Below, piece by piece: positions 1 through 64,000 of a DNA stretch of 64,000 nt (position 1 is the stretch's first letter; the number at the start of each line of letters is the position of its first letter). The stretch is taken from contig CALUTU010000005.1 of NCBI GenBank assembly GCA_944323785.1, positions 39,319 to 103,318 on the forward strand, read 5' to 3'. A program made the translations under genes and the position numbers. The notes beneath the pieces were generated by a model. That model had not been told where the DNA came from. It ran no database searches and was given only the letters and a program-made list of their open reading frames with translations. Source of the stretch: an uncultured Bacteroidales bacterium (GTDB lineage Bacteria; Bacteroidota; Bacteroidia; Bacteroidales; UBA932).

Positions 1-24
1 TGCAGATTAGGTTAAAGTATAGAT

Positions 25-792
25 ATGGGTAAAATTATTGCTGTAGCTAATCAGAAAGGAGGGGTCGGGAAGACCACGACAGCCATCAATCTGGCTGCAT
101 CGCTGGCTGTTTTGGAAAAAAGGACTCTGCTGATCGACGCTGATCCGCAAGCCAATACAACATCAGGACTGGATTTTGACCCTGATTCAGAGCAGGGCAA
201 TACTTTATACGAGGTCCTTATCGGCAAGAAAGAGATGAAAGACGTGATAATGGACACCGAGATAAAGGATCTCAAGATAATTCCGTCACACATCAACCTG
301 GTAGGCGCGGAGATTGAGCTTATCAACGTGAGCGACAAGGAACTGGCCATGAGAAAGGCACTTGACAAAGTGCTGGACCGGTTCGAGTACATCATCATCG
401 ACTGTCCTCCTTCCCTGGGCCTGATCACAGTCAACTGCCTGACGGCTTCCAATTCTGTAATAATCCCGGTTCAGACCGAGTACTTCGCCCTGGAAGGACT
501 GGGAAAGCTGCTCAACACCATCAAGCTGATACAGGTACGTCTCAATCCAGGGCTCCGGATAGAAGGATTCCTGCTTACTATGTATGACGGCCGGCTCAGA
601 CTGGCCAATCAGGTAGTGGAAGATGTCCGCCATCATTTCGGAAGCATGGTTTTCAACACCATTATCCAGCGCAATGTCCGTCTAAGCGAAGCACCTTCTC
701 ACGGAAAGCCGGTAATACTGTATGACGCCGTATCCGCAGGAACAAACAACTATCTCAATCTGGCCAAGGAAATAATATCTAAAAATTCATAA
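25..792 (+). CDS. parA: ParA/Soj chromosome-partitioning ATPase
   Basis: 255-aa ORF with the deviant Walker A KGGVGKTT near the N-terminus. Followed 4 nt later by parB. Confidence 0.95.
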
Positions 793-795
793 CGT

Positions 796-1725
796 ATGGC
801 AAACAAAAGAGACGCACTGGGCAAAGGGCTCGGAGCCCTGATATCCGGCATAGACAGTCTCGGCGTGACCCAGACGGTTCCAGCCGAAGACACTATTGGG
901 AATGATCCCGTCAGGAATCCCGCTTCCATATGTGAGATTCCCGTCGAGAAGATATCCGCCAACCCTTACCAGCCCAGGAGTAATTTTGACGAGGATGCTC
1001 TCGCCGAACTCACTGAGTCCATCAGGCAGCTCGGCATAATCCAGCCTATAACGGTACGCAAAATAGGTCTCCGATATCAGATTATAAGCGGGGAACGTCG
1101 GTTTAAAGCCGCCTCCGCCGCCGGACTGAGCACCATACCTGCATATATAAAGGAGACAGATAATCAGGGCATGCTTGAAATGGCCATCGTTGAGAACATC
1201 CAGAGAGAAGACCTGGATGCGATAGAAGTCGCGCTGAGTTTTCAAAGGCTCATTGACGAATGCAACCTGACACAGGATGCCATGGCCGATAAAGTCGGTA
1301 AGAAAAGGGCAACCGTGGCCAACTACCTCAGACTGCTCAAGCTTCCTGCAGAGATCCAGGTATGCATCAGAGACGGAAAGATATCCATGGGACATGCAAA
1401 GGCCATACTCTCGCTGAATGATCCGGTCGCTCAGCTGAGCCTGTGCGACGACATCATCAAACGCAATCTGTCGGTCAGACAGGCTGAGGCCAAAGCCCAG
1501 AACATGCTGAAGAGAGGTGACAGGAGCAGAGAAGCCGAGGATAAGAAAGCATCATCCGAACTGCCTGACAGCTACTACAGAGTACTGGAGATAGTCGGAA
1601 GGTATTTTGGAAACAATATAAGCATCAAAAGATCGGAGCAGGGTAAAGGCAGTTTCACTATCCAGTTCTCATCGGATGCAGAAGTGGAATCATTTTTGAG
1701 AGCGATTGAGAACATCAACCAATAA
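796..1725 (+). CDS. parB: ParB/Spo0J chromosome-partitioning protein
   Basis: 309-aa ORF with the ParB-box motif GERRFKAA and an HTH region. Adjacent to parA. Confidence 0.93.
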   Translation: MANKRDALGKGLGALISGIDSLGVTQTVPAEDTIGNDPVRNPASICEIPVEKISANPYQPRSNFDEDALAELTESIRQLGIIQPITVRKIGLRYQIISGERRFKAASAAGLSTIPAYIKETDNQGMLEMAIVENIQREDLDAIEVALSFQRLIDECNLTQDAMADKVGKKRATVANYLRLLKLPAEIQVCIRDGKISMGHAKAILSLNDPVAQLSLCDDIIKRNLSVRQAEAKAQNMLKRGDRSREAEDKKASSELPDSYYRVLEIVGRYFGNNISIKRSEQGKGSFTIQFSSDAEVESFLRAIENINQ

Positions 1726-2653
1726 AACGCCTAGAGACGTGCGCAAGACAGTCCTGATAGTACTTATATCACTGCTGCTTCCTTTACAAGCTTCTGCCCA
1801 GTTTATCAACAGTGGCGGAAGCGGGAGCATCCCGGGTTCAGGCATCTCGTCAGATTCATCTTCAAAAGAAGAATCATACACCTTGAAAAGATATTTCAAG
1901 TCTCTTGCTCACAGAGACTCGATGTCTATAGGCTGGGCCTTCGCAGGTTCATTTATTCTGCCCGGAACAGCCCAGATATACAATGAAGATTACTGGAAAC
2001 TGCCTATAATCTACGCCGGTATCGGCGGTATGCTCGGTGGAGGATTCTACTACAACTCTCAGTTCAAGAAGACAGGAAGTGAGTCTGACAAGCTGGCCAG
2101 GAACCTCTTTTTCATAGGCGCAGCCGCCTTCTACTGGGGGCAGCTGCTGGATGGAGCCGCAAGTTATAAATCCTACCGTCCGCATCTGCCGGGAAGGGCC
2201 ACCATATATTCCGCATTGCTTCCAGGACTGGGACAAATATACAACCGGGAATATTGGAAACTGCCGATATATTATGGGGGGCTGGCTGTCGCCGGATACT
2301 GCTGGTACTACAATGACCTACAGTACAAACGTTTCCAACATGATTACAATATGGCCACCCAGCCTGGAGGTAATTACACCGGCAACCTGTCCGTAGACAA
2401 TCTCCAATACTACAGAGACTACTACCGCCGTTACCGGGACTACTCAATAGTAGCGACGGTTCTGATATATATCATACAGATTATTGATGCCGATGTATTC
2501 GCCACTATGAGCGAATTCGATGTCAATCAGAACCTCAGTATGGATATAGAGCCGGCCATCATCGAACCCATCAACTACGATTTCACCACCAACTACACTC
2601 TTGCCATGCCTACCGGCAGCGCAATGGGTGTTAGAATGAATTTCAGATTTTAA
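1706..2653 (+). CDS. Membrane protein with duplicated PGxxQIYN-YWKLPIxY motif (DUF5683-like)
   Basis: 315-aa ORF with a signal peptide and two copies of LPG(T/L)xQIYNxxYWKLPI(I/Y)Y. The position after parB is as I recall for Bacteroidales DUF5683 proteins. Overlaps the parB end by 20 nt. Confidence 0.75.
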   Translation: MRTSTNKTPRDVRKTVLIVLISLLLPLQASAQFINSGGSGSIPGSGISSDSSSKEESYTLKRYFKSLAHRDSMSIGWAFAGSFILPGTAQIYNEDYWKLPIIYAGIGGMLGGGFYYNSQFKKTGSESDKLARNLFFIGAAAFYWGQLLDGAASYKSYRPHLPGRATIYSALLPGLGQIYNREYWKLPIYYGGLAVAGYCWYYNDLQYKRFQHDYNMATQPGGNYTGNLSVDNLQYYRDYYRRYRDYSIVATVLIYIIQIIDADVFATMSEFDVNQNLSMDIEPAIIEPINYDFTTNYTLAMPTGSAMGVRMNFRF

Positions 2654-2656
2654 TTA

Positions 2657-4309
2657 ATGAGACAAACGTTTATACTACTGTTGACAGCAGCTGTTCTCAT
2701 CAGCTTGCCCATCAATGTTTCAGGCAAACCGAAACACGATAAAGAAAAGAAAAAAATAACATTATTTGCATCCCAGGACAGAAAAAGTCTTATTCGGGAA
2801 CGAGACTCTCTTGTCCTGGCAAATGAAGCCCTCATGATGGAACTAGACAGTCTATACAGGAAATACGCTGATCTAGAAGTCTATGAGGAGCTTGCAGAAG
2901 CGGATTCTATCAATATGGGTGCTATGGACATGGACGGGATAGAGTCAATATCGGATACATCTTTCATCTCCAGAGACTCTCTCCTAAGTCTGTGGTACCA
3001 GCAACGCAATCTTAACCTTATGGAGATAGAGCCTTCCGACATAGATACCATAGAGATGGTCTCCGACATACCGGACTCGGTATACATCAGCCGGCTACAA
3101 AAACTTAATCCATATATATCCGTGCCCTACAACCGAATCATACGCAACCACATAGTCTACTACACCCAGAAGATGCCCGAGAAGATGGAAAGGATACTCG
3201 GACTCGCCACCTATTATATCCCCATCTTCGAAGAGATATTTGACCAATACGACATGCCTCTGGAGCTCACCGCCATGGCCGTCATAGAATCGGCACTGAA
3301 TACAAAAGCCGTCTCCAGAGCCAGGGCCAAAGGCATGTGGCAGTTCATGTATTCCACAGCCAAGAGGTATGGCCTGACCATTAATTCCTATGTGGACGAG
3401 AGATTCGACCCTATCGCTTCCGCTCATGCGGCTGCCAGATATCTGCGTGACTCATACCTTATCTTCGGAGACTGGTCTCTGGCCATTGCCTCCTACAACT
3501 GCGGAGCCGGCAACGTCAACAAGGCCATCCGCCGTTCCGGCGGTTCAAAGGACTTCTGGGAAATCTACCCGTACCTTCCCAGGGAGACCAGAGGATATGT
3601 GCCTTCGTTCTTCGCCGCTCTCTATGCGATGAAATACTACAAAGAGCACAATCTCACACCGGAATTCATCCCTATGCCGCCCCATACGGACACCATCAAG
3701 GTCAACAAAATGCTGCATTTCGAACAGATAGCCCACTACACCGGAGCCAGCATCGAGGAGTTGCGCACGCACAATCCGCAGTACCTGCATGACATCATCC
3801 CCGGTACGGAGAAAGAGTATATCCTCCAGTTGCCATACCAGTACACAGGTGCGTTCATTGACCACGAAAAAGAGATATACGCCTACAAGGATTCCGTATA
3901 TTTCAGTCCGGCGGCGATGAAACAGATACAGCAGTCCGCCGAGCCGTCCAAGATTACCCACCGGGTAAAGCGCGGAGAGACACTGAGTCACATCGCTCTC
4001 AGATACGGAGTCACGGTAAAGAATATCCAGAGATGGAACGGCATAGGCACACGCATACGGGAGGGCCAGAGACTGGCCATCTATACCAACGGCAGCGGTC
4101 CGTCCGCCAAATCATCCTCAGGCGGGAAGGTGAGCACGAGCGTATCCAACGGATATGTGATGTACACTGTCCGCTCCGGAGACAATCTCTGGAACATCGC
4201 CAAGAAATTCAGCGGAGTGAGCGTAAGCGACATCCAGCGTCTCAACGGGCTGAGCAAGAACAGCAAGATATATCCCGGCAAGAAGCTCAAAATCAAAAAG
4301 GCCAACTAA
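2657..4309 (+). CDS. Lytic transglycosylase (SLT domain) with two C-terminal LysM domains, MltD-like
   Basis: 550-aa ORF with a signal peptide. SLT catalytic region is ESALNTKAVSRARAKGMWQFM. Two LysM repeats are present (HRVKRGETLSHIALRYGV..., YTVRSGDNLWNIAKKFSGV...). Confidence 0.9.
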   Translation: MRQTFILLLTAAVLISLPINVSGKPKHDKEKKKITLFASQDRKSLIRERDSLVLANEALMMELDSLYRKYADLEVYEELAEADSINMGAMDMDGIESISDTSFISRDSLLSLWYQQRNLNLMEIEPSDIDTIEMVSDIPDSVYISRLQKLNPYISVPYNRIIRNHIVYYTQKMPEKMERILGLATYYIPIFEEIFDQYDMPLELTAMAVIESALNTKAVSRARAKGMWQFMYSTAKRYGLTINSYVDERFDPIASAHAAARYLRDSYLIFGDWSLAIASYNCGAGNVNKAIRRSGGSKDFWEIYPYLPRETRGYVPSFFAALYAMKYYKEHNLTPEFIPMPPHTDTIKVNKMLHFEQIAHYTGASIEELRTHNPQYLHDIIPGTEKEYILQLPYQYTGAFIDHEKEIYAYKDSVYFSPAAMKQIQQSAEPSKITHRVKRGETLSHIALRYGVTVKNIQRWNGIGTRIREGQRLAIYTNGSGPSAKSSSGGKVSTSVSNGYVMYTVRSGDNLWNIAKKFSGVSVSDIQRLNGLSKNSKIYPGKKLKIKKAN

Positions 4310-6218
4310 GCTGCAGCCTGAATCTCAGACAGTCTTTCTCCGAGTCCGCATACTTGGAGGCCGAGCATTTGAGACTCAGGTTGAACCACCTTACGGGCTT
4401 GTATGTCAGAAGCGCATACAGGCCCGCTCCTTTTCCGTAATACGCAGGGACTGAGAACGAACCGGGCACATCCCCCTCATAGCAGTACACTCTGGAGTCC
4501 CAGTCCTCAGTCCAGAATACAGTGGCACGGACCGAGCACCTGAAACGTCCCGACGGGGTGCGGTATCCCGCTTCCTGGAACAGCAGCCCGCCCATACTGC
4601 CGGCATAAGTGCCCTCAAAGCGCGTGGACAGCTCCAGCCCGCTGTTTCCGACGTAACTGTATTCCGCTCTCAATCTGAGCTGACGGGTTCCCCGCCCGTT
4701 GTCATATGTCCCGCTGATCTTGGCATACAGCGAATGTTCCTGTGTCACGCTCCAACCGCAGTCCAGCGATGCCCTCAAGGCATCCGAGGGCGTTCTCACA
4801 CCGAAGCGGGCATAGGGAAAATGAGTATATTCCACCGATGAGGACAGGGTAACATCCCGCACCGGAGTCCATCTCAGGGCAACCGAGACCCCATGCTCGT
4901 TGTTGACGTTGCTGCGGCAATAGGCTCCGGCGTGAGTCGCAATATAGTCCTTGGAATAATACCTGTACACCACGGATGTTTCCACCGAGGAGGAGAACGG
5001 ATATACCGCGCCCAGTATTCCAGCAAAGTCAAAGTCCTTGTCCAGGGCCGCCTCACCAAAGATCCTGGCACCTCTGAATGAAAGCAGAAAATCCACGGAG
5101 GCATTGCCCCACCAGCCGTCATACCGCAGGTGAGCATTGTAATAGGAAGTCCTCCTGCCGTCCAGCCTGTCATACCGGTAGGCGGCGACTGTCGCTCCCG
5201 CCTTCAGCCAGCTGTTCCTCCAGGAAACATTCGCCCCGGTCACCTGCTCCCGCAGAGCGTCTCTTGCGGCACGGTCCGCATCGCTGTCATGCAGTCCGTC
5301 TTCCGGCTTGGAGACGAAATACTCCCCCTCCACTTTCGCATCCTGACCGTTGTCCGAGTAAAATACGGTCGCCTCAATTCCCGCCGGAAAAGCGAGAGTC
5401 AAGCCGGCACCGTGAAAATAATTGTTCTCGTCCGTGGATGTGTAGGGACGGACTCCAGCCTGTCTCCTTACGAACGTGGAAGGCGAGGCCAGAGACGACA
5501 TAGAGAACCCGCTCCAGAGCACCAGGCCCTGGCCCAGACGCAGCGAGTAATTCCCGGCCACGGCACTGACAAGACGGTAACGGCCGTCCCTGGAGAGATT
5601 TATATCACCGGCCGAGACATAAAACGAATAAAAATCCGGGAATCCGTACTCACCGGCATCGCTTTCCATGGTAAAGCCCGCGCCATACTGCCCGTTCAAC
5701 TCCGCACTGAACTTGGTCAACAGCGGTACCGGCAGGCCGTCATTATCCTCCTTTTTCCGCTTCAGGTCCCATTTTGTCCGGAATACCAGCTTGCCCGACA
5801 CATCCAGCCGTCTGTCTTCCTTCACCTCACCGGGCAGGAATGTCACAAACGGCCTCAGGACTCTCACCTTCTCCGCATCGAAGCCGTCCACCAGCGACAG
5901 CTCCGCTTCCGAGGAGACTGCTCCGTATTCTGCCCTGTATTCGAGCAGACTGGCCACCATGAACGGGGTCATCAGCGGGAAGGCCTCCAAAGCCTCCCTG
6001 TCCGCCATATTGAGGTCCAGCGGCCTGGTCATAAGTCCCGCCAGGTATTCCGCCAGCTCTTCCGGATCTTCCCCGCCGGCTTCGCACTGCTCCTCGATCA
6101 TACGTACTATGGCATCCGGCAGTTCCTGAGCCTTCACCGGCACACTGCACAACAAAAAAGCCGCTCCGAGAAGGGCGGCTCCGTAAACTATCGTCTTCCC
6201 TTCAAATCTCCCCCACAT
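4293..6218 (-). CDS. Helix-hairpin-helix (ComEA-like) N-terminal domain protein with a large C-terminal, probably beta-barrel, domain
   Basis: 641-aa ORF with a signal peptide (…LLCSVPVKAQ). HhH-like region reads LNMADREALEAFPLMTPFMVASLLEYRAEYG. The C-terminal part is rich in alternating aromatic/polar strands and ends in ...LQLSWPF. The plus-strand ORFs across it are R/P/S-rich junk. Confidence 0.8.
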   Translation of the reverse strand: MWGRFEGKTIVYGAALLGAAFLLCSVPVKAQELPDAIVRMIEEQCEAGGEDPEELAEYLAGLMTRPLDLNMADREALEAFPLMTPFMVASLLEYRAEYGAVSSEAELSLVDGFDAEKVRVLRPFVTFLPGEVKEDRRLDVSGKLVFRTKWDLKRKKEDNDGLPVPLLTKFSAELNGQYGAGFTMESDAGEYGFPDFYSFYVSAGDINLSRDGRYRLVSAVAGNYSLRLGQGLVLWSGFSMSSLASPSTFVRRQAGVRPYTSTDENNYFHGAGLTLAFPAGIEATVFYSDNGQDAKVEGEYFVSKPEDGLHDSDADRAARDALREQVTGANVSWRNSWLKAGATVAAYRYDRLDGRRTSYYNAHLRYDGWWGNASVDFLLSFRGARIFGEAALDKDFDFAGILGAVYPFSSSVETSVVYRYYSKDYIATHAGAYCRSNVNNEHGVSVALRWTPVRDVTLSSSVEYTHFPYARFGVRTPSDALRASLDCGWSVTQEHSLYAKISGTYDNGRGTRQLRLRAEYSYVGNSGLELSTRFEGTYAGSMGGLLFQEAGYRTPSGRFRCSVRATVFWTEDWDSRVYCYEGDVPGSFSVPAYYGKGAGLYALLTYKPVRWFNLSLKCSASKYADSEKDCLRFRLQLSWPF

Positions 6219-6246
6219 ACCAGACTTATTTGAGTCTTCTACATCG

Positions 6247-6759
6247 TCAATCGACTTTAAACTTGTACTTTATCTCCTTGAGCTCCCTGTTGGCCTTCTC
6301 TATCTTCGAGGCCAGGTCGGTCTTGAAGGCCACGACTTTTTCCATCACGGCCGGATCCCCTGTTCCGATAATCTGAGCCGCAAGGATAGCCGCATTCTTG
6401 GCCCCGTCGAGGGCGACAGTCGCCACAGGTATGCCGGAAGGCATCTGTAGGATAGACAGTACCGAGTCCCAGCCGTCCATCGAGTTGGATGACTTGATGG
6501 GCACTCCTATCACAGGTACAGGTGTGTAGGCAGCTATCACTCCAGGCAGGTGAGCCGCACCTCCGGCGCCTGCGATTATCACCTTGATGCCCCTCTCCTT
6601 GGCTGCAGTGGCGAACTGCATCACCTGCACGGGCACCCTGTGAGCCGACAAGGCGTTGATCTCAAACGGTATTTCCATCGAATCGAGAAACTCCACAGCC
6701 TGTTTCATCACCGGCATGTCAGAAGTGCTTCCCATGATAATAGATACTATCGGTTTCAT
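6247..6759 (-). CDS. purE: 5-(carboxyamino)imidazole ribonucleotide mutase
   Basis: 170-aa ORF. Has the N-terminal IIMGSTSD motif and typical PurE length. Confidence 0.93.
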   Translation of the reverse strand: MKPIVSIIMGSTSDMPVMKQAVEFLDSMEIPFEINALSAHRVPVQVMQFATAAKERGIKVIIAGAGGAAHLPGVIAAYTPVPVIGVPIKSSNSMDGWDSVLSILQMPSGIPVATVALDGAKNAAILAAQIIGTGDPAVMEKVVAFKTDLASKIEKANRELKEIKYKFKVD

Positions 6760-6839
6760 CTTGTACTGATTTACATTGTTCAGTGCAAATTTAATCTAAA
6801 AAAACTTTATTTCTGCTTTTTTTGCCTTACTTTTGCGTT

Positions 6840-7376
6840 ATGGACAGGATAAAACTTCACGACAGGTATTTCAAGCTTTTCATTTCCAATGAGAAGATAG
6901 AGGAAGCTGTCAGAAAGACAGCGGAGCAGTTGAACCGGGACTACGCGGGCTCAGACACGCCGGTATTTCTGAGCGTACTCAACGGCTCGTTTATGTTCAC
7001 GGCCTCCCTGATGAAGTACATCAACTTCCTCTCCGAACTGTCTTTCGTCAAGATGGCCTCTTACTGCGGCACCTCGTCCACCGGTCAGGTCAAGCAGCTC
7101 ATAGGACTGTCTGACAGCCTCAGAGGCAGACGTGTCATCATCGTAGAGGACATAGTGGACACCGGCAAGACCATCACGGACATGTATGCCCTGCTGCAGG
7201 ATATGGGCGTGAGCGACATCAGAGTCTGCACCCTGTTCCTCAAGCCCGGCACCTACAAGGGCAATGTCAGGATAGACTACCACGCCATGGAGATAGGCAA
7301 CGAGTTCATAGTCGGTTACGGTCTGGACTACGACCAGCTCGGACGCCAGCTCCAGGACATCTACATCGTCGAATAA
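6840..7376 (+). CDS. hpt: Hypoxanthine phosphoribosyltransferase
   Basis: PRPP-binding motif VIIVEDIVDTGKT. Start moved to the internal ATG at 6840 (MDRIKL...) because a TAnnTTTG box lies at 6828-6835, inside the longer ORF. Confidence 0.9.
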   Translation: MDRIKLHDRYFKLFISNEKIEEAVRKTAEQLNRDYAGSDTPVFLSVLNGSFMFTASLMKYINFLSELSFVKMASYCGTSSTGQVKQLIGLSDSLRGRRVIIVEDIVDTGKTITDMYALLQDMGVSDIRVCTLFLKPGTYKGNVRIDYHAMEIGNEFIVGYGLDYDQLGRQLQDIYIVE

Positions 7377-7404
7377 CTAACTGTATTACAAACATATCAA
7401 CATC

Positions 7405-7974
7405 ATGAGATACTATATCCTATTCGGTCCTCCGGGCGCAGGCAAAGGCACCCAGGCCAAACAGATAGTGGACAGATACCATTACCTTCACATTTCCACC
7501 GGCGACCTTCTCCGTCATGAGATCGAGGCCGGCACCGAACTCGGAAAGAAAGCGGCTGAGCTTATCGAAAGGGGCGACCTCGTCCCGGATGAAGTGGTTG
7601 TCGGTATGATCCGCAGAAAGATTACCGACAATCCCCACATCAAGGGCTTCCTCTTCGACGGATTTCCCCGCACCATCGCCCAGGCCGAGACCCTGGACAG
7701 CATGCTGAATGAGTTCGGCGGAAAAGTAGACGCCGTCATCTCACTTACACTGGAGGACAAGCTGGTGTACGACCGCATCCTCCACAGGGCCATGATCGAG
7801 AACCGCAAGGACGACATGGACCGGGCCACCATCGAGCACCGCATCTCCACCTATCACCAGAAGACAGAGCCCCTTATCACCTACTACAAAGGTAAGGGCA
7901 ACTACCGCGAGATAGAGGGCAACGATACCATTGAGCACGTATTCGCCAACATTTCCCGCATCCTCGACGAATAA
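7405..7974 (+). CDS. adk: Adenylate kinase
   Basis: 189-aa ORF with the P-loop GPPGAGKGTQ. Short-lid form. Confidence 0.95.
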   Translation: MRYYILFGPPGAGKGTQAKQIVDRYHYLHISTGDLLRHEIEAGTELGKKAAELIERGDLVPDEVVVGMIRRKITDNPHIKGFLFDGFPRTIAQAETLDSMLNEFGGKVDAVISLTLEDKLVYDRILHRAMIENRKDDMDRATIEHRISTYHQKTEPLITYYKGKGNYREIEGNDTIEHVFANISRILDE

Positions 7975-7980
7975 CCATCC

Positions 7981-8982
7981 ATGCCAGGCAGCAATTTCAT
8001 AGACTACGTGAAGATATTCTGTGCTTCGGGAAACGGGGGCAACGGTTCCACGCATCTGAGACGCGAGAAGTACATTCCCAAGGGCGGGCCGGACGGAGGC
8101 GACGGAGGCCGTGGAGGCCACATCATCCTCCGGGGCGATCCGCAGTACTGGACTCTTATCCACCTCAAATACCGCAAGCACATCAAGGCCGAGCACGGAG
8201 GCGCCGGAAGCGGAGGCCTCAGGCACGGAGCCAACGGAGCGGACATCATACTGGACGTACCCCTGGGTACTGTCGCCAAGGATGCCGAGACCGGAGAGGT
8301 GCTCTGCGAGATCATGGAGGCCGGACAACAGGAAATCCTGGTGCGCGGAGGCCGGGGAGGCAAGGGCAACAACTTTTTCAAAACGGCCACCCTGCAGACA
8401 CCACGGTTCGCTCAGGAAGGAGAGCCTGGAAAAGAAGGCTGGTTCATCCTGGAGCTCAAGCTGCTTGCTGACGTAGGGCTGGTAGGCTTTCCCAATGCGG
8501 GCAAATCCACCCTGCTCTCAGCCGTATCAGCCGCCAAGCCCAAAATTGCCGATTATCCTTTCACCACTCTGGAACCCAACCTGGGCATCGTGTCATGCCG
8601 CGACGACCACTCCTTCGTGATGGCCGACATTCCGGGTATCATCGAGGGGGCCCATGAAGGCAAGGGGCTGGGGCTCAGATTCCTCAAGCACATCGAGCGC
8701 AACTCCATGCTGCTTTTCGTAATCCCGGCCGACTCGAAGGACATCAGGGCAGAATACCGCACACTGCTTGGAGAGTTGGAGCAGTTCAATCCCGAACTGC
8801 TGGACAAGGACCGGCTGCTGGGCATCTCCAAGACCGATATTCTGGATGAGGAACTGCGGGCCGGACTGCAGAAAGAACTGCCGGAAGGCATCCCGTCCAT
8901 ATTCTTCTCGTCCGTCAGCGGAGAGAATATCCCGCAGCTCAAGGACATGCTCTGGAACACCCTCAACACTGAAAGACCATGA
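7981..8982 (+). CDS. obgE: GTPase ObgE/CgtA
   Basis: 333-aa ORF with a Gly-rich Obg fold N-terminus and G1 motif GFPNAGKST. Confidence 0.95.
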
Positions 8983-9620
8983 TAGACTGGCTGATCAATC
9001 TAGACCACAGCATCACTCTCGGACTTAACGGGATGCATACTCCGTTCTGGAACGAAGTGATGCTCTTTCTGTCCGCCAAGACCGTATGGATTCCACTCTA
9101 CGCGGCCATAGCCATACTGTTTTTCGTACCAAGATGGTATGGGGAAAAGTCTCAGGCGCTCATATCCGGTTCCAGGATTCCACTCTGGCTGACCGGACTC
9201 ATCGGAGTACTTGCCGTACTGCTGTGCTTCGGTCTGACTGAACAAGTGACCAATATCGTCAAGAACATCATTGAACGGCCCAGGCCCGGTAATGAGCCGC
9301 TGCTCCAAGGGCTTCTGCTAAGTCTGCCGGAAGGGGCAGGAGGCGGCTACGGCTTTTTCTCGGCCCACGCCTCCAACACTTTCGGGATGGCCGTATTGAC
9401 GGCACTGATATTCCGACGCAAGTGGTATTCAGTATTTATCGTACTATGGGCAGCCTCCGTATCATTCAGCCGGATTTATCTGGCCAAACACTTTACCACC
9501 GATGTTCTGTGCGGAGCCGTTGCCGGCATACTCATAGGCCTGGCCGTATATTTTCTGTACAAATACATACTGTCCCTGATATCCCGCAAATACACCCGCA
9601 CAGATGATCTGCATAGTTGA
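8979..9620 (+). CDS. PAP2-family phosphatase (membrane)
   Basis: 213-aa ORF with the three acid-phosphatase motifs [14 protein letters not shown] and [16 protein letters not shown] overlap with the obg stop. Confidence 0.85.
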
Positions 9621-10596
9621 CGGGACTACAGATCCCTGTTGGAATCTGGCCGCCGAGGAATACCTTCTCACCGACGTGCATGAACCTGTATTCCGGCTCT
9701 GGCGGAATGCCCCGTCCGTCATCATCGGACGGTATCAGAACGCACTGGCCGAGATCAATACCGAATACATACAGACTCACAATATCCCGGTAGTCCGTCG
9801 TCTGACAGGAGGCGGAGCGGTCTTCCACGATCTGGGCAACATCAACTACACCTTCATCGACAAGAAAATCCCGGACGAGGATACCGGAGCGATGTTCCGC
9901 CGCTTCACAGCCCCTATAATCGAGGCCTTGAAAGGCCTTGGCATAAACGCATCCCTCCAGGGCCGCAACGACCTGGTCATAGAAGACCGGAAGTTCTCAG
10001 GCAATGCCGTCTGCGTACACAGCGGGAGAGTGCTGCAGCACGGCACGCTCCTATTCTCGGCCTCCGTAGCCGATCTTTCCGCAGCCCTGAACACCCGCCC
10101 CGAGAAATTCACAGGCAAGAGCGTCCAGTCTAACCGGGCCAGAGTCACAAACATCTCAGAGCACCTGACTGGCACACTGAGAGGAATGTCCGCAGAGGAT
10201 TTCCTCAACTACCTCCAGAGCCGCATCGCCGACAGCAACGGCTGCATCACCCGCAGCTACACTCAGACCGAAACAGCCGGGATAGACCGCTTGAGTGAAA
10301 GCAAGTACGCCACATGGCAATGGAATTTCGGCAACTCCCCGCACTACGGTCTCAACCGGATACGGAAATTCCCCTCCGGCCTCATTGAAGTATCCCTGGA
10401 TGTCTCCGGCGGCATCATACGCTCCTGCTCCATCAGAGGGGACTACTTCTTCACCCGTCCAACAGAAGAAGTGGAGCAGGCCCTGACCGGACTGCCCCAC
10501 TCCTACGGTTCTATCCTGACAGCACTTTCCGCACTGCCCCTGACCGACTATTTCGGTCTAGTCCAAGCATCAGAACTCACATCTCTGTTTTTCTAA
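9604..10596 (+). CDS. lplA: Lipoate-protein ligase A
   Basis: 330-aa ORF with motifs RRLTGGGAVFHD and KFSGNA, plus a C-terminal LplA accessory domain. Confidence 0.9.
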   Translation: MICIVDGTTDPCWNLAAEEYLLTDVHEPVFRLWRNAPSVIIGRYQNALAEINTEYIQTHNIPVVRRLTGGGAVFHDLGNINYTFIDKKIPDEDTGAMFRRFTAPIIEALKGLGINASLQGRNDLVIEDRKFSGNAVCVHSGRVLQHGTLLFSASVADLSAALNTRPEKFTGKSVQSNRARVTNISEHLTGTLRGMSAEDFLNYLQSRIADSNGCITRSYTQTETAGIDRLSESKYATWQWNFGNSPHYGLNRIRKFPSGLIEVSLDVSGGIIRSCSIRGDYFFTRPTEEVEQALTGLPHSYGSILTALSALPLTDYFGLVQASELTSLFF

Positions 10597-10600
10597 TACA

Positions 10601-10637
10601 GAAAAAACCGGAGCCGCAACAAGGGCGACTCCGGTTC
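10601..10637 (-). terminator. Rho-independent terminator (hpf; possibly bidirectional with lplA)
   Basis: Hairpin CCGGAGcCGC...GCGaCTCCGG. On the minus strand it is followed by TTTTTTCTG. Lies between convergent lplA and hpf. Confidence 0.65.
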
Positions 10638-10665
10638 CAATAAGTATGAGATTAATCTTATCCCG

Positions 10666-10956
10666 CTATTTACCGAATCTCTTCTCTTTTATCTTCTTGA
10701 TCTGGTCCTGGAGGACATCGACGCAGTCCACAACCGCGTCCTCGAATGTAGGTGCAGTCCTCTCGATGATGAGGTCATCTCCGGGAATGCCCAGTCTCAC
10801 CTTCACTGTCTTGCCATGGTCAGGCTGAACCGTGAGAGCGACATCACAGCTGATGATGTTGTCAAAAAACTTTTCCAGCTTGCCGACTTTCTTGTCGATG
10901 AAGTCCAGCAGTTTCTGATCTGCATCGAATTTGATCGATTGAACGTTAATCTTCAT
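10666..10956 (-). CDS. hpf: Ribosome hibernation-promoting factor / RaiA family
   Basis: 96-aa ORF. Sequence is typical of short HPF (MKINVQSIKFDADQKLLDFIDKKVGKLEKFFD...). Confidence 0.88.
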   Translation of the reverse strand: MKINVQSIKFDADQKLLDFIDKKVGKLEKFFDNIISCDVALTVQPDHGKTVKVRLGIPGDDLIIERTAPTFEDAVVDCVDVLQDQIKKIKEKRFGK

Positions 10957-11926
10957 GTTTACCTCCGTTTTTTGCTCTTGGATGAGCGGTTAAATATGTA
11001 TCTTTCAACTGTTCAAAAGAACTGTGGGTATACACCTGCGTGGTAGCCAGCGAGGCATGTCCCAGTATCTCCTTTATGGAATTAAGATCCGCTCCGTTGT
11101 TGAGCAGATGAGTTGCCAGAGAGTGGCGCAGCACGTGCGGAGACTTCTTCCCGCTGAATCCTTCCACTCCGTTCAGCTGCTCATGTACCGCCTCATTCAC
11201 CAACTCCGGATACAGCGGCTTGCCCGCGTCTGTCAGGAAAAACCTGCCGTCATCCGGACTTTCCGGGAACTCTTTCTTAATTCTCTCCAAATATAATAAA
11301 ATTTCCTGACAAACGGAAGCGGGAACGGGAATTTCTCTCATTTTATCCCCTTTTCCCAAAACCGTAAATACCATTCTGTCCAGGTCGAAGTTCCTACGTC
11401 CAAGTCCCACTATCTCCGAACGGCGCATTCCGGTGGCATACAACACCAACACCATCAGCACATTGCGGTAGTCATGCCAGCTCATCTCAGAGCAGGCCCT
11501 GCCGGAGCCGTCCAGTCCTTTGGTCTTAAAGAACTGTTCCAGGGATTTTTCAGTATAGAACTCCGGCAGACGGTGACTCTCCTTCGGTCTGGGGACCTTT
11601 CGCACCGGATTGGAAAGCAGTACGGACTTATGCACAAGCCAGGTACAGTAGCTGCTCAATGCCGAGAGATGCAGGTTGACTGTGCGCGGGCTCAGTCCAC
11701 TCCTCAATGACGAGGCTATGTATCCGCGTATACAACTGAATATCAATGCTTCTTTCTGCTGCTCAGGCGTAAGTACCCCTATCTGAAAGGAACCGTCCTC
11801 CTCACACAGATCCGGATACTGAACTCTGTAAAAATCCTCCAGCGCCGCCCTGTATATGGCACATGTTCGCGGAGAATACCTTTTCTCAGACGTGATATAT
11901 TGCAGAAACTCCTCTACCATTGTCAA
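10946..11926 (-). CDS. xerC: Tyrosine recombinase XerC/XerD family
   Basis: 326-aa ORF with the C-terminal catalytic region HVLRHSLATHLL...LGHASLATTQVYTH. Divergent from rpsU, a housekeeping arrangement I recall as common in Bacteroidales. Start could be 11920. Confidence 0.85.
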   Translation of the reverse strand: MTMVEEFLQYITSEKRYSPRTCAIYRAALEDFYRVQYPDLCEEDGSFQIGVLTPEQQKEALIFSCIRGYIASSLRSGLSPRTVNLHLSALSSYCTWLVHKSVLLSNPVRKVPRPKESHRLPEFYTEKSLEQFFKTKGLDGSGRACSEMSWHDYRNVLMVLVLYATGMRRSEIVGLGRRNFDLDRMVFTVLGKGDKMREIPVPASVCQEILLYLERIKKEFPESPDDGRFFLTDAGKPLYPELVNEAVHEQLNGVEGFSGKKSPHVLRHSLATHLLNNGADLNSIKEILGHASLATTQVYTHSSFEQLKDTYLTAHPRAKNGGKHED

Positions 11927-11954
11927 TTATTTTTGCAAATTTAATAAAATCCCC

Positions 11955-11962
11955 TATCTTTG
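11955..11962 (+). promoter_or_regulatory. Bacteroidetes -7 box TATCTTTG (rpsU)
   Basis: Matches the TAnnTTTG consensus 30 nt upstream of the ATG. A TTTG (-33-like) lies at 11932-11935, about 20 nt upstream. Confidence 0.6.
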
Positions 11963-11991
11963 CAGCCCTAATAAAAGGAGGTGGTAAAAGA

Positions 11992-12183
11992 ATGATTATA
12001 GTACCTATCAAAGAAGGCGAGAACATAGAGAAGGCTCTCAAGAAATTCAAACGTAAATTCGAGAAGACAGGAGTGGTACGCGAGCTCCGCAGCAGAAAGC
12101 AGTTCGAGAAACCTTCCGTAAAGAGAAGAAACGAGATCAAGAAGGCTATCTATGTACAGCACCTCAGACTGAACGAGGAGTAA
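11992..12183 (+). CDS. rpsU: 30S ribosomal protein S21
   Basis: 63-aa product MIIVPIKEGENIEKALKKFKRKFEKTG.... Internal start chosen downstream of the promoter box. Confidence 0.93.
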   Translation: MIIVPIKEGENIEKALKKFKRKFEKTGVVRELRSRKQFEKPSVKRRNEIKKAIYVQHLRLNEE

Positions 12184-12204
12184 TAACTCATTATTAAATA
12201 ATAT

Positions 12205-12236
12205 AACCGGCAAGATAATCTCTGCCGGTTTTTTTA
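12205..12236 (+). terminator. Rho-independent terminator (rpsU)
   Basis: AACCGGCA-N10-TGCCGGTT followed by TTTTTT. Confidence 0.8.
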
Positions 12237-12244
12237 TACTGTAG

Positions 12245-12291
12245 AATAACAAAAGAAGCCGACCTCAAAAATCCTCTTTTGGGTCGGCCTC
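12245..12291 (-). terminator. Rho-independent terminator (mutB)
   Basis: The minus strand reads GAGGCCGACC-loop-GGTCGGCTTC (one G-U pair) followed by TTTTGTTATT. Lies 28 nt after the mutB stop. Confidence 0.75.
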
Positions 12292-12318
12292 TTTGTTATT
12301 GACGCATCATAAAACCAA

Positions 12319-14448
12319 TTAGCGCATATTCAAGAGCTCGATCATCTTGATGACTGCGGTGGAGATACGGGTACCGGGGCCGAAGATGGCTGCGGCACCG
12401 GCCTTGTAGAGAGCATCGTAGTCCTGAGGAGGAATAACGCCGCCGACTACCACCATGATGTCCTCACGGCCGAGCTTCTTGAGCTCGTCGATGATCTGAG
12501 GCACGAGGGTCTTGTGACCGGCTGCAAGGGAGGATACACCGACGATGTGTACGTCGTTCTCCACAGCCTGCTTGGCTGCCTCTGCAGGAGTCTGGAAGAG
12601 AGGACCCATATCCACGTCGAAGCCGCAGTCGGCATAACCGGTAGCCACAACCTTGGCTCCGCGGTCGTGTCCGTCCTGACCGAGTTTGGCGATCATGATA
12701 CGGGGCTGACGGCCTTCCTTCTTGGCGAACTCGGCCACCATCTCCTTGGCCTTCTCGAACTCACTGTCGTTCTTGACCTCAGAAGAGTAAACACCTGTAT
12801 TCATACGTATAACTGCTTTATATCTTCCGACAACTTTCTCGCATGCATCCGAGATCTCACCGAGGGTGGCGCGGTTGCGTGCGGCCTCGACTGCGAGCTC
12901 GAGCAGATTGCCGCTCTTGGTCTCGACAGCCTTGGTGATGGCATCCAGAGAAGCCTGGACAGCGGCATTGTCACGTTTGGCGCGGAGCTCCTTCAGACGT
13001 GCGATCTGAGACTCACGTACCTTGGTGTTGTCGATGTCGAGAATCTCGATGGGATCCTCCTTGTCCAGACGGTACTCGTTGATACCGATAATCTTGTCCA
13101 CACCTGAGTCGATACGGGCCTGCTTGCGTGCGGCGGCCTCCTCGATACGGAGTTTGGGGATACCGGTCTCGATAGCCTTGGCCATACCGCCGAGCTTCTC
13201 GATCTCCTGGATGTGCTCCCATGCTCTGTGGGCGATCTGGTCGGTCAGGTACTCTACATAGTAGGAACCTGCCCAAGGATCTATGCCGCGGCATACGTTG
13301 GTCTCCTCCTGGATGTAGATCTGGGTGTTACGTGCGATACGGGCGGAGAAGTCGGTAGGCAGGGCGATAGCCTCGTCGAGAGCGTTGGTATGCAGGGACT
13401 GGGTGTGTCCGAGTGCGGCGCCCATGGCCTCGATACATGTCCTGGCCACGTTGTTGAAAGGATCCTGCTCGGTGAGGGACCAGCCGGATGTCTGGCAGTG
13501 GGTCCTCAGTGAGAGGGACTTGTTGCTCTTAGGATTGAACTGCTTTACAATCTTGGCCCAGAGCATACGGGCTGCACGCATCTTGGCGATCTCCATGAAG
13601 TGGTTCATGCCGATGGCCCAGAAGAAGGACAGACGGGGAGCGAAGGCATCCACGTCGATGCCGGCCTTGATACCTGTACGCAGGTACTCCAGACCGTCAG
13701 CCAGGGTATAGGCCATCTCGATGTCGCAGGTAGCGCCGGCCTCCTGCATGTGGTAGCCGGAGATGGATATCGAGTTGAACTTGGGCATGTACTTGGAGGT
13801 GTAGGCGAAGATGTCGCCGATAATCCTCATCGAGAACTCGGGAGGATAGATGTAGGTGTTGCGGACCATGAACTCCTTGAGGATATCGTTCTGGATGGTA
13901 CCCTGCATCTCCTCGAGCTTGGCACCCTGCTCCTGGGCTGCCACGATATAGAAGGCCAGGATAGGCAGAACGGCTCCGTTCATGGTCATGGACACTGACA
14001 TCTTGTTCAGAGGTATCTGGTCGAAGAGCACCTTCATGTCCTCTACGCTGCAGATAGACACACCGGCCTTTCCGACGTCACCGACTACGCGGGGATGGTC
14101 GGCATCATAGCCTCTGTGTGTAGCCAGGTCAAATGCCACGGACAGACCCTTCTGTCCTGCGGCGAGATTCCTGCGGTAGAAAGCATTGGACTCCTCTGCC
14201 GTGGAGAAGCCTGCATACTGACGTATGGTCCAGGGCCTCATCACGTACATGGTGCTGTAAGGTCCGCGGAGGAAAGGAGGAAGACCTGCTGCATAGTTCA
14301 GGTGCTCCATTCCCTCATTGTCCCCGGGAGTGTAGATCTCCTTCACGCCGATGTGCTCCGGAGTCTCCCAAATCTGCTGTGAAGCAGCTGCCTGCGCGCA
14401 TCCTGCGGCGGCATTGTCAAACTGTATGTCTTTAAAATTAGGACGCAT
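12319..14448 (-). CDS. mutB: Methylmalonyl-CoA mutase large (catalytic, B12-binding) subunit
   Basis: 709-aa ORF with a C-terminal cobalamin motif in ...[15 protein letters not shown].... TIM-barrel region is typical of MCM. Confidence 0.95.
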
Positions 14449-14459
14449 AACTTCTGAGA

Positions 14460-16352
14460 TTAAAGAGATTTGATTCCGAGCTTCTCCTGATAGCCGCGAA
14501 GGGTCTCGAGGACGTTGCTCTTGACACTGATAAAGTTCTGGATTCCTTTGGACTGGAGATCCTCCTTGCAGGCAGGCTCGCCTGCTACGACTACGATGGC
14601 CTTGTCACCGATAAGGCGTGCGATCTCAGGCACTGCCTCAGCGTACTCGTCGTCGGACGAGCAGGCAACCACGATCTCGGCTCCGGAAGCGAGGGCTGCC
14701 TTTACGCCCTCCTCGATGGAAGCGAAACGGTTGTTGTCGATGATGCGGATACCGGCCACTGCGAAGAAGTTCGAGGAGAACTGGGCGCGGGCGCGGCACA
14801 TGGCCAGGTTGCCGAATGTAAGCATGAATGCCTTGGGCTCCTTGCCGCTGCGGTCTGTAGCAAGACGGAGGGCCTCGAAGGCCTCAGCTGCGCGGTAGGG
14901 CTTCAGAGGCTCCACTGCATCCTCCTTCTGGCAACCGTGGGCGGGAACGACCTGACCCATGCGGGTGAGGATGTCGCGGGATACGATCTCGGGAGTAATC
15001 TCGTCTCCGGCCTTCTCGAGGAAGTTGGGATACTGGTTGCTGCCGAGGATGGTGTCGCGGCGGGTTGCGTAGTTCTTGTCCCTCTTGTCGGACACGGCCT
15101 TGATCTCGGACTGGATGAATCCGGCCTTGAACTGGGCCACATAGCCGCCGGCGGCCTCTACCTTGCGGAAGAGATCCCATGCGGCCTCGGCTATCTTCTC
15201 GGTAAGCATCTCCACATAGTAGGAACCGGCTGCGGGGTCGACGACCTTGTCGAAACGGGCCTCCTCCTTGAGGATGTTCTGCACGTTGCGTGCGATACGG
15301 CGGGAGAAGTCATTGGGAACCCTGAACGCGAAGTCATAAGGCAGCACCTCGAGGTAGTCCACGCCTGCGATAGCAGCGCTCATGGCCTCGGTGGTACCGC
15401 GGAGCATATTTACATAGGAATCGTAGACTGTAAGGTTGTACTCGGAGGTGGTGGCGAATACCAGCATCATCTCAGGGCAGCCCTTGGCGCAGCCGTAGTC
15501 CTCGACAACGTTGGCCCAGAGCATGCGGGCGGCGCGGAACTTGGCTATCTCCATGAAATAGGAGCTGCCTACCGCAAACTCGAAGAAAGTCTTGCGTGCG
15601 ATGGTCTCCACGTCGATACCCATATCGCTCAGGCGGGAGAGATACTCGCTGCCCTGGCTGAGGGCAAAAGCGAGCTCCTGGGTGGAGGAGGCGCCGCAGC
15701 TGTTGTAGATCACTGCATCCACGGCGATGACACGTATATTCTTATAGGGAGCGGCAGCCTTTACGCACTCTGCCAGGGCATTGAAAGCCTTCTCCTCGCA
15801 GAAGGAGCCCTTCTTGTTCAGAGGTCTCAGAGGCGAGAAGTCAAAGGTTGCGCGGACAGTGTCCTTGTCGATGCCGAGAGAGTCCACGTACTTGAGGAAA
15901 TTGTGCAGGCCGTCCACGTTCTTGGGGCAGCAGCCGCGGAAGTTCACGGGCACCTTCTCGAGGGAAATACCCTTCAGGAGAGCGGTGTAGTCAGCCACTT
16001 CCATGACCTTGCCCTCGGGAAGGTGGAAGGTGAATGACTCGACACCCTTGGTCAGGAGGGTAAGAGCCTGGCTGTTTGCCGCGGCAATGTCCCCGCAGCA
16101 TACGCTCTCGTTGATGAACCATCTGTTATTCTGCTTTGTTCCTCTTACAAAGGGGAACTCTCCGGGATTTTTCCCTACGTACTTCAGACCCTGCAGGTCC
16201 TCGGCACGGTAATAAGGACGCACGGAGAATCCGTCATAGGTCTTCCATACGAGCTTCTTCTCGTAGTCGGCACCCTTGAGGTCCTTCGTGATTACCTCTT
16301 CCCATGCTGTCGTAGAGACAGGAGGAAATTCAGTAAATAATTTTTCTGCCAT
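14460..16352 (-). CDS. mutA: Methylmalonyl-CoA mutase small subunit
   Basis: 630-aa MCM paralogue lacking the DxHxxG motif. Sits immediately upstream of mutB. Confidence 0.9.
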
Positions 16353-16387
16353 ATTTCAAATATTTGAAAGTTAATAGTTCCAATCTG

Positions 16388-18376
16388 TTACAGAAGGCTC
16401 TCGTCCACCAGGTAGGGCATGGTCACCTTCAGTTCCGGAGTACGCTCCATCTCCCGCTTAATGGCGAACATCGCGCCCTTGTTGCGGGCCCAGCTGCGGC
16501 GTGCGATGCCGTTGTTGACATCCCAGTGCAGCATCATTCTTATCCTGCGGTCAGCATCCTCGCTGCCGTCAATCACCATGCCGAAGCCTCCGTTGATGAC
16601 CTCGCCCCAGCCTACTCCGCCGCCGTTGTGCAAGGACACCCAGGTAGCGCCGCGGAAGGAGTCGCCTATGACGTTCTGCACGGCCATGTCGGCGGTGAAC
16701 TGCGATCCGTCGTAGATATTGGATGTCTCGCGGTAAGGCGAATCCGTGCCTGACACGTCGTGATGGTCACGTCCGAGCACGATGGGAGCTGAAATACGGC
16801 CCTCCCGGATAGCCCTGTTCATCTCAAGCGCTATCTTTATACGGCCCTCGGCATCAGCGTAGAGAATACGGGCCTGCGAGCCGACGACCAGCTTGTTCTT
16901 GCCGGCCTCGCGGATCCAGTGAATATTGTCCGCAAGCTGATTCTTTATCTCCTCAGGAGCTGTCCTGTATATGTCCTCAAGCACCTCGGCCGCTATGCGG
17001 TCTGTCTCCGCCAGGTCCTCAGGCTTGGATGATGTGCATACCCATCGGTACGGACCGAAACCGTAGTCGAAGAAGAGAGGTCCCATGATGTCCTGCACGT
17101 ATGAGGGATAGCGGAACGCTCCGCCCACTCCCATAATGTCGGCCTTCGCACGGGAAGCCTCCAGCAGGAAGGCATTGCCGTAGTCGAAGAAATACATGCC
17201 CTTCTCTGTGAGCTTGTTGATGGCGGCCACCTGACGGCGGAGCGACTTCTGCACCTCTCTCTTGAACTTCTCGGGGTCGGAAGCCATCATCTCGTTGGAC
17301 TCCTCAAATGTGAAACCTGCGGGATAGTAACCGCCGGCCCAGGGATTGTGCAGTGAGGTCTGGTCGGAACCGAGGTCCACATCCACTCCCCTCTTTGCCA
17401 GCCTCTCCCAGAGATCCACGATATTGCCCTGATATGCCAGAGCCACTGCCTCCTTGTTCTCCCTGGCCTTGAGAGCCCTGTCGATAAGCGGGTCGAGTTC
17501 GGTGTACACCTCGTCTACCCAACCCTGGGAATAGCGGGTACGGATGGCCTTGGGATTGATCTCCGCGATGATACCGACCACGCCGGCTATCACCGAAGCC
17601 TTGCCCTGAGCTCCGGACATTCCTCCGAGACCGGAACTTACGAAGAGCTTGCCGCGGTTCTCCGTCCCGGGACGGGTGTGCATCCTGGCGGCGTTCATCA
17701 CAGTGATGGTAGTGCCGTGAACGATACCCTGAGGACCTATATACATGAAGGAGCCCGCAGTCATCTGCCCGTACTGGGAGACGCCGAGGGCGTTGAACTT
17801 CTCCCAATGATCCTTGGAAGAGTAGTTGGGAATCACCATACCGTTTGTAATCACCAGACGCGGTGCATCCTTATGCGAGGGGAAGAGTCCCAGCGGATGA
17901 CCCGAGTACAGCACCAGGGTCTGCTCGTCCGTCATCTGCGAGAGATACTGCATGGTCAGACGGTACTGCGCCCAGTTCTGGAAAGCCGCTCCGTTGCCTC
18001 CGTAGACGATGAGCTCGTGGGGATGCTGAGCAACGGCCATGTCCAGGTTATTGGATATCATCAGCATGATGGCCGCAGCCTGACGGCTCTTGTATGGAAA
18101 ATCATCTATACTGCGGGCGTATATCTTGTAATCGGGCCGCAGACGGTACATATAGATACGTCCGTAAGTCTCAAGCTCTTCCTTGAACTCAGGAATGAGT
18201 TCCGCATGATGTTTGGGAGGAAAATACCGCAGTGCGTTTCTCAATGCCAGCTTCTTTTCCTCAGCGGTAAGTATCTGCTTTCTGTGCGGAGCATGATTGA
18301 CCGTCGGGTCAAATGGTTTGGGAGCCGGAAGCACATCCGGGATACCCTCGATAATTGATTTCTGGAAATCAGTCAT
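16388..18376 (-). CDS. hutU: Urocanate hydratase
   Basis: Long, highly conserved urocanase sequence (…GLGGMSGAQ…). Start set at MTDFQKS (18376) because a TAnnTTTG box at 18419-18426 lies inside the longer ORF. Confidence 0.92.
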   Translation of the reverse strand: MTDFQKSIIEGIPDVLPAPKPFDPTVNHAPHRKQILTAEEKKLALRNALRYFPPKHHAELIPEFKEELETYGRIYMYRLRPDYKIYARSIDDFPYKSRQAAAIMLMISNNLDMAVAQHPHELIVYGGNGAAFQNWAQYRLTMQYLSQMTDEQTLVLYSGHPLGLFPSHKDAPRLVITNGMVIPNYSSKDHWEKFNALGVSQYGQMTAGSFMYIGPQGIVHGTTITVMNAARMHTRPGTENRGKLFVSSGLGGMSGAQGKASVIAGVVGIIAEINPKAIRTRYSQGWVDEVYTELDPLIDRALKARENKEAVALAYQGNIVDLWERLAKRGVDVDLGSDQTSLHNPWAGGYYPAGFTFEESNEMMASDPEKFKREVQKSLRRQVAAINKLTEKGMYFFDYGNAFLLEASRAKADIMGVGGAFRYPSYVQDIMGPLFFDYGFGPYRWVCTSSKPEDLAETDRIAAEVLEDIYRTAPEEIKNQLADNIHWIREAGKNKLVVGSQARILYADAEGRIKIALEMNRAIREGRISAPIVLGRDHHDVSGTDSPYRETSNIYDGSQFTADMAVQNVIGDSFRGATWVSLHNGGGVGWGEVINGGFGMVIDGSEDADRRIRMMLHWDVNNGIARRSWARNKGAMFAIKREMERTPELKVTMPYLVDESLL

Positions 18377-18418
18377 ATAGTCTATATTTTGTCGAATTTG
18401 CAATCTACAAATAACATA

Positions 18419-18426
18419 CAAAAGTA
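18419..18426 (-). promoter_or_regulatory. -7 box TACTTTTG (hutU, possibly hutU-mutAB)
   Basis: TAnnTTTG on the minus strand, 43 nt upstream of the ATG at 18376. Confidence 0.5.
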
Positions 18427-18573
18427 GTAAAAAGTCCCGCAAAATCATCTTCCAATAGAAGAAAAGATATATCTTAGCGCCCCGTAATCTGAATAATGCA
18501 CTGTCATATACAGTTTGAATAGGCTAATTCTAGAATATTTTGCACTAACCATTTAAACCAAAACAAACTCATT

Positions 18574-19485
18574 ATGAGCAATTTATCATTAAAATACCTT
18601 CTACTTGCCGCCACAGTCGCCATCGCCGGCACATTCTCTTGCAGGCAAGCGGAAGAATTATCGTCGGAAGCCGAGGTCGTCTCATTCACCTTTGACGCCT
18701 CAGTCGATGCCAACAGCATCGTGACCTCACAGCCTGTCATCAACGGTGACAGCATCACATTCAGTGTCAGCTCCGACTCCGTTTCCGAGCGGCTCTCCGC
18801 CCTCGTTCCCACCATTACTGTCTCTGAAAACGCTACAGTCTCACCGGCATCAGGTTCGGCCGTGGACTTCTCACAAGGCACAGTGACATTCACTGTGACA
18901 GCACAGGACGGTGTAACAACAAGAGCCTATTTCGCGAAAGCAGTCACCGGCACTACTGACAATCCCGACATCACATACCCCATAGACGAGCAGCTGGCAG
19001 GCGAGTACAAGGGCCTGCTCAATATCACTTTGGGAGGTGAGCCCGTCGGTTCGGACATCGCCAGGAACATCACCGTCGCCAAAGTTGACGACGAGACCGT
19101 CAGCCTTACACTCGAGGACTTCTCGTTCATGGGCATAGAATTAGGCACCATCAAAGTTGACAGCTGCAAGATAGTCGGTTCCGACATACCGGAGTACGAC
19201 TACACCCTGTCCGGTGAACAGACTCTGACCCTCAATGTCATCGGCGAGCAGCACGTCACTGTCGACGGAGGATTCTTTGGCAACACCATAAGCCTCACGA
19301 TCAGTATCGACTTCAACGGCACACCCGTAGATGTAACGTTCGACGGTACCAAACTCACCGGCAGCGAGAGCAGCGAGGCACTCATCACCTCCTTCACCTT
19401 TGATGCCTCCTACCCCGCCAAGACCTACAAGCTGGCCGTAATCTTCGCAGCCAGCAAAGAAGGCAACCAGTACCGTGCCGCCTAG
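18574..19485 (+). CDS. Lipoprotein with calycin/lipocalin-like beta-barrel domain
   Basis: 303-aa ORF with lipobox ...AGTFSC. The segment LAGEYKGLLNITLGGEPVG...ITVAKVDDETVSLTLEDFSFMG resembles Bacteroidales calycin-like domains, from memory. Confidence 0.7.
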   Translation: MSNLSLKYLLLAATVAIAGTFSCRQAEELSSEAEVVSFTFDASVDANSIVTSQPVINGDSITFSVSSDSVSERLSALVPTITVSENATVSPASGSAVDFSQGTVTFTVTAQDGVTTRAYFAKAVTGTTDNPDITYPIDEQLAGEYKGLLNITLGGEPVGSDIARNITVAKVDDETVSLTLEDFSFMGIELGTIKVDSCKIVGSDIPEYDYTLSGEQTLTLNVIGEQHVTVDGGFFGNTISLTISIDFNGTPVDVTFDGTKLTGSESSEALITSFTFDASYPAKTYKLAVIFAASKEGNQYRAA

Positions 19486-19552
19486 GGCAGCATCATGGTC
19501 GTGGACAACGTAACCATCATCTGCGAGTAATTCAGCCGACCTTGATCCAATT

Positions 19553-19600
19553 AAGCCAGACAGGTTTTTCCAAAAAATCCATCTGGCTTTTATTTATTTT
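19553..19600 (+). terminator. Putative terminator
   Basis: AAGCCAGA-loop-TCTGGCTT followed by TTATTTATTTT. The loop is large (about 21 nt). Confidence 0.45.
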
Positions 19601-19602
19601 CG

Positions 19603-19610
19603 TACATTTG
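19603..19610 (+). promoter_or_regulatory. -7 box TACATTTG (fimbrillin-like gene)
   Basis: TAnnTTTG 27 nt upstream of the ATG at 19637. Confidence 0.55.
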
Positions 19611-19636
19611 CATGAATATATTTTAATTTTTGTTTT

Positions 19637-21229
19637 ATGAAAAGATTTATCATCGCCGCAGCAGTCTGTACAGTCATAATGGGCTGCGAGAAAAATACCG
19701 GCAAAGAAGAAGACTCCGTGGACATTCCCTTGACAATCACAGTCAGCGACAACGGATTTTCCATGGAAGACGGGACCTATTCTAACAACAGGGCATTCTC
19801 GGCAGGAGACCGTATCGGTCTGTTCGCCTTGATGAACGGAGAGATACTGGATGGCTTCAACAACATCTGCCTCACCGCATCAGGCACCGGCGACGCCATT
19901 GTATGGCAAGCCGCGGATCCGGAGATGCTGTTTCCCTCCGGAGCAGAGTACTATGCTTACTGGCCCTATCAGGAGACCTTGCCTGCATCCGTAGACCTTA
20001 CGGCCTCTGATGCCGCAGGCTTTTTCTCAATGATAAGCGAGGCCTGGCCTGTAGCGTCCGACCAGAGCGGAGACGGATTCGACTCCTCCGACCTGCTTAT
20101 AGGCATGGCAGCTCCGGCGGACAACAGTCTCAGTCTCGGCATGTCACATGCCATGGGACTTGTTGAGATAAGCCTTCCGGGGACATTCTACACATTCACC
20201 AACACGGACTACGACATCCCTGACTATTCGTTGAGCGGTCTCAGAATCTCTTTTGACTCAAAGATTCCCAAAAGTAAAAACGGGAGACTTCTTTTGGTCG
20301 TAGAACCGGGTGCCTTCTCCATCCCATGCACATACTCCGGTGAGTCCAAAACCTATGACGGCAATGCTGAAGCCGGAAAATGCACTTCCTTCTCCGAAGG
20401 CGAGCCGACTGTCATAGAGCACAATCTCCAGATAGGCGACTTCTTCCTCGCGGACGGAAACCTGCTCTCAAAGGACGCTCCGGCATCCGAAGTAGGCTCC
20501 GCCAATGTAATAGGGCTTGTATGCCAGATTGACCCGGAAAGAATCGGCAACGGTGAAAAAGAAGCACTCGGAGGGACAGCCCATGCTCTGGTTCTTGCTA
20601 CACGGGGAGCCGGATATGGCCAATACTACAGCTGGTACAACGACTACTCGACTGGCAATTTCGAGAGGGATGAGTCCGAAATAGGCTTTACCAGCATCCC
20701 CGAGCTTACGGATCCGCAAGAACTTTACAGCCTGGCCATAGCCGACATAGAAGGCTACGCGAACTACCACCTGCTCATCACTGAGAGAGCAGCCGATGTC
20801 GCAGCCGGAAATTATCGCGGCTTCCAGGCCATAACCCTCTTCAAAAATGAGGTCGGAGGTCCGGCAGAAGGCATGACAACAGGCTGGTTTATGCCGGCAG
20901 GAGGCCAGCTGCTGGACGCCATCAGCAATCTTACCGGTCTGCAGTTTGACGAGTCCAATGTACAGGCCAGTTCAGCAGTCGGAGGCTGGGACGGATGCCT
21001 GTCCTGGATGGAGATGGGCACTGTGGTGTCCTTGATGAACAGCGCCATGGAGAAGGTCAGCTTCACCAACAAGATACTGTTCGCTGACGCCGGCAACGGA
21101 ATACAGATAGCAGCACAGTCCTCTCCCACAAGGTATCGTTACATCGATTTCGCGGACGGCGGATGGATAGAATACCTGTGCTACGATAAAAACACCGGTG
21201 CGACGGTAAGACCCATGCTGGCTTTCTAA
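19637..21229 (+). CDS. Fimbrillin-family lipoprotein with a DUF1566-like C-terminal region
   Basis: 530-aa ORF with lipobox VIMGC. N-terminal region has F-S-A-G-D-R-I-G-L-F, typical of Bacteroidales fimbrillin-like proteins. C-terminal GWFMPAGGQLLDAISNL resembles the DUF1566 W-x-LP-x-x-x-EL motif. Confidence 0.7.
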   Translation: MKRFIIAAAVCTVIMGCEKNTGKEEDSVDIPLTITVSDNGFSMEDGTYSNNRAFSAGDRIGLFALMNGEILDGFNNICLTASGTGDAIVWQAADPEMLFPSGAEYYAYWPYQETLPASVDLTASDAAGFFSMISEAWPVASDQSGDGFDSSDLLIGMAAPADNSLSLGMSHAMGLVEISLPGTFYTFTNTDYDIPDYSLSGLRISFDSKIPKSKNGRLLLVVEPGAFSIPCTYSGESKTYDGNAEAGKCTSFSEGEPTVIEHNLQIGDFFLADGNLLSKDAPASEVGSANVIGLVCQIDPERIGNGEKEALGGTAHALVLATRGAGYGQYYSWYNDYSTGNFERDESEIGFTSIPELTDPQELYSLAIADIEGYANYHLLITERAADVAAGNYRGFQAITLFKNEVGGPAEGMTTGWFMPAGGQLLDAISNLTGLQFDESNVQASSAVGGWDGCLSWMEMGTVVSLMNSAMEKVSFTNKILFADAGNGIQIAAQSSPTRYRYIDFADGGWIEYLCYDKNTGATVRPMLAF

Positions 21230-21258
21230 AGGCATCCAACAAACTCAAACGACAATCT

Positions 21259-21291
21259 TAAGGGGCTGCGTCACAACAGCCCCTTTCTTTT
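21259..21291 (+). terminator. Rho-independent terminator (fimbrillin-like gene)
   Basis: AAGGGGCTG-N8-CAGCCCCTT followed by TCTTTT. Confidence 0.75.
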
Positions 21292-21363
21292 AACCCATCT
21301 TTCCCCATCTTTCCGCGAGCCATTTTGCAGGCCGTATCTGTTCCATTAGTTCATTCGCTGTCA

Positions 21364-21548
21364 CTTTTACAATGTCCAGCACACCATTTAAATATATTTC
21401 CCTAATTATCAAGCATATACATTTAGTAACTTGCTGGACTTCGTACATTTCGCCACAAAACCACCATATTACACCGAGTCCAGCAGACATCTTTTTTCTG
21501 GGCGCTTGATTATCGGCCACTTCTCTAATCTACTCCTGCTGGACTCCT
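21364..21548. repeat. R3 double-hairpin module, diverged solitary copy
   Basis: Aligns by eye with 36458-36645 and 36911-37098 at roughly two-thirds identity, with indels. Keeps all four GTCCAGCA / TGCTGGAC arms and the leading CTTTTACAATGTCCA. Confidence 0.8.
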
Positions 21549-21601
21549 CTAGACGGGCAAACTGAACACGAACGTTATGGACGGCTACTTCGCAGATGCC
21601 C

Positions 21602-21646
21602 ATAAAAAAAGCACAGCCCATTCGGGAAAACCGGAATGGACTGTGC
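21602..21646 (-). terminator. Rho-independent terminator (end of lipoprotein operon 1)
   Basis: The minus strand reads GCACAGTCCATTC-loop-GAATGGGCTGTGC (one G-U pair) followed by TTTTTTTATG. Lies 32 nt after the stop at 21678. Confidence 0.8.
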
Positions 21647-21677
21647 TGATTAATTCAGACTGGTCAGTAGCCTACCG

Positions 21678-23615
21678 TCATTTCGACAACAATACCGGTG
21701 CTGCGGATGGACCGTTCATAAGATCCACCAGATCCTGAATAGGACCCACGTTCGTAGTTACTGCCTGTACGAAAGTCCTGCTGACAGGTCCCCAGATACC
21801 TTCCGCGTCATTGGCCCACGTCACGAATGTGTAATCATAGTAGTCCGTATCATAATACTTATAAGGAACAATAATATGCGTGGTTGTATGATCTTCAACC
21901 TCTACCGTAAAAGGATTATCCGGCAGCCAACTCATAAGATCGTCGTCAGTCTTATACTCCTCCTCGGGATTAGAGTAGTTTCCGACAAGGTTGCTGTTAT
22001 AATAGCATTGTACGGCTTCCTCGGAAATCGTCACTTCGAATACGGCTAAGGCATTTCCGGAAACTGATGCGCTGCTTTCAGTGAAAAGTCCGGCCTCCAG
22101 AGCCTCATCTCCGTCGTAAATTCCCACCAGTTTATTGGAGAATATGGCTTTTGACTGCTCCTCAACCGTTGTGCTTGCTTCTTCAGTCACTTCAGCATTG
22201 CCTGGCTCCCCGTCATTGGATATAGCCACGACAGCTATCACATAGTCGGTCTCGGGAGTAAGGCCCGTAGCCTCAAAGTACTCGTATGTTCCCCTATAGC
22301 ATACCGAAGAGACTGCGTCTGTCATAGTATAACCGGGGTTGAAATCGATATTGAGATCATAATTGCTTTGAACGGCGGCTACTACTTCCTTCTGCGCCTT
22401 TTCCCAAGTGTACTCCGCTTTAGAAAGGACTACCGGCAGGTAGTAAATGGCACCGCATGAGTCCGTAGGATGGACCTCAAAGCCCAGTCTCTTTGCAGTA
22501 GCTACATTGACGATAATATCCGCTTTAAACTCATCAGGCTGCATACTGTGACCTGTATTAAAGGCCTCAAGCTCACAGCTGCTGGTAATGCCCATACCGG
22601 GAGTGTACCCGAATGCGAAAAGATAATACCTGCTGTCGGAATTAACCTCGAAATCCGGAATATCATAAGATCCGGTATAAAGCCCCATACCCTGATCAAG
22701 ATATGCGCCCTGATTGGTCACATACATCTTGGCAATTGCGTCCGCCTCATCCTCACTGATTCCAGGATAGTTTGTAGAAGGCTGGCACAGCCATACATAT
22801 GTTGCCTCATTGTCTGACGGCACCACCGACACATGCGCTGTTGTCGCGGTGATATCCGAGACAGACAGAGTGAAGGTCAGCTCAAATTCCTCTGCGGTGG
22901 TGGCATTGTCCTTAGCAATGCCTGTCTGAAGCGAGCCGTCTGAGGCTGAAAGTCCCATTACCGTCAGCAGATACTCTTTCTGCGGCTCAAGGCCTGTGAT
23001 ACTTCCTGTCCTCGTACCGGTAAACATATTTGCTGAAAGATAATCCTCCAGACTGCCTCCGGCCGCCTCGGTTATCTGCTCCAGTACAGCCGCATGCAGC
23101 TCCTCATCCGAAGATGACGCGTATGAGGCCGGAAGCGCGGCCACATAATAAGGCTGGGTATCCACACTCGGGACCACACGCCATGCGATGGCTTCCGATG
23201 TCGTACCTGTTACAGTAAGCTCAAAGGTACATTCTGCCTCCAAGGTACTGGCCTCGACGGTAGCTATCTCGGAATACAGGTCGCCATTGGCAGCCACTAC
23301 GGCAAAATAATAATCAGTAGACGGTTCCAGACCCGTAACCTCAACATCCCCGCCAGGTACCTCCACCTGCGTACCGGCACTCAGCAGTCCATTGGCAGAA
23401 GGCACTGACTGCAGGTCCTTTATCTGCATATACGCAAGTTCTGTCGCTCCCTCGGAGCTTATTCTTAAAGTTATGGATGAGGCATCAGACGACACCGCCT
23501 CCACCGATACGGTCGGAGCAGAGCCCTGCTCATCCTTGTTACAGGACGACAACAGCGCTGCCAGGACAACAGCTCCCGACAGCACGGACATTCTTAAAAA
23601 ATCTTTTCCTTTCAT
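21678..23615 (-). CDS. Surface lipoprotein with tandem FN3-like domains (operon 1, gene 7)
   Basis: 645-aa ORF with lipobox LLSSC followed by NKDEQ. Repeated segments end in TGLEPSTDYYFAVVA, TGLEPQKEYLLTVMG and TGLTPETDYVIAVVA. The N-terminal domain is paralogous to 40678-42210. Confidence 0.8.
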   Translation of the reverse strand: MKGKDFLRMSVLSGAVVLAALLSSCNKDEQGSAPTVSVEAVSSDASSITLRISSEGATELAYMQIKDLQSVPSANGLLSAGTQVEVPGGDVEVTGLEPSTDYYFAVVAANGDLYSEIATVEASTLEAECTFELTVTGTTSEAIAWRVVPSVDTQPYYVAALPASYASSSDEELHAAVLEQITEAAGGSLEDYLSANMFTGTRTGSITGLEPQKEYLLTVMGLSASDGSLQTGIAKDNATTAEEFELTFTLSVSDITATTAHVSVVPSDNEATYVWLCQPSTNYPGISEDEADAIAKMYVTNQGAYLDQGMGLYTGSYDIPDFEVNSDSRYYLFAFGYTPGMGITSSCELEAFNTGHSMQPDEFKADIIVNVATAKRLGFEVHPTDSCGAIYYLPVVLSKAEYTWEKAQKEVVAAVQSNYDLNIDFNPGYTMTDAVSSVCYRGTYEYFEATGLTPETDYVIAVVAISNDGEPGNAEVTEEASTTVEEQSKAIFSNKLVGIYDGDEALEAGLFTESSASVSGNALAVFEVTISEEAVQCYYNSNLVGNYSNPEEEYKTDDDLMSWLPDNPFTVEVEDHTTTHIIVPYKYYDTDYYDYTFVTWANDAEGIWGPVSRTFVQAVTTNVGPIQDLVDLMNGPSAAPVLLSK

Positions 23616-23629
23616 AATATAGGCTAATT

Positions 23630-24616
23630 TTATAGTTGTTCTTCATCGGAGTACGGCCCCATGTACCTGAGGTAATACCTAAGTTTTCCATGAGGGATAT
23701 AACACTTCGAACCGTCATAATTGGCCAGCACGAATCCCAACCGGTCTGAGGTGCCGAAATAGTCAGTCAGATAATCCGGATGCCACATGTAGACGACATC
23801 ATAGACCATCTCCTCATTTTCTTTAGAGAACTGAATCCTCACTTCCCTGTCATAAAGAGTATTGCATGTGTCAGAGACGGTCATGATACCTGTCTCCTCA
23901 TCAAATGTGAACTTTCCGGCAATACGTATGACAGTAGCGGCTCCGGCCACAGTCTCCATGCCGTCCACGACCTCAATGCATCCGTCATTGAACGTCACCG
24001 TGAAGAAAGTCCTCATTTCGGGATTGACAGCCTCCGGATCCGTGAACTCGAATCCCAACGCATCCTCAGACGATATCAGATCGTCCGGATGCTCCATGTT
24101 CCAGTCATGCGCATACTGGTCCGCATACTCTCCAGCCGTGACATACGAGTCCCAAAGTTCGGACTGACGCTCGGGATTCACTTCCTGGAATATAGTCTCC
24201 TCCCTGTCGAACTTGCATATCCTTGCTGTCCAGACAGCATTTTCCAGGTCGTACATATAAACCTTTGAAGCATCACCCTGCTCGACTGTGAAGAACACAT
24301 CCTCAGCCAGTCTGTCGCTGACAAGATGCACTACGGCAGTCCTGGCCGCCCCCCTATTGGTGTCTACCTGAAAGGTCAGCACACCGTCCACACTGAAATC
24401 CCAGCCTCCGATCCATGTCTCTCCGCATACCGGTTCCAGTTCGACATTCTCATTTCCATCAACTAAGTATTTGATCGAAAAAGTACCTCCTGCCGACGGG
24501 ACTGTCAAAGTATTGGGAGCGATACTTACGGCAACATCCGAAGACGAACCGGAATCCCTTTCGCACGATACGGACACTGCAAGAATCACTACTGCAAATA
24601 AAAAAATTAAACGTTT
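23630..24616 (-). CDS. Lipoprotein with BACON-like N-terminal domain (operon 1, gene 6)
   Basis: Lipobox VSVSC followed by ERDSGSSSD. BACON-like segment reads LTVPSAGGTFSIKYLV...TAVVHLVSD...FTVEQ. Start could be 24643. Confidence 0.75.
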   Translation of the reverse strand, partial: KRLIFLFAVVILAVSVSCERDSGSSSDVAVSIAPNTLTVPSAGGTFSIKYLVDGNENVELEPVCGETWIGGWDFSVDGVLTFQVDTNRGAARTAVVHLVSDRLAEDVFFTVEQGDASKVYMYDLENAVWTARICKFDREETIFQEVNPERQSELWDSYVTAGEYADQYAHDWNMEHPDDLISSEDALGFEFTDPEAVNPEMRTFFTVTFNDGCIEVVDGMETVAGAATVIRIAGKFTFDEETGIMTVSDTCNTLYDREVRIQFSKENEEMVYDVVYMWHPDYLTDYFGTSDRLGFVLANYDGSKCYIPHGKLRYYLRYMGPYSDEEQL

Positions 24617-24788
24617 CATAATATAAATAATTAAAACTTTCATTTATCCGAAATCACCGTTGCCGGCATCAATTCACCATGAACAGCCAGAGACGTGATG
24701 TCAATTGCAAAGAAGAACGTATGAATGTCTCAAACTCACATTAATATAATCAAGTTAAACATCAAACAAAGCATGCGCTTATCGGCAG

Positions 24789-24796
24789 CAAAGTTA
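24789..24796 (-). promoter_or_regulatory. Possible internal -7 box TAACTTTG in the 211-bp AT-rich gap of operon 1
   Basis: TAnnTTTG on the minus strand. It lies more than 145 nt upstream of the next start, so this is weak. Confidence 0.25.
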
Positions 24797-24854
24797 CCGA
24801 CATATTTCAAGATAAGCAAATTTTTATAACCAATTCTTATATTGTCGTCCTCTA

Positions 24855-26477
24855 TTAAGACTCAGGCTCCTCCCAGACCGGCTCCCCGTCGTATTCGAAG
24901 GCAAACTCATCCACGTACATCAGACTGCCGATGCCCCCGGTGAAAAAGTCCGCATACTTGCTGGCCACGGCAACCACGGCGCAGTATGTCGGCTTACGAT
25001 GGTCGCGGTACTTGATGTCTATCGAGAACTGCTTGTACTGACCGCCCGTACCCGTGCTGTCCACCAGTTCCCCGTAACCGATTACGTCCGGGTCATTGAC
25101 GTCGAGATACACGTGCTCATTGGTATTGACCCTGCAAGGTCCGTCCCATGCCGTCACGTAGACGAAGATATGACACCGGTCCATCCGTCCGCCGATAGTA
25201 TTGCGGTCAAAGGGAAGATCCACTCCCGACGGAGGATTGACATTGTCAATGGGCACGGGCTCGTAACTGTACCATCCCGTCATCCTCAACGGTCTGGTCT
25301 CGAAGGGGCGTCCGAAGAACACCTCGGCTCCGAGTCCCTGCACGCTTCCGAAATGCCCCGAGAACACATTGCCGCCGGCCATGGCTATCACGACCTTGAC
25401 AGTCTCCAGTCTTGCGGCCATCTTGCCGTCACCGGACACCGCCAGAAAACTCTCCTCCGGAGAAGTCGGATTGGCCTCCCCGATGATATTCGCGCCTATA
25501 TTACCCGAGTCCCACCAGTAACCCGCGTCCAGGTCAGGATTGGCAAACCAGCTCTTGCCGTCCTTTATCCACTGGTCAAAACCCATATTGGGCATCTGTG
25601 CGGCAGCCTCCGTAGTGAAGGTCTCCTCGCTGCCCTCCGCATCTCCGGAATATATCCTGTAGACATAGTCCGTTTCAGGCTCAAGGCCTGTCAGACGGGC
25701 GTTCACGTTCATGCCTGACACCTCCACTCCGGATACTTCCGTCCACTCGGTGTCCGACGCCTTCCGGTACCTGAAACCAGGAGCCTCAGAGCCTTCGGGA
25801 ACCATACCGTAAAGATAGGCCGAGTACGCCCACGCATCAGCCGGCTCGGTAGTCAGCGTCACTTCCCGCGGTATGACAGCCATGGTCCACTCCTCCACGA
25901 CATCCCTGTATGACACTGTAAACACCTGCGGTGAGGTAAAATCCCTGACCGACTCCGGAGCCGGAGTAATGACAGAGTTGGAAGGACCGAGTTTCATGTC
26001 CGTAATCTCAATGGAGTCCAAAGGAGTATCCAAAGTCACATAGACCACGGCCTCATGCTCGTCGGGATTGATGGAAGCCTCACCTATCTGGTTGCGTACC
26101 CGGACATATCTCTCAATCGTCTGGGTGGCGGTCACAGTCCAGCGGTACACCTGCCCGGGCCATGTGGTCAATTCATAGTACAATGGAGCCGACAGGTCGA
26201 CAAAGGCAGTGTCGAGGGCCGGAGACACTGTCGTATTGGAAGACGTCTCGAATCTGAGCAGGCGGACATGGCTCATAGTCACCGTATCAGCCATATCCAC
26301 GGACACCGTCAACGCGGATGAGTCGATCACAGCCGCGGACAGCTGCCCCTGAACCTCAAAGGCGGTTATAGTCCCCAGTCTCCTGGGATAAGGGATGTCA
26401 TTCTTTATACATCCGGAAGCCGCAAGCAGAATTGCCGCGGACATCAGGGCGCAAATGATATTTTTCCTGGACGACAT
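24855..26477 (-). CDS. Lipoprotein: FN3-like + PCMD-like C-terminal domain (operon 1, gene 5)
   Basis: 540-aa ORF with lipobox AASGC. FN3-like segment ARLTGLEPETDYVYRIY. C-terminal module MPNMGFDQWIKDGKSWFANPD...WWDSGNIGAN...LMYVDEFAFEY is shared with genes at 27281 and 30248. The 'putative carbohydrate metabolism domain' assignment is from memory. Confidence 0.75.
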   Translation of the reverse strand: MSSRKNIICALMSAAILLAASGCIKNDIPYPRRLGTITAFEVQGQLSAAVIDSSALTVSVDMADTVTMSHVRLLRFETSSNTTVSPALDTAFVDLSAPLYYELTTWPGQVYRWTVTATQTIERYVRVRNQIGEASINPDEHEAVVYVTLDTPLDSIEITDMKLGPSNSVITPAPESVRDFTSPQVFTVSYRDVVEEWTMAVIPREVTLTTEPADAWAYSAYLYGMVPEGSEAPGFRYRKASDTEWTEVSGVEVSGMNVNARLTGLEPETDYVYRIYSGDAEGSEETFTTEAAAQMPNMGFDQWIKDGKSWFANPDLDAGYWWDSGNIGANIIGEANPTSPEESFLAVSGDGKMAARLETVKVVIAMAGGNVFSGHFGSVQGLGAEVFFGRPFETRPLRMTGWYSYEPVPIDNVNPPSGVDLPFDRNTIGGRMDRCHIFVYVTAWDGPCRVNTNEHVYLDVNDPDVIGYGELVDSTGTGGQYKQFSIDIKYRDHRKPTYCAVVAVASKYADFFTGGIGSLMYVDEFAFEYDGEPVWEEPES

Positions 26478-26483
26478 GACTCA

Positions 26484-27284
26484 TCAGTTTTTTGACGCTG
26501 ACGGCTTTTCGTTGAGCACCGGCAGCACGAAATTGATTCCTATGTTGATTGACAGCAGGTTGAGCTTGAAATTGGCCTTCGATGTCTCATAACTGCCCTC
26601 GTAGACCTGATTGGTTGTCTGCGATATCCGCTTCCACTCCAGACCGAGTATGCCCACCGAGGCCTCCACACACATGTCATTGGTCACAAAAACCGATACT
26701 CCCGGTATAACATCTATGCCTATGTCCAGAATTTTCTGGTAAGTTCCGGTAAGATTGTCGCCCGTCCCGGAAAGAGACTTGCCCTGTCCGGCTCCGAAGT
26801 TCAGGGATATGTCGCTGAATATTCCGAACACCCTGCTCTTTCCTATCGGTATATAATAACGGTAGGACACGGAACCGTAGTATGTGTGCTGCAGGGTATA
26901 GAAATCAGATATTCCGAAGGAAAGGTCGTCAGACAGAGAAATATCGGTCTGGTCTATCCTTCCGAGCGTTCTCTTATAGGAAAATTTTACGCCCACTGCC
27001 ATATTCTTCGCAAAAGAGTAATATATACTGGGAGTGACAGAAAGAGTGTAGGCATTGATATTCATGTCATCAAGTATCAGGAACGTGTAGTCATAGAAAC
27101 TGTAGTCCCTGTACGACACTGTGCCTCCGAACATCAACTGTCCTTTGGGCATAAACACAGGCGCGTCCCTATGATCCAGACCACGGTCAAACTTTTCCGC
27201 TCCCGTGGATGAGAACGGAAAAGCCGCAAGAAGCACTGTCAGCAGACATAACCCCGCAAAACTGATATTAGCCTTTTTTATCAT
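26484..27284 (-). CDS. Small outer-membrane beta-barrel protein (operon 1, gene 4)
   Basis: 266-aa ORF with a signal peptide and no lipobox. Shows an alternating hydrophobic/aromatic strand pattern with many Y/F/G. ATGA overlap with the upstream gene. Confidence 0.75.
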   Translation of the reverse strand: MIKKANISFAGLCLLTVLLAAFPFSSTGAEKFDRGLDHRDAPVFMPKGQLMFGGTVSYRDYSFYDYTFLILDDMNINAYTLSVTPSIYYSFAKNMAVGVKFSYKRTLGRIDQTDISLSDDLSFGISDFYTLQHTYYGSVSYRYYIPIGKSRVFGIFSDISLNFGAGQGKSLSGTGDNLTGTYQKILDIGIDVIPGVSVFVTNDMCVEASVGILGLEWKRISQTTNQVYEGSYETSKANFKLNLLSINIGINFVLPVLNEKPSASKN

Positions 27285-29011
27285 TCAAACAAGAATTCAA
27301 ATTCGTCTATATACATGGTACTGCCCACTCCGCCGGTAAAATAGTCGGCATACTTGCTGGCAGTGGCCACTACGAGCACATGAGTAGGTATGCGCTCCAG
27401 GTCGCGGTACTCCAGATCGATGGTAAACTCCTTATACTCTCCGTTTGAGTTTTCGGGAATCTCCAGTTCTCCATAGGCTATCACTGCCGGATCTTCGTCA
27501 GGAACGAAGAATGTTCCGGTATTGGTGTTCACATTGAACGGAGAGCTCCAGTCCGTCAGAGCAACATATATCTTGCCGACATCCATAGTTCCCTTCAGAT
27601 CCTCATAAGGAGCCTTCACCTTGTCTATTGCTTTAGGTGCATACGAATACCATCCGTGCAGGGCGGTCGGACGGCAGGTGTACGGGCGGCCGAAGTTAAT
27701 CGAAGCTCCCAGACCGGACACCGAACCGAACGAGCCGGAATAGATATTGCCCCCTGCAAAGGCCAGTATCACATATTTGGACTCCATCCTTACAGCCTTT
27801 CCGGAGACCACAAATGTCTCTTCCGGAGATGTCGGGTTCACCTCGCTCAGTGTGTTGGCTCCCTTATTTCCGGAATCCCAGAAATAATTGTCCCCCATAT
27901 CGGCATTGGCATACCAGTTCTTTCCATCCTTGTACCACGAGTCAAAGTTGAAGTTGGGGAGCTGGTCCGCCGCCTCGGTCGTAAACTGCACTACATTGTC
28001 ATCCTTCCTGTCCTGAGCCGTCACAGCCCTGAACTCATACTCCGTCTCAGGCTCCAGGCCCGTGATACGGGCCGAGAATGTCTTGCCTTCGTAGGAGATC
28101 TCACCTGCGAAATCCGTCCACTCAGCCTCCGAGGCCTTTCTGTACTGGAATCCAAGGCCCTCGGGAGCCGAATCCGTAGTATACTTTCCGTTTACGTATG
28201 CGAACATGGCCCATGGATTGGCATCTCCAGTAATCACCTCCTGATTAAGAACCGGCAGATCTATGATGTCTATGACATGCTCCTTGTCGTTAAGCGTACC
28301 GTCCACAGTGACTTTCAGGGACAGACCTCCGCCTGTCGAAGTGCCGCCCTCCACATCGAAACTGAACTTATAGTGATCCCTTGGCTCAACATCGGAGACC
28401 TCCCCTGACTGGGAGAATCTGTCCCCGTCAGTATTGACCAAATCGATAGTCCACTTCAGAGTACCTGTACACCTGAAATAGCCCTCAGAGGCCAGAGTCT
28501 CACCGGCATAGACCAGCGAACCGCCCTCATTGCCGTTGGACACAGTCACAGAGTACTCCGTAAAATTGATCCGGACATTCTCCGAGACCGTCACCGTAGC
28601 CTTCACATTGGCCAGAGTGCAGACAATATCCGCATAGGCGCTTTCCCCGGCCACGACATCCACTGTGTCAGCACCTTTATAATAAGGTGCCTCAAAGGCG
28701 GCCTCCACATCCTCACCGTTGGTGGCCTCCACTATATACTTGCCCTCCGTAAGAGAGACAGGCTCGTCCATTATAGTGTGATGATCCTCAATTGTCTTCA
28801 CTATCACTCCGTTCTCGTAATTCTTGATTACCACCTTAAATGTCGGGTCATCCTCCTGCGCCTTGACCTCCGTCACCGTCAGGTCTGAGGAGATATTGAG
28901 TCTGAGAAAGCCCTCACCTCCATTGCCCGGCACCAGTTCGTCTTGACGGGAGCACGATATTGCCGCAATAACGGCCATCAGTGCAACAATAACTGCATTT
29001 TTCATATCCAA
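27281..29011 (-). CDS. Lipoprotein: DUF4493-like N-terminal module + FN3-like + PCMD-like domain (operon 1, gene 3)
   Basis: 576-aa ORF with lipobox AAISC followed by SRQDE. FN3-like segment ARITGLEPETEYEFRAV. C-terminal module LPNFNFDSWYKDGKNWYANAD...FWDSGNKGAN...MYIDEFEFLFE. Confidence 0.75.
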   Translation of the reverse strand: MDMKNAVIVALMAVIAAISCSRQDELVPGNGGEGFLRLNISSDLTVTEVKAQEDDPTFKVVIKNYENGVIVKTIEDHHTIMDEPVSLTEGKYIVEATNGEDVEAAFEAPYYKGADTVDVVAGESAYADIVCTLANVKATVTVSENVRINFTEYSVTVSNGNEGGSLVYAGETLASEGYFRCTGTLKWTIDLVNTDGDRFSQSGEVSDVEPRDHYKFSFDVEGGTSTGGGLSLKVTVDGTLNDKEHVIDIIDLPVLNQEVITGDANPWAMFAYVNGKYTTDSAPEGLGFQYRKASEAEWTDFAGEISYEGKTFSARITGLEPETEYEFRAVTAQDRKDDNVVQFTTEAADQLPNFNFDSWYKDGKNWYANADMGDNYFWDSGNKGANTLSEVNPTSPEETFVVSGKAVRMESKYVILAFAGGNIYSGSFGSVSGLGASINFGRPYTCRPTALHGWYSYAPKAIDKVKAPYEDLKGTMDVGKIYVALTDWSSPFNVNTNTGTFFVPDEDPAVIAYGELEIPENSNGEYKEFTIDLEYRDLERIPTHVLVVATASKYADYFTGGVGSTMYIDEFEFLFE

Positions 29012-29021
29012 GTCCTCCCAT

Positions 29022-30221
29022 TTATGCTTCCATGATGATGGTCAGTGTCCTGGTAACGGAGGCCCCGTCATTGTCGGTAATGACTATTTCCAGTTCATTG
29101 GTCTCCTCAGGCATAGCACTGAGGAATGCCGCGATCTGGAAGACTACCTCTGTCTTGCCCTTCACATCGGCCGATGTTATGCCGAACAGAGTACCCCAGA
29201 AACCCTCCTCTGCCGCATTCATGTTGGCTAAATCCACAGAATAAGACATCTGCATCATATCCAAAAGTCCCCTGAGTCCTGTTGACTTGACATTGACCAC
29301 ATACTTTTCAATACCTGCGGGCGCACTTACCGTCAGATTGAACTCAGAAGGCAGGGCGGACTTGCTGTAGGTGACAGGTTCGTCAATACCGGCTGTGGCC
29401 GAGATGGTGATTGCATCTGTATCAGGAACTTCAGGCTCATCCGGATCTACCGGATTCTCTTCCATACCGTCAATGATGATATGCTCCTCTTTCTCGTTGC
29501 AGGTATAGTCGATGCTTATTCCGTCGGAGAAATCGGCATATCCGGTGCCTCCCGCATCCAGTGTGAAGATATGGTGATCCCTTGCCGCCACCTCGGATAT
29601 CTCCATATGATGAGTGACCGTACCTCCGTTCTTTCTGACGGCATACAGGTCCATGGTCAGAGGCGCCACGTCGAAATAACCGGCGTCACCGGCGTCAATC
29701 CTGTCCTTCGTAAAGATAAGCGGGCCGTCCTCCGTCGTCACTGTTACAGTAAAGTCTGTCTCCACCTCTGCAAGGAACGAGTCGGTACACCGTACTGACA
29801 CTTTCATATTGGCTATAGTGCAGACCACAGATACCTGGGCAGTGCTTCCGGCCTCAACAGTCACCTCCTGGGAACCGAAGAAGACAGGCTGATTCCACGC
29901 TACAGGCTGCTTCTCGCCGGAACCTGCCTCGACTCTGTACACTGCGGGATCCAGAGAGACCGTACCGGGCATATCCGCGTACCTGTCCCACGAATACACC
30001 GTCCTGCCGCTGGCCACATCCACGATATTGATTGCAAATTCATTGACATCTGCTGTCTCTTCTGACTTGGAAACAGGGCTCACTTCTACAAAACTGCCCG
30101 TTGCTGTCAGGGAAAGTGTCAGCTGAGCCTTGTCTCCGCTGTATGACACTCCTTCTTTGTTGCATCCAGTGGCCAATAAGGCTGACACAGCCACTGTCAA
30201 TGCCAAAACTGTCTTCTTCAT
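29022..30221 (-). CDS. Lipoprotein: DUF4493-like N-terminal module + unknown C-terminal domain (operon 1, gene 2)
   Basis: 399-aa ORF with lipobox LATGC. The N-terminal ~230 aa are alignable by eye with the N-termini of the 27281 and 30248 products (…VVCTIANMKVSV…GYF…). Confidence 0.7.
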   Translation of the reverse strand: MKKTVLALTVAVSALLATGCNKEGVSYSGDKAQLTLSLTATGSFVEVSPVSKSEETADVNEFAINIVDVASGRTVYSWDRYADMPGTVSLDPAVYRVEAGSGEKQPVAWNQPVFFGSQEVTVEAGSTAQVSVVCTIANMKVSVRCTDSFLAEVETDFTVTVTTEDGPLIFTKDRIDAGDAGYFDVAPLTMDLYAVRKNGGTVTHHMEISEVAARDHHIFTLDAGGTGYADFSDGISIDYTCNEKEEHIIIDGMEENPVDPDEPEVPDTDAITISATAGIDEPVTYSKSALPSEFNLTVSAPAGIEKYVVNVKSTGLRGLLDMMQMSYSVDLANMNAAEEGFWGTLFGITSADVKGKTEVVFQIAAFLSAMPEETNELEIVITDNDGASVTRTLTIIMEA

Positions 30222-30247
30222 TTTTGTTTTTTTAAAGGTTTTAGTTT

Positions 30248-31990
30248 TTATTCATACATAAGTTCTATATCGTCCACTGCCAGGATACTGCCGCCATGTA
30301 CATTGGCCGACAGGCCGCCGCCGTAGATGATATCCATACCGTACTGCCATTTATCCTTTCCTGAACCGCAGACAAACTCCACATATATAGTATCTGCCTT
30401 CAGGTCTGTCACGGTATAATTTATATCCACATAGACCTGCGTCCACGAGGAGACTGAGGACGAAGATGTGAGCGTGCCCTCTCCTATCACCGTTTCTCCG
30501 CTCTTTACCGAGATATAGGCCTTGAAACTGTCCGAATCATACGGTGAGTATTTGTACCAGAAGCTCATCCGGGTCGGACGGGAGGCGAAAGGACGGCCCT
30601 GCTCCCCGCCGTACACACCTGTGAATATGCGGCCGAAACCGACCGTTGGGAAAGGCGCCGTCCCGCTGGTCGCTGAATTGCTTACAGCAATGGTCATCAT
30701 CTGAGCTGCCCTGTTGCTTTCATGCCCCTCAACATAAGAGACCATCGGGAAACTCTTATAGGATGCACCGGTGTTGGTCCTGTTTCCGGGAGTTGTCTCA
30801 GAATTGTTGCAGTCCCACCACCTGGATTCCTCGTTCAGATAAGGAGCATAATTGGTCTGATATACATCATCCCCCCAGAACAATCCTGTCTTGTTCACAT
30901 AGTATGTCCATTCGCTCCACTCCTCAAAGCCGGCATTCTCCACCTGCTGTGCTGTTTCGGTAGTGAACTCCTGCACGGACGAGACGGCAGACTTGTACCT
31001 GGCACGTATCTCATATCTGGTGGCAGGCTCCAGCCCGGTAAGCGTCACACTGTTGACGCTGCCGGACACCGATGAGGTAAAGGACGGACGGCTCCATTCC
31101 GAAGCACCGTAGGCACGTACCTCCGGGTAGAGCTCCGCCGGATCTCCGTCAGTCGTCATATCCACATACACCCTGGTGGCCCAGACATCTCCGGCAGGAA
31201 TAGCGGATATATCCGCACCGGCCTTGTCGGGCAGCATGTCCGACGGCAGCTCGATATTGACCTGATGGTCATTTGTCGCGGGATCTATCGAGACTGTCAG
31301 AGAGACATCCGAATCGGGAACCTCGCCGGTATCTATCTTCAGGGTGATAAAGTCTCCAGGCTCGCCGACTATCTCCTTTGAGTTAGTGAAGCCTGAAGTT
31401 TCCCCGTCAGGACCGGTCAGTTCCACGTAGACAGAGATATCGCCGCAGGGCAGATATCCCGCTTCCTTACAGTCCTTATCAAAGACCAGTGAGCCGCGCG
31501 AAGTGCTTACAGTCGCCGTATATTCGGTATATTGCTTCCGAATATTGTCTCCGAACTCCACAGCTACCTTCACATTGCCCATACGGCAAGTAACGCTTAC
31601 ATCGGTCACCTGCTGAGGCTGCACGGTAAACTCCTGTTCTCCGATAAAGAAAAATGCATTGAATCCGCTCGCGGCAGAGTCACCGTAAGAAGCCCTCAAT
31701 GTATAGGGTCCTCCGGCGTTCATCGCGAATACGGTACTCTCCTGCGCCAGATATTCGGCATAGGTGTCCCATCTTTTGAAAATAACTCCCTGCGGATTGA
31801 TAATCTCAATCTTGAAGTCTTCCGGACTGAGCTGTCCCTCCGCATCGGCCCTGGTAGCAGTCAGGTCCGTCAGCAGTTCCAGGCGGATACCGCCCATTCC
31901 GGTCTCAAAAGGCACTTCTTCCCTGACAGAACAGGAAACAAGCGACACCAGGAGCAGGAGATACATTGGAAAAAATTTCGCTTTTCTCAT
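30248..31990 (-). CDS. Lipoprotein: DUF4493-like N-terminal module + FN3-like + PCMD-like domain (operon 1, gene 1)
   Basis: 580-aa ORF with lipobox SLVSC followed by SVREE. FN3-like segment VTLTGLEPATRYEIRARY. C-terminal module VENAGFEEWSEW...WWDCNNSETTPGN...LAVDDIELMYE. Confidence 0.75.
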   Translation of the reverse strand: MRKAKFFPMYLLLLVSLVSCSVREEVPFETGMGGIRLELLTDLTATRADAEGQLSPEDFKIEIINPQGVIFKRWDTYAEYLAQESTVFAMNAGGPYTLRASYGDSAASGFNAFFFIGEQEFTVQPQQVTDVSVTCRMGNVKVAVEFGDNIRKQYTEYTATVSTSRGSLVFDKDCKEAGYLPCGDISVYVELTGPDGETSGFTNSKEIVGEPGDFITLKIDTGEVPDSDVSLTVSIDPATNDHQVNIELPSDMLPDKAGADISAIPAGDVWATRVYVDMTTDGDPAELYPEVRAYGASEWSRPSFTSSVSGSVNSVTLTGLEPATRYEIRARYKSAVSSVQEFTTETAQQVENAGFEEWSEWTYYVNKTGLFWGDDVYQTNYAPYLNEESRWWDCNNSETTPGNRTNTGASYKSFPMVSYVEGHESNRAAQMMTIAVSNSATSGTAPFPTVGFGRIFTGVYGGEQGRPFASRPTRMSFWYKYSPYDSDSFKAYISVKSGETVIGEGTLTSSSSVSSWTQVYVDINYTVTDLKADTIYVEFVCGSGKDKWQYGMDIIYGGGLSANVHGGSILAVDDIELMYE

Positions 31991-32027
31991 TCGCTTCCAA
32001 TTAGGTTTAGTACTCCGTTACATCCGA

Positions 32028-32035
32028 CAAAAGTA
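32028..32035 (-). promoter_or_regulatory. -7 box TACTTTTG (lipoprotein operon 1)
   Basis: TAnnTTTG on the minus strand, 38 nt upstream of the ATG at 31990. Confidence 0.55.
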
Positions 32036-32078
32036 ACATTTTTTTCTCCCGCAGGACATTTCTTCCCGAAAAACTTCA

Positions 32079-32086
32079 TAAATTTG
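32079..32086 (+). promoter_or_regulatory. -7 box TAAATTTG (parE)
   Basis: TAnnTTTG 31 nt upstream of the ATG at 32117. Confidence 0.55.
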
Positions 32087-32116
32087 CAGGAGTCCAAATT
32101 TGGCTTTATAAAGATA

Positions 32117-33961
32117 ATGAGCGAAGAATTAAGAAATTACGACAGCAGTGCGATAGAGACCCTGGACTGGTACACCCACATCCGCACCAGACCGGGCATG
32201 TACATAGGCAGTACCGGAGACGGCTCGATGCCTGATGACGGCCTGTATGTACTGGTCAAGGAGGTGATAGACAATTCCATAGACGAATACGCGTCAGGTT
32301 TCGGAAAAGAGATAATCATAACAGTGGAGGGCCGTCAGGTAACTGTCCGCGACTTCGGCAGAGGTGTCCCCCTGGAAAAGGTGGTGGACGTATCCAGCAA
32401 GCTGATGACGGGCGGCAAGTTCGACAGCGGAGTATTCAAGAAGAGTGTAGGCCTAAACGGCATAGGTATCAAGGCCGTCAATGCCACATCTGTTTATTTT
32501 CAGATCACATCCTACCGTAACGGGAAATTCCGCAGCGCGACTTATTCAAAGGGTATACAGAAAAGCGACGAGAGCGGCGACAGCACCGAGAAGAACGGTA
32601 CGCTCGTAAGTTTCATCGCCGATGACGAGGTCTTCCACAACTACTCCTACAACATGGAGTTTATCGAGACCATGGTGCGCAACTACGCCTACCTCAACAC
32701 CGGACTCACCCTCAGGCTCAACGGTACCGTTTATCACTCGGCAAACGGCCTGCTCGACCTGGTCAACGAGACCATGGCGGCAGAACCGCTGTACCCTCCC
32801 ATCCATCTTAAAGGAGAGGACATCGAGTGCGTCATAACCCACGGAGAGAGCAACGGGGAGAATATCGCATCCTTTGTCAACGGCCAGAACACGACTCAGG
32901 GCGGTACACATCTCGCCGCTTTCCGCGAGGCGGTAGCCAAAACCGTCAAGGAGCATTTCAAGAAAGACTTCGAGCCGGCCGATGTCCGCCAGTCGATAGT
33001 CGGAGCCATCAGCATCCGCGTCAATGAGCCCGGCTTCGGCAACCAGACCAAGACCAAGCTCAGCTCGAAGGACGTGCGTCCAGGTCTGTCAGTCCGCTCA
33101 TTCATAGGCGATTTCGTGGAGGAGGAGCTGGACAACTACCTCCACAAGCATCCCGAGACCGCCTCCGTCATGCTGAAGAAAATACAGGCTTCGGAAAAGG
33201 AGCGGAAAGCCATATCCGGCCTGCAGAAGAACCTGAAGGAGAAGGTCAAGAAAGCCAGTCTCTGCAACAAGAAGCTAAGGGACTGCCGCGTACACTATAC
33301 CGACTCGCGCAACGAGCTCGCCGAGCTTTCGTCCATCTTTATCACCGAGGGAGACTCCGCCAGCGGCTCGATCACCAAGATCCGCGACGTGAATACCCAG
33401 GCCGTGTTCAGCCTCAGGGGCAAGCCGCTGAACTGCGTGCAGAAAAGCGAGAAGGAGGTCCGCGAGAACGAGGAACTGCTCCTGCTCAAGGCCGCCCTCA
33501 ACGTGGACGAGGATATGGACAACCTCCGCTACAACAAGATAATCATCGCGACCGATGCCGATGTGGACGGAATGCATATCCGCCTGCTGATGGTCAGCTT
33601 CTTCCTCAAGTACTACCCCGAACTGGTGCGGCAGGGACATGTCCATATCCTCCAGACACCCCTGTTCAGGGTCTGCAACAAGAAGCGGAGCATATACTGC
33701 TACAGTGAGGAGGAAAAGGAGGCCGCCGTCAAGGAGATAGGTTCCGGGGCCGAGATCACCCGCTTCAAAGGTCTCGGAGAGATCTCGCCCGATGAGTTCA
33801 AGGACTTCATCGGTGAGAATATGAGACTGGACCCGGTCCGTCTGGACTCGGATGACAGCATCCCTACTCTGCTTCAGTTCTATATGGGGAAAAATACCAT
33901 TGACAGACAGGCGTTCATCCGTCAGAATCTGAGGTCAGAGCTAATTCTGGAAATCGTATAA
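32117..33961 (+). CDS. parE: Type IIA topoisomerase subunit B, probably topoisomerase IV ParE
   Basis: Motifs PGMYIG, EGDSASGS and LRGKPLN, plus a TOPRIM domain, in a 614-aa product. The 195-codon N-terminal extension of the raw ORF overlaps the divergent operon and promoter, so it was trimmed. ParE versus GyrB is judged only from the short length. Confidence 0.8.
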   Translation: MSEELRNYDSSAIETLDWYTHIRTRPGMYIGSTGDGSMPDDGLYVLVKEVIDNSIDEYASGFGKEIIITVEGRQVTVRDFGRGVPLEKVVDVSSKLMTGGKFDSGVFKKSVGLNGIGIKAVNATSVYFQITSYRNGKFRSATYSKGIQKSDESGDSTEKNGTLVSFIADDEVFHNYSYNMEFIETMVRNYAYLNTGLTLRLNGTVYHSANGLLDLVNETMAAEPLYPPIHLKGEDIECVITHGESNGENIASFVNGQNTTQGGTHLAAFREAVAKTVKEHFKKDFEPADVRQSIVGAISIRVNEPGFGNQTKTKLSSKDVRPGLSVRSFIGDFVEEELDNYLHKHPETASVMLKKIQASEKERKAISGLQKNLKEKVKKASLCNKKLRDCRVHYTDSRNELAELSSIFITEGDSASGSITKIRDVNTQAVFSLRGKPLNCVQKSEKEVRENEELLLLKAALNVDEDMDNLRYNKIIIATDADVDGMHIRLLMVSFFLKYYPELVRQGHVHILQTPLFRVCNKKRSIYCYSEEEKEAAVKEIGSGAEITRFKGLGEISPDEFKDFIGENMRLDPVRLDSDDSIPTLLQFYMGKNTIDRQAFIRQNLRSELILEIV

Positions 33962-33973
33962 CACTCCCCGCTT

Positions 33974-34552
33974 ATGAGAATCATCAGTCCCAATACCGCC
34001 AAGCGCATACTCCATCTTATGGGATGGAAAGGAATGGACGAGGCCATCCCCGCTCCGAAATGCATCATTCTGGGAGCCCCTCACACATCCATCTGGGACT
34101 TCGTAATATCCTGGCTTTATTACCGTTCAGTCGGCGGCAACGCCAAGGTCATGATCAAGAAAGGCTTTTTCAAATGGCCCCTCGGTCCCATACTGCGGCA
34201 TCTGGGCGGTATCCCGGTAGACCGCAGCAGCGGAGGCGGAGCGCATCTGGTCCGCCAGATGATCGCCGAGTTTGAGAAAGACGAGTACTTCCAGCTGGCC
34301 ATTGCCCCTGAAGGGACCCGCAGGCCGGTAAAGAGATGGAAGGGAGGATTCCACACCATCGCGAAAGCCACAGGAGTGCCGGTGTTTCTCGGTTACTTTG
34401 ACTGGGGGACTAAAACTGTAGGAGCCAAGGAAGAGTTCCACATCACCGATAATGTAGAGGCTGACCTAAAGCGCATACGGCAATGGTACAAGGATAAAGG
34501 CGTAGTAGGAAAATATCCTGAGAAATTCACTACCGGGGACGACCTGGATTAA
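33974..34552 (+). CDS. 1-acyl-sn-glycerol-3-phosphate acyltransferase family
   Basis: 192-aa ORF with the HxxxxD motif (APHTSIWDF) and PEGTR motif (APEGTRRP). Confidence 0.85.
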   Translation: MRIISPNTAKRILHLMGWKGMDEAIPAPKCIILGAPHTSIWDFVISWLYYRSVGGNAKVMIKKGFFKWPLGPILRHLGGIPVDRSSGGGAHLVRQMIAEFEKDEYFQLAIAPEGTRRPVKRWKGGFHTIAKATGVPVFLGYFDWGTKTVGAKEEFHITDNVEADLKRIRQWYKDKGVVGKYPEKFTTGDDLD

Positions 34553-34564
34553 AAGGAAAGCATT

Positions 34565-36256
34565 ATGGACAACACACATCAGCGGTCACTTCGGGCACTG
34601 CTCGAGTTCGCCTTTACACGATATGCCGACAAGCCGTTCCTGCATTTCATCGACGGGCCCGGCTACAGCTACGGAGAGTTCCACGCCAAGGTCTATGAGA
34701 CCGCCGGACTGCTGGCCCGCTACGGTATGGGCAGAGGCGACCTCGTGGGGCTGCTCTCGCAGAATATGCCCAACTGGGGCGTAGCGTATTTCGCCACAGC
34801 CGCCTTCGGCATGATTACAGTGCCGATGCTTCCGGATTTTTCCGAGAGCGAGATCAAGCACATACTCAAGCACTCGGAGGCCAGAGCCCTGTTCGTATCC
34901 AGGAAACTGCTGCCGAAAGTCCTGCCGAAAGCCATTGACCGACTGGAGCTGATTATCTGCCTCGACGATTTTTCCATCATCAAGGGAGCTCCGTGCAGTG
35001 AGCCGGCAGAGCTGCCCTCCGAAGCGGACATACAGCCGGACGATCTGGCCGCCATCATCTACACATCAGGCACTACCGGCAGTTCCAAGGGCGTGATGCT
35101 CAGCCACCGCAACCTGTGCGCCAACCTCTGGTCCACCGAGGATGTCCGCCCGAGCTTCGACTGGGACGTGTGGCTGTCCCTGCTGCCCCTGTCCCACACC
35201 CTAGAGTGCAGCATGTGTCTCCTCCTTCCGATGCAGGCCGGAGCCAGCGTCAACTACATCGAAAAGGCACCGACACCGACCATTCTTATGAATGCCCTGG
35301 CACGGGTAAGGCCCACGACCATCCTCTCCGTGCCCCTTATTATAGAAAAGGTATACCGCAGCGCGGTGCTGCCGAAACTCACCGCATCACCTCTGCTCCG
35401 GTTCTTGCACCGCATCCCTCCTTTCAGGAAAATGATGCACCGCAAGGCCGGCCGGATGCTGATGGAAAAATTCGGAGGCCGCATCCGTTTCTTCGGCATC
35501 GGCGGGGCAAGGCTTGACCCCGAGGTGGAACGTTTCCTGCTTGAGGCCCGTTTCCCCTACGCCATAGGCTACGGACTCACCGAGACCTCGCCGCTCATCG
35601 CAGCAGCCACCCCGGACATGGTCCGGCTCGGATCCACCGGCCCGGTAGTCAAAGGCGTGGAGCTGCGTCTGCTCAACAAAGACCCCAGGACAGGCGTAGG
35701 CGAGATAGCCGTCAAGGGAGACAACGTCACACGTGGCTATTTCAAGAACCCCGAGGCCACTTCCGCAGCCTTCACCGAGGACGGCTGGTTCCTGACAAAG
35801 GATCTCGGCAAGCTGGACAAGGACGGCTGGCTCTACATCAAAGGCCGCTCCTCGACTACCATTATCGGCCCGAGCGGAGAGAACATCTATCCCGAAGAAG
35901 TGGAGAGCGTCATCAACAGCCACGATATGGTGTCCGAGTCCCTGGTCACCAACCGCAAGGGCAGGCTTACAGCCTTGGTTCATTTCGATTCCGATAAGCT
36001 CAAGGCCTTTCTCGAGTCCACTGACGAGCTGAAACGCACTGCTCAGGAGAAGCTGGAGAACCTCAAGAAAGAGATTCTGGACTACGTCAACCAGAAAGTC
36101 AGCAAATTCTCCCGCATCAGCGAGATAGACCCTCAGGAGGAGGAGTTCGAGAAGACTGCCACCCACAAGATCAAGCGCTACCTCTACGACGGCTCCAAAT
36201 CCAAAGACTCCAAATCCAAAGACCCCAAATCCAGCAAGCCCTCACACAGCAGGTGA
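34565..36256 (+). CDS. AMP-dependent long-chain acyl-CoA synthetase/ligase
   Basis: 563-aa ORF with the AMP-binding signature IIYTSGTTGSSKGV and GYGLTET. The K/S-rich C-terminal tail and stop codon lie inside the repeat-element tail. Confidence 0.9.
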   Translation: MDNTHQRSLRALLEFAFTRYADKPFLHFIDGPGYSYGEFHAKVYETAGLLARYGMGRGDLVGLLSQNMPNWGVAYFATAAFGMITVPMLPDFSESEIKHILKHSEARALFVSRKLLPKVLPKAIDRLELIICLDDFSIIKGAPCSEPAELPSEADIQPDDLAAIIYTSGTTGSSKGVMLSHRNLCANLWSTEDVRPSFDWDVWLSLLPLSHTLECSMCLLLPMQAGASVNYIEKAPTPTILMNALARVRPTTILSVPLIIEKVYRSAVLPKLTASPLLRFLHRIPPFRKMMHRKAGRMLMEKFGGRIRFFGIGGARLDPEVERFLLEARFPYAIGYGLTETSPLIAAATPDMVRLGSTGPVVKGVELRLLNKDPRTGVGEIAVKGDNVTRGYFKNPEATSAAFTEDGWFLTKDLGKLDKDGWLYIKGRSSTTIIGPSGENIYPEEVESVINSHDMVSESLVTNRKGRLTALVHFDSDKLKAFLESTDELKRTAQEKLENLKKEILDYVNQKVSKFSRISEIDPQEEEFEKTATHKIKRYLYDGSKSKDSKSKDPKSSKPSHSR

Positions 36257-36296
36257 ACCGAAACTCCGCCCAACCGGTATACCAGCACTCACTTTT

Positions 36297-36404
36297 ATGA
36301 AAATTCCAGCAGTCGAAAAGACCAGGCCCTCCCACCGCTTCGCGGCGGGCCCCTCCCTCTAGAGCCGAGGGCGGCTAGTCTTTTCTCGTTGCTGGAATTT
36401 CATA
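36297..36404. repeat. R2 long imperfect palindrome (~108 nt), copy 1
   Basis: ATGAAAATTCCAGCAG...GAAAAGACCAGGCCCTC...GAGGGCGGCTAGTCTTTTC...TGCTGGAATTTCAT. The arms pair over about 35 bp with small bulges. Confidence 0.9.
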
Positions 36405-36457
36405 AGAACACCATACGGAGGAAAGTGTAGTTTCCCCAAAGGCTGGCTTAATAAGAA

Positions 36458-36645
36458 CTTTTACAATGTCCAACACACCGCTCAAATGTATTGTGCTGAT
36501 TATTAAACGCATACATTTTGGCGATTTGCTGGACTGCCCGCTTTTTGCCATAAAACAACCATTTCACCCCAGGTCCAGCAGATGCTCTTTTTCAGAGTGC
36601 CTGTATACTAGGCACTTTCCCAAGCAGGCCCTGCTGGACCTCCCC
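36458..36645. repeat. R3 double-hairpin module, copy 1
   Basis: GTCCAACA...TGCTGGAC and AGGTCCAGCAG...CTGCTGGACCT stems. Nested perfect hairpin AGTGCCT-N7-AGGCACT at 36596-36616. Confidence 0.9.
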
Positions 36646-36661
36646 TGAAGTCTCATGCCAT

Positions 36662-36706
36662 GGGGGAAAGTGAACCGTTTTCGCGGAAAAACCCGGCACT
36701 TTCCCC
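36662..36706. repeat. R1 45-nt hairpin, solitary copy
   Basis: GGGGGAAAGTG-AACCGTTTTCGCGGAAAAACCCGG-CACTTTCCCC. Confidence 0.9.
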
Positions 36707-36749
36707 GCACTCCATTCACCCCCTTTAAGAACCTGACAGCATAGACTCT

Positions 36750-36857
36750 ATGAAAATTCCAGCAGTCGAAAAGACCAGGCCCTCCCACCGCTTCGCGGCG
36801 GGCCCCTCCCTCTAGAGCCGAGGGCGGCTAGTCTTTTCTCGTTGCCGGAATTTCATA
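36750..36857. repeat. R2 long imperfect palindrome, copy 2
   Basis: Same as copy 1 with one arm substitution (TGCCGGAATTTCAT). Confidence 0.9.
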
Positions 36858-36910
36858 AGAACACCATACGGAGGAAAGTGTAGTTTCCCCAAAGGCTGGC
36901 TTAATAAGAA

Positions 36911-37098
36911 CTTTTACAATGTCCAACACACCGCTCAAATGTATTGTGCTGATTATTAAACGCATACATTTTGGCGATTTGCTGGACTGCCCGCTTTTTG
37001 CCATAAAACCGCCATTTCACCCCATGTCCAGCAGATGCTCTTTTTCAGAGTGCCTGTATACTAGGCACTTTCCCAAGTAGGCCCTGCTGGACCTCCCC
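36911..37098. repeat. R3 double-hairpin module, copy 2
   Basis: About 98 percent identical to copy 1 by eye. Confidence 0.9.
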
Positions 37099-37114
37099 TG
37101 AAGTCTCATGCCGC

Positions 37115-37477
37115 GGGGGAAAGTGAACCGTTTTCGCCGAAAAACCCGGCACTTTCCCTGGAGGTGGAAATGCCAAGTGCGGCGAGAGAGGCCTGTGGAG
37201 CCAGTGCCCCGGCCGGCCACGGGGGAAAGTGAACCGTTTTCGCCGAAAAACCCGGCACTTTCCCCGGAGGTGGAAATGCCAAGTGCGGCCAGAGAGGCCT
37301 GTAGAGCCGGTACCCCGGCCGGCCATGGGGGAAAGTGAACCGTTTTCGCCGAAAAACCCGGCACTTTCCCCGGGGGTGGAAATGGCAGGTGCCGCCAGAG
37401 AGGCATGTGGAGCCGGTACCCCTGCGAGCCACGGGGGAAAGTGAACCGTTTTCGCGGAAATTCCCGGCACTTTCCCC
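37115..37477 (+). repeat. 106-bp tandem repeat array (3 full periods, 4 R1 hairpins)
   Basis: R1 hairpins start at 37115, 37221, 37327 and 37433, an exact 106-bp period. The ~61-nt inter-hairpin segments are also about 85-90 percent identical to each other. Confidence 0.95.
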
Positions 37478-37537
37478 GAGGGTCTAGGACAAGGGGAGAA
37501 AAAACGCAAAGGTGGGACGAAATGTTGAATGAAATGA

Positions 37538-37833
37538 AAAGGTAAAAGGGCATGTGACTGGAGGGCTGACGAGGATGATGTGGGACGGAAAGGTAAAAGG
37601 GTATGTGACTGGGGGCTGACGAGGATGATGTGGGACGGAATGGCACAAGGGCGTGTGACTGGAGGGGCTGACGAGGATGATGTGGGACGGAAAGGTAAAA
37701 GGGTATGTGACTGGGGGGCTGACGAGGATGATGTGGGACGGAAAGGTAAAAGGGCGTGTGACTGGAGGGGTTGACGAGGATGATGTGGGACGGAAAGGCA
37801 CAAGGGCGTGTGACTGGAGGGGCTGACGGGACA
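37538..37833 (+). repeat. ~52-bp G-rich, C-poor tandem repeat array (~5.7 units)
   Basis: Unit is AAAGGTAAAAGGGYRTGTGACTGGRGGGCTGACGAGGATGATGTGGGACGG. Units start near 37538, 37589, 37640, 37692, 37744 and 37796. Confidence 0.9.
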
Positions 37834-37849
37834 AGAATGAGACGGGATG

Positions 37850-37899
37850 GGAGGAAAGAGAAGGAGCGCATTCGCCGTCTGTCCGGTCGAATGCGCTCC
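37850..37899 (-). terminator. Rho-independent terminator (end of lipoprotein operon 2)
   Basis: Perfect 12-bp stem GGAGCGCATTCG-N13-CGAATGCGCTCC. On the minus strand it is followed by TTCTCTTTCC. Lies 33 nt after the stop at 37932. Confidence 0.75.
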
Positions 37900-37931
37900 C
37901 TATCAGATTAAACTGGTACTACCCTTATGCT

Positions 37932-39227
37932 CTACTTGGTAACAGTTGACGACATGCTTGTCGGAGCCGCCTTTACCACAGTCATTACTTTACTGTCCTG
38001 CGCAGCGTAACTTGTAGAGGTCTTAGTGAACGTTAAAGTTCCGGCAGGAATATAAGTAGGGTAATCACCGTAATATACACCCACACCGTTATCAAATGAG
38101 AAAATATCTGCAGCCACAACGGTATACTGTACATTGGAACTGCTCATGAGCTCGCGAGAAATGCTCGTCTTGGTATCAGGGTCTATGAGAAATGCGTACT
38201 CAGTACCGCTAAAGATAGTGACAACATCATCTTCCTCATTCCAGCATATAGGTGCACATAGCATATCATTGCCATTTAGGTCCTGAGCTACGGCCATATC
38301 ACCGGTCACGATGCCAAGACACGGCTTTCCATCCTCGCTCTCGATTATGGTAGCCCAAAGAGAATACTCTGACAGAGGAGACAATCCGCTTATCCACACA
38401 TAGTTCTCGTTGGTGGACGGCTGTATGGTAACTGGAATTTCGTCGGCATAGCCAGTTTTGTCAAATTCGAACACTATCTGATCGTTCGAATTGTAGTCAA
38501 CGACAACCCTCGCCGTACATCCTACAGTGTAGGTTCCCAACCACGATCTGAGTTCCTCTACCGGCTCCACGACTTCGTGCTGAACAGTGAACGAGCACTC
38601 TCCAGGAAGTGATTCGCGATATTCGGCTGAGCCTTCTTCAGGCTGGGCGATTACACTCACAGTATGAGTGGTGGCAGTAAGGTCGGAAGTCTGGTATGTG
38701 ACAGACGTCTCCGTGGTAGTCTCCCATTCGCCTGAATCGAGGGAGTAAATGTAAGATGCGGCATGCTCAATGCTGGACCAGCTGACAACAACCCCTCCTT
38801 TACCGTCAGGATTAGCGGTCACTTCCGGAGTCTCCAGTCTTTGAGGCTCTACCTGAGCGGTCACTGTGAAAGTGTATGAGCCGGGTTGCGAGGCAGTGTA
38901 CTGATCAGCGGCATCCAGGGCCGGATTGGCAATGACATAGACCGTATGCTCGCCTTCAGCCAGATCAGAGGTGCTGACGGTTACCGATGTCTGGTCTGTG
39001 GTTCTCGCAGCGTTGCTGTCAATGTTCCAGCTGTAAGTCGCCGCATTGGGGATTTCTGTCCAAGATACCGTAACATTGTCTCCATTGACGGTGGCCGACA
39101 CCTCCGGAGTAGCAAGAGCCACTGCCTCGGCAGGGCCATTCTGTTCCTGGCATGAGAGCGCTACGGCAGCAGCCGCTGACACAGCAAAGAGACGCAGATA
39201 AAAATAGTTCATTTTAAAATATTGCAA
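37932..39227 (-). CDS. Surface lipoprotein with two FN3-like domains + C-terminal domain (operon 2, gene 4)
   Basis: 431-aa ORF with lipobox VALSC followed by QEQ. Two internal repeats are present (TPEVSATVNGDNVTVSWTEIPNAATYSW... and TPEVTANPDGKGGVVVSWSSIEHAASYIY...). Confidence 0.75.
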   Translation of the reverse strand: MQYFKMNYFYLRLFAVSAAAAVALSCQEQNGPAEAVALATPEVSATVNGDNVTVSWTEIPNAATYSWNIDSNAARTTDQTSVTVSTSDLAEGEHTVYVIANPALDAADQYTASQPGSYTFTVTAQVEPQRLETPEVTANPDGKGGVVVSWSSIEHAASYIYSLDSGEWETTTETSVTYQTSDLTATTHTVSVIAQPEEGSAEYRESLPGECSFTVQHEVVEPVEELRSWLGTYTVGCTARVVVDYNSNDQIVFEFDKTGYADEIPVTIQPSTNENYVWISGLSPLSEYSLWATIIESEDGKPCLGIVTGDMAVAQDLNGNDMLCAPICWNEEDDVVTIFSGTEYAFLIDPDTKTSISRELMSSSNVQYTVVAADIFSFDNGVGVYYGDYPTYIPAGTLTFTKTSTSYAAQDSKVMTVVKAAPTSMSSTVTK

Positions 39228-39252
39228 TGTAAATTCTTAAATTAAATTATAC

Positions 39253-40659
39253 TTAGTCCTCGTATGCGTAATTGACAAGGGTGTTGATCGGAATGTTGAC
39301 AGCATTGTCCACAACCGCACCGAAATCCCCGTAGAGGACATTCGCAACGCTACCGGTGTAAGTTCCATTGTAGGTTGTGTAGACTACTACGTGCAGATTG
39401 TCGGTATTCTCAACTGAAGACGGAACGCGTACTTTCAGCTGGGTCACGTAAGTGCCGTTGGCCTCCAGCGAGACATTGTCTCCCATAAGGTTGTCGGTCA
39501 TCTCTATACGAATCACGTTATTGTGGACATAATCCTCGCTGCCTCCCAGCTGGTAGTACACCAGGCCGTCCTCAAGCAGGAAGGCGTGCAGCGCATACAG
39601 ACCCGCCTCCTTCGAGGCTATGCTGATGTCCGCATAGACAGTGTCATTCTCCAATCTGGTCACTCCGCCTATAACGGTATTGGAAGGCAACTCACGGACA
39701 GCCTCCTCGGCCAATCCGCTAAACTCATCAGTCATAATGGTCGGATTGGTGTTGTTGGCTATTTCTCCGTAATAGTTGACAAATCCCCTCGGATAGCTGG
39801 CTACTCCAAACATGGCAATGAAGGCATTGCAGTTAGAGTACGCGAGGCTTGTATTCCCGTTGAGGGCGAAAGTGTGCATATTCATGGGAATGATATGATC
39901 GGCCACATTTCTCTCAGCTTCCTCAAGAGCCTGGTTCATAGTAGGACAGTTCACACACCCCGTACTTGTGAAACGGATAGCAAGGGAGCGTCTCACGAAA
40001 GTGCGGCTGTAGTCAGCGACAAGCGAGCCTATCTGCTCCACGGTAATGGTCGCGGTAGTCACGCCGTCCTCGCCCGTAAGGGTGATGTGGCCTTCTCTGA
40101 TCTCGCCGTCATTGCCCTGTATGGACAGATTGACTACGGATGTCATGTACTTGGAGTAAGTATGGTTGTCCTCCAGAAGCGTGGAGTCATACTGGATACC
40201 GGTAACCGTCAGCCAGTCCACGTCCGGTACGGCCTCGTACTTCACATTTCCCTCCACGGGGAAGGCAAAAGTCTGCTCCGTAGATGTTACGGTATAGCTG
40301 TCAGGGGATATGCTAAAGCCGGGGGTACCGTCCTGGAACACGTAGTACAGGGTCTCGGTGCCGTTGACTGTCACGGCGAAATTTCCGGCTCTTTCCTTTA
40401 GTCCGGAATTTGTTTCCAGAATGGAGATAGTCAGATTGGCCGTCCCCGCGCTGCCTCTCATCGGTGTCACTACAAACCATGACGCCCGGTTCTCCAGAGT
40501 CCAGTCGGAGTCAAACTCGAGCGAGGTCTGGACTGTTGTCACCTCGTTCGGAACTGAAATGGAATTGCCTATGATGGCATCAGGCCCGTCCTCTCCCGGT
40601 TTGCAGGAGAGGATGAAAGCCATACCAAGAACTATAAATAATATTTTTGAGAATTTCAT
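39253..40659 (-). CDS. Lipoprotein: BACON-like domains + Omp28-related thioredoxin-fold domain with CxxC (operon 2, gene 3)
   Basis: 468-aa ORF with lipobox FILSC. BACON-like segment ASWFVVTPMRGSAGTANLTISI. RFTSTGCVNCP resembles the FTxxxCxxCP motif of Omp28-related proteins, from memory. Confidence 0.7.
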   Translation of the reverse strand: MKFSKILFIVLGMAFILSCKPGEDGPDAIIGNSISVPNEVTTVQTSLEFDSDWTLENRASWFVVTPMRGSAGTANLTISILETNSGLKERAGNFAVTVNGTETLYYVFQDGTPGFSISPDSYTVTSTEQTFAFPVEGNVKYEAVPDVDWLTVTGIQYDSTLLEDNHTYSKYMTSVVNLSIQGNDGEIREGHITLTGEDGVTTATITVEQIGSLVADYSRTFVRRSLAIRFTSTGCVNCPTMNQALEEAERNVADHIIPMNMHTFALNGNTSLAYSNCNAFIAMFGVASYPRGFVNYYGEIANNTNPTIMTDEFSGLAEEAVRELPSNTVIGGVTRLENDTVYADISIASKEAGLYALHAFLLEDGLVYYQLGGSEDYVHNNVIRIEMTDNLMGDNVSLEANGTYVTQLKVRVPSSVENTDNLHVVVYTTYNGTYTGSVANVLYGDFGAVVDNAVNIPINTLVNYAYED

Positions 40660-40677
40660 ACTACAATATATGATTGA

Positions 40678-42210
40678 TTATTGCAACTGACCAGTATATG
40701 ATCCAGTAAATCTATGTCCCATATCGTCATACAATTCGAAGGAGACAGTACGGTCTCCGTTCTCCTCAGTGGAAACCGTTACTTTACCGCTCGCGGCCGG
40801 AGCATTGATATGTTCTGAACTCGAAGCACCGGGTTCCTTTATTATAAGATACGTTCCTTGTGCGTAGTCAATAAAAGTGCCAGACGCTAATTTATCACCT
40901 ACGGTATAGGTTCCGTCAGGGAGCACTCCGTTATTGTTATCAATGAAGAACGTAGCACGGAACTCATTACCTTTTTTGAAACCAGCATTATCTCCCTTTT
41001 CTGCTATGTTTATTCTCATCTCCGGATCGTTAGCCCAGGTTGAAAGCGTGAAAGTCGTCCCGAATTCAGTAGTATTGAATGCGACATCGAGGATATCTTC
41101 GGTCATGTTAGAGCCAATGGTGGAAGAAGGCACAGTGATATTTCCCGCATATGAGCCGGAGAGAGTGTAGTACTGGTTGATGACGAAGTCGAAAGAGATG
41201 TTGTCTGCGGCTATCTCCATGGAACCGCCTACCACGGCACCCAGATTGGAGTCATCAACTTTCACAAAGGTGTTATAGCCACTGCCCCCGGAAAGCTCAC
41301 CTTCTATAATGCTGAAAGCATCGGTGATGCCGGTAGACACTACGTTGTAAGTTCCTGCCTCCGGACTTCCGTCTACAACGTTGGCGTAGAATAAGACAGT
41401 CAACTCGGCTCCCTCATTGGTTGTGAAAGTTGTAACGAACCTGTTCACACCATTGTCACTCTCCGAGACGCCATCTATACTGACAGAGGTAAATGTGAGC
41501 TCGATATCCTCGTCTATCTGATACTCGAACAGCGTAGTGGGGAATTCGGACTGTACCTCGCTGTATGCCGTCCCGTTCTGGGCGGCCACGGCGAGAGTAT
41601 AAGAGGTATTGGAAGCCAGGCCTTCCACTGTCACTTCGCTCTGGCTCAGGTCAACCTGAGTTCCGGTCTGCAGTATCTCATCGGCATGAGGTATGGCCTC
41701 GCTTCTGCCGACTACCACGTAGGCGATAGCCTCAGCATCCCCCTGGGTATATGTGAAAGTGAGACCGTCTCTCTTGGGCCTTACACTTTCGATGGCTACC
41801 GTGGGGATAATCACCTCGTCACCGCCCTCTGCCAGAGTTGTGACCTCAAGCGTAGCCACGCTGCTGTAGAGGTCGCCATTGGCGGCTGCAGCAGCCAGAA
41901 CATACGATGTCTCAGGCGTGAGACCGTCAGCGGTATAGGTTGCAGACTCCGTTCCGGCCGAATGTCCGGAAGCCAGTATCTCCTCAGCTGTGGGAACTGT
42001 CTCTCCGGTCTCCACGATCTGCCATGCCACGCTCTCGGCATTGGCAGGAGTCAGAGTGAAGTCGACGGAGGTTGTCTTTGCCTCGCCGAGGGATATCGAG
42101 ACAGTGGGCTCTACCGGTGTGTCGGGAGTTTCCGGCTCCTTATCCTCGCAGGAGAACAGCGACAGGCATGCAAGACCTGCCATAATCGCTGGTATATAAT
42201 AAGTCTTCAT
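40678..42210 (-). CDS. Surface lipoprotein with two FN3-like domains + C-terminal domain (operon 2, gene 2)
   Basis: 510-aa ORF with lipobox SLFSC followed by EDKEPE. Repeats end in DGLTPETSYVLAAAAANGDLYS and EGLASNTSYTLAVAAQNGTAYS. Paralogous to the N-terminus of 21678-23615. Confidence 0.78.
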   Translation of the reverse strand: MKTYYIPAIMAGLACLSLFSCEDKEPETPDTPVEPTVSISLGEAKTTSVDFTLTPANAESVAWQIVETGETVPTAEEILASGHSAGTESATYTADGLTPETSYVLAAAAANGDLYSSVATLEVTTLAEGGDEVIIPTVAIESVRPKRDGLTFTYTQGDAEAIAYVVVGRSEAIPHADEILQTGTQVDLSQSEVTVEGLASNTSYTLAVAAQNGTAYSEVQSEFPTTLFEYQIDEDIELTFTSVSIDGVSESDNGVNRFVTTFTTNEGAELTVLFYANVVDGSPEAGTYNVVSTGITDAFSIIEGELSGGSGYNTFVKVDDSNLGAVVGGSMEIAADNISFDFVINQYYTLSGSYAGNITVPSSTIGSNMTEDILDVAFNTTEFGTTFTLSTWANDPEMRINIAEKGDNAGFKKGNEFRATFFIDNNNGVLPDGTYTVGDKLASGTFIDYAQGTYLIIKEPGASSSEHINAPAASGKVTVSTEENGDRTVSFELYDDMGHRFTGSYTGQLQ

Positions 42211-42237
42211 GTTTGAATATTCTAAGTATTAAATTGT

Positions 42238-43074
42238 TTATCCATTTATGTACATATAGTTCTCAATGCTGCCGGAGAAGAACAGTCCATAGCTCCGACC
42301 GTCCGAGCATGTCACCTCGGCTTCCAACTGTATCTCGTTGTTGCCGAGATCGGTGATGATGACAGTACCGTCAGTGATAGCATAGCGGGGATTGTAACCG
42401 TAATTCTCCGCAGCGATACCGTAGAAAGAGGTCTGGCAGAATGTACCCGGCTCCATAGTGGCCTGAGGATCGTAGGTGTAAGTACCCGCAGGCAGGGTGA
42501 CAAGTCTCCTGTAAGTGTTGCCGTTCTGCTGGAACTCCTCTGTAACAGGCTCCTCGCTTGAGTAGAAGTTGATATTGAGACCTTCGGAGCCTACCACCCA
42601 AAGTCCATTCGTGGATACCCATGTATAATAGGACTTATCGGATGTATAGTACTCGCCAGTGCAGGACTTGGCATCGATGAACACATCTGTGTTCTGGCCG
42701 TCCTGATGCACGAAGGCTGTGTCGAGCAGGAATCCGGTACTGTAGTCATATCTGATGACGACAGTATCCGTGCGTTCATGCGACGGGTTGGCCTCTATGT
42801 CGAACGACAGGGTGTTGGTGGCAATGTCATCACCAGTGAAAGTAATCCAGTCCGAAGAAGTTATAAAGAAGTCTCCGTCGTTTTCGGGGCGGTTAACGAA
42901 CTGGTAGGTCATGGAAATAGTACCACCGTCCTGAGGGACGTCGAAGTAATCGGTGTTCAGCTGGAATGCGGAGTCTCCGTTGCCATTGCCGTTGCCTCCG
43001 CCTGTCTGCTGTTCACAAGCAGCCGCCAGTATCATGACTACAGCTGCTGAAAATAGAATAAACTTGCTCTTCAT
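42238..43074 (-). CDS. Lipoprotein with BACON-like N-terminal domain (operon 2, gene 1)
   Basis: Start set at MKSKFILF (43074), downstream of the -7 box. Lipobox ILAAC followed by EQQTGGGNGNGNG. BACON-like segment reads VPQDGGTISMTYQF...DTVVIRYD. Confidence 0.72.
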   Translation of the reverse strand: MKSKFILFSAAVVMILAAACEQQTGGGNGNGNGDSAFQLNTDYFDVPQDGGTISMTYQFVNRPENDGDFFITSSDWITFTGDDIATNTLSFDIEANPSHERTDTVVIRYDYSTGFLLDTAFVHQDGQNTDVFIDAKSCTGEYYTSDKSYYTWVSTNGLWVVGSEGLNINFYSSEEPVTEEFQQNGNTYRRLVTLPAGTYTYDPQATMEPGTFCQTSFYGIAAENYGYNPRYAITDGTVIITDLGNNEIQLEAEVTCSDGRSYGLFFSGSIENYMYING

Positions 43075-43097
43075 CTTGATTGATTTAATAGTACGTT

Positions 43098-43105
43098 TAA
43101 AACGG
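43098..43105 (-). promoter_or_regulatory. -7 box TAAATTTG (lipoprotein operon 2)
   Basis: TAnnTTTG on the minus strand, 24 nt upstream of the ATG at 43074. Confidence 0.55.
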
Positions 43106-43266
43106 TGCAAATTTAATGCAAAAAAATCAGATTGTGACAAGTGTGTGACAAAAAAACGTATGGCAAAATAAACGTAGGTTTAAATTGCTGTTCCATCCAG
43201 AGATACACAGCAACTGGGTAATTGCATGACCTGCATGTAGGTAACTGCGCTGTCAGTGACTGAATG

Positions 43267-44103
43267 TCAGTCCCGGCGCATGTACAGAGACAGTCTTCTG
43301 GCCTGCATTCCGGACAGTATGCCGTTCTCGACTATGGCCTGCAATGAGAAAACGCTGTCAGGGACAGTGCGGCGGAAGCGGTCTATGCCTTTTGCGGCAT
43401 ACGGGCCTATATAAGGGTGTGACGCCATGGAGTCAACGGACATGGTGCGCAGGTCCAGTCTCCGGACGGATGCCGGCTCTATAAACACATAGTCGTAAAG
43501 ACGATTGAGACGTGCAGTGTCGAATCCGCGGATATCCAGCAGCTGACTGACGTCCGCGTAACTCCCGAGGCGCTCGCGGTAACTCAATATCTGCTTTGCG
43601 TACCACGGTCCTATTCCAGGCAGCGCATCCAGAGCCGCGCTGTCGGCGGAGTTAAGTTCCACCATATCCCATTTCCATCCGTCGTAATCGTATTCATACC
43701 GCCGGCTCTCTGTCCCAGTTGCGGACACATCTCCGACAGATGCCGCGGCTCCGGTTCCAGCAGCATCCGCAGGTCCGTCTTGCGGCACTTTGTTCTTATC
43801 CACGGAGCCTGTGCTTCCGTACTGTCCCGTAGCTGCCACTGCATTCCGGCCGCCTGGCTCAGCACCTTGCCGCTCATTAACAGACGGATAACGGACGATG
43901 CCGGCAGTGTCGGATGAAGGCGGCCTGCCCTGGGTGGAAACTGTCCCTGATGCTGTGCCTGTCTCGGCACGCCTGCTATTAATAATAAGGTGTCTGGTGA
44001 AAAATACAGCCTGGGCCGTCAGAATCAGGAACACCAGGATGATGACTCCGTTGGAGAAAAGACGCTCAGTCCTCCCTTTCCTCTTTTTCTCTTCTTCCCA
44101 CAT
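43267..44103 (-). CDS. ComEA-like helix-hairpin-helix DNA-binding membrane protein
   Basis: 278-aa ORF with an N-terminal TM helix. HhH region reads ELNSADSAALDALPGIGPWYAKQILSYRERLG, with a second HhH-like repeat. Low-complexity G/A/T-rich linker. Overlaps the rsmI 3' end by 38 nt. Confidence 0.8.
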   Translation of the reverse strand: MWEEEKKRKGRTERLFSNGVIILVFLILTAQAVFFTRHLIINSRRAETGTASGTVSTQGRPPSSDTAGIVRYPSVNERQGAEPGGRNAVAATGQYGSTGSVDKNKVPQDGPADAAGTGAAASVGDVSATGTESRRYEYDYDGWKWDMVELNSADSAALDALPGIGPWYAKQILSYRERLGSYADVSQLLDIRGFDTARLNRLYDYVFIEPASVRRLDLRTMSVDSMASHPYIGPYAAKGIDRFRRTVPDSVFSLQAIVENGILSGMQARRLSLYMRRD

Positions 44104-44776
44104 ATGCTTTCCCTTCTACTGTTAGTACTATCTCCCCTTTGGGCGGGTTGTCCGTGAACCACGAGGCCAGCTCTGAGAGCGTCCCCCTGCGGGTCTCCTC
44201 GTGGACCTTGCTGATCTCGCGGGAGACCGACGCCCTGCGCTCCGGCCCGAAATACCCGCACATCTGCGACAGGGTCCTGGCCAGCCGGTAGGGCGACTCG
44301 TAGAATATCATGGTGCGGCCTTCGGAGGCGAGCTCTGTCAGGCGGGTCTGACGGCCCTTCTTTACCGGCAGGAAACCCTCGAACGAGAACCTGTCGGCCG
44401 GTAGTCCCGAGTCTATAAGAGCCGGTACGAAGGCCGTGGCTCCGGGCAGAGTAATGACATCTATACCTTCTTCAGCGCATGCACGGGCCAGCATGAATCC
44501 AGGATCGGAAATGCCCGGGGTACCGGCGTCCGACACCAATGCTATGTCCATACCTGAGAGGAGCTTTTCGCAGACTGGGCGGACACGGGCGTGCTCGTTG
44601 AACTTGTGGTGCGCCTCCGTAGGCTTTGATATCCCGTAGTGCTTCAGAAGTACGGATGTGGTCCTGGTGTCCTCGGCCAGGATGAGGTCCACCTGTTTCA
44701 GAACCGCGATGGCTCTGAAAGTCATGTCTTCCAGATTGCCCACAGGAGTGGGTACGATATAAAGCTTGCCGGCCAT
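44066..44776 (-). CDS. rsmI: 16S rRNA (cytidine1402-2'-O)-methyltransferase
   Basis: Start set at MAGKLYIVPTPVGNLEDMTFRA, the typical RsmI N-terminus. Tetrapyrrole-methylase fold. Confidence 0.9.
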   Translation of the reverse strand: MAGKLYIVPTPVGNLEDMTFRAIAVLKQVDLILAEDTRTTSVLLKHYGISKPTEAHHKFNEHARVRPVCEKLLSGMDIALVSDAGTPGISDPGFMLARACAEEGIDVITLPGATAFVPALIDSGLPADRFSFEGFLPVKKGRQTRLTELASEGRTMIFYESPYRLARTLSQMCGYFGPERRASVSREISKVHEETRRGTLSELASWFTDNPPKGEIVLTVEGKAYVGRREKEERED

Positions 44777-44799
44777 GACGGTAAAATGGTATAAAATGT

Positions 44800-44807
44800 T
44801 AATTTTG
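44800..44807 (+). promoter_or_regulatory. -7 box TAATTTTG (tdk)
   Basis: TAnnTTTG 50 nt upstream of the ATG at 44857. Confidence 0.45.
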
Positions 44808-44843
44808 CACTCCGGATGCCGGGACGACTGCATCCGCAAAGAA

Positions 44844-44851
44844 CAAAAGTA
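44844..44851 (-). promoter_or_regulatory. -7 box TACTTTTG (rsmI)
   Basis: TAnnTTTG on the minus strand, 68 nt upstream of the ATG at 44776. Face-to-face with the tdk promoter. Confidence 0.4.
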
Positions 44852-44856
44852 AGAAA

Positions 44857-45429
44857 ATGTTTTCAGAATACGCAAAAAAACCGGGATGGATAGAAGTAAT
44901 CTGCGGCTCGATGTTCTCGGGCAAGACCGAGGAGCTTATACGCCGTCTGAAGCGGGCCAAGTTCGCCAATCAGCGGGTAGAGATATTCAAGCCCGGCATA
45001 GATACCAGATACTCAGTGCAGGAAGTAGTCTCACACGATGCCACTGCCATACTTTCCACACCGGTGGAGTCTTCGGCCAGTATCCTGCTGCTCTCCGGAG
45101 ACGTGGACGTGGTGGGCATAGATGAGGCCCAGTTCTTCGACGACGGCATAGTGGACGTGTGCCGCCAGCTTGCATCCTCGGGCATAAGAGTCATAGCCGC
45201 CGGCCTGGACATGGACTACCAGGGAAAACCGTTCGGCCCCATGCCGGCTCTTATGGCCGTGGCCGAATACGTGGACAAGGTACATGCCATCTGTGTCAGA
45301 TGCGGTGATCCCGCACTGCATTCCCACCGGCTGAGCACAAGCGACCGCCTGGTGGAACTCGGGGAGAAGGATATCTACGAGCCTCTCTGCCGCCATTGCT
45401 TCAATAAATGCATGGAGAATTCTGATTAA
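44857..45429 (+). CDS. tdk: Thymidine kinase
   Basis: 190-aa ORF with the P-loop [12 protein letters not shown] and a C-terminal Zn ribbon (CVRCG...CRHC). Confidence 0.93.
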
Positions 45430-45454
45430 CCCTATGCTAATTCCGAATTTTCAT

Positions 45455-45462
45455 TATTTTTG
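45455..45462 (+). promoter_or_regulatory. -7 box TATTTTTG (CNNM-family gene)
   Basis: TAnnTTTG 26 nt upstream of the ATG at 45488. A second match, TACATTTG at 45479-45486, is too close to the ATG. Confidence 0.45.
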
Positions 45463-45487
45463 CATTCGTGACTATTCTTACATTTGA

Positions 45488-46792
45488 ATGGAAATTTTTA
45501 TAATTCTACTTCTTATTCTACTCAACGGCCTCTTCTCCATGAGTGAGGTTGCTCTGATAAGCGCAAGAAAATCAAGTCTTACAGCCGATGCCAAAAGGGG
45601 CAGCCGCTCCGCCAAAAATGTTCTCAATCTTACTGAAAGACCCAATAAGTTCCTGTCTACAGTGCAGATAGGGATAACTCTCATCGGTATTCTCACCGGT
45701 ATCTATTCGGGAGCTTCGATAGCGGACAAGTTCTCCGACATACTCGAGGGCTGGGGGCTGGCGGAAAGTGTGGCCCAGCCTCTTGCGCAGGTATCCATAG
45801 TTATCATCGTGACATATCTGACCATTGTTCTCGGCGAGCTGGTTCCCAAACGTCTGGGTATGGGCTCTCCGGAGAGTATCGCCAAGGTAATGTCCGGCCC
45901 CATGCTGGTACTCTCGTGGATAGCCACCCCTTTCGTGTGGATACTGGACAAGAGCACATCCCTGTTTGTCAAGGCTTTCCATGTAGAGGAGAAAGAAGCC
46001 AAGGTGACTGAGGAGGAGATCAAGTCGATGGTGGCCGAGGGCAAGGAGGACGGAGAGGTACAGGATGTGGAGCAGGATATCGTAGAAAGAGTATTCTCTT
46101 TAGGCGACAGAAAAATAGAGTCCATCATGACCAGCCGCAACGAGATAGTGTGGATAGACAAGGAGATGACACGGGAGGAAATCAATACTACTGTGCAGGA
46201 GAATCTCTTTGAGGTATATCCCGTGGGCGACGGCAGTCTTGATGAGATAGTCGGGGTTGTCTACCTGAAGGATCTCTTCGGCAAGCTGGACAACGAGAAA
46301 TTCTCTATAGATGACATCATACGCCCCGTGCAGTATTTCCACGAGTATACGGACGTATATAAGGTGCTGGAGCAGATGAAGAAGGCTCACGTGACCTACG
46401 GTCTGGTCTGCGACGAGTTCGGAGTATGCCAGGGTATCGTGACATACAAGGACATACTGGAAGGTCTGGTCGGCTCCATAGATGACGAGGAGGACGAGCC
46501 GGATATCATCGAGCGCCAGAACGGAGGCGGCTGGCTGGTGGACGGTCAGTGCCCTTTCTACGACTTCCTGGCCCATTTTGACATGGAGGAACTGGCATCG
46601 GAAAACGATTACAATACGGTCGGTGGCCTGATTCTTGAATTACTTGAGCACATACCCAAGTCCGGGGAGTATGTGGAGTGGAACGGCTTCCGCCTTGAGG
46701 TTGTGGACATGGACGGAGCGAGAATAGACAAAGTGCTTGTCAACAGAACGGTCTCTGAGCCCGAAGATGTTAAGGACGATAAAGAAAAATAG
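45488..46792 (+). CDS. CNNM/TlyC-family membrane protein (DUF21 + CBS pair + CorC_HlyC)
   Basis: 434-aa ORF with N-terminal TM helices. Has the CBS pair region and C-terminal transporter-associated domain typical of 'hemolysin family protein'. Confidence 0.85.
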   Translation: MEIFIILLLILLNGLFSMSEVALISARKSSLTADAKRGSRSAKNVLNLTERPNKFLSTVQIGITLIGILTGIYSGASIADKFSDILEGWGLAESVAQPLAQVSIVIIVTYLTIVLGELVPKRLGMGSPESIAKVMSGPMLVLSWIATPFVWILDKSTSLFVKAFHVEEKEAKVTEEEIKSMVAEGKEDGEVQDVEQDIVERVFSLGDRKIESIMTSRNEIVWIDKEMTREEINTTVQENLFEVYPVGDGSLDEIVGVVYLKDLFGKLDNEKFSIDDIIRPVQYFHEYTDVYKVLEQMKKAHVTYGLVCDEFGVCQGIVTYKDILEGLVGSIDDEEDEPDIIERQNGGGWLVDGQCPFYDFLAHFDMEELASENDYNTVGGLILELLEHIPKSGEYVEWNGFRLEVVDMDGARIDKVLVNRTVSEPEDVKDDKEK

Positions 46793-46799
46793 AACAAGT

Positions 46800-47507
46800 A
46801 TGGGAAATACAGCATTTTTACTTTCCATGATGTCCGCCGCTGTCATGATAACAGCCGGCGGATATTCTGTATCAGCACAGGATTATGACAAATCGGGATT
46901 CTGTCCCATAACCAAGGGTATGACTCTGGAGTATGCCAATTATGACGCGGACGGACATAAGACCGGGTCTTATGTAATGACTGTCAAGGCCGTATCGGGC
47001 ACTTTGGAGAAGGGGACCGTGACTTTTGACCAGTATTTTTACGATGAGGACGGCCGACCGCTTTTCGATGACAACGGCGGCAATCTTCCGATGGAGGTCA
47101 CGGTCGGAGGCCCCGACGGCACTGTCTCGCGCATGAGCGACGTGGGGAAAGTAATGAAGGTGCAGGACATCATGTCCAAAGGAGATGCCAGCAGTGTGCC
47201 CTCGGGCCTGAAGGCCGGAATGACTATCCCTGATGGAAAGATAAAGGTCCAGATAGGCATGGTCTCCGCCAACATCCTTACTCAGAGCCGTCAGGTGGTG
47301 GAGCAGAAGAGCATCACCGTGCCGGCAGGAACATTCGACTGCTTCCTGCTCAAGGAGAATCAGGTGACAAAACAGCCCATAGGCTCCAGAACAGAGCGGA
47401 TAGAGACATGGTATGCTCCTGGCATCGGCTGTGTCAAGCAGGCAGTCTACGACAAGAAAGGACGTCTGGACCATACCCAGGAGCTGGTATCCCTCCAATT
47501 TGAATAA
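46800..47507 (+). CDS. Secreted hypothetical protein
   Basis: Start set at MGNTAFLLSMMSAAVMITAG (signal peptide). No recognised motif. Confidence 0.6.
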   Translation: MGNTAFLLSMMSAAVMITAGGYSVSAQDYDKSGFCPITKGMTLEYANYDADGHKTGSYVMTVKAVSGTLEKGTVTFDQYFYDEDGRPLFDDNGGNLPMEVTVGGPDGTVSRMSDVGKVMKVQDIMSKGDASSVPSGLKAGMTIPDGKIKVQIGMVSANILTQSRQVVEQKSITVPAGTFDCFLLKENQVTKQPIGSRTERIETWYAPGIGCVKQAVYDKKGRLDHTQELVSLQFE

Positions 47508-47521
47508 TTTTCCTGAAAAAT

Positions 47522-48445
47522 ATGAATACTATTGCCTGTAGGGACATCGTGAAAGTGTTCGGGACTTATACGGCCCTGAACCATGTCTCCATAGAAGTTC
47601 CGAAAGGAACTATCTTCGGTCTGCTCGGGCCCAACGGGGCAGGCAAGACCACTCTAATCAGAATCATCAACCAGATTACAGTGCCTAATTCCGGCATTGT
47701 GCTTTTCAATGACAATCCGGTAGTCCCCGATGATGTCTACCGCATCGGCTATCTTCCCGAGGAGCGCGGTCTCTATAAGAAGATGAAAGTCGGGGAGCAG
47801 GCCATGTATCTGGCCCGTCTAAAGGGACTTAGCCGTCAGCAGGCCATGACAGAACTGAAGAAGTGGTTCGTGAAGTTCGGCATCGAGAGCTGGTGGAACA
47901 AGAAAGTGGAGGAGCTGTCCAAGGGAATGGCCCAGAAAGTGCAGTTCATCACCACTGTTCTACACAGGCCGGAGCTGCTGATCCTGGACGAGCCGTTCTC
48001 AGGATTCGACCCGGTGAACGTGCAGCTTATCCGCAATGAGATCCTGCGTATGAAAGACGAGGGCACGACCATTATCCTCTCCACTCACAATATGGCGTCC
48101 GTAGAGGAGCTTTGCGACAATATCGCCCTCATCAACAAGTCCAATCTCGTGGTCACCGGAGGTGTGGAGCAGATCCGCCGCGACCACGGCAAGAGCCAGG
48201 TGGAAGTGCTTTACCGACCCTCCGGCGCATCAGTGGAGATGTCTGACCGGCAGGTTCTCAAGCTCGTCTCGGACGGAGCGCACAAGGATATCCGCAGGGC
48301 CGTATACGACGTGCCCAAAGGAACGCCTTCGGCTCAGATACTCTCGGAACTGGCCGGCAGCGGCATTGACGTGGTGTCCTACCGCGAGCTGATACCGAGC
48401 ATGAACGATATATTCATCCAATTAGTAAAAGGGGAGGGCAAGTAA
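47522..48445 (+). CDS. ABC transporter ATP-binding protein
   Basis: 307-aa ORF with Walker A GPNGAGKTT, signature LSKGMAQKV and Walker B LILDEP. Confidence 0.92.
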   Translation: MNTIACRDIVKVFGTYTALNHVSIEVPKGTIFGLLGPNGAGKTTLIRIINQITVPNSGIVLFNDNPVVPDDVYRIGYLPEERGLYKKMKVGEQAMYLARLKGLSRQQAMTELKKWFVKFGIESWWNKKVEELSKGMAQKVQFITTVLHRPELLILDEPFSGFDPVNVQLIRNEILRMKDEGTTIILSTHNMASVEELCDNIALINKSNLVVTGGVEQIRRDHGKSQVEVLYRPSGASVEMSDRQVLKLVSDGAHKDIRRAVYDVPKGTPSAQILSELAGSGIDVVSYRELIPSMNDIFIQLVKGEGK

Positions 48446-48446
48446 T

Positions 48447-49799
48447 ATGGACTTCAAGAAGATAAAACTCGTACTCGGACGTGAATTCTCCATCCGCGTC
48501 AAGAAGAAATCATTTATAATCACGACCATCGTCACCCCCATACTTTTCGCGGCCCTGATGATAGTGCCATCGCTCATAATGATGGCCGACCTGGACAAGG
48601 ATGTCAACAGGGTGATGGTGCTGGACGACTCAGGTGTTGTGGCCCAGGCACTGGAAAGCGGCGCGGAGATAGAGTATGTCATACCCGAGAACATAGACCT
48701 GGAGTTCGCCAAGAATCATCTGGACAGCCTGGGTGTATATGCCGTGATGTATGTCTCGCCTCTGGACACCGCCAACAACGTGACTGTGGATGCATACGCG
48801 GTCAAGCAGATCAACGCGAAAGTGAGCGACGCTATAAAGGCCGATGTCAACGATGTCATAGAGCGCTACAAGCTCCAGCAGTACAATATCGAGAATTACG
48901 ACCGGATACAGGCGGATCTCAATCACGAGGTGGACCTGAACACCTACATAGTCGGTGAGGACGGTCAGGAGCGGGAGTCCATACTCGGAATCAGCATGGC
49001 CATCTCCTTCATCATGGGCTTTATCATCTACATGTTCGTGACCATGTTCGGCAACATGGTCATGACCAGCGTCATCAACGAGAAGTCCAACAAGATAGTG
49101 GAGGTCATCGTCTCCTCCGTCAAGCCTTTCGACCTGATGATAGGCAAGATTCTCGGCGTGGCCAGCGTGGCCCTTACCCAGTTCTTCATCTGGGTGGTCC
49201 TGACCCTGGCCATCGTATTCGGCTTCCAGCTTGCCATGGGACCGGAACTGATGAGCGATCCCGAGGCCATGGAGCAGATGACCCAGATGGCCGGCATGGA
49301 CTCTGAGCAGATGGCACAGATAGCCTCCGCTTCCGACAGCGAGACCGCACAGGTGTTCACGGCACTCAAGGAGGTCAACTTCGGTCTCATCATCGGCTGC
49401 TTCCTGATATATTTCGTCCTCGGCTATCTTTTGTATGCCTCCCTTTTCGCCGCCATCGGCTCAGCCGTGGACAACGAGGCCGACACCCAGCAGCTGGTAC
49501 TGCCCGTGACCATTCCTCTTATTATCGGACTGCTGCTTATGCTTCAGACATTCCAGAATCCAGACGGTCAGCTGGCCTTCTGGGGCTCTATTATTCCATT
49601 CACCTCTCCGATGGTGATGCTGGCACGTGTGCCCTTCGAGGGCTGCGTGCAGACATGGGAGCTGCTGCTGTCCATCGGCCTGCTGCTGGTGACTTTCCTG
49701 ATTGCCGTGTATTTTTCCGGCAAGATATACCGTATCGGCATCCTGATGCACGGTACAAAGTACTCCTGGAAGGACATCTGGAAATGGCTTAAATATTAG
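48447..49799 (+). CDS. ABC-2 type transporter permease (NatB-like)
   Basis: 450-aa ORF with an N-terminal TM helix, a large extracytoplasmic loop and 5 C-terminal TM helices. Starts 2 nt after the ATPase gene. Confidence 0.85.
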   Translation: MDFKKIKLVLGREFSIRVKKKSFIITTIVTPILFAALMIVPSLIMMADLDKDVNRVMVLDDSGVVAQALESGAEIEYVIPENIDLEFAKNHLDSLGVYAVMYVSPLDTANNVTVDAYAVKQINAKVSDAIKADVNDVIERYKLQQYNIENYDRIQADLNHEVDLNTYIVGEDGQERESILGISMAISFIMGFIIYMFVTMFGNMVMTSVINEKSNKIVEVIVSSVKPFDLMIGKILGVASVALTQFFIWVVLTLAIVFGFQLAMGPELMSDPEAMEQMTQMAGMDSEQMAQIASASDSETAQVFTALKEVNFGLIIGCFLIYFVLGYLLYASLFAAIGSAVDNEADTQQLVLPVTIPLIIGLLLMLQTFQNPDGQLAFWGSIIPFTSPMVMLARVPFEGCVQTWELLLSIGLLLVTFLIAVYFSGKIYRIGILMHGTKYSWKDIWKWLKY

Positions 49800-49848
49800 T
49801 CTTGGTGTATTTTACCCACTCTGACGCAATTCTGAAATAGGTTTTGAT

Positions 49849-50592
49849 ATGCGAAAGTGCGTTATTTTAATTTTTGCAGTGCTTGTTGGCCAGATGCTGA
49901 GTGCTCAGGACTTTGAGTACAGCTGGCAGCGTGTCAGGATGGACTCCGCCTATGAGAGCGATACCGTCTATGGCGTGGACAGCATAGTCGCCGCACATCA
50001 GGAGCAGATGACTCCACTCATGGAAGTGGTGATATATTCCTCGGAGGAGATAAAGGAAGGTAGACCCGAGAGCGCCCTGTCCAATCTGGCTGCCGACATG
50101 CTGCTATATGCCGTTTCCGACCGTCTGAACAACGGCTATCCGTCCATGTCCCTTACCAATTTCGGCGGCATACGCAGTAATTTCCCCAAGGGAGCAGTCA
50201 GGGTGTATGACATATATTCCACTTTCCCGTTTGACAACACTGTCGTGGTCGCGGTAATGGAAGGAGAGGACATCCGCCGTATTCTGGAGCGTTTCGCTTC
50301 CGGTAAGTTCGAAGCTTTAGGCGGGGTGGAGATAGTAGTGCGTGACGGAGAACTGGAGAAATGCCTGATAGGCGGCCGGCCGTTGGAGGATGACGCTCTG
50401 TACAATCTGGTGACCATCGATTTTCTGCTGGACGGGGGAGACCGTTTCGATATCGGAGACGACGCCGTGTCCATAGACCGTACTGGCATCGTACTGCGGG
50501 ATGCCGCCGTACGGTATCTGCGTGACCTTTCCGAGTCAGGCATAGTCCTGGAGAACAAGGGTGACGGACGTGTAATCATAGAAAAGGACTGA
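49849..50592 (+). CDS. 5'-nucleotidase C-terminal (substrate-binding) domain protein
   Basis: 247-aa ORF with a signal peptide. UshA C-domain-like sequence (…NFGGIRSNFPKGAV…DFLLDGGDRF…). Confidence 0.8.
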   Translation: MRKCVILIFAVLVGQMLSAQDFEYSWQRVRMDSAYESDTVYGVDSIVAAHQEQMTPLMEVVIYSSEEIKEGRPESALSNLAADMLLYAVSDRLNNGYPSMSLTNFGGIRSNFPKGAVRVYDIYSTFPFDNTVVVAVMEGEDIRRILERFASGKFEALGGVEIVVRDGELEKCLIGGRPLEDDALYNLVTIDFLLDGGDRFDIGDDAVSIDRTGIVLRDAAVRYLRDLSESGIVLENKGDGRVIIEKD

Positions 50593-50596
50593 CATT

Positions 50597-51442
50597 ATGA
50601 AGATAAGAAGCAAATCCATATCGGCAGCGTTCGTGCTGCTTCTGCTTGTCTCCGTTCCCGCCCTTACGGCTCAGGATCTGGTGATACTCCATACCAATGA
50701 CACCCATTCCCAGATAGAGGAGATACGAGTCGGCCGTGGTGCGGGTGCAGGAGGCGTACACCGCCGCGCCGAGTATTTTCACCAGGTGATATCGCAGTAT
50801 GGCCGGGACCGCGTCCTGCTGCTTGATGCCGGAGACTACAACCAGGGCACACCGTATTTTACGGTCTTCAAGGGAGACCTGGAGATGGAACTGATGAATG
50901 CCCTCGGATACGAGGTAGTGGCCATCGGCAACCATGAGTTTGACAACGGAGTGAACGAGTTTGCCAGACGGCTTTCAAAGGCGGAGTTCCAGACAGTCTG
51001 CGCCAACTATGACTTCTCAGGTACTGCTCTGGAGCCTTATGTAAAACCGTATACTATCGTGTATAAGAACGGCCGCAAGATAGGCGTCTTCGGCCTGTTG
51101 GCCAACATTAAGTCGCTTGTTGCCAAACAGAACCGGGAAGGATTGGTCTATATTGACGCTTATGAGGCCGCTCAGAGATGGGCTGACTATCTCAAGAACG
51201 AGGAGCACTGCGACCTGGTAATCGCCCTGTCACATCTGGGTTATTCGGGCTATCCCAATCAGCGCACGGACATCAACCTGGCCAGGAACACCCGCAACAT
51301 AGACGTCATCATCGGCGGCCACAGTCACACATTCCTGAAATCCGAGAAGATCTACCCCAATCTAGACGGTGAGGACGTGATCATCGTCCAGGCCGGAGCT
51401 CAGGGCGAATACGTCGGCCGCCTCGACATCACATTCGACTGA
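50597..51442 (+). CDS. Metallophosphoesterase (5'-nucleotidase N-terminal catalytic domain)
   Basis: 281-aa ORF with a signal peptide. Motifs HTNDTHS, DAGD, GNHEFD and GGHSH. Confidence 0.85.
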   Translation: MKIRSKSISAAFVLLLLVSVPALTAQDLVILHTNDTHSQIEEIRVGRGAGAGGVHRRAEYFHQVISQYGRDRVLLLDAGDYNQGTPYFTVFKGDLEMELMNALGYEVVAIGNHEFDNGVNEFARRLSKAEFQTVCANYDFSGTALEPYVKPYTIVYKNGRKIGVFGLLANIKSLVAKQNREGLVYIDAYEAAQRWADYLKNEEHCDLVIALSHLGYSGYPNQRTDINLARNTRNIDVIIGGHSHTFLKSEKIYPNLDGEDVIIVQAGAQGEYVGRLDITFD

Positions 51443-51508
51443 CCCCCTCCACCCTCCTCACATCCCCTACCTCCCCCCACAGAAAGACTCACAGTCTCCA
51501 CCCCCGGT

Positions 51509-51553
51509 GGGGAAAGTGCCGGGAATTTCCGCGAAAACGGTGCACTTTCCCCC
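51509..51553. repeat. R1 45-nt hairpin, inverted copy
   Basis: GGGGAAAGTGCCGGGAATTTCCGCGAAAACGGTGCACTTTCCCCC. This is the reverse complement of the 37433 copy with 1 mismatch. Confidence 0.9.
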
Positions 51554-51564
51554 GTGTGGTGAAA

Positions 51565-51670
51565 ATGAAAATCCGGCAACGAGAAAAGACTAGCCGCCCT
51601 CGGCTCTAGAGGGAGGGGCCCGCCGCAAAGCGGTGGGAGGGCCTGGTCTTTTCGACTGCTGGATTTTCAT
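51565..51670. repeat. R2 long imperfect palindrome, inverted copy 3
   Basis: Reverse complement of the 36297-36404 family with a few substitutions. It is followed (51671-51722) by the inverted 'tail' homologous to 36247-36296. Confidence 0.9.
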
Positions 51671-51855
51671 TAAAATGGGCGCAGGTGTACCGGTGTGGCT
51701 GGATTTCGGTTCACCTGCGGTGTGCCTGTGGCGTGTGTTAATTCCAGACAGGGATAGGGCGTGTCCAGGGATCAGGAGGTTACGCTGCCAGTAGGCATAG
51801 TGTATGTACACGGCAGCAGATAAGAGGGCAGATACGCCTGAGCCGGAAGACCTGA

Positions 51856-53019
51856 CTAGGCGTAGTGTATGTCCACGACCTTGCCGATGGCCTTGAGACT
51901 GGACGCAAGACGCTCAATCAGTTTAAGCTTCAGTGTGGTGTCTATGGGCAGCCCCTCATGGGCCTTGTTGACACCCTGGCCTACGAAGAAGGTGATGTGG
52001 GTGGCATTCTCAAGCAGCATCTGAGCCAGGAGCGAGGCTCCGTCCTGTTTTGTGAACATCTTGGGGGTCAAATCATTGGGCGAAATGTACTTTTCAGTAA
52101 GCTCCAACAGGCGGCGCAGTGTTATCACTCCCTCGGTCGTCAGGTCTATCCCGTCGATGTGACCGATGGGCGGAACTTCCTTGTCAGGAAAGTCCAGGCT
52201 CGTCGTGACCTTCTTGCCCAGATAACGGGCGACAATCTGGGAGCTGGTGCCTCCGCAGACCACTTTCTTGCTGTCGCCCTCCATGAACTTGGCCACGTAG
52301 TAGTCGTCGTTCTCCTTGTTGACCGGCGGGCCCACCATCAGGTTGACGTGCAGGGCCTCGCGCATCTTCAGGGCAGCCACCGTGGTGTCATCGCCCGGCT
52401 TGTCCATGTACAGGTCATTGCAGGCGGCAGCCAGCAGCCAGGCCACGCAGCGGGCCGACATCTCCGGCCGGATATTGCGGTCCATATGCTCCATGATGTC
52501 CTTGCGGTCCCAGCCGAAATTGAGCACACGGCCTATACCGGCGTGTATCGTACCGTCCGACATCACCAGCACGATATCCCCGTCGCACAGATTGATTTCC
52601 GAATGATACACCTTCTTGCCCAGGACATCCAAAGGCTTGCGGTCAAAATCCACACAGTGTCCCTCATGGTAATATACTGCCTGAGGATTGTCGAATTCAA
52701 AAAGATATCCATGACCGGAAGCATCCACGTGTATGACAGAAAATGTCGAATACGCCACCCCACGCACCTTGCACACCGGCAAAGTCTGGATCATGGTCTC
52801 GATGCAGTCCTCGATGGGGATGTTGTTGGCCACCATCGTACACAGTATCTTCGAGGAAAGCGTAGACAGAATGTTGGCCTTTACGCCGCTGCCCAGCCCG
52901 TCAGCCAGCACCAGGGTCGTATAGCCGTCCACAGTGACGCTCTCCACCTTGTCTCCGCAGAGCTCTTCCCCGAACTTGTTCAGGGACACATAGCCGTACT
53001 CTATAAACAACTCTTTCAT
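51856..53019 (-). CDS. SpoIIE/PP2C-family serine phosphatase
   Basis: 387-aa ORF. N-terminal PP2C-like core has GDKVESV...LVLADGLGSGVKANILS and ...MSDGTIHAG. The longer antisense ORF (51865-53073) is H/L/V/G-rich junk. Confidence 0.85.
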   Translation of the reverse strand: MKELFIEYGYVSLNKFGEELCGDKVESVTVDGYTTLVLADGLGSGVKANILSTLSSKILCTMVANNIPIEDCIETMIQTLPVCKVRGVAYSTFSVIHVDASGHGYLFEFDNPQAVYYHEGHCVDFDRKPLDVLGKKVYHSEINLCDGDIVLVMSDGTIHAGIGRVLNFGWDRKDIMEHMDRNIRPEMSARCVAWLLAAACNDLYMDKPGDDTTVAALKMREALHVNLMVGPPVNKENDDYYVAKFMEGDSKKVVCGGTSSQIVARYLGKKVTTSLDFPDKEVPPIGHIDGIDLTTEGVITLRRLLELTEKYISPNDLTPKMFTKQDGASLLAQMLLENATHITFFVGQGVNKAHEGLPIDTTLKLKLIERLASSLKAIGKVVDIHYA

Positions 53020-53029
53020 AGGCCGCGGA

Positions 53030-54784
53030 TTATGACTTTTCTGAGCGTTCCCTCTCCTCTTCCTCCTGCATGAGAGTCTTCTTCAGTTTCAGCAAGGCGA
53101 CTTTCGTCTCGGCCGTGGTCTCACCGAGAAGCGAGGCTATCTCCTGCGCCACTCTCATCTGCTTCTTGATTACATCATCTGTAGTGGCCAAAGTCTCCAT
53201 CCTCATCTTTCCGAACTTCTCGTTGTAGTGAACCTCGTCAGTGATATCCTTGAGGATGCCGAACAGCGCATGGTTCCCTTTCAGGATGCTGATGGACATC
53301 TCTATGTGGCGTTTCGTCTCAGCCACGTATATCTTCTTGCGCACGTACTGGCGGCCGGAATTCTGAGCGATAAGGAACTCGGTAGGGTTGAAAAAGTCTA
53401 TGGCCGGAAGCCCCTTGAGATTGACAGCAGTAATGCCCAGCAGTTCCTTGGCCTTACTGTTGATATCCACCACATTCATATCACTGTCCAGCACCACGAT
53501 GCCCTCCGGACTGTTATGGATGATCTCATAGGACATGGACTCGGCCCTCTCACGCATATACGGCAGACAGATGTCTATGTCCGCATAACCGTTGAACACA
53601 GCCCAGGCCTTCTCCCTGCAGGTAGGATAACCGCAAGAGCCGCAGTTGAGCTCATCCTCCGGCTTGAACTTGCCGGTACGGTGGAGAATCTCCTCTATCT
53701 GCTCCTGCGTAGGAGTCATGCTCCTGCCCTCTATCCTGGGATAGGCCGCCGAGATATCCACATCGTAAGACCTGTCCCCCTCCTGCTCACGCGGCAGCGC
53801 GGCACACTCCTCCCTGACATACCTCTTCACCTCTACTGCCGCCCGGACCTCCTCTCCGTCATCCACCATGCTGCACGGTCCGCTCACACAGGCATTCTCG
53901 CACATATTCATCTCAAAGAACACCCCGGTGACCTTGTCGATGTTCTCCAGCGTGTTCACACAGTTCTGCGGCCCGTCCACCGCGACGTAATCGTATCCCG
54001 ACGGGCGGCTCTCGAACGAATGGATGATGCCGCGGCGTATCGGATAGGACTTGCTCCTGTTGGCTACCCCGTCACCGGTAATACCCGTGCATGAGAATGC
54101 CTCGAACTCGTCCACCGCATCCGGCAGAGGGAATGTCACGCCCCGCTCAATCATAAAGCGCCGCAGGTCTTCGAAAGTCAGCACACCGCTGATAAGACCG
54201 CTTTCACGGGCTTCGCGCTTCTTCGCTATACACGGCCCGATGAAAACCACCTTGCATCCTGGAAAACGCTGCCGGAGTATCTTCGCATGGGCGATCATAG
54301 GAGAATCCACCGGAGCCAGATACTTCAAGGCATTGGGATGATACTCCTGTATAAGACGGCACAAAGCCGGACAGGCGGAGGTAATGAAGTTGGGGAAATC
54401 CCCTGAAGCCATGCACCTGGCATACTCCTTCGTCACCGCATTTGCCCCCACCGCCGTCTCCTCCGCATACGCGAAACCCAGCTTGTACAGGACCGTCTCC
54501 ATCTGGGCGAAATTCTTCAGGCGGAAAGACGATATGAACGAAGGCGCCACGCTGGCCACGACCTTGTCATTGTCCAGAAGCAGACTGTCCACCTCGTCCT
54601 TCTCACTGTGAACAATCTTGGCGTTCTGAGGGCATACTACTGTGCAGCGACCGCAGAGGATACACCGTTCCTTGATGATCTGCGCCTGATGGTTCTTGAC
54701 TTCAATCGCCTTTACAGGACACTCTCTCAAGCATTTATAACAATCCTTGCAACGGGCTTTCTTAAACTCGAGGTACTCTTTCAT
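53030..54784 (-). CDS. Sensory-type [FeFe]-hydrogenase-like protein (2x[4Fe-4S] + H-cluster domain + Cys4 + PAS)
   Basis: 584-aa ORF. Ferredoxin motifs CKDCYKCLRECP and CILCGRCTVVCP. H-domain motifs TSACP, GPCIAKKRE and MCENACVSGP. Extra Cys cluster CGSCGYPTC...C. C-terminal PAS (SPEGIVVLDSDMNVVDINSKAKELLG). Confidence 0.85.
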   Translation of the reverse strand: MKEYLEFKKARCKDCYKCLRECPVKAIEVKNHQAQIIKERCILCGRCTVVCPQNAKIVHSEKDEVDSLLLDNDKVVASVAPSFISSFRLKNFAQMETVLYKLGFAYAEETAVGANAVTKEYARCMASGDFPNFITSACPALCRLIQEYHPNALKYLAPVDSPMIAHAKILRQRFPGCKVVFIGPCIAKKREARESGLISGVLTFEDLRRFMIERGVTFPLPDAVDEFEAFSCTGITGDGVANRSKSYPIRRGIIHSFESRPSGYDYVAVDGPQNCVNTLENIDKVTGVFFEMNMCENACVSGPCSMVDDGEEVRAAVEVKRYVREECAALPREQEGDRSYDVDISAAYPRIEGRSMTPTQEQIEEILHRTGKFKPEDELNCGSCGYPTCREKAWAVFNGYADIDICLPYMRERAESMSYEIIHNSPEGIVVLDSDMNVVDINSKAKELLGITAVNLKGLPAIDFFNPTEFLIAQNSGRQYVRKKIYVAETKRHIEMSISILKGNHALFGILKDITDEVHYNEKFGKMRMETLATTDDVIKKQMRVAQEIASLLGETTAETKVALLKLKKTLMQEEEERERSEKS

Positions 54785-54806
54785 AAGTCTGGTTTATGTT
54801 GTCACA

Positions 54807-55091
54807 TCACTTTTCAGGAGCAGGAAGTCCCAGTTTGGGATACACCTCGCTGAGGAACTTCTGCTCCACATTGTCCTTGTTGACTCCCCTTATAAACACG
54901 TCCTCGGAACCGTCCAGAGACTCCTCGGCACGCATCACCACTCCGTCCGCGCACTGTCCGAAACAGAAACTTGCCTGAAGCTCCACCAGTTCCTCCACAT
55001 CGTACTTCTTGAGGATATCCCTCATACCCTGCACCACATCGTAGGAGCCCTTCAGATGGCATGAGCTGCCTATGCATATCTTCACTATCAT
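54807..55091 (-). CDS. Thioredoxin-like [2Fe-2S] ferredoxin domain protein (NuoE/HydC-like)
   Basis: 94-aa ORF with a Cx4C...Cx3C pattern (CIGSSC ... CFGQC). ATGA overlap with the pepP stop. Confidence 0.75.
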   Translation of the reverse strand: MIVKICIGSSCHLKGSYDVVQGMRDILKKYDVEELVELQASFCFGQCADGVVMRAEESLDGSEDVFIRGVNKDNVEQKFLSEVYPKLGLPAPEK

Positions 55092-56476
55092 CGCATCGCC
55101 TCCACCTCGTCAGCCGTAATAGGCAGATATTTGCCCAGACGGCGGTTGCCATTGTCCAGTATCATGTAATCCCGCTCTATCCTGAAGCCGCCGAAATCCC
55201 TGAACTTCTCTATCTCGTCGTAATTCAGGAAATCCTTGAACTTGCCGGTACTCCTCCACAAGTCTATCAACTCGGGGATAAAATAGATACCCGGCTCAAT
55301 GGTCAGCACGTAACCGGGCTCCAGTTCTCTGGCCAGACGCAGGGACTTGAGACCGAACTTTGTACTTCTCGGATGACCGTCATATCCTACCCAGGCCTCT
55401 CCGAGAGCCTCCATGTCATGCACGTCAAGGCCCAGCATATGACCGAGGCCGTTGGGGAAGAACAGGGCATGGGCTCCCTCCTGTACAGCCTCGTGTACAT
55501 TGCCTTTCATAAGACCCACACTCTTGAGATCTTCTGCCATCACCTCACATGCCCTCATATGCACATCCAGGAAAGGCACTCCGGGCCTGAGGGCCTCCAC
55601 TGCGGCCGTATGGGCGTGAAGCACTATGTCGTATATCATCCTCTGCCTATCGGTAAACCGCTTGCCTACAGGCGCAGTGGCTGATATGTCACCGGAATAG
55701 TGCATCCTGTTCTCAGCACCGGCGTTAAGAAGGAAAAGGTCGCCCTCCTGCATGATATTGCCGTACCAGTGATTGTTCAGTATCTGACCGTCAACCGTGG
55801 CTATTACCGGAAACGCCAGACCTATACCTTTTCTCAGCGCGATACCGGTAACCACGGAGACCACCTCCTTCTCCGACATGCCAGGATGTATCATGCTGAT
55901 CATGGCCAGATTCATGTCTGAGGATATGTTGACCGCATCCTCTATCTCCATTATCTCCTCGGGGGACTTGTGGCTCCTGAGGCTGATCACCGCCTTGATA
56001 AACGGTATCGACACACTGTCGTCAAATGCCCCGCCCGGCAGCCCTGCCAGATTGAACATCTTGACATAATGCCGTCCCCTGTAAGGAGGCAGGAAATGCA
56101 CCATCCGGCCCTTGTGCTCAGCCTTCATGAGCAGGGACCTGAGCTCGTCCATGGACCCCGTATGCTCCACGCCTGCCCTACTGCACAGTTCCCTTACAGG
56201 CAGGCTTCCCTTCCATACGATATTGTCTATGGTCAATTCATCTGTATATACGGACACCTTGCCGTCCTCCATGTCGATAAGGGCCGCAAGACCCGGAAAA
56301 TCAAGGCCGAAGAAATACAGGAACGTAGAATCCTGACGAAAAGGATAGGGATTGCCCGCATAATTCATACCGGACTCGTCATTGCCAAGGAACAGCAGAA
56401 GCCCGGACTGGTGGAGCCTCCTCATCTCTTCCACGAGAGCGGCTCTCCTTTCTATATAAGTCTCTTTTGAAAACAT
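55088..56476 (-). CDS. pepP: Xaa-Pro aminopeptidase (M24B)
   Basis: M24 metal-ligand region HGLGHMLGLDVHD and an N-terminal creatinase-like domain. Start set at MFSKETY (56476) because the upstream ATG falls in the -7 box. Confidence 0.88.
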   Translation of the reverse strand: MFSKETYIERRAALVEEMRRLHQSGLLLFLGNDESGMNYAGNPYPFRQDSTFLYFFGLDFPGLAALIDMEDGKVSVYTDELTIDNIVWKGSLPVRELCSRAGVEHTGSMDELRSLLMKAEHKGRMVHFLPPYRGRHYVKMFNLAGLPGGAFDDSVSIPFIKAVISLRSHKSPEEIMEIEDAVNISSDMNLAMISMIHPGMSEKEVVSVVTGIALRKGIGLAFPVIATVDGQILNNHWYGNIMQEGDLFLLNAGAENRMHYSGDISATAPVGKRFTDRQRMIYDIVLHAHTAAVEALRPGVPFLDVHMRACEVMAEDLKSVGLMKGNVHEAVQEGAHALFFPNGLGHMLGLDVHDMEALGEAWVGYDGHPRSTKFGLKSLRLARELEPGYVLTIEPGIYFIPELIDLWRSTGKFKDFLNYDEIEKFRDFGGFRIERDYMILDNGNRRLGKYLPITADEVEAMR

Positions 56477-56503
56477 GGCTAAGGTTTTATCAGGTTTTGA
56501 CTT

Positions 56504-56511
56504 CAAATTTA
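56504..56511 (-). promoter_or_regulatory. -7 box TAAATTTG (pepP / hydrogenase-like sensor operon)
   Basis: TAnnTTTG on the minus strand, 28 nt upstream of the ATG at 56476. Confidence 0.55.
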
Positions 56512-56576
56512 AACAATTTTATTCAAAAAGGCCAACAATTATTTATCTCTTCCATACTGCGAGACTTATTATCGCC

Positions 56577-56584
56577 TATATTTG
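56577..56584 (+). promoter_or_regulatory. -7 box TATATTTG (DPP-IV)
   Basis: TAnnTTTG 24 nt upstream of the ATG at 56608. Confidence 0.55.
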
Positions 56585-56607
56585 CGACATTTTAAGAATC
56601 ATTTCAT

Positions 56608-58845
56608 ATGAGACATATTACTGCATTCACACTGTTCTTCACGCTGGCGGCCATGGCGGCATACACTACTACGGCCCAGAGCGGCAGGCTCACACTGGAA
56701 GACATATACAAAAACCACGAATACGCGGCAAAAGGCATCACAGCCTTCAGATGGACCGATGACGGCCACTCGTTCCTGACCCTGGAGAAAGACTCAGCGA
56801 CAAACGGACAGAATCTGGTCCTCAACGACATCAGAACCGGAGAGAAGACTATCGCCGTAGCTGCGTCAAGTCTCATTCCAGAAGGATGCGGAAATCCATT
56901 GCCAATAGACGGATACAGTTGGTCGGCAGACCACTCCATGCTGCTGATATACACCAACTCCCAACGTGTGTGGAGGACAGCCAAAAGAGGCGACTACTGG
57001 CTCTACATACCCGCTTCCGGAGAGTTGCGCCAACTGGGACGGTCTGACTTCGAGCCTGCATCGATGCAGTTCGCCAAGTTCTCTCCCGACGGGACAATGA
57101 TCGCCTACGTATATAAGAACAACCTGTTCGTGGAAAGCCTGGCCGACGGTTCCGTGCGCCAGCTTACCTTCGACGGCAGCGATGAGATCATCAACGGACA
57201 GTTCGACTGGGTCTATGAGGAGGAGCTGCACCAGCAGGACGGCTGGCGCTGGAGTCCCGACAGCCGCAGCATCGCATACTGGCAGTTCGACACCCGCGGT
57301 ACGGGCACATTCTATATGATAGACAACATCGACTCGGTATATTCCACTGTCATTCCACTGCCCTATCCCAAAGCCGGCACCACCAACTCCGCTGCCCGTA
57401 TCGGCGTAGTGGACGTGGACATTGACGGGCCTCAGACCCGCTGGCTGGCCATTCCCGGAGATCCAAGAGACAATTACCTGGCCCGGATGGAGTTCGTTCC
57501 GGGTACTGACAGACTGATGATCCAGCAGCTCAACCGCCTGCAGAACACAGACAAAGTCTACTACGCTGACATAAGAACCATGGAGCTTGACAATTTCATG
57601 ACCGAGACCGACGAGGCATTTCTCGACGTCCACGACGACATAGTCTGGCTGAACAACGGAAAACACTTCACCTGGACCAGCGAACGGGACGGATGGAGAC
57701 ACCTCTACAGAATATCCAGTGACGGCAGCGAAGTCTCCCTCATCACCAAAGGAGACTTTGATGTCATAGATGTGGTGAGAATCGACCCTGAGAGCGGATG
57801 GGTGTACTACATCGCATCTCCGGACAGCCCGGTAGACAGATATCTCTACCGCAGTCGCCTGGACGGCCGTGGCAAGACCGAGCGGATTACTCCAGCCGAC
57901 GCGCCCGCAGGCCATCACGGTTACATGATATCCCCCGATGCCAAGTACGCCATGCACACCTTCAGCAACAGCGAGACCCCTACCGTCTACGAGATAGTCA
58001 CGCTGCCCGGACACAAGACTGTCCGCACCCTGGAGGACAACCATGAACTGGCAGAGAGATTCGCCGCCGTCAACCCCGGGGCCAAGGAATTTTTCCGGGT
58101 GGACATCGGCGACGTGGTACTGGACGGATGGATGATCAAGCCAACCGGATTCGACTCCACCGCAAAATACCCGGTCATCTTCTACATCTACGGCGAGCCC
58201 TGGCAGTCCACAGTCCAGAACTCTTGGAGCGGAGGCGATCTGTGGAGCCGCTTCCTGGCACAGGAAGGCTACATCGTCATGAGCATCGACCCGCGCGGAG
58301 TGGCCACACCGAGAGGCCGCGAGTGGCGCAAATGCGTCTACGGCAAAGTCGGCATCATACCGCCGGCGGACCATGCGGCAGCCGTGACCAAACTCCTTCA
58401 GACCTACAGCTTCATGGACCCGGACCGTATCGGCATCTGGGGCTGGAGCGGAGGAGGCTCGTCCACCGCACATCTGATGTTCAAATACCCCTCTATCTAC
58501 TCAACAGGGATAGCCGTGGCCGGAGTATATTCCCAGTACCTCTACGACACCATTTACCAGGAAAGGTACATGGGGCTGCCCTCCACCAATCCGCAGGGAT
58601 TCCATGACGGCTCTCCCATCAATTTCGCATCCGGACTGAAAGGCGACCTGCTGCTGATTCACGGCACGGGAGACGACAATGTCCACTACCAGAGCTGCGA
58701 GATGCTGGTCAACGAGCTCATCCGCCAGAACAAGATGTTCGACATGCTCTCCTACCCCATGCGCTCGCACAGCATCAACGAGAGGGAGAACACCACATAC
58801 CACCTCTATCAGTATATGTTCAGATACTGGGAGGAACACTTATAA
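56608..58845 (+). CDS. Dipeptidyl-peptidase IV (S9B prolyl peptidase)
   Basis: 745-aa ORF with a signal peptide and N-terminal beta-propeller. Catalytic Ser motif GIWGWSGGG, followed by GTGDDNVH. Confidence 0.92.
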   Translation: MRHITAFTLFFTLAAMAAYTTTAQSGRLTLEDIYKNHEYAAKGITAFRWTDDGHSFLTLEKDSATNGQNLVLNDIRTGEKTIAVAASSLIPEGCGNPLPIDGYSWSADHSMLLIYTNSQRVWRTAKRGDYWLYIPASGELRQLGRSDFEPASMQFAKFSPDGTMIAYVYKNNLFVESLADGSVRQLTFDGSDEIINGQFDWVYEEELHQQDGWRWSPDSRSIAYWQFDTRGTGTFYMIDNIDSVYSTVIPLPYPKAGTTNSAARIGVVDVDIDGPQTRWLAIPGDPRDNYLARMEFVPGTDRLMIQQLNRLQNTDKVYYADIRTMELDNFMTETDEAFLDVHDDIVWLNNGKHFTWTSERDGWRHLYRISSDGSEVSLITKGDFDVIDVVRIDPESGWVYYIASPDSPVDRYLYRSRLDGRGKTERITPADAPAGHHGYMISPDAKYAMHTFSNSETPTVYEIVTLPGHKTVRTLEDNHELAERFAAVNPGAKEFFRVDIGDVVLDGWMIKPTGFDSTAKYPVIFYIYGEPWQSTVQNSWSGGDLWSRFLAQEGYIVMSIDPRGVATPRGREWRKCVYGKVGIIPPADHAAAVTKLLQTYSFMDPDRIGIWGWSGGGSSTAHLMFKYPSIYSTGIAVAGVYSQYLYDTIYQERYMGLPSTNPQGFHDGSPINFASGLKGDLLLIHGTGDDNVHYQSCEMLVNELIRQNKMFDMLSYPMRSHSINERENTTYHLYQYMFRYWEEHL

Positions 58846-58872
58846 CAGTCACTCTCCACCAGACATCAGATT

Positions 58873-59211
58873 ATGGAAGATTACTTTAAGAATGTGGAAT
58901 GCGCCGTTACTGTGTGCGACACCGAGTGCGTAATCGTATACCAGAACGAGAAGTCCGTGGCAGTGAACGGAGACATGCGGGGCCGCTGCATGCTCGGCTG
59001 CCACAATGACCGCTCCCGCGGCATAATCGCCCGCATCCTCACCGAAGGCATCACCAACTCGTACACCATCAGCAAGAAGGGACAGCGCAAGCTGATACAT
59101 CAGACTCCCTGGTACAAGGACGCAGCCGACGGCTCCGGCAAGACTGTTGCCGGCATCATCGAGCTTTCCATCGTCATCCCCGAGCGGATGCCCCACTACG
59201 ACCGCGGCTGA
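58873..59211 (+). CDS. Small Cys-rich PAS-like protein
   Basis: 112-aa ORF. The segment VTVCDTECVIVYQNEKSVAVNG... resembles a single PAS fold, from memory. Contains 6 Cys. Confidence 0.55.
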   Translation: MEDYFKNVECAVTVCDTECVIVYQNEKSVAVNGDMRGRCMLGCHNDRSRGIIARILTEGITNSYTISKKGQRKLIHQTPWYKDAADGSGKTVAGIIELSIVIPERMPHYDRG

Positions 59212-59342
59212 GCAAAGTGATTGTCCTGTAGAATATTCAGTCCACAGTGCGTTCTATGCCTGTTTTTATATTTGGACAATGAGGATAAATTCTCTACCTT
59301 CGTATAGAATTTTACTTTATTAACATAAATAACCAAGGTATT

Positions 59343-60215
59343 ATGAACGACAGATATGAGTTGAACAAGAACCTGGCCCAGATGCTCAAAGGCGGCGTCA
59401 TCATGGACGTCACCACTCCCGAGCAGGCCAAGATTGCAGAACAAGCAGGAGCAGCCGCAGTAATGGCTCTCGAGCGGATACCCGCGGACATCCGTGCCGC
59501 CGGCGGAGTATCCCGCATGAGCGACCCGAAAATGATCCGCGGCATCCAGAATGCAGTCAGCATCCCCGTCATGGCCAAGGTCCGCATCGGACATTTCGTA
59601 GAGGCCCAGATACTCCAGGCCCTGGAGATCGACTACATCGACGAGAGCGAGGTGCTCTCCCCCGCCGACGGTGTATACCACATCGACAAGACCAAGTTCC
59701 GCGTACCCTTCGTCTGTGGAGCCAAGAACCTGGGCGAGGCCCTGCGCCGTATCGCCGAGGGAGCCTCGATGATCCGCACCAAGGGCGAACCCGGCACCGG
59801 TGACGTGATACAGGCCGTGACCCACATGCGCAGCATGATGCGTGACATCCGCCGTCTCCAGGCCCTGCCCGAGGACGAGCTGTACAACGAGGCCAAAGAA
59901 CTGGAAGTACCCTACGACCTGGTCAAGTACGTACACGAGAACGGCAAGCTGCCAGTGGTAAACTTCGCAGCCGGCGGAGTGGCAACCCCTGCTGACGCCG
60001 CCCTGATGATGCAGCTCGGCGCAGAGGGAGTCTTCGTAGGCTCCGGTATCTTCAAGTCCGGCAATCCGGAGAAGAGGGCCCGCGCCATCGTCAACGCTGT
60101 GACCAACTACAACGACGCAGCCCTGCTGGCAGAGGTATCCACCGACCTGGGCGAAGCCATGGTCGGCATCAACGAGGAGGAGATCACCATCCTGATGGCC
60201 GAAAGAGGCAAGTAA
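59343..60215 (+). CDS. pdxS: Pyridoxal 5'-phosphate synthase lyase subunit
   Basis: 290-aa ORF with the highly conserved PdxS sequence ([13 protein letters not shown]...). Confidence 0.96.
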
Positions 60216-60233
60216 TCCCGAATCCACACGACA

Positions 60234-60815
60234 ATGCACACAATAGGCATTCTCGCTCTACAGGGGGCCTTCCTCGAGCACGGACAGATGCTGGAAGGCC
60301 TCGGTGTGGAGCACTTCGAAATCCGTCAGTCGGATGATCTGAACCGGCCGATGGACGGGCTCATCCTGCCCGGCGGCGAGAGCACCGCAATGGGCAAGTT
60401 GATGGATTGCCTGGACATGCTGCAGCCGCTCAGGGAACGCATCACCGGAGGACTACCCGTCTTCGGTACCTGCGCCGGCATGATACTGCTGGCCAAGGAC
60501 CTGGGTGACGAACCCCGCCGCTTCCTGCAGACCATGGACATCCGCGTGCTGCGCAACGCCTACGGCCGGCAGCTCGGCAGCTTCTTCACACGCAGTACCT
60601 TCGCCGGAATGGAGGACGTGCCCATGACATTTATCCGCGCCCCTTACATCGAACAGGTAACCGCTCCGGACGTAGAAGTGCTGGCCACGGTAGACAGCCA
60701 CATCGTCGCCGCCCGCCAGCGCAACATGCTCGCCACCTCTTTCCATCCCGAACTGAACGACGACCCACGCATCCACCGCTGGTTCATCGAGCACCTTATA
60801 GAGAAGCCGGAATAA
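60234..60815 (+). CDS. pdxT: Pyridoxal 5'-phosphate synthase glutaminase subunit
   Basis: 193-aa ORF with the class I amidotransferase motif GTCAGMILL and C-terminal FHPE. Confidence 0.95.
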   Translation: MHTIGILALQGAFLEHGQMLEGLGVEHFEIRQSDDLNRPMDGLILPGGESTAMGKLMDCLDMLQPLRERITGGLPVFGTCAGMILLAKDLGDEPRRFLQTMDIRVLRNAYGRQLGSFFTRSTFAGMEDVPMTFIRAPYIEQVTAPDVEVLATVDSHIVAARQRNMLATSFHPELNDDPRIHRWFIEHLIEKPE

Positions 60816-60830
60816 ACTCCGGCTTTTTTA
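60805..60830 (+). terminator. Rho-independent terminator (pdxT)
   Basis: AGCCGGA-N6-TCCGGCT followed by TTTTTATTT. The stem overlaps the stop codon. Confidence 0.75.
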
Positions 60831-60881
60831 TTTCGGGATTATAGATTAACTTTGTGCTGATAACATCAACCGATAGGAGGA

Positions 60882-62132
60882 TTGGCTATGATGAAATACC
60901 CGATAGGAGTTCAGAGTTTTGAGCAGATAATTCAGGACGGCTACGTCTATGTGGACAAGACGGCCATGATTTACGATTTAGTGAAAAAGGGAAAGATATA
61001 CTTCCTGAGCCGCCCGCGCAGATTCGGAAAGAGCCTGCTGATGTCCACTCTCGAAAACTATTTCCTCGGAAGAAAGGAACTGTTCAGAGGACTGGCCATA
61101 GATACGCTGGAGAAAGAGTGGCTGGAATATCCGGTGTTCCATATAGACTTCAATGGAGGCAATTTCAAGGAAGCCGGTATTCTGGAGGGCATTCTGGAAG
61201 ATACAGTCTCGGCCTGGGAGAGGAATTATCCGCCAACGGACAGATACACAGGTGTGGGAAGGCGTTTTCAGGAAGTGCTGCGGACAGCGCACGAACGCAC
61301 GGGCCGCAGGTGCGTGGTGCTCATCGACGAGTACGACAAACCCCTGCTGGACGTGCTGGAGACGGGCCTCACCACTGTCATTGACGGACAGGAGAGGCTT
61401 CTGGAGGATTGGCATAAAGATGTACTGCGAGGCTTCTACTCGGTATTCAAGGCCGCAGACGCCGACCTCCAGTTCGTGCTCCTCACCGGAGTGACAAAGT
61501 TCGCACAAGTGAGCGTCTTCAGCGGGTTCAACCAGCCGAAGGATATCAGCATGGACAGCCGGTACGACACCCTGTGCGGAATAACACAGCAGGAACTGGA
61601 AAGCTGTTTCGCAGAGCCTATCAAGGACTTGGCGGCAAAGTACGGAGTCAGCGTACCGGAGATTACAGACAGCCTCAAACGCCGCTATGACGGATACCAT
61701 TTCAGCGAGGAGATGACGGATGTCTACAACCCTTTCAGTCTGCTCAATGTATTCGATTCTCTAAAAATGAGGGACTACTGGATGACGACAGGCACCTCGG
61801 ACTACCTGGTCAGGCTGCTCTCCAAAGGCGACGAGAACATGGAGGAGATGCTGAGAGGCGAGTACACCCCGTCAGCTTTCGCGGACTACAAGGCCACGGT
61901 AGAGATGCCCCTGCCCATGATATACCAGAGCGGATACCTGACCATCAAGGGATATGACCGGGAGACGGAACTTTTCAGGCTGGACTTTCCCAACGAGGAG
62001 GTCCGCCGGGGATTCCTCTCCATGCTGGCATCAGGCTACATCAGCAAGTCCGATGCCCGGATGGAAAGTTGGGCTGCAAATGTCCGCAATGCTCTGAACA
62101 AGGGCAATATCGACGACTGGCAGACCGCATAA
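60882..62132 (+). CDS. AAA-ATPase-like domain protein, apparently lacking the usual C-terminal PD-(D/E)XK domain
   Basis: N-terminus MKYPIGVQSFEQIIQDGYVYVDKTAMIYDL...RPRRFGKSL is typical of the Bacteroidales AAA-ATPase_like/PDDEXK_9 family. The product ends at 416 aa, where full-length members (about 500+ aa, from memory) begin the nuclease domain. Start may be 60891. Confidence 0.75.
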   Translation: MAMMKYPIGVQSFEQIIQDGYVYVDKTAMIYDLVKKGKIYFLSRPRRFGKSLLMSTLENYFLGRKELFRGLAIDTLEKEWLEYPVFHIDFNGGNFKEAGILEGILEDTVSAWERNYPPTDRYTGVGRRFQEVLRTAHERTGRRCVVLIDEYDKPLLDVLETGLTTVIDGQERLLEDWHKDVLRGFYSVFKAADADLQFVLLTGVTKFAQVSVFSGFNQPKDISMDSRYDTLCGITQQELESCFAEPIKDLAAKYGVSVPEITDSLKRRYDGYHFSEEMTDVYNPFSLLNVFDSLKMRDYWMTTGTSDYLVRLLSKGDENMEEMLRGEYTPSAFADYKATVEMPLPMIYQSGYLTIKGYDRETELFRLDFPNEEVRRGFLSMLASGYISKSDARMESWAANVRNALNKGNIDDWQTA

Positions 62133-62138
62133 ATTGTA

Positions 62139-62146
62139 TATCTTTG
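62139..62146 (+). promoter_or_regulatory. -7 box TATCTTTG (Cof-type HAD gene)
   Basis: TAnnTTTG 20 nt upstream of the ATG at 62166. Confidence 0.5.
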
Positions 62147-62165
62147 CGGACTGAAATTTCAAGAA

Positions 62166-62951
62166 ATGATAAAAGCACTGTTTTTCGACATAGACGGGAC
62201 ACTGGTAAGTTTCAGGACGCATTCGGTTCCGAAGCCGACCGTAGAGGCTCTTGCCGAAGCCAGAAGGCGTGGAGTGAGGATATTTATCTCCACCGGCAGA
62301 CCGAAGCCGCTGATCAACAACCTTGACCCCATAGAAAGTCTGATAGACGGCTATATCACTGTAAACGGAGCGATATGCACTGTCGGATCAGAGACCGTAT
62401 CCCGCAATCCCATAGACCCCAAAGACGTGGAGGTCATCCTCCACGCTGCTGACCGGATGGACGTGCCATCCTTGATAGTCGGTGAGGCCAGGGCCATCGT
62501 ACACAACCACAAGCCCATAGTAGACCGTATCTTCGGCGGGATGCTGGCCATAACCGGGATCGACCGGGCCACCACTACGGAACGGATGCTGACGGAGCCT
62601 ATATACCAGATGACCCCGTTCTTCGACACAGATCAGGAAGCGGAGGTGGCCAGGCTGCTCAGGCACTCCGAATCCACCCGCTGGTGCGAGTACTTCTCTG
62701 ACGTTATCTCAGCCGACGCCGACAAGGGACGCGGCATGGAGATCATAGCCGGACATGAAGGCATCGCCTTGGACGAATGCATGGCGTTCGGAGACGGGGG
62801 CAACGACATATCCATCCTGAAAAAGGCCGGCACCGGTGTGGCTATGGGCAACGCCGGGGATGAGGTAAAGGCCGCAGCAGACTACGTCACCGAGCACATA
62901 GACAACGAAGGGGTCGCCAAGGCCCTAAGACACTTCGGGGTCATCGCATAA
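62166..62951 (+). CDS. Cof-type HAD-IIB phosphatase
   Basis: 261-aa ORF with motif I FFDIDGTL and motif IV GDGGNDISIL. Confidence 0.88.
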   Translation: MIKALFFDIDGTLVSFRTHSVPKPTVEALAEARRRGVRIFISTGRPKPLINNLDPIESLIDGYITVNGAICTVGSETVSRNPIDPKDVEVILHAADRMDVPSLIVGEARAIVHNHKPIVDRIFGGMLAITGIDRATTTERMLTEPIYQMTPFFDTDQEAEVARLLRHSESTRWCEYFSDVISADADKGRGMEIIAGHEGIALDECMAFGDGGNDISILKKAGTGVAMGNAGDEVKAAADYVTEHIDNEGVAKALRHFGVIA

Positions 62952-62988
62952 CATACATTTTTCCACATTCATCTAAGCAGACACAGCA

Positions 62989-63834
62989 ATGGACAATAAA
63001 AGAGATTTCGCAAAAGTATTCATGATAGCCGGCAGCGAACCCCTCGGGTGCTGCGGCATACAGGCTGACATCAAGGCCGTATCGGCATGCGGAGGATTCG
63101 CAGCCGGAGCCACTACACTTCTGGTAGACATGAACACCACCCAGGTCAAGGGCATCCATACCATGCCCGTGGACATCATCCTGAAACAGAGCCGGGACTT
63201 TCTGGACGATGTCGGAGCCGACTGCATCAAGACAGGTATGCTCTACGAGAAGCAGATAGTCGAGGCCGTGGCGGGCCTGCTGCGCGAATATCCGGACGTA
63301 CCCAAGGTCATCGACCCGGTCATGGTGGACTCGGGCGGCAGGGCCCTCATCCTGCAGGAGTCGATAGACGCTTACCGCGAGCTGCTCTTCCCCCAGGCTG
63401 AGATCATCACCCCCAACATACACGAGGCCCGCGTCCTGGCCGATGAGACCGTCACTCTGGACAACGTGGACAGACTCATCAGAAAGATAGCCGAGACCGG
63501 CTGCTCCGTAATCATCAAGTCCATACCCGACGGCGAGAATCTGGTGGACGTGCTGTACAACCGCCGTAACGACACCGTCAGACGTTTCTACAAACGTCAC
63601 ATAGACACCCGCAACGTCAACGGCACCGGCGACACATTCGGCTCGGCCATAGCCACCTACATCGCCAGAAAATACGACCTTGAGGCTGCGGTCGAGAGAG
63701 CGGAGATATTCATCAACGAGTCCATAGCCTACGGCTCCGGCTTCCGCTTCGGTCCCGGCTACGGCCCGGTACATCCGTTCTACCGCACGATTGACTTCTT
63801 CGAGAGGGAAGACAGAAGCTACTCCTTGAAATAG
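62989..63834 (+). CDS. thiD: Hydroxymethylpyrimidine/phosphomethylpyrimidine kinase or pyridoxal kinase (ThiD/PdxK, PfkB family)
   Basis: 281-aa ORF with N-terminal IAGSEPLGCCGIQADIKA, KTGML, and C-terminal GTGDTFGSAIA. Confidence 0.8.
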   Translation: MDNKRDFAKVFMIAGSEPLGCCGIQADIKAVSACGGFAAGATTLLVDMNTTQVKGIHTMPVDIILKQSRDFLDDVGADCIKTGMLYEKQIVEAVAGLLREYPDVPKVIDPVMVDSGGRALILQESIDAYRELLFPQAEIITPNIHEARVLADETVTLDNVDRLIRKIAETGCSVIIKSIPDGENLVDVLYNRRNDTVRRFYKRHIDTRNVNGTGDTFGSAIATYIARKYDLEAAVERAEIFINESIAYGSGFRFGPGYGPVHPFYRTIDFFEREDRSYSLK

Positions 63835-64000
63835 ACACGCTTGACACGGCGGGAGACGCTGGTCAGCACCTCGTAGGGAATGGTTCCGAGCTTGTCGGCA
63901 ATCTCGGTCACGGGAATATTGTACCCGAAAATCTCCACCTCATCCCCTACCTGCGCTCCTGAGCCGGTCACATCCAGCATACAGGCATCCATGCAGATAT
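63819..64000 (-). CDS. alr: Alanine racemase, C-terminal fragment (continues beyond the window)
   Basis: Minus-strand translation reads ...ICMDACMLDVTGSGAQVGDEVEIFGYNIPVTEIADKLGTIPYEVLTSVSRRVKRVYFKE*. This matches the conserved Alr C-terminus (MD..M.DV...GD.V..FG...ELA...GTI.YE.LT...RV.R.Y). Overlaps the thiD 3' end by 16 nt. Not in the ORF track because it is truncated. Confidence 0.75.
   Translation of the reverse strand, partial: ICMDACMLDVTGSGAQVGDEVEIFGYNIPVTEIADKLGTIPYEVLTSVSRRVKRVYFKE

Follow-up and report, generated by a model that had tools for sequence, protein, structure and literature searches.

The window, by which is meant the whole 64,000-nt stretch of DNA that was analysed, carries a run of seven genes (g1 to g7) that all lie in one direction on the minus strand (Table 1). 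Open reading frame calling reproduced the co-directional arrangement and spacing of the original prediction, with intergenic gaps from g1 to g7 of 26, 10, -4, 6, 211 and 14 nt; the 4-nt overlap joins the stop of g3 to the start of the barrel gene g4, and the real start of g3 may be an ATG two codons further in. The predicted upstream promoter box is present as TACTTTTG, within a 129-bp divergent intergenic region (36% GC) on whose other side is a parE/gyrB-like gene, although TAnnTTTG is so frequent (it occurs 32 times in the window, where 18 would be expected) that the box alone is weak evidence and the promoter call only suggestive. The terminator proved as strong as anticipated, its hairpin folding at -26.7 kcal/mol (z = -5.5) and none of 200 shuffles folding equally well. 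Between g5 and g6 the gap is AT-rich (36.5% GC against 51.2% for the operon) and its size is kept, at 213-215 bp, at loci L007-L009 and L031. It contains a second box, TAACTTTG, which did not feature in the original prediction and which, from its sequence, may serve g6-g7 as an internal promoter.

Table 1. Features of the gene cluster, with positions in the window
Feature	Positions	Strand	Description
TAnnTTTG box TACTTTTG	32028-32035	-	Bacteroidetes-type -7 promoter box, ~38 nt 5' of g1 ATG
g1	30248-31990	-	580 aa lipoprotein, C-SVREEV
g2	29022-30221	-	399 aa lipoprotein, C-NKEGVS
g3	27281-29011	-	576 aa lipoprotein, C-SRQDEL
g4	26484-27284	-	266 aa outer-membrane beta-barrel (predicted)
g5	24855-26477	-	540 aa lipoprotein, Ig-Ig-FN3-PCMD
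Second box TAACTTTG	24789-24796	-	Within the AT-rich 211-bp gap (24644-24854)
g6	23630-24643	-	337 aa lipoprotein, C-ERDSGS, weak BACON-like N-terminal domain
g7	21678-23615	-	645 aa FN3-rich lipoprotein, C-NKDEQG
Intrinsic terminator	21604-21647	-	16-pair hairpin (21611-21647), then seven U; ~30 nt past g7 stop

All products other than g4 carry lipoboxes as quoted in the original prediction, and in all six at least one acidic residue occurs among the six residues after the cysteine. The further claim, that these termini fit the surface-export signal of Bacteroidota, holds for four of the six: at least two acidic residues after the cysteine, the criterion for export in PMC12578637, are found in g1, g3, g6 and g7, and a single one in g2 and g5 (IKNDIP). 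Pfam searches bore out most of the proposed domain list, with DUF4493 in g1, g2 and g3 (E = 1e-42 to 1e-47), PCMD in g3 (4e-44), g5 (6e-36) and, as a partial match, g1 (1.6e-8), and FN3-type domains in g1, g3, g5 and g7; for BACON there was just a sub-threshold match, in g6 (E = 0.0034). In g1 a prepilin-like DUF4493 module is followed by FN3 and a shortened PCMD, the protein being 580 aa here against ~720 aa for its orthologues in other lineages; g3 has DUF4493, FN3 and a complete PCMD; and g2 ends in a confidently modelled alpha/beta domain, g2C (residues 272-399), with no assigned family. The same searches found no catalytic, TonB-dependent, SusC, SusD, sigma or two-component domain in the seven products, so that the cluster is, as had been argued, not a canonical polysaccharide utilisation locus (PUL), and it is reasonable, as far as sequence profiles go, to read its domains as binding or structural only. 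No NCBIfam model matches any of the seven proteins, DUF4493 (PF14900) is not mentioned in the literature searched, and the cluster, undescribed there, is uncharacterised, as predicted.

A gene neighbourhood that varied among relatives had been named in advance as evidence against a coherent system. Instead, a synteny survey with custom HMMs on 79 genome loci found a strictly syntenic core in ~60 species from at least six gut Bacteroidales families (Rikenellaceae, Muribaculaceae, Odoribacter/Marinifilaceae, Tannerellaceae, Bacteroidaceae and Prevotellaceae). The order kept is DUF4493(+PCMD), DUF4493, DUF4493+FN3+PCMD, barrel and Ig-Ig-FN3-PCMD, with barrel identity falling to 32% among syntenic loci, and the operon was recovered at 4/4 loci seeded from DUF4493 instead of the barrel. 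The conserved unit is therefore the five genes g1-g5 and not the seven proposed: g6 and g7, behind the second promoter-like box, are confined to the closest relatives (L007-L010, L031) and are a lineage-specific add-on, distant paralogues of the pair being present elsewhere in the window. Flanking genes differ between species and include no conserved catabolic genes. At loci L034, L036, L040 and L050 the barrel and a g5-type gene stand alone among housekeeping genes, with no DUF4493 genes (at L036 beside the parE-like gene that also adjoins the cluster in the window), and in Desulfoluna a barrel (E = 1e-27) is paired with an Ig+PCMD lipoprotein. This pair is the oldest core of the cluster, and its existence apart from DUF4493 argues against a primary role of the barrel as part of a pilus.

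The DUF4493 proteins share with 111 Mfa_like_1 fimbrillin-family proteins a succession of lipobox, acidic linker, beta-strand and [ST][RK]A motif, the median position of the Arg/Lys being 31 in the former and 35 in the latter. Among 181 non-redundant DUF4493 lipoproteins, the aligned motif columns hold T/S in 153/176, R/K in 149/177 (84%) and A/S in 138/177, and a strict [ST][RK][AS] 15-65 residues past the cysteine occurs in 145 of the 181, against 20.8 +/- 4.3 in shuffled sequences and 12-23 in other segments. The cluster's own versions are T-R-A in g1, after the pro-strand GGIRLELLT, S-K-S in g2 (residues 51-53, in a loop modelled with pLDDT below 50) and V-K-A in g3; in the type V pilins themselves, cleavage falls at Arg46 of FimA and Arg49 of Mfa1 (PMC8512630). 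DUF4493 is built of two sandwiches of ~80 residues each, and a conserved hairpin, L.I.I.IDESTND....EVPV.WI, which ends many short DUF4493-only proteins, is modelled as disordered in the monomer (pLDDT 30-50). Within the proteins the pro-strand profile matches this hairpin best (+3.7 SD), by a small margin (6.15 against 4.86 for the runner-up), and the hairpin is a candidate donor strand. Short proteins of DUF4493 alone, which might serve as stalk subunits, are missing from the window's operon, and this makes a long fibre unlikely in this organism.

Modelling recovered the predicted 266-aa barrel as a fold of ~10 strands (pLDDT 75.5), and its signal is of the signal-peptidase-I type. Neither Pfam nor NCBIfam has a family for it, and its Foldseek matches are to generic small outer-membrane barrels only. 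Its suggested tie to the lipoproteins is upheld, as the barrel always adjoins a PCMD lipoprotein, frequently with 4-nt overlaps: it lies inside the operon, is translationally coupled and belongs to the system rather than being a chance neighbour. Its constant partner is g5, whose mature N-terminus (C-I-K-N-D-I-P-Y-P here) is nearly invariant across families as C-I-[KE]-N-D-I-P-Y-P. No T-[RK]-A motif is found in g5, and a cleavage-like motif occurs in just 1/48 g5-type proteins. In the levan utilisome structures (8a9y, 8aa0, 8aa2), residues 8-204 of the surface glycan-binding protein (SGBP) are matched by the g5 profile (E = 1.7e-11), the span with the SGBP N-terminal Ig-like domains; these are homologous to the two Ig-like domains of g5, which precede its FN3 and terminal PCMD. 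Given that the levan SGBP N-terminal domain and SusC form a rigid unit on the barrel lip (PMC7618045), we infer by homology that g5 contacts the barrel.

Such a pairing also suits a static surface complex, in which six lipid-anchored lipoproteins surround the small barrel, PCMD heads capture a nutrient whose small or hydrophobic product is passed to the barrel for uptake, and DUF4493 is a mere Ig-like stalk with a structural T-[R/K]-A. Stable complexes of surface lipoproteins with barrels occur throughout the Bacteroidota (PMC12578637), g5 is homologous to bona fide SGBPs at its N-terminal end, the barrel/g5 pair can dispense with DUF4493, and the hydrophobic-solute channels OmpW and OprG are among the barrel's best structural matches. 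PCMD is often found, moreover, with lipocalin-like Calycin_like domains and other small barrels, as at L005, where a PCMD(369)+OMP_b-brl_2(269) pair accompanies a Calycin_like gene, and at 18574-19485 of the window. Against it, a motif conserved at 84%, in a loop whose model suggests flexibility and at fimbrillin-family spacing, is hard to call structural; the operon supplies no TonB box, plug, or periplasmic or inner-membrane uptake partner; and the species-variable flanks hold no conserved catabolic genes. On balance we regard this arrangement as rather unlikely, though more probable than either of the two alternatives that follow.

That the cluster is instead an ordinary fimbrial operon, one that truly belongs to the FimA/Mfa type V pilus superfamily but whose subunits have diverged too far for sequence comparison to recognise them, with the barrel an unrelated neighbour, bears on the claim that it is not fimbrial, which the prepilin-like layout makes doubtful. 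The fold matches of DUF4493 are enriched in Bacteroides type V pilin structures: at least 10 of the top 50 in Foldseek are Bacteroides "cell adhesion" entries of the FimA/Mfa superfamily set (5cag, 3up6, 3gf8, 4gpv, 4h40, 3pay, 3ufi, 3t2l, 4k4k and 4dgu; E 1e-6 to 2e-4, probability 1.0), with weak superpositions (TM-scores 0.25-0.44, rmsd 7-14 A) and with generic tandem-Ig adhesins ranking as high as the pilins. An Mfa_like_1 gene at 19637-21229, downstream of and convergent with the operon, is kept in the closest relatives. Layout and fold matches thus go part of the way towards the type V pilus components that had been named as grounds for abandoning the original prediction, but profile homology is absent: comparing DUF4493 (181 sequences) with Mfa_like_1 (139 sequences) in hhalign gave a probability of 1.9%, relaxed Pfam scans of 39 DUF4493 members matched no FimA/Mfa family, and the DUF4493 profile matched no PDB sequence. 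Classical type V pilin domains are also larger, the DUF4493 sandwiches being about half their size, no Mfa2/FimB-type anchor was found, and the barrel is invariably within the operon. A merely divergent fimbrial operon is consequently quite improbable. Least probable is an enzymatic, PUL-like accessory cluster lacking SusC/D in which PCMD domains are glycoside hydrolases: the g5 profile does match PCMD structures named "putative glycoside hydrolase" (3hbz, 4jrl, 4het, 3s30; E = 1e-27 to 1e-30), and at L001 the operon has SusC/D pairs on one side and a GH16 gene on the other, but those names are assay-free structural-genomics labels, Pfam calls PCMD merely a "putative carbohydrate metabolism domain", no CAZy-type family was matched in the seven products, and flanks differ in every lineage examined, so that the L001 context is not conserved.

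The cluster probably encodes a short surface structure that serves binding or adhesion. Somewhat short of an even chance, yet the reading we favour, is a Bacteroidales outer-membrane assembly in two layers, in which a barrel/g5 base carries cleaved, strand-exchanging DUF4493 arms bearing PCMD heads. In the older, autonomous layer, g5 would remain permanently lipidated at the surface, its Ig-like domains docking on the barrel rim, as homology with the levan SGBP suggests, and its FN3 spacer keeping the PCMD jelly-roll head off the membrane. In the second, g1-g3 would be exported to the surface, where a protease specific for Arg/Lys would probably cleave them at T-[R/K]-A, just past the pro-strand, in the manner of type V prepilins; the groove thus freed could be filled by the C-terminal hairpin of a neighbouring DUF4493 subunit through donor-strand exchange. 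Either a short fibre or a stalk with several arms would result, displaying the extra PCMD heads of g1 and g3 and the g2 C-terminal domain, with a likely function in ligand capture or adhesion and, probably, a glycan as ligand. In this lineage, the BACON and FN3 lipoprotein pair g6-g7 would have been appended behind its own promoter-like box.

Such an assembly combines features of several known systems. With the type V pili of Porphyromonas gingivalis (FimA/Mfa1) and Bacteroides (FimA/Mfa-like) it has in common lipoprotein subunits, an acidic linker followed by an amphipathic beta pro-strand and by [ST]-[R/K]-[AS] ~30-35 residues from the cysteine, a tandem beta-sandwich body with a possible donor strand at its C-terminus, and operons that hold several paralogous subunits, of which some end in an adhesin-like head. 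It differs in its lack of detectable sequence or profile homology, of a Mfa2/FimB-type anchor and, in the window's version, of an obvious stalk subunit, and in its obligate outer-membrane barrel; type V pili are not known to have a dedicated outer-membrane component. The absence of a cleavage motif from g5 recalls the anchors FimB and Mfa2 (PMC8512630). In the levan utilisome and BtuB-BtuG, as in g5, a lipidated N-terminal Ig-like domain is followed by a second and a distal ligand-binding head, and the surface lipoprotein gene adjoins that of an outer-membrane barrel; the two-acidic export signal on four of the six lipoproteins is likewise shared with Bacteroidota surface complexes. Unlike the TonB-dependent transporter SusC, however, g4 has ~10 predicted strands in ~240 residues and no plug, TonB box or SusD lid, and unlike utilisomes the cluster has PCMD as its head and no linked genes for a glycoside hydrolase, for a regulator or for uptake components of the periplasm or inner membrane. 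The Calycin_like-PCMD proteins of Bacteroides (3hbz, 4jrl, 4het, 3s30), also Bacteroidales lipoproteins with no assigned function, share the C-terminal PCMD jelly-roll of g5, with a lipocalin-like N-terminal domain in place of the DUF4493 or Ig/FN3 found here. Finally, g4 resembles the antiparallel 8-10-stranded small barrels (OmpA N-terminal domain, OmpW/OprG, NspA, OpcA and OmpT/Pla) with Foldseek probability 1.0, at TM-scores of just 0.25-0.43 and with no sequence family match, and is set apart from them by its conserved N-terminal segment (KFDRG...FMPKGQ) and its obligate lipoprotein partner.

The gene neighbourhood of the operon is clearly conserved in relatives, and in a single strict order; the refuting outcome set out with the original prediction, a neighbourhood that differs among relatives, is thus not what is seen. 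A scan with an alignment of the barrel protein across one genome per GTDB species returned 79 loci, annotated with purpose-built HMMs for DUF4493, the barrel and PCMD; around 60 of the 79 share one arrangement of five genes (table), represented in the window by three DUF4493 lipoproteins (g1, g2 and g3), the outer-membrane barrel g4 and the Ig-Ig-FN3-PCMD lipoprotein g5. Ordered loci occur in Rikenellaceae, Muribaculaceae, Odoribacter/Marinifilaceae, Tannerellaceae, Bacteroidaceae, Prevotellaceae and unclassified Bacteroidales, and in the 79-locus set the barrel gene often overlaps its neighbours by 4 nt, upstream or downstream. The core order was independently confirmed in lookups with precomputed Pfam labels, and the operon was recovered in 4/4 loci seeded from DUF4493 proteins instead of the barrel. 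In Bacteroidaceae and Prevotellaceae, the operon continues downstream with two to six additional DUF4493 genes, of which many are short. Two cultured carriers are Bacteroides caecigallinarum (barrel WP_204400835.1) and Phocaeicola barnesiae (DUF4493 protein WP_018710900.1).

Within the window, the layout agrees with the original prediction: the ORF list places seven minus-strand genes at 21678-31990, separated by 26, 10, -4, 6, 211 and 14 nt from g1 through to g7, and the 211-bp gap is indeed AT-rich (GC 36.5% vs 51.2% for the operon). The expected TAnnTTTG box is found upstream (TACTTTTG, 32028-32035, minus strand, ~38 nt before the g1 start) and a second lies inside the gap, but with 32 matches to the motif in the window vs 18 expected, these boxes are suggestive only. 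Scanning for the sigma-70 consensus gave sites no more numerous than in shuffles. Downstream, the strong terminator takes the form of a 16-pair hairpin, containing a bulge, then seven U, ~30 nt after the g7 stop; folded directly, the segment has a free energy of -26.7 kcal/mol (z = -5.5), with equally good folds in 0/200 shuffles. Elsewhere in the window, four TAnnTTTG boxes on both strands occupy the intergenic stretch 11928-12055 beside a tyrosine recombinase (Phage_integrase) gene (10946-11926, minus strand).

That all seven genes form one unit stands only in part: the order of g1-g5 is conserved, whereas homologues of the BACON-like g6 and FN3-rich g7 occur in the closest relatives only (L007-L010 and L031, as we label related loci in other genomes). 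A gap is always present ahead of them, of ~213 bp in four loci and 1.2 kb in L010, and a distant BACON + FN3 paralogous pair lies within the window itself, adjoining a BACON+Omp28 protein. We conclude that g6 and g7 form a separate module of two lipoprotein genes, added in the window's lineage and probably served by a promoter of its own. The paralogues are the first two genes, in the same order as g6 and g7, of a second lipoprotein cluster (37932-43140, minus strand).

Features of the conserved core, the window and the g2 model (window positions in nucleotides; g2 positions in residues)
Feature	Content	Length	Position	Strand
Core position 1	DUF4493, often with PCMD	~720 aa		
Core position 2	DUF4493	~420-510 aa		
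Core position 3	DUF4493 + PCMD	~700 aa		
Core position 4	barrel	~260 aa		
Core position 5	Ig-Ig-FN3-PCMD	~520-540 aa		
Second TAnnTTTG box, inside 211-bp gap	TAACTTTG		24789-24796	
Second cluster	BACON protein	300 aa	42238-43140	-
Second cluster	FN3-rich protein	510 aa	40678-42210	-
Second cluster	BACON+Omp28 protein	468 aa	39253-40659	-
Second cluster	protein without family	431 aa	37932-39227	-
g2 model	low-confidence N-terminal strand		32-40	
g2 model	two beta-sandwiches	~80 residues each	58-136, 139-222	
g2 model	disordered stretch covering conserved DUF4493 C-terminal hairpin		225-266	
g2 model	confident alpha/beta domain		272-399	

Six of the products have lipoboxes, as predicted. Their acidic residues were also expected to match the lipoprotein export signal (originally described in PMC5080379 and PMC6222051): at least one falls within six positions of the Cys in 6/6, but the two or more that define the signal (PMC12578637) are present in 4/6 only (g1, g3, g6 and g7), with one each in g2 and g5. 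Pfam upheld the domain types named from sequence alone for DUF4493, PCMD and FN3, whilst BACON in g6 falls below threshold. DUF4493 (PF14900) scores 146-161 bits in g1-g3 (gathering cut-off 27), PCMD (PF13201) scores 151.5 bits in g3, 124.8 in g5 and 35, as a partial match, in g1 (cut-off 28), and FN3-type domains are found in g1, g3, g5 and g7. The same scan of the seven products revealed no SusC/SusD, TonB receptor, enzyme or regulator, in line with the original claim. No NCBIfam model matched any of nine proteins scanned, g1-g7 included; PDB sequence searches with g1 or the barrel gave FN3 noise only, or nothing; and literature searches found no paper for DUF4493, PF14900 or PF13201 and irrelevant matches only for PCMD. 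The PCMD jelly-roll is known only from structural-genomics PDB entries bearing a "putative glycoside hydrolase" label without assays, and binding is a more economical reading than hydrolysis.

Another PCMD-related gene lies close to the operon. The Calycin_like+DUF5018 lipoprotein at 18574-19485 (plus strand, 303 aa) corresponds, with an internal deletion, to a 604-aa Calycin_like/DUF5018/PCMD protein of Candidatus Coprenecus pullicola (L007:17746-19560): it matches residues 1-283 and 550-604 of that protein but lacks ~266 residues that comprise most of PCMD among them. A pseudogene or an assembly artefact may explain this; in many related loci, intact ~600-aa PCMD genes are found at this convergent position.

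The barrel g4 belongs to a family of ~100 clustered homologues annotated at source as "hypothetical protein", with no relative in Pfam, NCBIfam or PDB sequences. The window as a whole is closest to Ca. Coprenecus pullicola (Rikenellaceae), whose barrel is 98% identical. The window barrel matched none of OmpA_membrane, OmpW, OMP_b-brl, DUF3575 and PorT-like, and relaxed Pfam searches with 32 homologues gave stray single matches only (OMP_b-brl 2.6e-4 in one, DUF3575 0.02 in one). An AF2 model (32 homologues, pLDDT 75.5) depicts a ~10-strand barrel, leaving a conserved N-terminal segment ahead of it unmodelled, and retrieves through Foldseek generic small barrels only (OmpA, OmpW, OprG and NspA among them; TM 0.25-0.43). 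In L003/L004 (9205-10822), L060, L063 and L068, the barrel gene is present as two tandem copies, flanked by the DUF4493+PCMD gene and the g5-type gene.

The barrel and the g5-type lipoprotein are the oldest core of the system. In four loci (L034, L036, L040 and L050), the two occur by themselves, surrounded by housekeeping genes. The stand-alone pair of L036, a Muribaculaceae MAG (7688-11984), is divergent from a parE/gyrB-like topoisomerase gene, and such a gene also flanks g1 in the window (~32120-33961); the two arrangements therefore represent one chromosomal site that has the three DUF4493 genes in one case and lacks them in the other. A homologous pair occurs outside the Bacteroidota, in the Desulfobacterota Desulfoluna limicola and a Desulfolunaceae MAG (L081 and L083, 9605-11431). 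The Desulfoluna barrel (246 aa, E = 1e-27) lies 3 nt from the gene for its partner, a 360-aa Ig+PCMD lipoprotein (E = 1e-30) with the N-terminus C-T-D-N-D-Y-F, which points to a two-gene module that is either ancient or was spread by horizontal transfer.

Several features of g5 point to how this pair might be put together. Its mature N-terminus, C-I-[K/E]-N-D-I-P-Y-P, is nearly invariant from Rikenellaceae to Prevotellaceae (48 loci; window region 26400-26408), a conservation that far exceeds what a lipoprotein export signal would need. A g5 profile of 17 sequences matches the levan surface glycan-binding protein (SGBP; utilisome cryo-EM structures 8a9y, 8aa0 and 8aa2) over residues 8-204 with E = 1.7e-11 (a single g5 sequence, E = 1e-3), and these residues (8a9y_T) span the N-terminal Ig-like domains of that protein. 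In the levan system, the lipidated N-terminal Ig-like domain of the SGBP and SusC form a rigid unit on the barrel lip, levan binding being the task of the C-terminal domain (PMC7618045). By analogy, we infer that g5 would dock on the barrel g4 and present its PCMD head. On the opposite strand beside the Bacteroides operon L005 (7285-9749), a PCMD lipoprotein gene (369 aa) overlaps an OMP_b-brl_2 barrel gene (269 aa), near a stand-alone Calycin_like gene; this hints that pairing of a PCMD lipoprotein with a small barrel is general.

The products of the remaining three core genes look like prepilins. A lipobox lies upstream of DUF4493 in 229/250 ORFs of the loci, g1, g2 and g3 included, and among 181 non-redundant DUF4493 lipoproteins from the loci the Cys is followed by an acidic linker, a strand G-x-L-x-L-x-L and an aligned T/S - R/K - A/S triplet (T/S in 153/176, R/K in 149/177 or 84%, A/S in 138/177). 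Of the 181 proteins, 145 carry the strict motif, compared with 20.8 +/- 4.3 after shuffling and 12-23 in other 50-residue segments; it reads T-R-A in g1, S-K-S in g2 and V-K-A in g3, and falls in a loop with pLDDT below 50 in the g2 model. A comparison set of 111 lipobox-bearing proteins of the Mfa_like_1 fimbrillin family, drawn from a representative-library search seeded with the window's Mfa_like_1 gene, has the same N-terminal layout, with the strict motif in 73/111 and the R/K at a median of 35 positions after the Cys (31 in DUF4493), whilst the motif was present in 1/48 g5-type lipoproteins examined as a control. FimA and Mfa1 are lipoprotein precursors that Arg-gingipain cuts at Arg46 and Arg49, opening the donor-strand groove, and the anchors FimB and Mfa2, without the cleavage site, remain lipidated (PMC8512630). 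DUF4493 proteins are like type V pilins in being lipoprotein subunits with a pro-strand followed by a conserved Arg/Lys, a putative processing site. The Mfa_like_1 gene of the window (19637-21229, plus strand), convergent with the operon, encodes a 530-aa lipoprotein with a classical ...SNNR-A prepilin site and is kept at that position only in the closest relatives L007-L009 and L031.

The predicted fold of DUF4493 may bear a weak resemblance to that of the pilins. The g2 model (pLDDT 79, alignment of 39 sequences; table) retrieved at least 10 Bacteroides "cell adhesion" structures among its top 50 Foldseek matches in the PDB (E 1e-6 to 2e-4, probability 1.0), albeit with TM-scores of 0.25-0.44 only and with generic tandem-Ig adhesins ranking equally high. 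We take these structures (5cag, 3up6, 3gf8, 4gpv, 4h40, 3pay, 3ufi, 3t2l, 4k4k and 4dgu) to be a FimA/Mfa superfamily set. The conserved C-terminal hairpin ...L.I.I.IDESTND....EVPV.WI terminates many short DUF4493-only proteins and, of all internal segments, matches the pro-strand profile best (+3.7 SD), by a small margin (6.15 vs 4.86 for the runner-up), a suggestive indication that it is a candidate donor strand for strand exchange. Links at the level of families are absent: hhalign of DUF4493 against a Mfa_like_1 profile of 139 sequences gave a probability of 1.9%, relaxed Pfam searches with 39 DUF4493 members (E <= 5) found no FimA, Mfa1, Mfa2 or Mfa_like match, the DUF4493 profile retrieved nothing significant from PDB sequences, and the Mfa2 (DUF1812) anchor domain was not found in the operon by Pfam. 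For these reasons, DUF4493 is not assigned to the FimA/Mfa superfamily. Like a type V anchor, g5 lacks the cleavage motif, but it is SGBP-like rather than pilin-like. Our claim is that DUF4493 works like a type V prepilin, on the basis of its N-terminal signature and the weak fold resemblance.

The best-supported model is a two-layer organisation: an autonomous base of barrel and SGBP-like lipoprotein would carry prepilin-like DUF4493 arms, two of them with FN3-PCMD heads. The chief alternative is a static complex of surface lipoproteins and barrel for nutrient capture, which accounts for the base in the same way and parts from the two-layer model only on cleavage and strand exchange. A further, less probable proposal is that DUF4493 constitutes a new branch of protease-matured, donor-strand-exchange pilins, beyond the reach of sequence linkage, with a fibre nucleated and anchored on a dedicated base of the 10-stranded barrel and the SGBP-like lipoprotein. 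If this is true, no earlier type V-like fibre would have had an outer-membrane component of its own, and pilus assembly would be connected with the surface lipoprotein-barrel complexes that are typical of Bacteroidota. Two clean mutational targets are available, the T-[R/K]-A motif and the invariant C-I-[KE]-N-D-I-P-Y-P.

As in the SusCD utilisome, there is an SGBP-type lipoprotein (g5) whose Ig-like domains lie at the lipidated N-terminus, but no Plug, TonB_dep_Rec or SusD is found in g1-g7 or related operons; a canonical PUL is rejected because the cluster lacks SusC/D. Pfam scans found no linked glycoside hydrolase or sensor/regulator, and the flanking genes are not conserved among the loci examined. 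An Ffp1-type fimbrillin is rejected, the published description showing no operon or barrel parallel, as is a chaperone-usher system, given that a 10-stranded barrel is far too small for an usher and there is no chaperone. T9SS cargo is likewise rejected, the products being lipoproteins with no C-terminal sorting domain matched, and chance clustering of ORFs is dismissed because of the synteny.

Among the main means by which gut Bacteroidales interact with glycans, hosts and other microbes are type V pili and surface lipoprotein-barrel complexes. The cluster described here is conserved in six or more families of this order, but all of its components are either DUFs or without family, and the literature searched contains no mention of it. 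Should the two-layer model hold, the cluster would be a small-barrel counterpart to the SusC-based utilisome and a second lineage to have come independently to prepilin cleavage, and it might show where a type V-like fibre has its anchor. Its components are similar to two kinds already known, the type V prepilins and the surface lipoprotein-barrel complexes; what is new is the combination of prepilin-like lipoproteins with a barrel complex, and the small dedicated barrel itself.

Follow-up and report, generated by a model that had tools for sequence, protein, structure and literature searches.

The 1.7-kb spacer at positions 36257 to 37931 of the window, the 64,000-nucleotide stretch of uncultured Bacteroidales DNA that was analysed, is best explained as a genuine, non-coding accumulation of palindromic REP/BIME-type DNA repeats that varies in copy number, namely a BIME-like cluster of a REPtron/TIRtron-type system in an uncultured Bacteroidales genus (Candidatus Coprenecus and relatives), with a probability of approximately 0.78. 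This reading draws on the repeat anatomy, the dispersal of the repeats, their linkage to a gene, the co-variation of hairpin and protein, and polymorphism between strains and species. The spacer can be assigned to a known type of element because its 44-nt hairpin, D, also flanks an unnamed HUH tyrosine-transposase-like gene family in related gut Bacteroidales. A REP/BIME-like mosaic family of Bacteroidales was among the possibilities raised by a first-pass annotation of the sequence, and it is supported by shuffled intergenic modules dispersed in at least five related MAG species and by a RAYT-like gene flanked by D (R1 in that annotation).

All of the repeat structures of the spacer were recovered, and no credible gene lies within it. 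As first described, it separates two convergent ORFs: the left flank (34565-36256, +) contains an AMP-binding domain (acyl-CoA ligase), and the right flank (37932-39227, -) has no Pfam match and adjoins an Omp28/BACON protein. Tandem Repeats Finder places a 453-bp period at 36296-37158 (1.9 copies, 98% matches), a 106-bp period at 37110-37478 (3.5 copies, 92% matches) and a 52-bp period at 37538-37828 (5.7 copies, 90% matches), in agreement with the doubled 453-bp unit and the two arrays reported previously. The earlier list of contents stands for these repeats but not for the start of the spacer, since positions 36257-36295 after the ligase stop also belong to the repeat family. This 'pre' module overlaps the ligase stop codon, forms part of an 87.8% match to window 51710-51543, and is always found ahead of A(+) at the left cluster edge, including in L001, L005, L014, L028 and L029 (L numbers denote loci and contigs of other assemblies). 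The hairpin at the opposite end had been called a canonical terminator, a description that is too strong for a structure with a moderately T-rich minus-strand tail that a consensus scan does not call; it corresponds to inverted repeat I12 and is 94-99% conserved in orthologues. The features are listed in the table.

Features of the repeat family in the window (positions are those of the window)
Feature	Position	Strand	Description
'pre' module	36257-36295	+	degenerate D-like remnant; begins GTGAACCG, the left-arm motif of D
Module A copy 1 (R2)	36296-36405	+	110-nt near-palindrome
Linker L1 copy 1	36406-36456	+	holds collapsed D-like mini-hairpin GGAGGAAAGTGTAGTTTCCCC
Module B copy 1	36457-36564	+	AT-rich; weak hairpin potential, GTCCAACA vs TGCTGGAC; non-conserved 60-aa pseudo-ORF
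Module C copy 1 (R3)	36565-36645	+	nested hairpin closed by GGTCCAGCAG/CTGCTGGACC; DNA fold z -4.9; 17 distinct copies
D hairpin 1 (R1)	36657-36707	+	REP-like 44-nt imperfect palindrome at 36663-36706, GCCRYG ahead
453-bp cassette L2-A-L1-B-C-D	36708-37160	+	L2 36708-36748, A 36749-36858, L1 36859-36909
453-bp cassette, second part		+	B 36910-37017, C 37018-37098, D 37110-37160
106-bp array	37110-37478	+	head-to-tail; unit = D hairpin + 55-nt spacer E
Array D hairpins	37116-37159, 37222-37265, 37328-37371, 37434-37477	+	
Linker G	37479-37537	+	locus-specific; only at orthologous loci L005, L023, L028, 98-100% identity
Minisatellite F	37538-37828	+	locus-specific; 52-bp G-rich, 5.7 units; no predicted structure
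Terminator-like hairpin	37858-37904	-	directly downstream of 37932-39227; 12-bp stem GGAGCGCATTCG/CGAATGCGCTCC, 13-nt loop, then TTCTCTTTCC
Second family locus	51509-51710	-	pre 51710-51671, A 51670-51565, single D 51552-51509
Diverged stand-alone B-C copy	21363-21545	+	in convergent gap 21230-21677

The outcomes that the first-pass annotation named as counting against such an element did not arise. Rfam yields no match at the gathering score across the whole window, and in the spacer at E<=5 only mir-1298 noise (E 2.5). The arrays recur in an independent assembly (L131), which is 99.87% identical over window 33104-37649 and reproduces both 453-bp units and the 106-bp array, and in the long-read complete MAG OZ006987.1, which carries orthologous arrays (L028). 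The modules are also kept outside this strain. Two minus-strand ORFs in the spacer, 37017-37871 (284 aa) and 37045-37803 (252 aa), have no Pfam match, and successive units of the arrays fall in different frames because 106 and 52 bp are not multiples of three. The 60-aa ORF of modules B-C was rejected as a small protein, as 3 of its 17 copies contain in-frame stops and its changes are mostly non-synonymous. Consensus scans were uninformative: the promoter scan, which is sigma-70-type and does not model Bacteroidota promoters, returned none, and the terminator scan found terminator-like sites at chance level, with none between the ligase stop and the repeats. No match to D or the A core was found in IMG/VR when a phage origin was considered.

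The D hairpin is a 44-nt imperfect hairpin, GGGGAAAGTGAACC...CACTTTCCCC, with a 10-bp stem (GGGGAAAGTG/CACTTTCCCC), a tip that varies and an asymmetric bulge region, GTGAACC, that is conserved. It occurs five times in the spacer and in none of 100 shuffles, and as single-stranded DNA it folds with a z of -2.9 relative to shuffles. All five copies, and those of all arrays, are arranged head-to-tail. In a logo of 79 copies, GCC[AG][CT]G lies 5' of the internal ones, those at cluster edges have unrelated bases there, and the foot of D carries neither a GTAG nor a CGTC tag. In module A, a GC-rich core of 77 nt with an A-tract and a T-tract is enclosed by terminal inverted repeats that are AT-rich and 16 nt long (ATGAAAATYCRGCA/TGCYGGAWTTTCAT); the module folds as single-stranded DNA with z of -4.8 and -6.6 on the two strands. 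The core is nearly invariant among 17 distinct copies and has one covarying pair of 35; covariation in A is not assessable because the core hardly varies. Between identical flanks at orthologous loci, its orientation is reversed from one species to another (L019 and L020 versus L022), and both orientations are also seen in the L2-A-L1 context, with A(+) present in all six conspecific strains examined. The fold of module B is not significant (z -0.7; 17 copies, 80-97% identity), and the 55-nt spacer of the 106-bp unit and the 52-bp unit likewise do not fold markedly better than shuffles. A motif, GGAAAGTG, is repeated in D, L1 and C. The stand-alone copy elsewhere in the window is recognised by blastn (75% identity to B over 21363-21467) and by nhmmer (E 9.5e-22 for B and 1.2e-6 for C), and nhmmer finds no further diverged module copies in the window beyond three gaps.

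The gene that links these repeats to an enzyme family encodes a protein of ~315 aa in which H51 and H53 are invariant (H-x-H, HUH motif) and Y108, within SY[VI]xRNP, is nearly invariant. The protein matches NCBIfam NF047646 REP_Tyr_transpos (E 2.8e-10; 40.3 bits, below the cut-off of 80) and Pfam PF01797 Y1_Tnp (21.6 bits, below the cut-off of 23); 19 of 20 homologues match the former at E<=1e-3 and all 20 the latter at E<=1, and no other models matched. A PDB sequence search with the protein profile gave no meaningful match, and fold comparison alone worked: an AF2 model (pLDDT 80, pTM 0.84) has 4ER8_A as its top Foldseek match (E 2.7e-6, TM 0.71 normalised to target), followed by IS608, ISDra2 and IS200 TnpA. 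Entry 4ER8 is the REP-associated tyrosine transposase of E. coli in complex with a REP hairpin. A conserved C-terminal domain of ~170 aa has no Pfam match at E<=1, and the protein is labelled 'hypothetical' or 'transposase' in all sources. By its sequence motifs and modelled fold, the protein belongs with the HUH/Y1 enzymes and is a relative of the REP-associated tyrosine transposases.

Present in single copy, the gene lies in conserved chromosomal neighbourhoods. Cognate hairpins flank it at L010/L029, L132, L031, L037, L051, L055, L048, L041-45 and L060-62. Among 64 metagenomic loci of the protein family, 55 have a flanking hairpin, counted when perfect, with 9 bp or more of stem, and lying no more than 350 nt from a gene end; controls scored 6 of 64 for gene interiors and 6 of 51 for far flanks. 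Next to homologues that are 68-73% identical and sit in other chromosomal contexts, the hairpin arms are those of D; next to homologues that are 46-51% identical, the hairpins are also 44 nt long but have altered arms, such as GCAAAGGTG/CACCTTTGC and GAAGGTG/CACCTTC. Across lineages the D stem is 98.2% paired, with double compensatory changes in five of ten pairs and a covariation score reached by 0 of 500 shuffles. Changes in the inner stem of D and in the inner hairpin of C are uncompensated, so only the 10-bp outer stem of D is supported. Hairpin D is most likely the site read by the predicted transposase-like protein. The array period is 105-107 bp in all lineages at least 38% identical, though the spacer sequence differs. 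A helical-repeat explanation of the periods was rejected: multiples of 10.5 bp fit 105, 84, 63, 52 and 42 but not 46, 48, 35 and 38.

The home of the gene can be placed at the 51.5-kb site of the window. In L132, the flanks of which are 97.0% and 98.2% identical to the window, this site reads A-D-E-D-E-D, then a 317-aa RAYT-like gene, then D-(E-D)x6, and in OZ006987.1, where L029 and L010 are contiguous, pre-A-(D-E)n is followed by the Y1-transposase-like gene and (D-E)3-D. Strains in which the neighbouring protein is identical have five alleles of the site: the window's own form, a solo D, (D-E)5, arrays with the 453-bp cassette, and arrays with the gene. A tblastn search found no homologue of the gene in the 64-kb window, where the home site is empty. 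Comparison of the alleles indicates that the window's 51.5-kb locus is the collapsed remnant of a transposase locus (REPtron) with one hairpin left.

An exact-pattern scan of 185,579 species genomes places D almost only in four or five related MAG species, with 6-11 loci each, and BLAST mapping gives ~25-30 D copies per genome, all intergenic. D joins A, B, C and E in shuffled combinations; the modules point either way with respect to the adjacent genes and sit in convergent, tandem and divergent gaps alike, and many loci hold a single D. The 106-bp arrays are present at 14 further loci, and the cassette is dispersed as D-L2-A-L1-B-C-D in L002, L006, L007 and L027. The spacer locus has orthologues in three related species, one of them long-read-assembled, with different copy numbers, and the counts of D, F and the 453-bp unit differ between four species. 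The 453-bp cassette is absent from the orthologous locus in L028, L005 and L001 (three other species), and minisatellite F has 7.7 units in L005 and ~1.7 in L028 and L023, against 5.7 here, so its copy number varies between species. Between identical flanks, the D-to-D segment is (E-D)4 in L003 and L2-A-L1-B-C-D in L007 and L027, a difference between species, and at another locus a cassette of the 453-bp type is an insertion polymorphism between D hairpins in the conspecific strains L138 and L140. Modules A-C are 97-100% identical to those of C. pullicola, compared with ~87% for the whole left-flank alignment, which is mostly the ligase gene but takes in the pre-to-D modules; selection on A-C is not interpretable from these values because the right flank is 95% identical, suggesting a recombination mosaic.

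In the proposed explanation, for which catalysis, a single-stranded DNA mechanism and any host role are presumed, the D hairpins are junctions between non-coding cassettes of two kinds, spacer E (106-bp array) and L2-A-L1-B-C (453-bp unit). The whole cluster is laid out as D-cassette-D-cassette, with the 52-bp minisatellite and the terminator hairpin of the neighbouring operon at one end. The enzyme would bind the folded hairpin in single-stranded DNA at the replication fork, cut at the hairpin foot and rejoin the strands, and such cutting and rejoining would allow D-bounded segments to be excised, inserted beside another D or duplicated. Homologous recombination and replication slippage among D copies would bring extra expansion, contraction and deletion. 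Because the transposase locus at 51.5 kb appears to have collapsed, the cluster at 36-38 kb has probably become a relic, with recombination and slippage as its only remaining sources of change. Any effect on the host, for example by insulating the two convergent operons, terminating between them or shielding mRNA 3' ends, would be secondary and is putative. Cassette gain and loss could also be produced by homologous recombination alone, without an enzyme, and modules A, B and C, which do not flank the gene outside the genus, could have an independent origin.

Such an independent origin is taken further if A, B and C, having no link with the hairpin system, are MITEs of some DDE transposon and piled up in the same permissive gaps. 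The terminal inverted repeats of A, the occurrence of B-C alone at 21363-21545 and the failure to find A, B or C beside the transposase-like gene in other genera all fit this account, which is nevertheless unlikely: no consistent target-site duplication is visible at the ends of A, no autonomous IS partner with A-type ends was found (an IS1634 in L010 has other ends), and A, B and C are always bounded by D or D remnants (pre, L1) and move as D-bounded blocks. It is quite unlikely that the spacer is a non-mobile, phased protein-binding or chromosome-structuring array in which D would be a dyad site every ~10 helical turns, bound by a nucleoid protein or, putatively, by a domesticated DNA-binding factor, the transposase-like protein's C-terminal domain. 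The constancy of the 105-107 bp period while spacer sequence changes, the shared motif in D, L1 and C, and the conservation of the ~170-aa domain argue for binding, as does the binding of IHF and gyrase by E. coli BIMEs (PMC3333891). Stem covariation, however, favours a folded hairpin over a duplex dyad site, array copy number varies freely between strains, and many loci have a single D; moreover, protein binding is compatible with the REP-like explanation and is subsumed by it rather than exclusive of it.

The structured-RNA locus suggested by the first-pass annotation is very unlikely, whether pictured as a small-RNA array or as an extended, structured 3' UTR on the acyl-CoA ligase mRNA. An RNA would accommodate the folding of modules D, A and C, which is far stronger than that of shuffled sequence, the covariation of the D stem across lineages, and the lack of a terminator between ligase stop and repeats in the consensus scan; against it stand the lack of an Rfam family, the lack of a promoter-like site in the sigma-70-type scan, the unstructured spacers E and F, the occurrence of modules in both orientations and in all three types of gap, the inversion of the A core between orthologous loci, and the tie of the hairpin to an enzyme family that acts on single-stranded DNA. 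Readings of the spacer as an Rfam RNA, an artefact of assembly, a degenerate CRISPR array or the remains of a protein-coding repeat gene were rejected, and the last three together have scarcely any probability left. The repeats are regularly spaced, the 284- and 252-aa minus-strand frames are open, and short-read contigs of relatives often break within arrays (L001, L023), but the agreement of the independent assembly through most of the spacer and the arrays in the long-read MAG speak against an artefact. The 'spacers' of a CRISPR would here be ~92% identical within the array and shared between loci and species, with no cas genes noticed among window ORFs (nine scanned against Pfam), and copy-number differences between species would shift any reading frame.

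The BIME-like model leaves unexplained the fixed 105-107 bp period and the near-invariant, orientation-flipping R2 core, and the sequence conservation of that core suggests a constraint beyond the model. Cassette A/R2 could have a function of its own, for instance in terminating transcription in both directions, as a small invertible switch or as a small RNA. The RAYT-like protein family comprises ~139 cluster representatives at E<=1e-30, and the array period is clade-specific, one clade having 105-107 bp (~10 helical turns) and a second 84 bp. We tentatively raise the possibility, rather doubtful at present, that these proteins constitute an undescribed RAYT-like clade of gut and rumen Bacteroidales, in which HUH/Y1 proteins of ~300-320 aa with a conserved C-terminal domain without detectable homologue are paired with 44-52-nt hairpins in fixed-period head-to-tail arrays, the hairpins serving as cassette exchange points. 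By analogy, such a system may follow an HUH-run, single-stranded DNA 'cassette array' logic like that of integron attC sites.

In Proteobacteria, REP/BIME elements and domesticated RAYTs are well studied; for Bacteroidota there is hardly any description, apart from a mention of 'atypical secondary structures'. Standard annotation misses such elements, and the repeats described here are wholly unannotated. The locus provides a clean, testable hairpin-enzyme pairing in an abundant gut lineage, with natural alleles that resemble snapshots of a process: gene with arrays, arrays alone, cassette inserted, and solo hairpin. The arrays also have practical consequences, as they break short-read MAG assemblies (contigs L001, L023 and L131 end within them), yield spurious ORFs (the 284-aa ORF here and a 202-aa 'gene' called in L137) and provide hypervariable markers for strain typing.

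Among known systems, integron attC arrays resemble the spacer by analogy only, in that folded-strand imperfect palindromes bound exchangeable cassettes arranged head to tail; here the cassettes are non-coding (55-400 nt), the enzyme is a predicted HUH nuclease rather than the IntI tyrosine recombinase, and there is no attI site or promoter. IS200/IS605 elements (IS608, ISDra2) share the catalytic fold of the predicted structure, and their subterminal hairpins are recognised as folded single-stranded DNA; the model of excision and insertion at the hairpin foot is borrowed from them. Unlike IS200/IS605, the gene here is single-copy in conserved neighbourhoods, does not form a multi-copy element with defined left and right ends, and has hairpins that proliferate without it. 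TnpA_Y1 subclass 2.6 (RAYT group 5, Bacteroidetes; PMC6006769) averages 179 aa, against ~315 aa here, and has the motifs NH[LIV]H, WQ and YIH[QN]NP, whereas the present family has [TN]H[VLI]H, no WQ and SY[VI]xRNP.

TIRtrons/TIRYT (Di Nocera 2013, PMC3733652), which correspond approximately to subclass 2.1 of Quentin 2018 (PMC6006769), likewise have longer RAYT-like proteins with extra C-terminal domains. Their flanking repeats often start with GGGGWSAS, and some are self-complementary or moderately abundant, occurring as dimers or clusters (PMC3733652); the D stem starts with GGGGAAAG, one mismatch from GGGGWSAS. Compared by published description, subclass 2.1 differs in being reported without REP-like structures near the gene and in having DnaA_C- or HTH-like C-terminal domains (PMC6006769), neither of which is detectable here. 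The REPtron (REP/BIME with RAYT, TnpA_REP) is known from E. coli, Pseudomonas and Stenotrophomonas (Ton-Hoang 2012, PMC3333891; Corneloup 2021, PMC8266576; 4ER8). In contrast to it, the hairpin here is 44 nt rather than 20-40 nt, GCCRYG precedes internal copies and there is no GTAG tag, copies number ~25-30 rather than hundreds per genome, and the protein (~315 aa) carries the ~170-aa C-terminal domain as an extra and scores under the family cut-offs; the head-to-tail arrays of fixed 105-107-bp period also differ from the alternating orientation of E. coli BIMEs, linker motifs (E, L1, L2) being present here too. As in REPtrons, short imperfect extragenic palindromes with a bulge lie between genes and are clustered into mosaics with linker motifs, a low-copy HUH/Y1 gene is flanked by the same palindromes, palindrome and protein co-evolve, and the best structural match of the protein is 4ER8.

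The convergent gap between the acyl-CoA ligase gene and lipoprotein operon 2 (window 36257-37931) contains every repeat structure listed in the first-pass annotation, as established by direct reading and two repeat finders. The 44-nt hairpin R1, here called D, has five matches within the spacer and a sixth elsewhere in the window, and its pattern gave no matches in 100 shuffled sequences. The proposed 'canonical terminator' is indeed a hairpin but is not canonical: it has a 13-nt loop and only a moderately T-rich tail, and it was not called by a terminator scan. The absence of a credible gene was also borne out, as internal ORFs lack family matches, and neither 106 nor 52 bp is divisible by three, so units of these periods cannot encode a repeat protein; CRISPR and protein-coding readings were rejected. 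Gene callers and ORF finders report spurious 'proteins' of 200-280 aa on the C-rich strand of the D-E and F arrays, both here and in the conspecific contig L137. The stop codon of the ligase falls inside pre, the first repeat module, and a 15-bp tandem repeat (2.7 copies) within the 3' end of the gene codes for a low-complexity SKSKD-type C-terminal tail.

Coordinates of genes, repeats and arrays (window positions unless a contig is named)
Feature	Position	Strand	Details
AMP-binding acyl-CoA ligase	34565-36256	+	left neighbour of spacer
15-bp tandem repeat	36193-36233
pre	36257-36295
453-bp unit	36296-37158		1.9 copies, 98% matches
A copies in spacer	36296-36405, 36749-36858
106-bp unit	37110-37478		3.5 copies, 92%
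52-bp G-rich unit	37538-37828		5.7 copies, 90%
Inverted repeat	37858-37904		arms 17 nt; perfect core is a 12-bp stem
Protein without family assignment	37932-39227	-	right neighbour of spacer, adjoins Omp28/BACON protein
Omp28/BACON protein	39253-40659	-
Spurious ORFs	37017-37871; L137 4427-5035
Convergent gap, 21.4 kb	21230-21677		third repeat-bearing gap
Stand-alone B-C	21363-21545		75% identity
Terminator-like hairpin, separate	near 21265-21290
Convergent gap, 51.5 kb	51443-51855		SpoIIE-like 387-aa gene / Metallophos 281-aa gene
D outside spacer	51509-51552	-
IS1634-family IS	L010 1296-2963		in OZ006987.1
3' end of RAYT-like gene in D	L132 5938-5954; L037 4972-5014
A, core in one orientation	L019 188-296; L020 640-748
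A, core in opposite orientation	L022 7446-7554
Arrays beside RAYT-like homologues	L031 5006-5584; L041 2041-2829; L043 137-1143; L048 1404-1801; L060-L062; L063 3918-4233

The spacer was divided into modules, each of which was mapped by BLAST across all loci: A (R2 of the first pass) is a near-palindrome of 110 nt, C corresponds to R3, E is a 55-nt spacer within the 106-bp unit, F is the 52-bp unit, T is a terminator-like hairpin, and pre, L1, B, L2 and G are the remaining modules. Their order is pre-A-L1-B-C-D, L2-A-L1-B-C-D, E-D-E-D-E-D, G, 5.7 copies of F, and T. As single-stranded DNA, D (z -2.9), A (z -4.8/-6.6) and C (z -4.9) fold far better than shuffled sequences, which is not the case for B, E and F. 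Degenerate remnants of D lie inside pre and L1 (GTGAACCG... and GGAGGAAAGTGTAGTTTCCCC), so each block is bounded by D or a former D.

An independent assembly from a different sample (L131) is 99.87% identical to window 33104-37649 and carries both 453-bp units and the D-E array, and the arrays are also present in OZ006987.1, a complete long-read MAG; an assembly artefact was therefore rejected. The orthologous locus was found in three other species, namely OZ006987.1 (L028), Ca. Coprenecus pullicola (L005) and BRZ_BB bin35 (L001 and L023), where module order is constant and counts vary: each has a single A-L1-B-C block, versus two in the window, and the number of D hairpins ranges from 4 to at least 6 and that of F units from 1.7 to 7.7. 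Modules F, G and T are restricted to the spacer and its orthologues. Short-read contigs from relatives (L001, L023 and L131) break off inside arrays.

An exact-pattern scan of 185,579 species, with one genome each, found D in 30 stretches, nearly all from four or five related uncultured Bacteroidales MAG species; NCBI taxonomy places Ca. Coprenecus in Bacteroidales as Rikenellaceae incertae sedis. BLAST mapping gave approximately 25-30 D copies per genome over 6-11 loci, all intergenic, in convergent, tandem and divergent gaps, with module combinations shuffled among loci as (D-E)n arrays, pre-A-D, D-L2-A-L1-B-C-D and others. Within the window, family members occupy just three gaps, at 21.4, 36-38 and 51.5 kb. 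The B-C copy at 21.4 kb retains the hairpin feet GTCCAGCA/TGCTGGAC and lacks a D hairpin; the same gap also contains a separate terminator-like hairpin.

The 51.5-kb gap, which in the window holds only pre-A and a single D, is hypervariable within the window's own species, conspecific strains having at least four other alleles with gaps of 410-1250 bp. Contigs that encode the identical neighbouring SpoIIE-like protein, with flanks 97.5-99.2% identical to the window, differ in their content. The window, L139, L141 and L142 carry A-D only, L137 carries A-(D-E)5-D, and L138 and L140 carry A-(D-E)2-D-[L2-A-L1-B-C-D]-(E-D)2. The bracketed block is 453 bp, exactly the extra direct repeat of the spacer, and the spacer duplication is therefore another D-bounded cassette gained or lost at D sites. 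Between species, the interval from first to last D at one locus is (E-D)4 in L003 versus L2-A-L1-B-C in L007 and L027, with flanks identical right to the hairpin feet, and module order is permuted in L002 and L011. Polymorphism among strains and species has its breakpoints at the hairpins.

A RAYT-like gene, related to REP-associated tyrosine transposases, occupies the same site in relatives. In OZ006987.1, two contiguous loci (L029 and L010) are together syntenic with the 51.5-kb gap and read pre-A-(D-E)n-D, a Y1-transposase-like ORF, an IS1634-family transposase and (D-E)3-D, where the IS1634-family insertion disrupts the last ~32 codons at the 3' end of the RAYT-like gene. This IS encodes a 504-aa DDE transposase and has terminal repeats CCTGTAACTTCCG. 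Intact versions of 312-317 aa are common in metagenomes, and L132, found through this gene and sharing 97.0% and 98.2% identity with the window in its two flanks, carries A-D-E-D-E-D, an intact 317-aa gene and D-(E-D)6 at the 51.5-kb site, with three D upstream and seven downstream. The last codons of the gene enter the first downstream D, in which GCCGCGGGGGAAAG encodes ...SSRGGK, and the 3' end therefore overlaps its cognate hairpin. No RAYT-like homologue was found within the 64-kb window, and its 51.5-kb site looks like a collapsed transposase locus, the scar of a deletion between flanking D arrays.

The RAYT-like family has an invariant H-x-H and a tyrosine within SY[VI]xRNP. NCBIfam 'REP-associated tyrosine transposase' matches 19 of 20 members and Pfam Y1_Tnp all 20, in every case under the curated cut-offs. 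For an AlphaFold model (pLDDT 80, pTM 0.84), the top PDB match is 4ER8, a structure of the E. coli REP-associated tyrosine transposase in complex with a REP hairpin, followed by the IS608, ISDra2 and IS200 TnpA proteins. The C-terminal ~170 residues are conserved and gave no match in sequence, fold or Pfam comparisons. Clustered at 50%, the full-length family comprises ~139 representatives (E<=1e-30), and sources that name it offer nothing beyond 'hypothetical protein' or 'transposase'.

The hairpin family is coupled physically and evolutionarily to this HUH/Y1 family. Homologues of 68-73% identity lie in quite different neighbourhoods (e.g. GH92 / gene / iPGM) and are still bordered by GGGAAAGTGAACC...CACTTTCCC hairpins. 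At 46-51% identity the flanking hairpins are also 44 nt and retain the GTGA(A)CC feature, with arms altered on both sides (GCAAAGGTG/CACCTTTGC, GAAGGTG/CACCTTC and GGCAGGTG/CACCTGCC). Among 17 aligned hairpins from four lineages, the 10-bp D stem is 98.2% paired and five of ten pairs show double compensatory changes, a covariation matched in none of 500 shuffles and collapsing in slid controls, demonstrating that the stem is kept by compensatory change; the 5' half of the tip is invariant and the 3' half varies without compensation. A metagenome scan of the family down to ~27% identity gave 75 loci, 64 of them usable, and 55 of the 64 carry a perfect hairpin whose stem has 9 bp or more and which lies no farther than 350 nt from an end of the gene, compared with 6/64 inside the gene and 6/51 in far flanks.

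An RNA-gene locus is an unlikely reading of the spacer, given that there is no Rfam match, the modules are found in either orientation and in every type of gap, the spacers lack structure, and the hairpin is tied to an enzyme of single-stranded DNA. Modules A, B and C may be MITEs that arose independently, although they travel as blocks bounded by D and no consistent target duplication is seen. A phased protein-binding array may coexist with the hairpin-enzyme reading, and the fixed array period is suggestive of one: 105-107 bp in every lineage of at least ~38% identity and 84 bp in a clade at ~33%, fixed within protein clades although most spacer sequence differs between lineages, the sole shared spacer motif being a short GGCGAGAGAGGYCT common to one 46% lineage. 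The array period and the core of A remain puzzles and are part of the feature's interest. This 77-nt core hardly varies among 17 distinct copies taken from five species, while the B and C modules of the same composites have diverged to 77-97%. When orthologous loci of different species are compared, the core points in opposite directions although the sequences on either side are identical. Candidate explanations are a flip mediated by the hairpin, a small invertible switch and a functional element under constraint.

By analogy with TnpA_REP and IS200/IS605 enzymes (PMC3333891, PMC8266576, PMC6006769), the RAYT-like protein would recognise the folded hairpin in single-stranded DNA, cut near its foot and rejoin the strands, such that D-bounded segments would be excised, inserted or duplicated, with the remaining changes arising from recombination and slippage between D copies. 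GCC[AG][CT]G precedes internal D copies and not those at cluster edges, and may, speculatively, correspond to the GTAG guide or cleavage motif. As the RAYT-like gene is absent from its home site, the cluster that this strain carries at 36-38 kb is probably an inactive relic. Plausible putative host roles include separation of the two convergent operons and 3'-end formation through the A-tract, GC-rich hairpin and T-tract of A.

The spacer is a genuine feature missed by standard annotation, and the REP/BIME-like mosaic family offered as a third option in the first pass was the correct guess. Five features are shared with REPtrons and TIRtrons: protein fold and motifs, flanking palindromes, dispersal, co-evolution, and a single gene with conserved neighbourhoods. 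Three defining features are lacking: scores above the curated thresholds, a GTAG/CGTC tag, and the alternating orientation of E. coli BIMEs. The system resembles TIRYT/subclass 2.1 in size and in the GGGGWSAS-like start of its repeat; with subclass 2.6 it shares the host phylum and 'atypical structures'. Neither published description fits its motifs and length, and it was therefore not placed in any named subclass. The hairpin-enzyme system is not categorically new and works like a REPtron/TIRtron, representing the first clear example of such a pairing in this gut lineage, with natural alleles that display its dynamics.

Follow-up and report, generated by a model that had tools for sequence, protein, structure and literature searches.

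A dispersed palindromic repeat of gut Bacteroidales with a conserved, pseudoknotted apex related to the BoxC/PIT/TM_ECO triplex repeats

Introduction

The BoxC/PIT/TM repeats of E. coli and other bacteria were first recognised about 30 years ago; their DNA adopts a triplex form in vitro, and their positions coincide with unstable loci. These G/C-rich class II intrastrand-triplex repeats were reportedly described by Bachellier et al. in the 1990s and by Hoyne and Maher in 2000, and we know of no accepted function or means of spread for them. In the account of the class by Holder et al. 2015 (PMC4666352), TM_ECO repeats are intergenic, show neither strand bias nor a link to transposases, and are accompanied by an excess of rearrangement; the search described there allowed loops of 1–6 nt. 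Two other groups of dispersed elements resemble the repeat studied here, namely the REP/BIME/REPIN palindromes (PMC2817692, PMC3116915) and MITEs such as Correia/NEMIS, ERIC and RUP. The d(GCGNAGC) mini-hairpins of the phage G4 origin, ssiA and phage N4 act in single-stranded DNA, as single-strand initiation signals and hairpin promoters (PMC13037366).

We describe here R2, a palindromic repeat from the genome of an uncultured Bacteroidales bacterium (G000, a 1.97-Mb MAG), which occurs in the window, meaning the whole 64-kb stretch of DNA that was analysed. We compare its fold, conservation and genomic setting with those of these systems.

Results and Discussion

Copies of R2 in the window and in related genomes

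A sequence-only reading of the window had described three copies of R2, and sequence comparison finds all three in the same places (Table 1). Copies 1 and 2 are direct repeats, 99% identical, and are contained in a duplicated unit of 453 nt (36296–36748 and 36749–37201), while copy 3 is inverted and has 96–97% identity. The R2 covariance model has exactly three matches in the window, each with E about 1e-19. The conserved fold of copy 1 is borne by the G-rich strand, which is here the minus strand. In this subfamily a flank module travels together with the element (Table 1), and similar flanks are present at other loci. A small ORF within the 453-nt unit (36466–36648, 60 aa) is probably not coding, as it has an early stop in copy 2 and diverges after 17 aa in the third.

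Beyond the window, 10 copies are spread over 8 contigs of this MAG, so R2 is a dispersed palindromic intergenic repeat and not a local duplication. It is present in 20 of the 24 genomes of the genus (Ca. Coprenecus), with a maximum of 23 copies, and in 26 of 121 genomes, representing 8 of the 37 sampled genera, of the family (gut Rikenellaceae); the named records that bear it are Ca. Coprenecus, 'Alistipes sp. CAG:831' and Ca. Cryptobacteroides. A conserved motif is also present in relatives, and neither of the outcomes that the sequence-only reading had set against itself, a duplication confined to this locus or generic hairpins with no motif conserved in relatives, describes R2. Burst subfamilies with shared stems are observed, one with the stem ATGAAAATCCAGC in this genus and another with GGAGACAAAAGTTTGCCGG in one Ca. 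Cryptobacteroides MAG. The phage records searched gave no match to R2, nor did Rfam at E≤1, where relaxing the threshold to E≤10 returned noise alone.

Fold and anatomy of the element

The folding of R2 is considerably more stable than that of shuffled sequences, both with RNA parameters (z of -4.7 for the plus and -6.1 for the minus strand) and with DNA parameters (z of -4.2 and -5.8, respectively). The long bulged hairpin proposed from the sequence is real, but its dimensions had to be revised: the arms pair over about 22–27 bp instead of ~35 bp, and the apex is not ~35 nt long but comprises about 55–61 nt and is itself structured. In copy 1 the arms consist of a 14-bp outer helix and of an 8-bp inner helix, GAAAAGAC/GTCTTTTC, with an internal loop between them. 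More generally, R2 elements are near-perfect palindromes of 21–31 bp per arm whose arm sequence is locus-specific. The apex, ~61 nt on one strand, contains in this order a 4-bp helix xGCC/GGCx' (PKa), the CCCTC in its loop that pairs with a downstream GAGGG (PKb), an A-GGGG stretch, a CCC...GGG hairpin (H2), usually with a c-GNA-g cap, and A-GGG. H2 varies in size among loci, being 19, about 54 or about 70 nt long. PKb is the pyrimidine/purine duplex of a triplex-type motif, to which, judging from the position of the equivalent strand in alphaproteobacterial relatives, the AGGG at 36327–36330 may contribute the third strand.

Table 1. Positions of R2, of the parts of copy 1 and of associated features in the window
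Feature	Position	Strand	Remarks
R2 copy 1, whole hairpin element	36297..36404	(-)	covariance model match 36311-36389 (-), 101.7 bits, E 1.3e-19
Outer 5' arm ATGAAATTCCAGCA	36390..36403	(-)	pairs with 36298-36311; subfamily-specific, contains the CCAGCAG of the sequence-only reading; from folds
Outer 3' arm TGCTGGAATTTTCA	36298..36311	(-)	from folds
Inner closing helix, 5' side GAAAAGAC	36378..36385	(-)	pairs with 36315-36322 (GTCTTTTC); 98% of cells paired, compensatory changes in 4/8 pairs
Helix PKa	36363..36376	(-)	AGCC (36373-36376) pairs with GGCT (36363-36366); CCCTC (36367-36371) in the loop between
Helix PKb, GAGGG	36355..36359	(-)	pairs with CCCTC (36367-36371); H-type pseudoknot with PKa
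Unpaired conserved GGGG, preceded by A	36350..36353	(-)	near-invariant in 40 and 57 sequences
Hairpin H2, CCCGCCGC-GAA-GCGGTGGG	36331..36349	(-)	c-GNA-g triloop, conserved G.T pair; compensatory changes in 3/8 pairs
Conserved AGGG after H2	36327..36330	(-)	at the third (reverse-Hoogsteen) strand position of alphaproteobacterial BoxC-type relatives
R2 copy 2, in second 453-nt unit	36750..36857	(-)	covariance model match 36764-36842 (-)
R2 copy 3, in opposite orientation to copies 1 and 2	51565..51670	(+)	covariance model match 51579-51657 (+)
Flank module travelling with R2 in this subfamily	36243..36304		inverted partner 51663-51724; inverted pair I3, 81%
15-kb segment between inverted R2 copies	36405..51564		orientation opposite to that in two other species of the genus

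Sequence comparison across loci shows two regimes of conservation: the arms differ at every old locus yet remain complementary, whereas conservation of the apex extends from locus to locus, to other genera and even to other phyla. Within the apex, PKa undergoes compensatory change (A-U in 27 sequences and U-A in 12) and takes the forms GCC/GGC, AGC/GCT, GGC/GCC and GCTA/TGGC in other genera; PKb covaries as CCCTC/GAGGG, CCCGT/ACGGG, CCCAC/GTGGG and CCCGC/GCGGG; and H2 covaries as well, with a GNA triloop in 29 of 48 distinct variants. Among R2 sequences across genera, covariation of the third strand with the purine strand was not found beyond GGG. Two other folds were discarded on these grounds. 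The minimum-energy structure is a three-way junction, but its pairs 32:85 and 45:58 are disrupted in 13 sequences whereas the alternative pair 32:45 shows covariation, and the junction is also contradicted by CCCGT/ACGGG variants that have no distal partner. A G-quadruplex with a hairpin loop needs four free G-runs, but covariation shows Watson-Crick pairing for two of the four, namely CCCGT/ACGGG and CCT.../...AGG in locus L224.

The conserved part of R2 is not the one to which attention had originally been drawn. A CCAGCAG core common to R2 and to the R3 module had been read as a recognition sequence that seems to be reused across modules. The shared string TTCCAGCAG/GTCCAGCAG is really present in both, but a genome-wide census counted CCAGCAG 853 times, TTCCAGCAG 64 times and GTCCAGCAG 116 times, and since these words are so frequent in the genome their sharing is unremarkable. 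A reused recognition sequence is not supported, as no two old loci agree in this portion of the arm, which has been retained in a single, recently amplified subfamily only.

Relation to known repeats and DNA hairpins

The R2 module is a shortened relative of the BoxC/PIT/TM_ECO class II purine-motif intrastrand-triplex repeats, the nearest being an alphaproteobacterial form with the same mini-hairpin in loop 2. The relatedness to bona fide members is evident at the sequence level, as nt 31–64 of R2 (34 nt, including H2) are 100% identical to repeats of Azospirillum. At more than 120 alphaproteobacterial loci the arrangement is CCCTCTCCC-loop-GGGAGAGGG-AGGGG-CCC(5 bp-GNA-5 bp)GGG-A-GGGTGAGGG, with GNA loops in 95 of 123 copies and TGAGGG as third strand in 96 of 123; having full 9-nt stems (CCCTCTCCC / GGGAGAGGG / GGGTGAGGG), this form follows the TM_ECO pattern (PMC4666352) save for the long loop 2. 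R2 shares with the BoxC/PIT/TM_ECO class the order of elements on one strand (a CCCTC C-run, a loop, a GAGGG G-run, a loop and a further G-run), extreme sequence conservation between distant taxa, a strictly intergenic location without strand bias or transposase link, paired inverted arrangements and, in several cases, coincidence with rearranged loci.

The differences are nevertheless substantial. The stems of R2 have 5 nt and not 9, the third-strand position is occupied by GGG only, loop 1 pairs back to form the pseudoknot, and the place of their 3-nt loop 2 is taken by a mini-hairpin whose size ranges from 19 to about 70 nt. Moreover, the R2 motif caps a locus-specific perfect palindrome of 21–31 bp, and its host belongs to the Bacteroidota, a phylum unmentioned for TM_ECO in PMC4666352. 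In agreement, R2 does not conform to the published TM_ECO pattern CCCTCNCCC N3-6 GGGNGAGGG N3 GGGNGAGGG, with its 9-nt stems and short loops, but reads CCCTC/GAGGG/GGG with a loop 2 of about 25 nt; a relaxed TM regular expression gave no match in this genome. As this pattern fails and third-strand covariation with the purine strand was not found, it is by homology only that we argue that the short R2 version may form a triplex.

The C:G-closed c-GNA-g apex of H2 (GAA, GCA, GGA or GTA) is the same motif as that of the d(GCGNAGC) mini-hairpins (PMC13037366). In those systems the motif forms an individual functional site of a phage or plasmid, whereas R2 is a multi-copy chromosomal repeat, for which a priming or promoter role is at most putative.

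The likeness of R2 to REP, BIME and REPIN elements lies in its being a short palindromic intergenic repeat, often at convergent gene ends, in its occurrence in mosaic clusters, which here include the modules R3 and R4 as well as tandem arrays, in a fold that outweighs sequence and in the presence of a RAYT-like gene in the genome. In REP/REPIN, in contrast, conservation is found in the arms and the spacer can vary freely, which is the reverse of R2; the copy number of R2 is 1–23 and not hundreds, and the GTAG/CGTC foot tag was not seen in R2. With MITEs (Correia/NEMIS, ERIC, RUP) it has in common a unit of about 100 nt, a long hairpin, a position near gene ends, bursts of near-identical copies and insertion/deletion polymorphism, but a search that was not systematic yielded no parent IS with the same ends, and in old R2 copies conservation does not lie in the ends: terminal inverted repeats are common to the copies within the two amplified subfamilies and not across old loci. 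Two further candidates were rejected. A retron msr/msd was considered in view of the UAGC after the closing repeat and the variable long hairpin, but the genome (87% complete) has no RVT_1 match and hence no reverse transcriptase was found in it. For an integron attC site, the RYYYAAC/GTTRRRY pair (R''/R' boxes) is absent, and the conserved apex and variable base of R2 are the reverse of what such sites have.

Folded DNA, structured RNA or mobile element

We consider, with a probability of roughly 0.6, that R2 is a DNA repeat without coding function that works as folded single-stranded DNA, and that it is neither an RNA gene nor a protein site defined by CCAGCAG. The single-stranded state is suggested by several observations. 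The outer stems comprise 1969 Watson-Crick pairs, 12 G.U, 12 A.C and 19 other combinations, and because G.U and A.C are equally rare there is no wobble tolerance on the core strand. The apex is found inverted inside the same stem at orthologous loci (e.g. L071 versus L085 and C12 versus L049), including loci between co-oriented genes. With gene calls of our own, in which ORFs were scored by codon usage and orthologous loci are not independent, 46 elements lie between convergent, 44 between tandem (core strand sense in 16, antisense in 28) and 6 between divergent genes; the orientation of R2 relative to its neighbouring genes looks random, and these counts correspond to an intergenic position without strand-orientation bias. 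As for replication, the G-rich strand is on the positive-skew strand in 7 of the 10 copies of this genome (7:3), and in G042 the copies lie on mixed strands around the chromosome, with no clear replication orientation bias. The c-GNA-g loop is an extraordinarily stable mini-hairpin in DNA and much weaker in its RNA versions (PMC13037366, PMC3201870), and the alphaproteobacterial repeats with which R2 has 34 identical nt belong to the purine-motif triplex class; purine-motif triplexes cannot form in RNA (PMC4666352).

The alternative of a structured RNA, in which pseudoknot and hairpin would be a functional RNA motif of 3' regions and the perfect stem a bidirectional terminator or an RNase III stem releasing a small RNA that binds protein or ligand via its G-runs, appears rather unlikely to us. 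The covariation of pseudoknot and hairpin across genera, with its compensatory changes, is what such an RNA predicts but is equally expected from folded single-stranded DNA. Further points in favour of RNA are the G.U pairs (G.T in DNA) of the core, conserved on one strand only, the location of all seven simple copies of this genome in the gap between convergent gene ends, and the closure of the core by GAC...GUC followed by UUUU on both strands. Against this stand the outer stems with no excess of G.U over A.C, the flipping of the apex at the same locus and the prevalence of the antisense core strand in tandem contexts, so that a consistent transcribed strand with wobble tolerance on that strand is not observed. 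A conserved promoter is also absent, since the arms are variable; the type of triloop is that preferred by DNA and not by RNA (PMC13037366), R2 has its relatives among purine-motif triplex repeats, a kind not formed in RNA (PMC4666352), no Rfam family matches, and PIT elements tested in E. coli did not act as terminators (as cited in PMC4666352). A scan with a terminator consensus flags only the sub-hairpin AGCCGAGGGCGGCT followed by AGTCTTTTCT. About half of the copies lie between convergent genes. A related explanation, that these are ordinary bidirectional terminators into whose loops a small mobile apex cassette was repeatedly inserted, would account for the same stem carrying another apex at orthologous loci (G000 C16:16150-16325 versus L042; G010/G017 versus G000 C16:11167; type B versus R2 at C5:7503), and ordinary terminators of this genome do have A-rich/T-rich stems of 16–22 bp. 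We regard it as very improbable, in view of empty sites without any hairpin in G024, G014 and G000 C12, of stems of at least 25 bp being almost confined to R2 or type B caps, and of a stem similarity that is graded towards the core.

The involvement of a RAYT-type cognate protein, also put forward from the sequence, leads to a further explanation in which R2 is a REPIN/MITE-type non-autonomous transposon moved by a RAYT-like Y1 (HUH) transposase that recognises the folded apex in single-stranded DNA. This is in essence the original idea with the recognition site shifted to the apex. A search of the genome for such a protein did reveal one RAYT-like Y1 (HUH) homologue (G000 C13:1737-2735) with HVH and YxxxNP motifs, and a homologue is present in every sampled genome with at least 7 R2 copies; across 121 genomes the 2×2 table of R2 against homologue reads 14 / 12 / 21 / 74, an odds ratio of about 4. 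In G042 a distance of about 0.9 kb separates a paralogue from an R2 copy within R4 arrays, and in G008 the corresponding distance is about 0.6 kb; copy bursts with identical arms and presence/absence polymorphism point in the same direction. We judge this explanation unlikely all the same, and the cognate role of the protein to be possible only. A single-copy RAYT gene flanked by the same repeat is not what is seen with R2: the gene of this genome is flanked by a repeat of its own, GGTACACTCTC, with 6 of the 8 genome copies adjoining it, and R2 is 23 kb off. Its NF047646 score of 34.7 bits is under the NCBIfam cut-off of 80, 12 of the 26 R2-bearing genomes, several of them 93–99% complete, have no homologue, and Y1-like matches occur also in genomes of the genus without R2. 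REPINs conserve their arms around a variable spacer whereas R2 conserves its apex, and no association of BoxC-type repeats with transposases was ever seen (PMC4666352).

Rearrangement at R2 loci

In several cases R2 copies coincide with places where these genomes flip and rearrange. The 15-kb segment between the inverted copies of the window is collinear in G008 and inverted in G016 and G041, at whose junctions R2 and R4 are both absent; the sign of the GC skew switches within this segment. Furthermore, synteny is split at R2 copies in G008 and G042, one element is chimeric, two stem types are found at one locus, and core variants are swapped between orthologous loci. R2 elements are likely drivers of strain-level rearrangement. 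Filled and empty sites were also compared: the empty sites in G024 and G014 have no hairpin whatsoever, and in two filled/empty comparisons one side of the outer 7 bp of the stem is flank sequence that was already there, while the opposite side is a newly made inverted copy. A single case of a possible target duplication, (GC/CT)ATAAT, is observed at L015 versus G000 C12.

A mechanism for R2 as folded single-stranded DNA can be proposed. When the region becomes single-stranded in replication or repair, the arms would snap back and the apex would fold into a very stable knot, which would hinder the replisome and invite template switching and recombination between the arms. Such events would keep the arms perfectly complementary, extend them into the local flank and flip the apex, and recombination between copies could produce chimeras, swapped cores and the 15-kb inversion of the window. 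New copies would arise in bursts, with stem and apex copied together; for the route of spread, a Y1/HUH enzyme and transposase-free template switching are both candidates. Being placed between gene ends, the hairpin might in addition halt transcription arriving from either side.

The shared module, consisting of a G-run, the c-GNA-g mini-hairpin and a G-run, with 34 nt identical between gut Bacteroidales and soil Alphaproteobacteria, allows a more speculative proposal, to which we attach little likelihood: it might serve in single-stranded DNA as a signal for recognition or priming, read by conserved cellular machinery such as a primase, a restart primosome or an HUH enzyme, or else be the central part of a minimal selfish element, one that multiplies through template switching with no transposase and builds its palindromic arms from the local flank. 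If true, either reading would give BoxC/PIT repeats a mechanism. The R2 family extends the BoxC/PIT/TM repeats to the Bacteroidota and connects them with an alphaproteobacterial form that is widespread, apparently undescribed, and has a DNA mini-hairpin in loop 2. It also offers natural experiments that the enterobacterial copies do not, such as a covarying pseudoknot, an apex that flips in its own stem, arms derived in part from the flank by inverted copying, alleles with and without the element, and a 15-kb inversion between copies. In practical terms, R2 elements are points of contig breakage and misassembly, of which work on gut MAGs should be aware.

R2 copies and their distribution

The three copies of R2, the palindromic repeat of about 108 nt, lie where the sequence-only reading had placed them. 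Copies 1 and 2 are part of a mosaic without genes, and the duplicated unit that contains them carries an ATG-started frame which recurs elsewhere in the window; this is probably not a gene, since one of its copies has an early stop and another changes frame after 17 aa.

Coordinates of R2 copies and related features (window positions unless a contig or locus is named)
Feature	Position	Orientation	Remarks
R2 copy 1	36297-36404	direct	99% identity with copy 2; in duplicated 453-nt unit
R2 copy 2	36750-36857	direct	as copy 1
R2 copy 3	51565-51670	inverted	96-97% identity
Mosaic	36257-37931		1.67 kb
Genes bordering mosaic		convergent	AMP-binding enzyme; unannotated 431-aa protein of BACON/Omp28 lipoprotein operon
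MSNTPLKCIVLIIKRIH... frame	36466-36648, 36919-37080, 21372-21509		first two in 453-nt unit
Flank module	36243-36304 / 51663-51724	mutually inverted
15-kb segment	36405-51564		lipoprotein operon through to 5'-nucleotidase genes
Type B palindromes	G000:C5:7503-7596, G000:C2:144846-144940		outside window; 26-bp locus-specific perfect stems
12-nt loop (CAGGCAATTCCT)	G000:C16:16196-16245		conserved stem; R2 there in five other species
Empty alleles	G000 C12:11020-11120, C11:37340-37535		filled: G009 L015 and G016 L047, respectively
Y1/HUH gene	G000 C13:1737-2735		HVH + YxxxNP motifs
Its flanks	C13:1580-1710, 2760-3110	inverted repeats	GAGAGTGTACC/GGTACACTCTC, not R2
Insert in L174 (G042:C1:2131000-2150900)	4568-8437		4 kb; 288-aa Y1-like and 504-aa IS-like ORFs
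Alphaproteobacterial repeat, L384	1400-1560		Azospirillum argentinense plasmid p4; also L385-L503

The source genome (G000; 1.97 Mb, 36 contigs) has 10 R2 copies, BLAST and a covariance model agreeing; six have the arms ATGAAAATCCAGC... in common, and in the remaining four the arms are wholly different yet complementary. R2 is found in 20 of the 24 genomes of the genus, with a maximum of 23 copies, and model matches with diverged cores reach 26 of 121 sampled family genomes and 8 of 37 genera. By public record name the hosts are Candidatus Coprenecus species, which NCBI places under Rikenellaceae, and 'Alistipes sp. CAG:831', and public records also hold R2 with another arm type in a Ca. Cryptobacteroides MAG. 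Among 81, later 105, distinct copies the arms form many locus-specific types whose similarity climbs towards the core, while the apex of ~61 nt is 90-100% identical. Two arm types have been amplified as whole units, one in the genus of G000 and one in the Ca. Cryptobacteroides MAG, again as a mosaic with tandem arrays. At four loci of such a MAG (L319, L328, L346, L353) the R2 core bears a short CCCAC-GAA-GTGGG hairpin in another amplified unit, which is followed by a ~38-nt piece (AAAGCTTTTGCGGAACGG.GAAGCCGGGC) repeated in tandem.

The sequence-only reading was right in taking R2 for a palindromic repeat that is dispersed, and there is a RAYT-like gene, but its proposal that a CCAGCAG core common to R2 and the R3 module is a reused protein-binding site was mistaken: among the R2 arms the word belongs to a single amplified type, the genome has 853 occurrences of it, and it gives no weight to a link between R2 and R3.

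Structure of the apex

Along its G-rich strand, which in copies 1 and 2 is the minus one, R2 runs arm, GAAAAGAC, U, AGCC, G, CCCUC, GGCU, CUA, GAGGG, A, GGGG, CCCGCCGC-GAA-GCGGUGGG, A, GGG, CC, UG, GUCUUUUC, arm. By comparative analysis the apex is an H-type pseudoknot in which the proximal GAGGG is the pairing partner of the first helix's loop, because CCCUC/GAGGG covaries in diverged homologues of other genera, its counterparts being CCCGU/ACGGG, CCCAC/GUGGG and CCCGC/GCGGG. The first helix itself is AGCC/GGCU or UGCC/GGCA (27 vs 12 among 40 genus sequences) and AGC/GCU, GGC/GCC or GCUA/UGGC in other genera, and compensatory changes also occur in the closing helix and in hairpin H2 of the genus sequences. 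Neither A-GGGG nor A-GGG is paired, and both runs are invariant. An alternative three-way junction was rejected, as the AGCC/GGCU to UGCC/GGCA change disrupts it in 13 of the 40 sequences, and a G-quadruplex is ruled out by the fact that two of the four G-runs sit in covarying Watson-Crick helices. R2 matches no Rfam family.

H2 is variable in stem, loop and length, being a hairpin of 19 nt, a long hairpin of ~54 nt or an insert of ~70 nt. The 19-nt form is replaced at L060, L066, L067 and L069 and at L018, L061, L062 and L068; the ~54-nt hairpin again has c-GAA-g at its tip, the ~70-nt insert (AAGTCCTCCCTAAGGGAGGATTTAGG...) is of unrelated sequence, and different versions can stand on identical arms in different species.

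A second kind of palindrome cap, type B (CTCCC-GAAAA-GGGAG-GGGA-CCC..GGG-GAGG), is simpler than R2, and the C5:7503 locus that carries it in G000 has an R2 element in G017. Stems of at least 25 bp are in G000 almost exclusive to R2 and type B caps, and the ordinary terminators of that genome form small loops on stems of 16-22 bp. Apexes may also be decayed or of another kind: L084 (G021:C3) has a core with an internal deletion on an otherwise conserved stem, and G000 has the 12-nt loop at C16.

Relation to BoxC/PIT/TM_ECO repeats

An unexpected result of the plasmid-record search was that R2 nt 31-64 (CCCTCCCACCGCTTCGCGGCGGGCCCCTCCCTCT) are 100% identical to repeats on Azospirillum replicons, which in context read CCCCTCTCCCG-CTC-CGGGAGAGGG-AGGGG-CCCGCCGC-GAA-GCGGTGGG-A-GGGTGAGGG. 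The pattern GGGAGAGGGAGGGGCCC-N13-GGGAGGG is present at more than 120 loci, at least, in alphaproteobacteria (Caulobacter, Sphingomonas, Azospirillum, Parvibaculum and many alphaproteobacterial MAGs); among the matches listed, the mini-hairpin loop is GNA in 95 of 123 distinct copies and the strand after it is TGAGGG in 96 of 123. But for the hairpin in loop 2, this repeat corresponds to the BoxC/PIT/TM_ECO motif, CCCTCNCCC-N3-6-GGGNGAGGG-N3-GGGNGAGGG, a class II purine-motif intrastrand triplex whose formation in DNA was shown in vitro; triplexes of the purine motif are stated to be unable to form in RNA, and these elements are always intergenic, lack strand bias or a transposase link, and are associated with rearranged loci (PMC4666352). 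The TM_ECO survey limited loops to 1-6 nt (PMC4666352), so the hairpin-bearing form fell outside that search, and no description of it was found in the literature searched. In alphaproteobacteria this form, whose loop 2 folds into a c-GNA-g mini-hairpin, is very common and is often followed by CCCTCACC, able to pair with GGTGAGGG.

R2 has the same order of parts as the alphaproteobacterial form (C-run, G-run, AGGGG, mini-hairpin, A, GGG). It differs from BoxC-type repeats in its 5-nt stems, an extra helix from loop 1 and only GGG at the third-strand position, and does not match the published TM_ECO pattern (PMC4666352). By its sequence R2 is nevertheless tied to the BoxC/PIT/TM repeats, and we infer that R2 itself may form a triplex. 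Our main reading, with a probability of about 0.6, is that R2 represents a new Bacteroidales form of these G/C-rich structured DNA repeats, which would sit on a long, self-maintaining palindrome and be a hotspot for inversions and exchange.

Action as DNA or RNA

The main rival, that R2 is a functional RNA, we consider unlikely. R2 folds far above shuffled sequences on both strands, with RNA as well as DNA parameters. G.U pairs should build up and A.C pairs be purged if one RNA strand were under selection, whereas the outer stems of 86 elements have 12 of each (besides 1969 Watson-Crick pairs and 19 other mismatches), which points to DNA. The apex also occurs either way round inside the same stem at orthologous loci (C16 of G000 vs G004, C12 vs G018, C14 vs G009, and several amplified-subfamily loci). 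As scored by codon usage on home-made gene calls, with non-independent orthologous loci included, gene contexts are convergent in 46 cases, co-oriented in 44 and divergent in 6; a cis-acting RNA is expected in sense orientation, and the G-rich strand is antisense in 28 of the co-oriented contexts and sense in 16, one such locus having both orientations across species (L031 vs L062, L075, L076). The arms are too variable to leave room for a conserved promoter. In 29 of 48 distinct variants the triloop closing H2 is c-GNA-g (GAA, GTA, GCA, GGA). It corresponds to d(GCGNAGC), a DNA mini-hairpin of extraordinary stability that occurs in single-strand initiation signals and phage N4 hairpin promoters and is much less stable as RNA (PMC13037366, PMC3201870). 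From wobble pairs, flips, gene orientation and triloop together, we read R2 as working as DNA.

Proposed arm copying and exchange, and the 15-kb inversion

At the site orthologous to C14, the gene ends abut without a hairpin in G024 and G014, and other species have one of two stem types, G009 having a chimera of both. In both filled/empty pairs, one side of the stem's outermost 7 bp is sequence that the empty allele already has and the other side is a new inverted copy of it, with a possible ATAAT duplication in the G009 pair. Some R2 arms overlap stop codons. From the inverted outer 7 bp, the perfect pairing, the graded arm similarity and the overlap with stop codons, we propose that one arm serves as template for the other, by which the arms would lengthen and stay perfect. 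Differing core variants on shared arms at orthologous loci (L036 vs L044, L048 vs L069) suggest exchange between copies.

Within the window copy 3 stands inverted to copies 1-2, and the flank module and a palindrome of the R4 repeat form inverted pairs along with them. The 15-kb segment is collinear in G008 and inverted in G016 and G041, with no R2 or R4 at its junctions in the latter two; its GC skew changes sign inside and is opposite to that of the flanks. Either the element inserted twice and the insertions then recombined with each other, or one replicative event might have yielded the second copy together with the inversion; the R2-rearrangement link consists of individual cases, not a controlled comparison.

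Candidate proteins

No reverse transcriptase was found in G000, which has a single RAYT-like Y1/HUH transposase gene, scoring at the Pfam cut-off and below that of NCBIfam. With inverted repeats on both sides, six of whose eight genome copies adjoin it, this gene shows the classic RAYT-with-REP arrangement. Among 121 genomes, 14 have both R2 and a Y1 homologue, 12 only R2, 21 only the gene and 74 neither, and the homologue is present in all sampled genomes with at least 7 R2 copies; the association, its counts being uncorrected for phylogeny, is weak. In G042, R4 arrays adjoining an R2 copy contain a Y1 paralogue together with an IS-like ORF, and R4 looks more like the repeat of this enzyme than R2 does. 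The insert in L174, from this close relative, occupies a junction matching window position 51.5 kb, and its two ORFs lie between long arrays in which the 106-nt R4 unit (GGGGAAAGTG..CACTTTCCCC) is repeated in tandem; R4 may be the repeat of its Y1-like enzyme.
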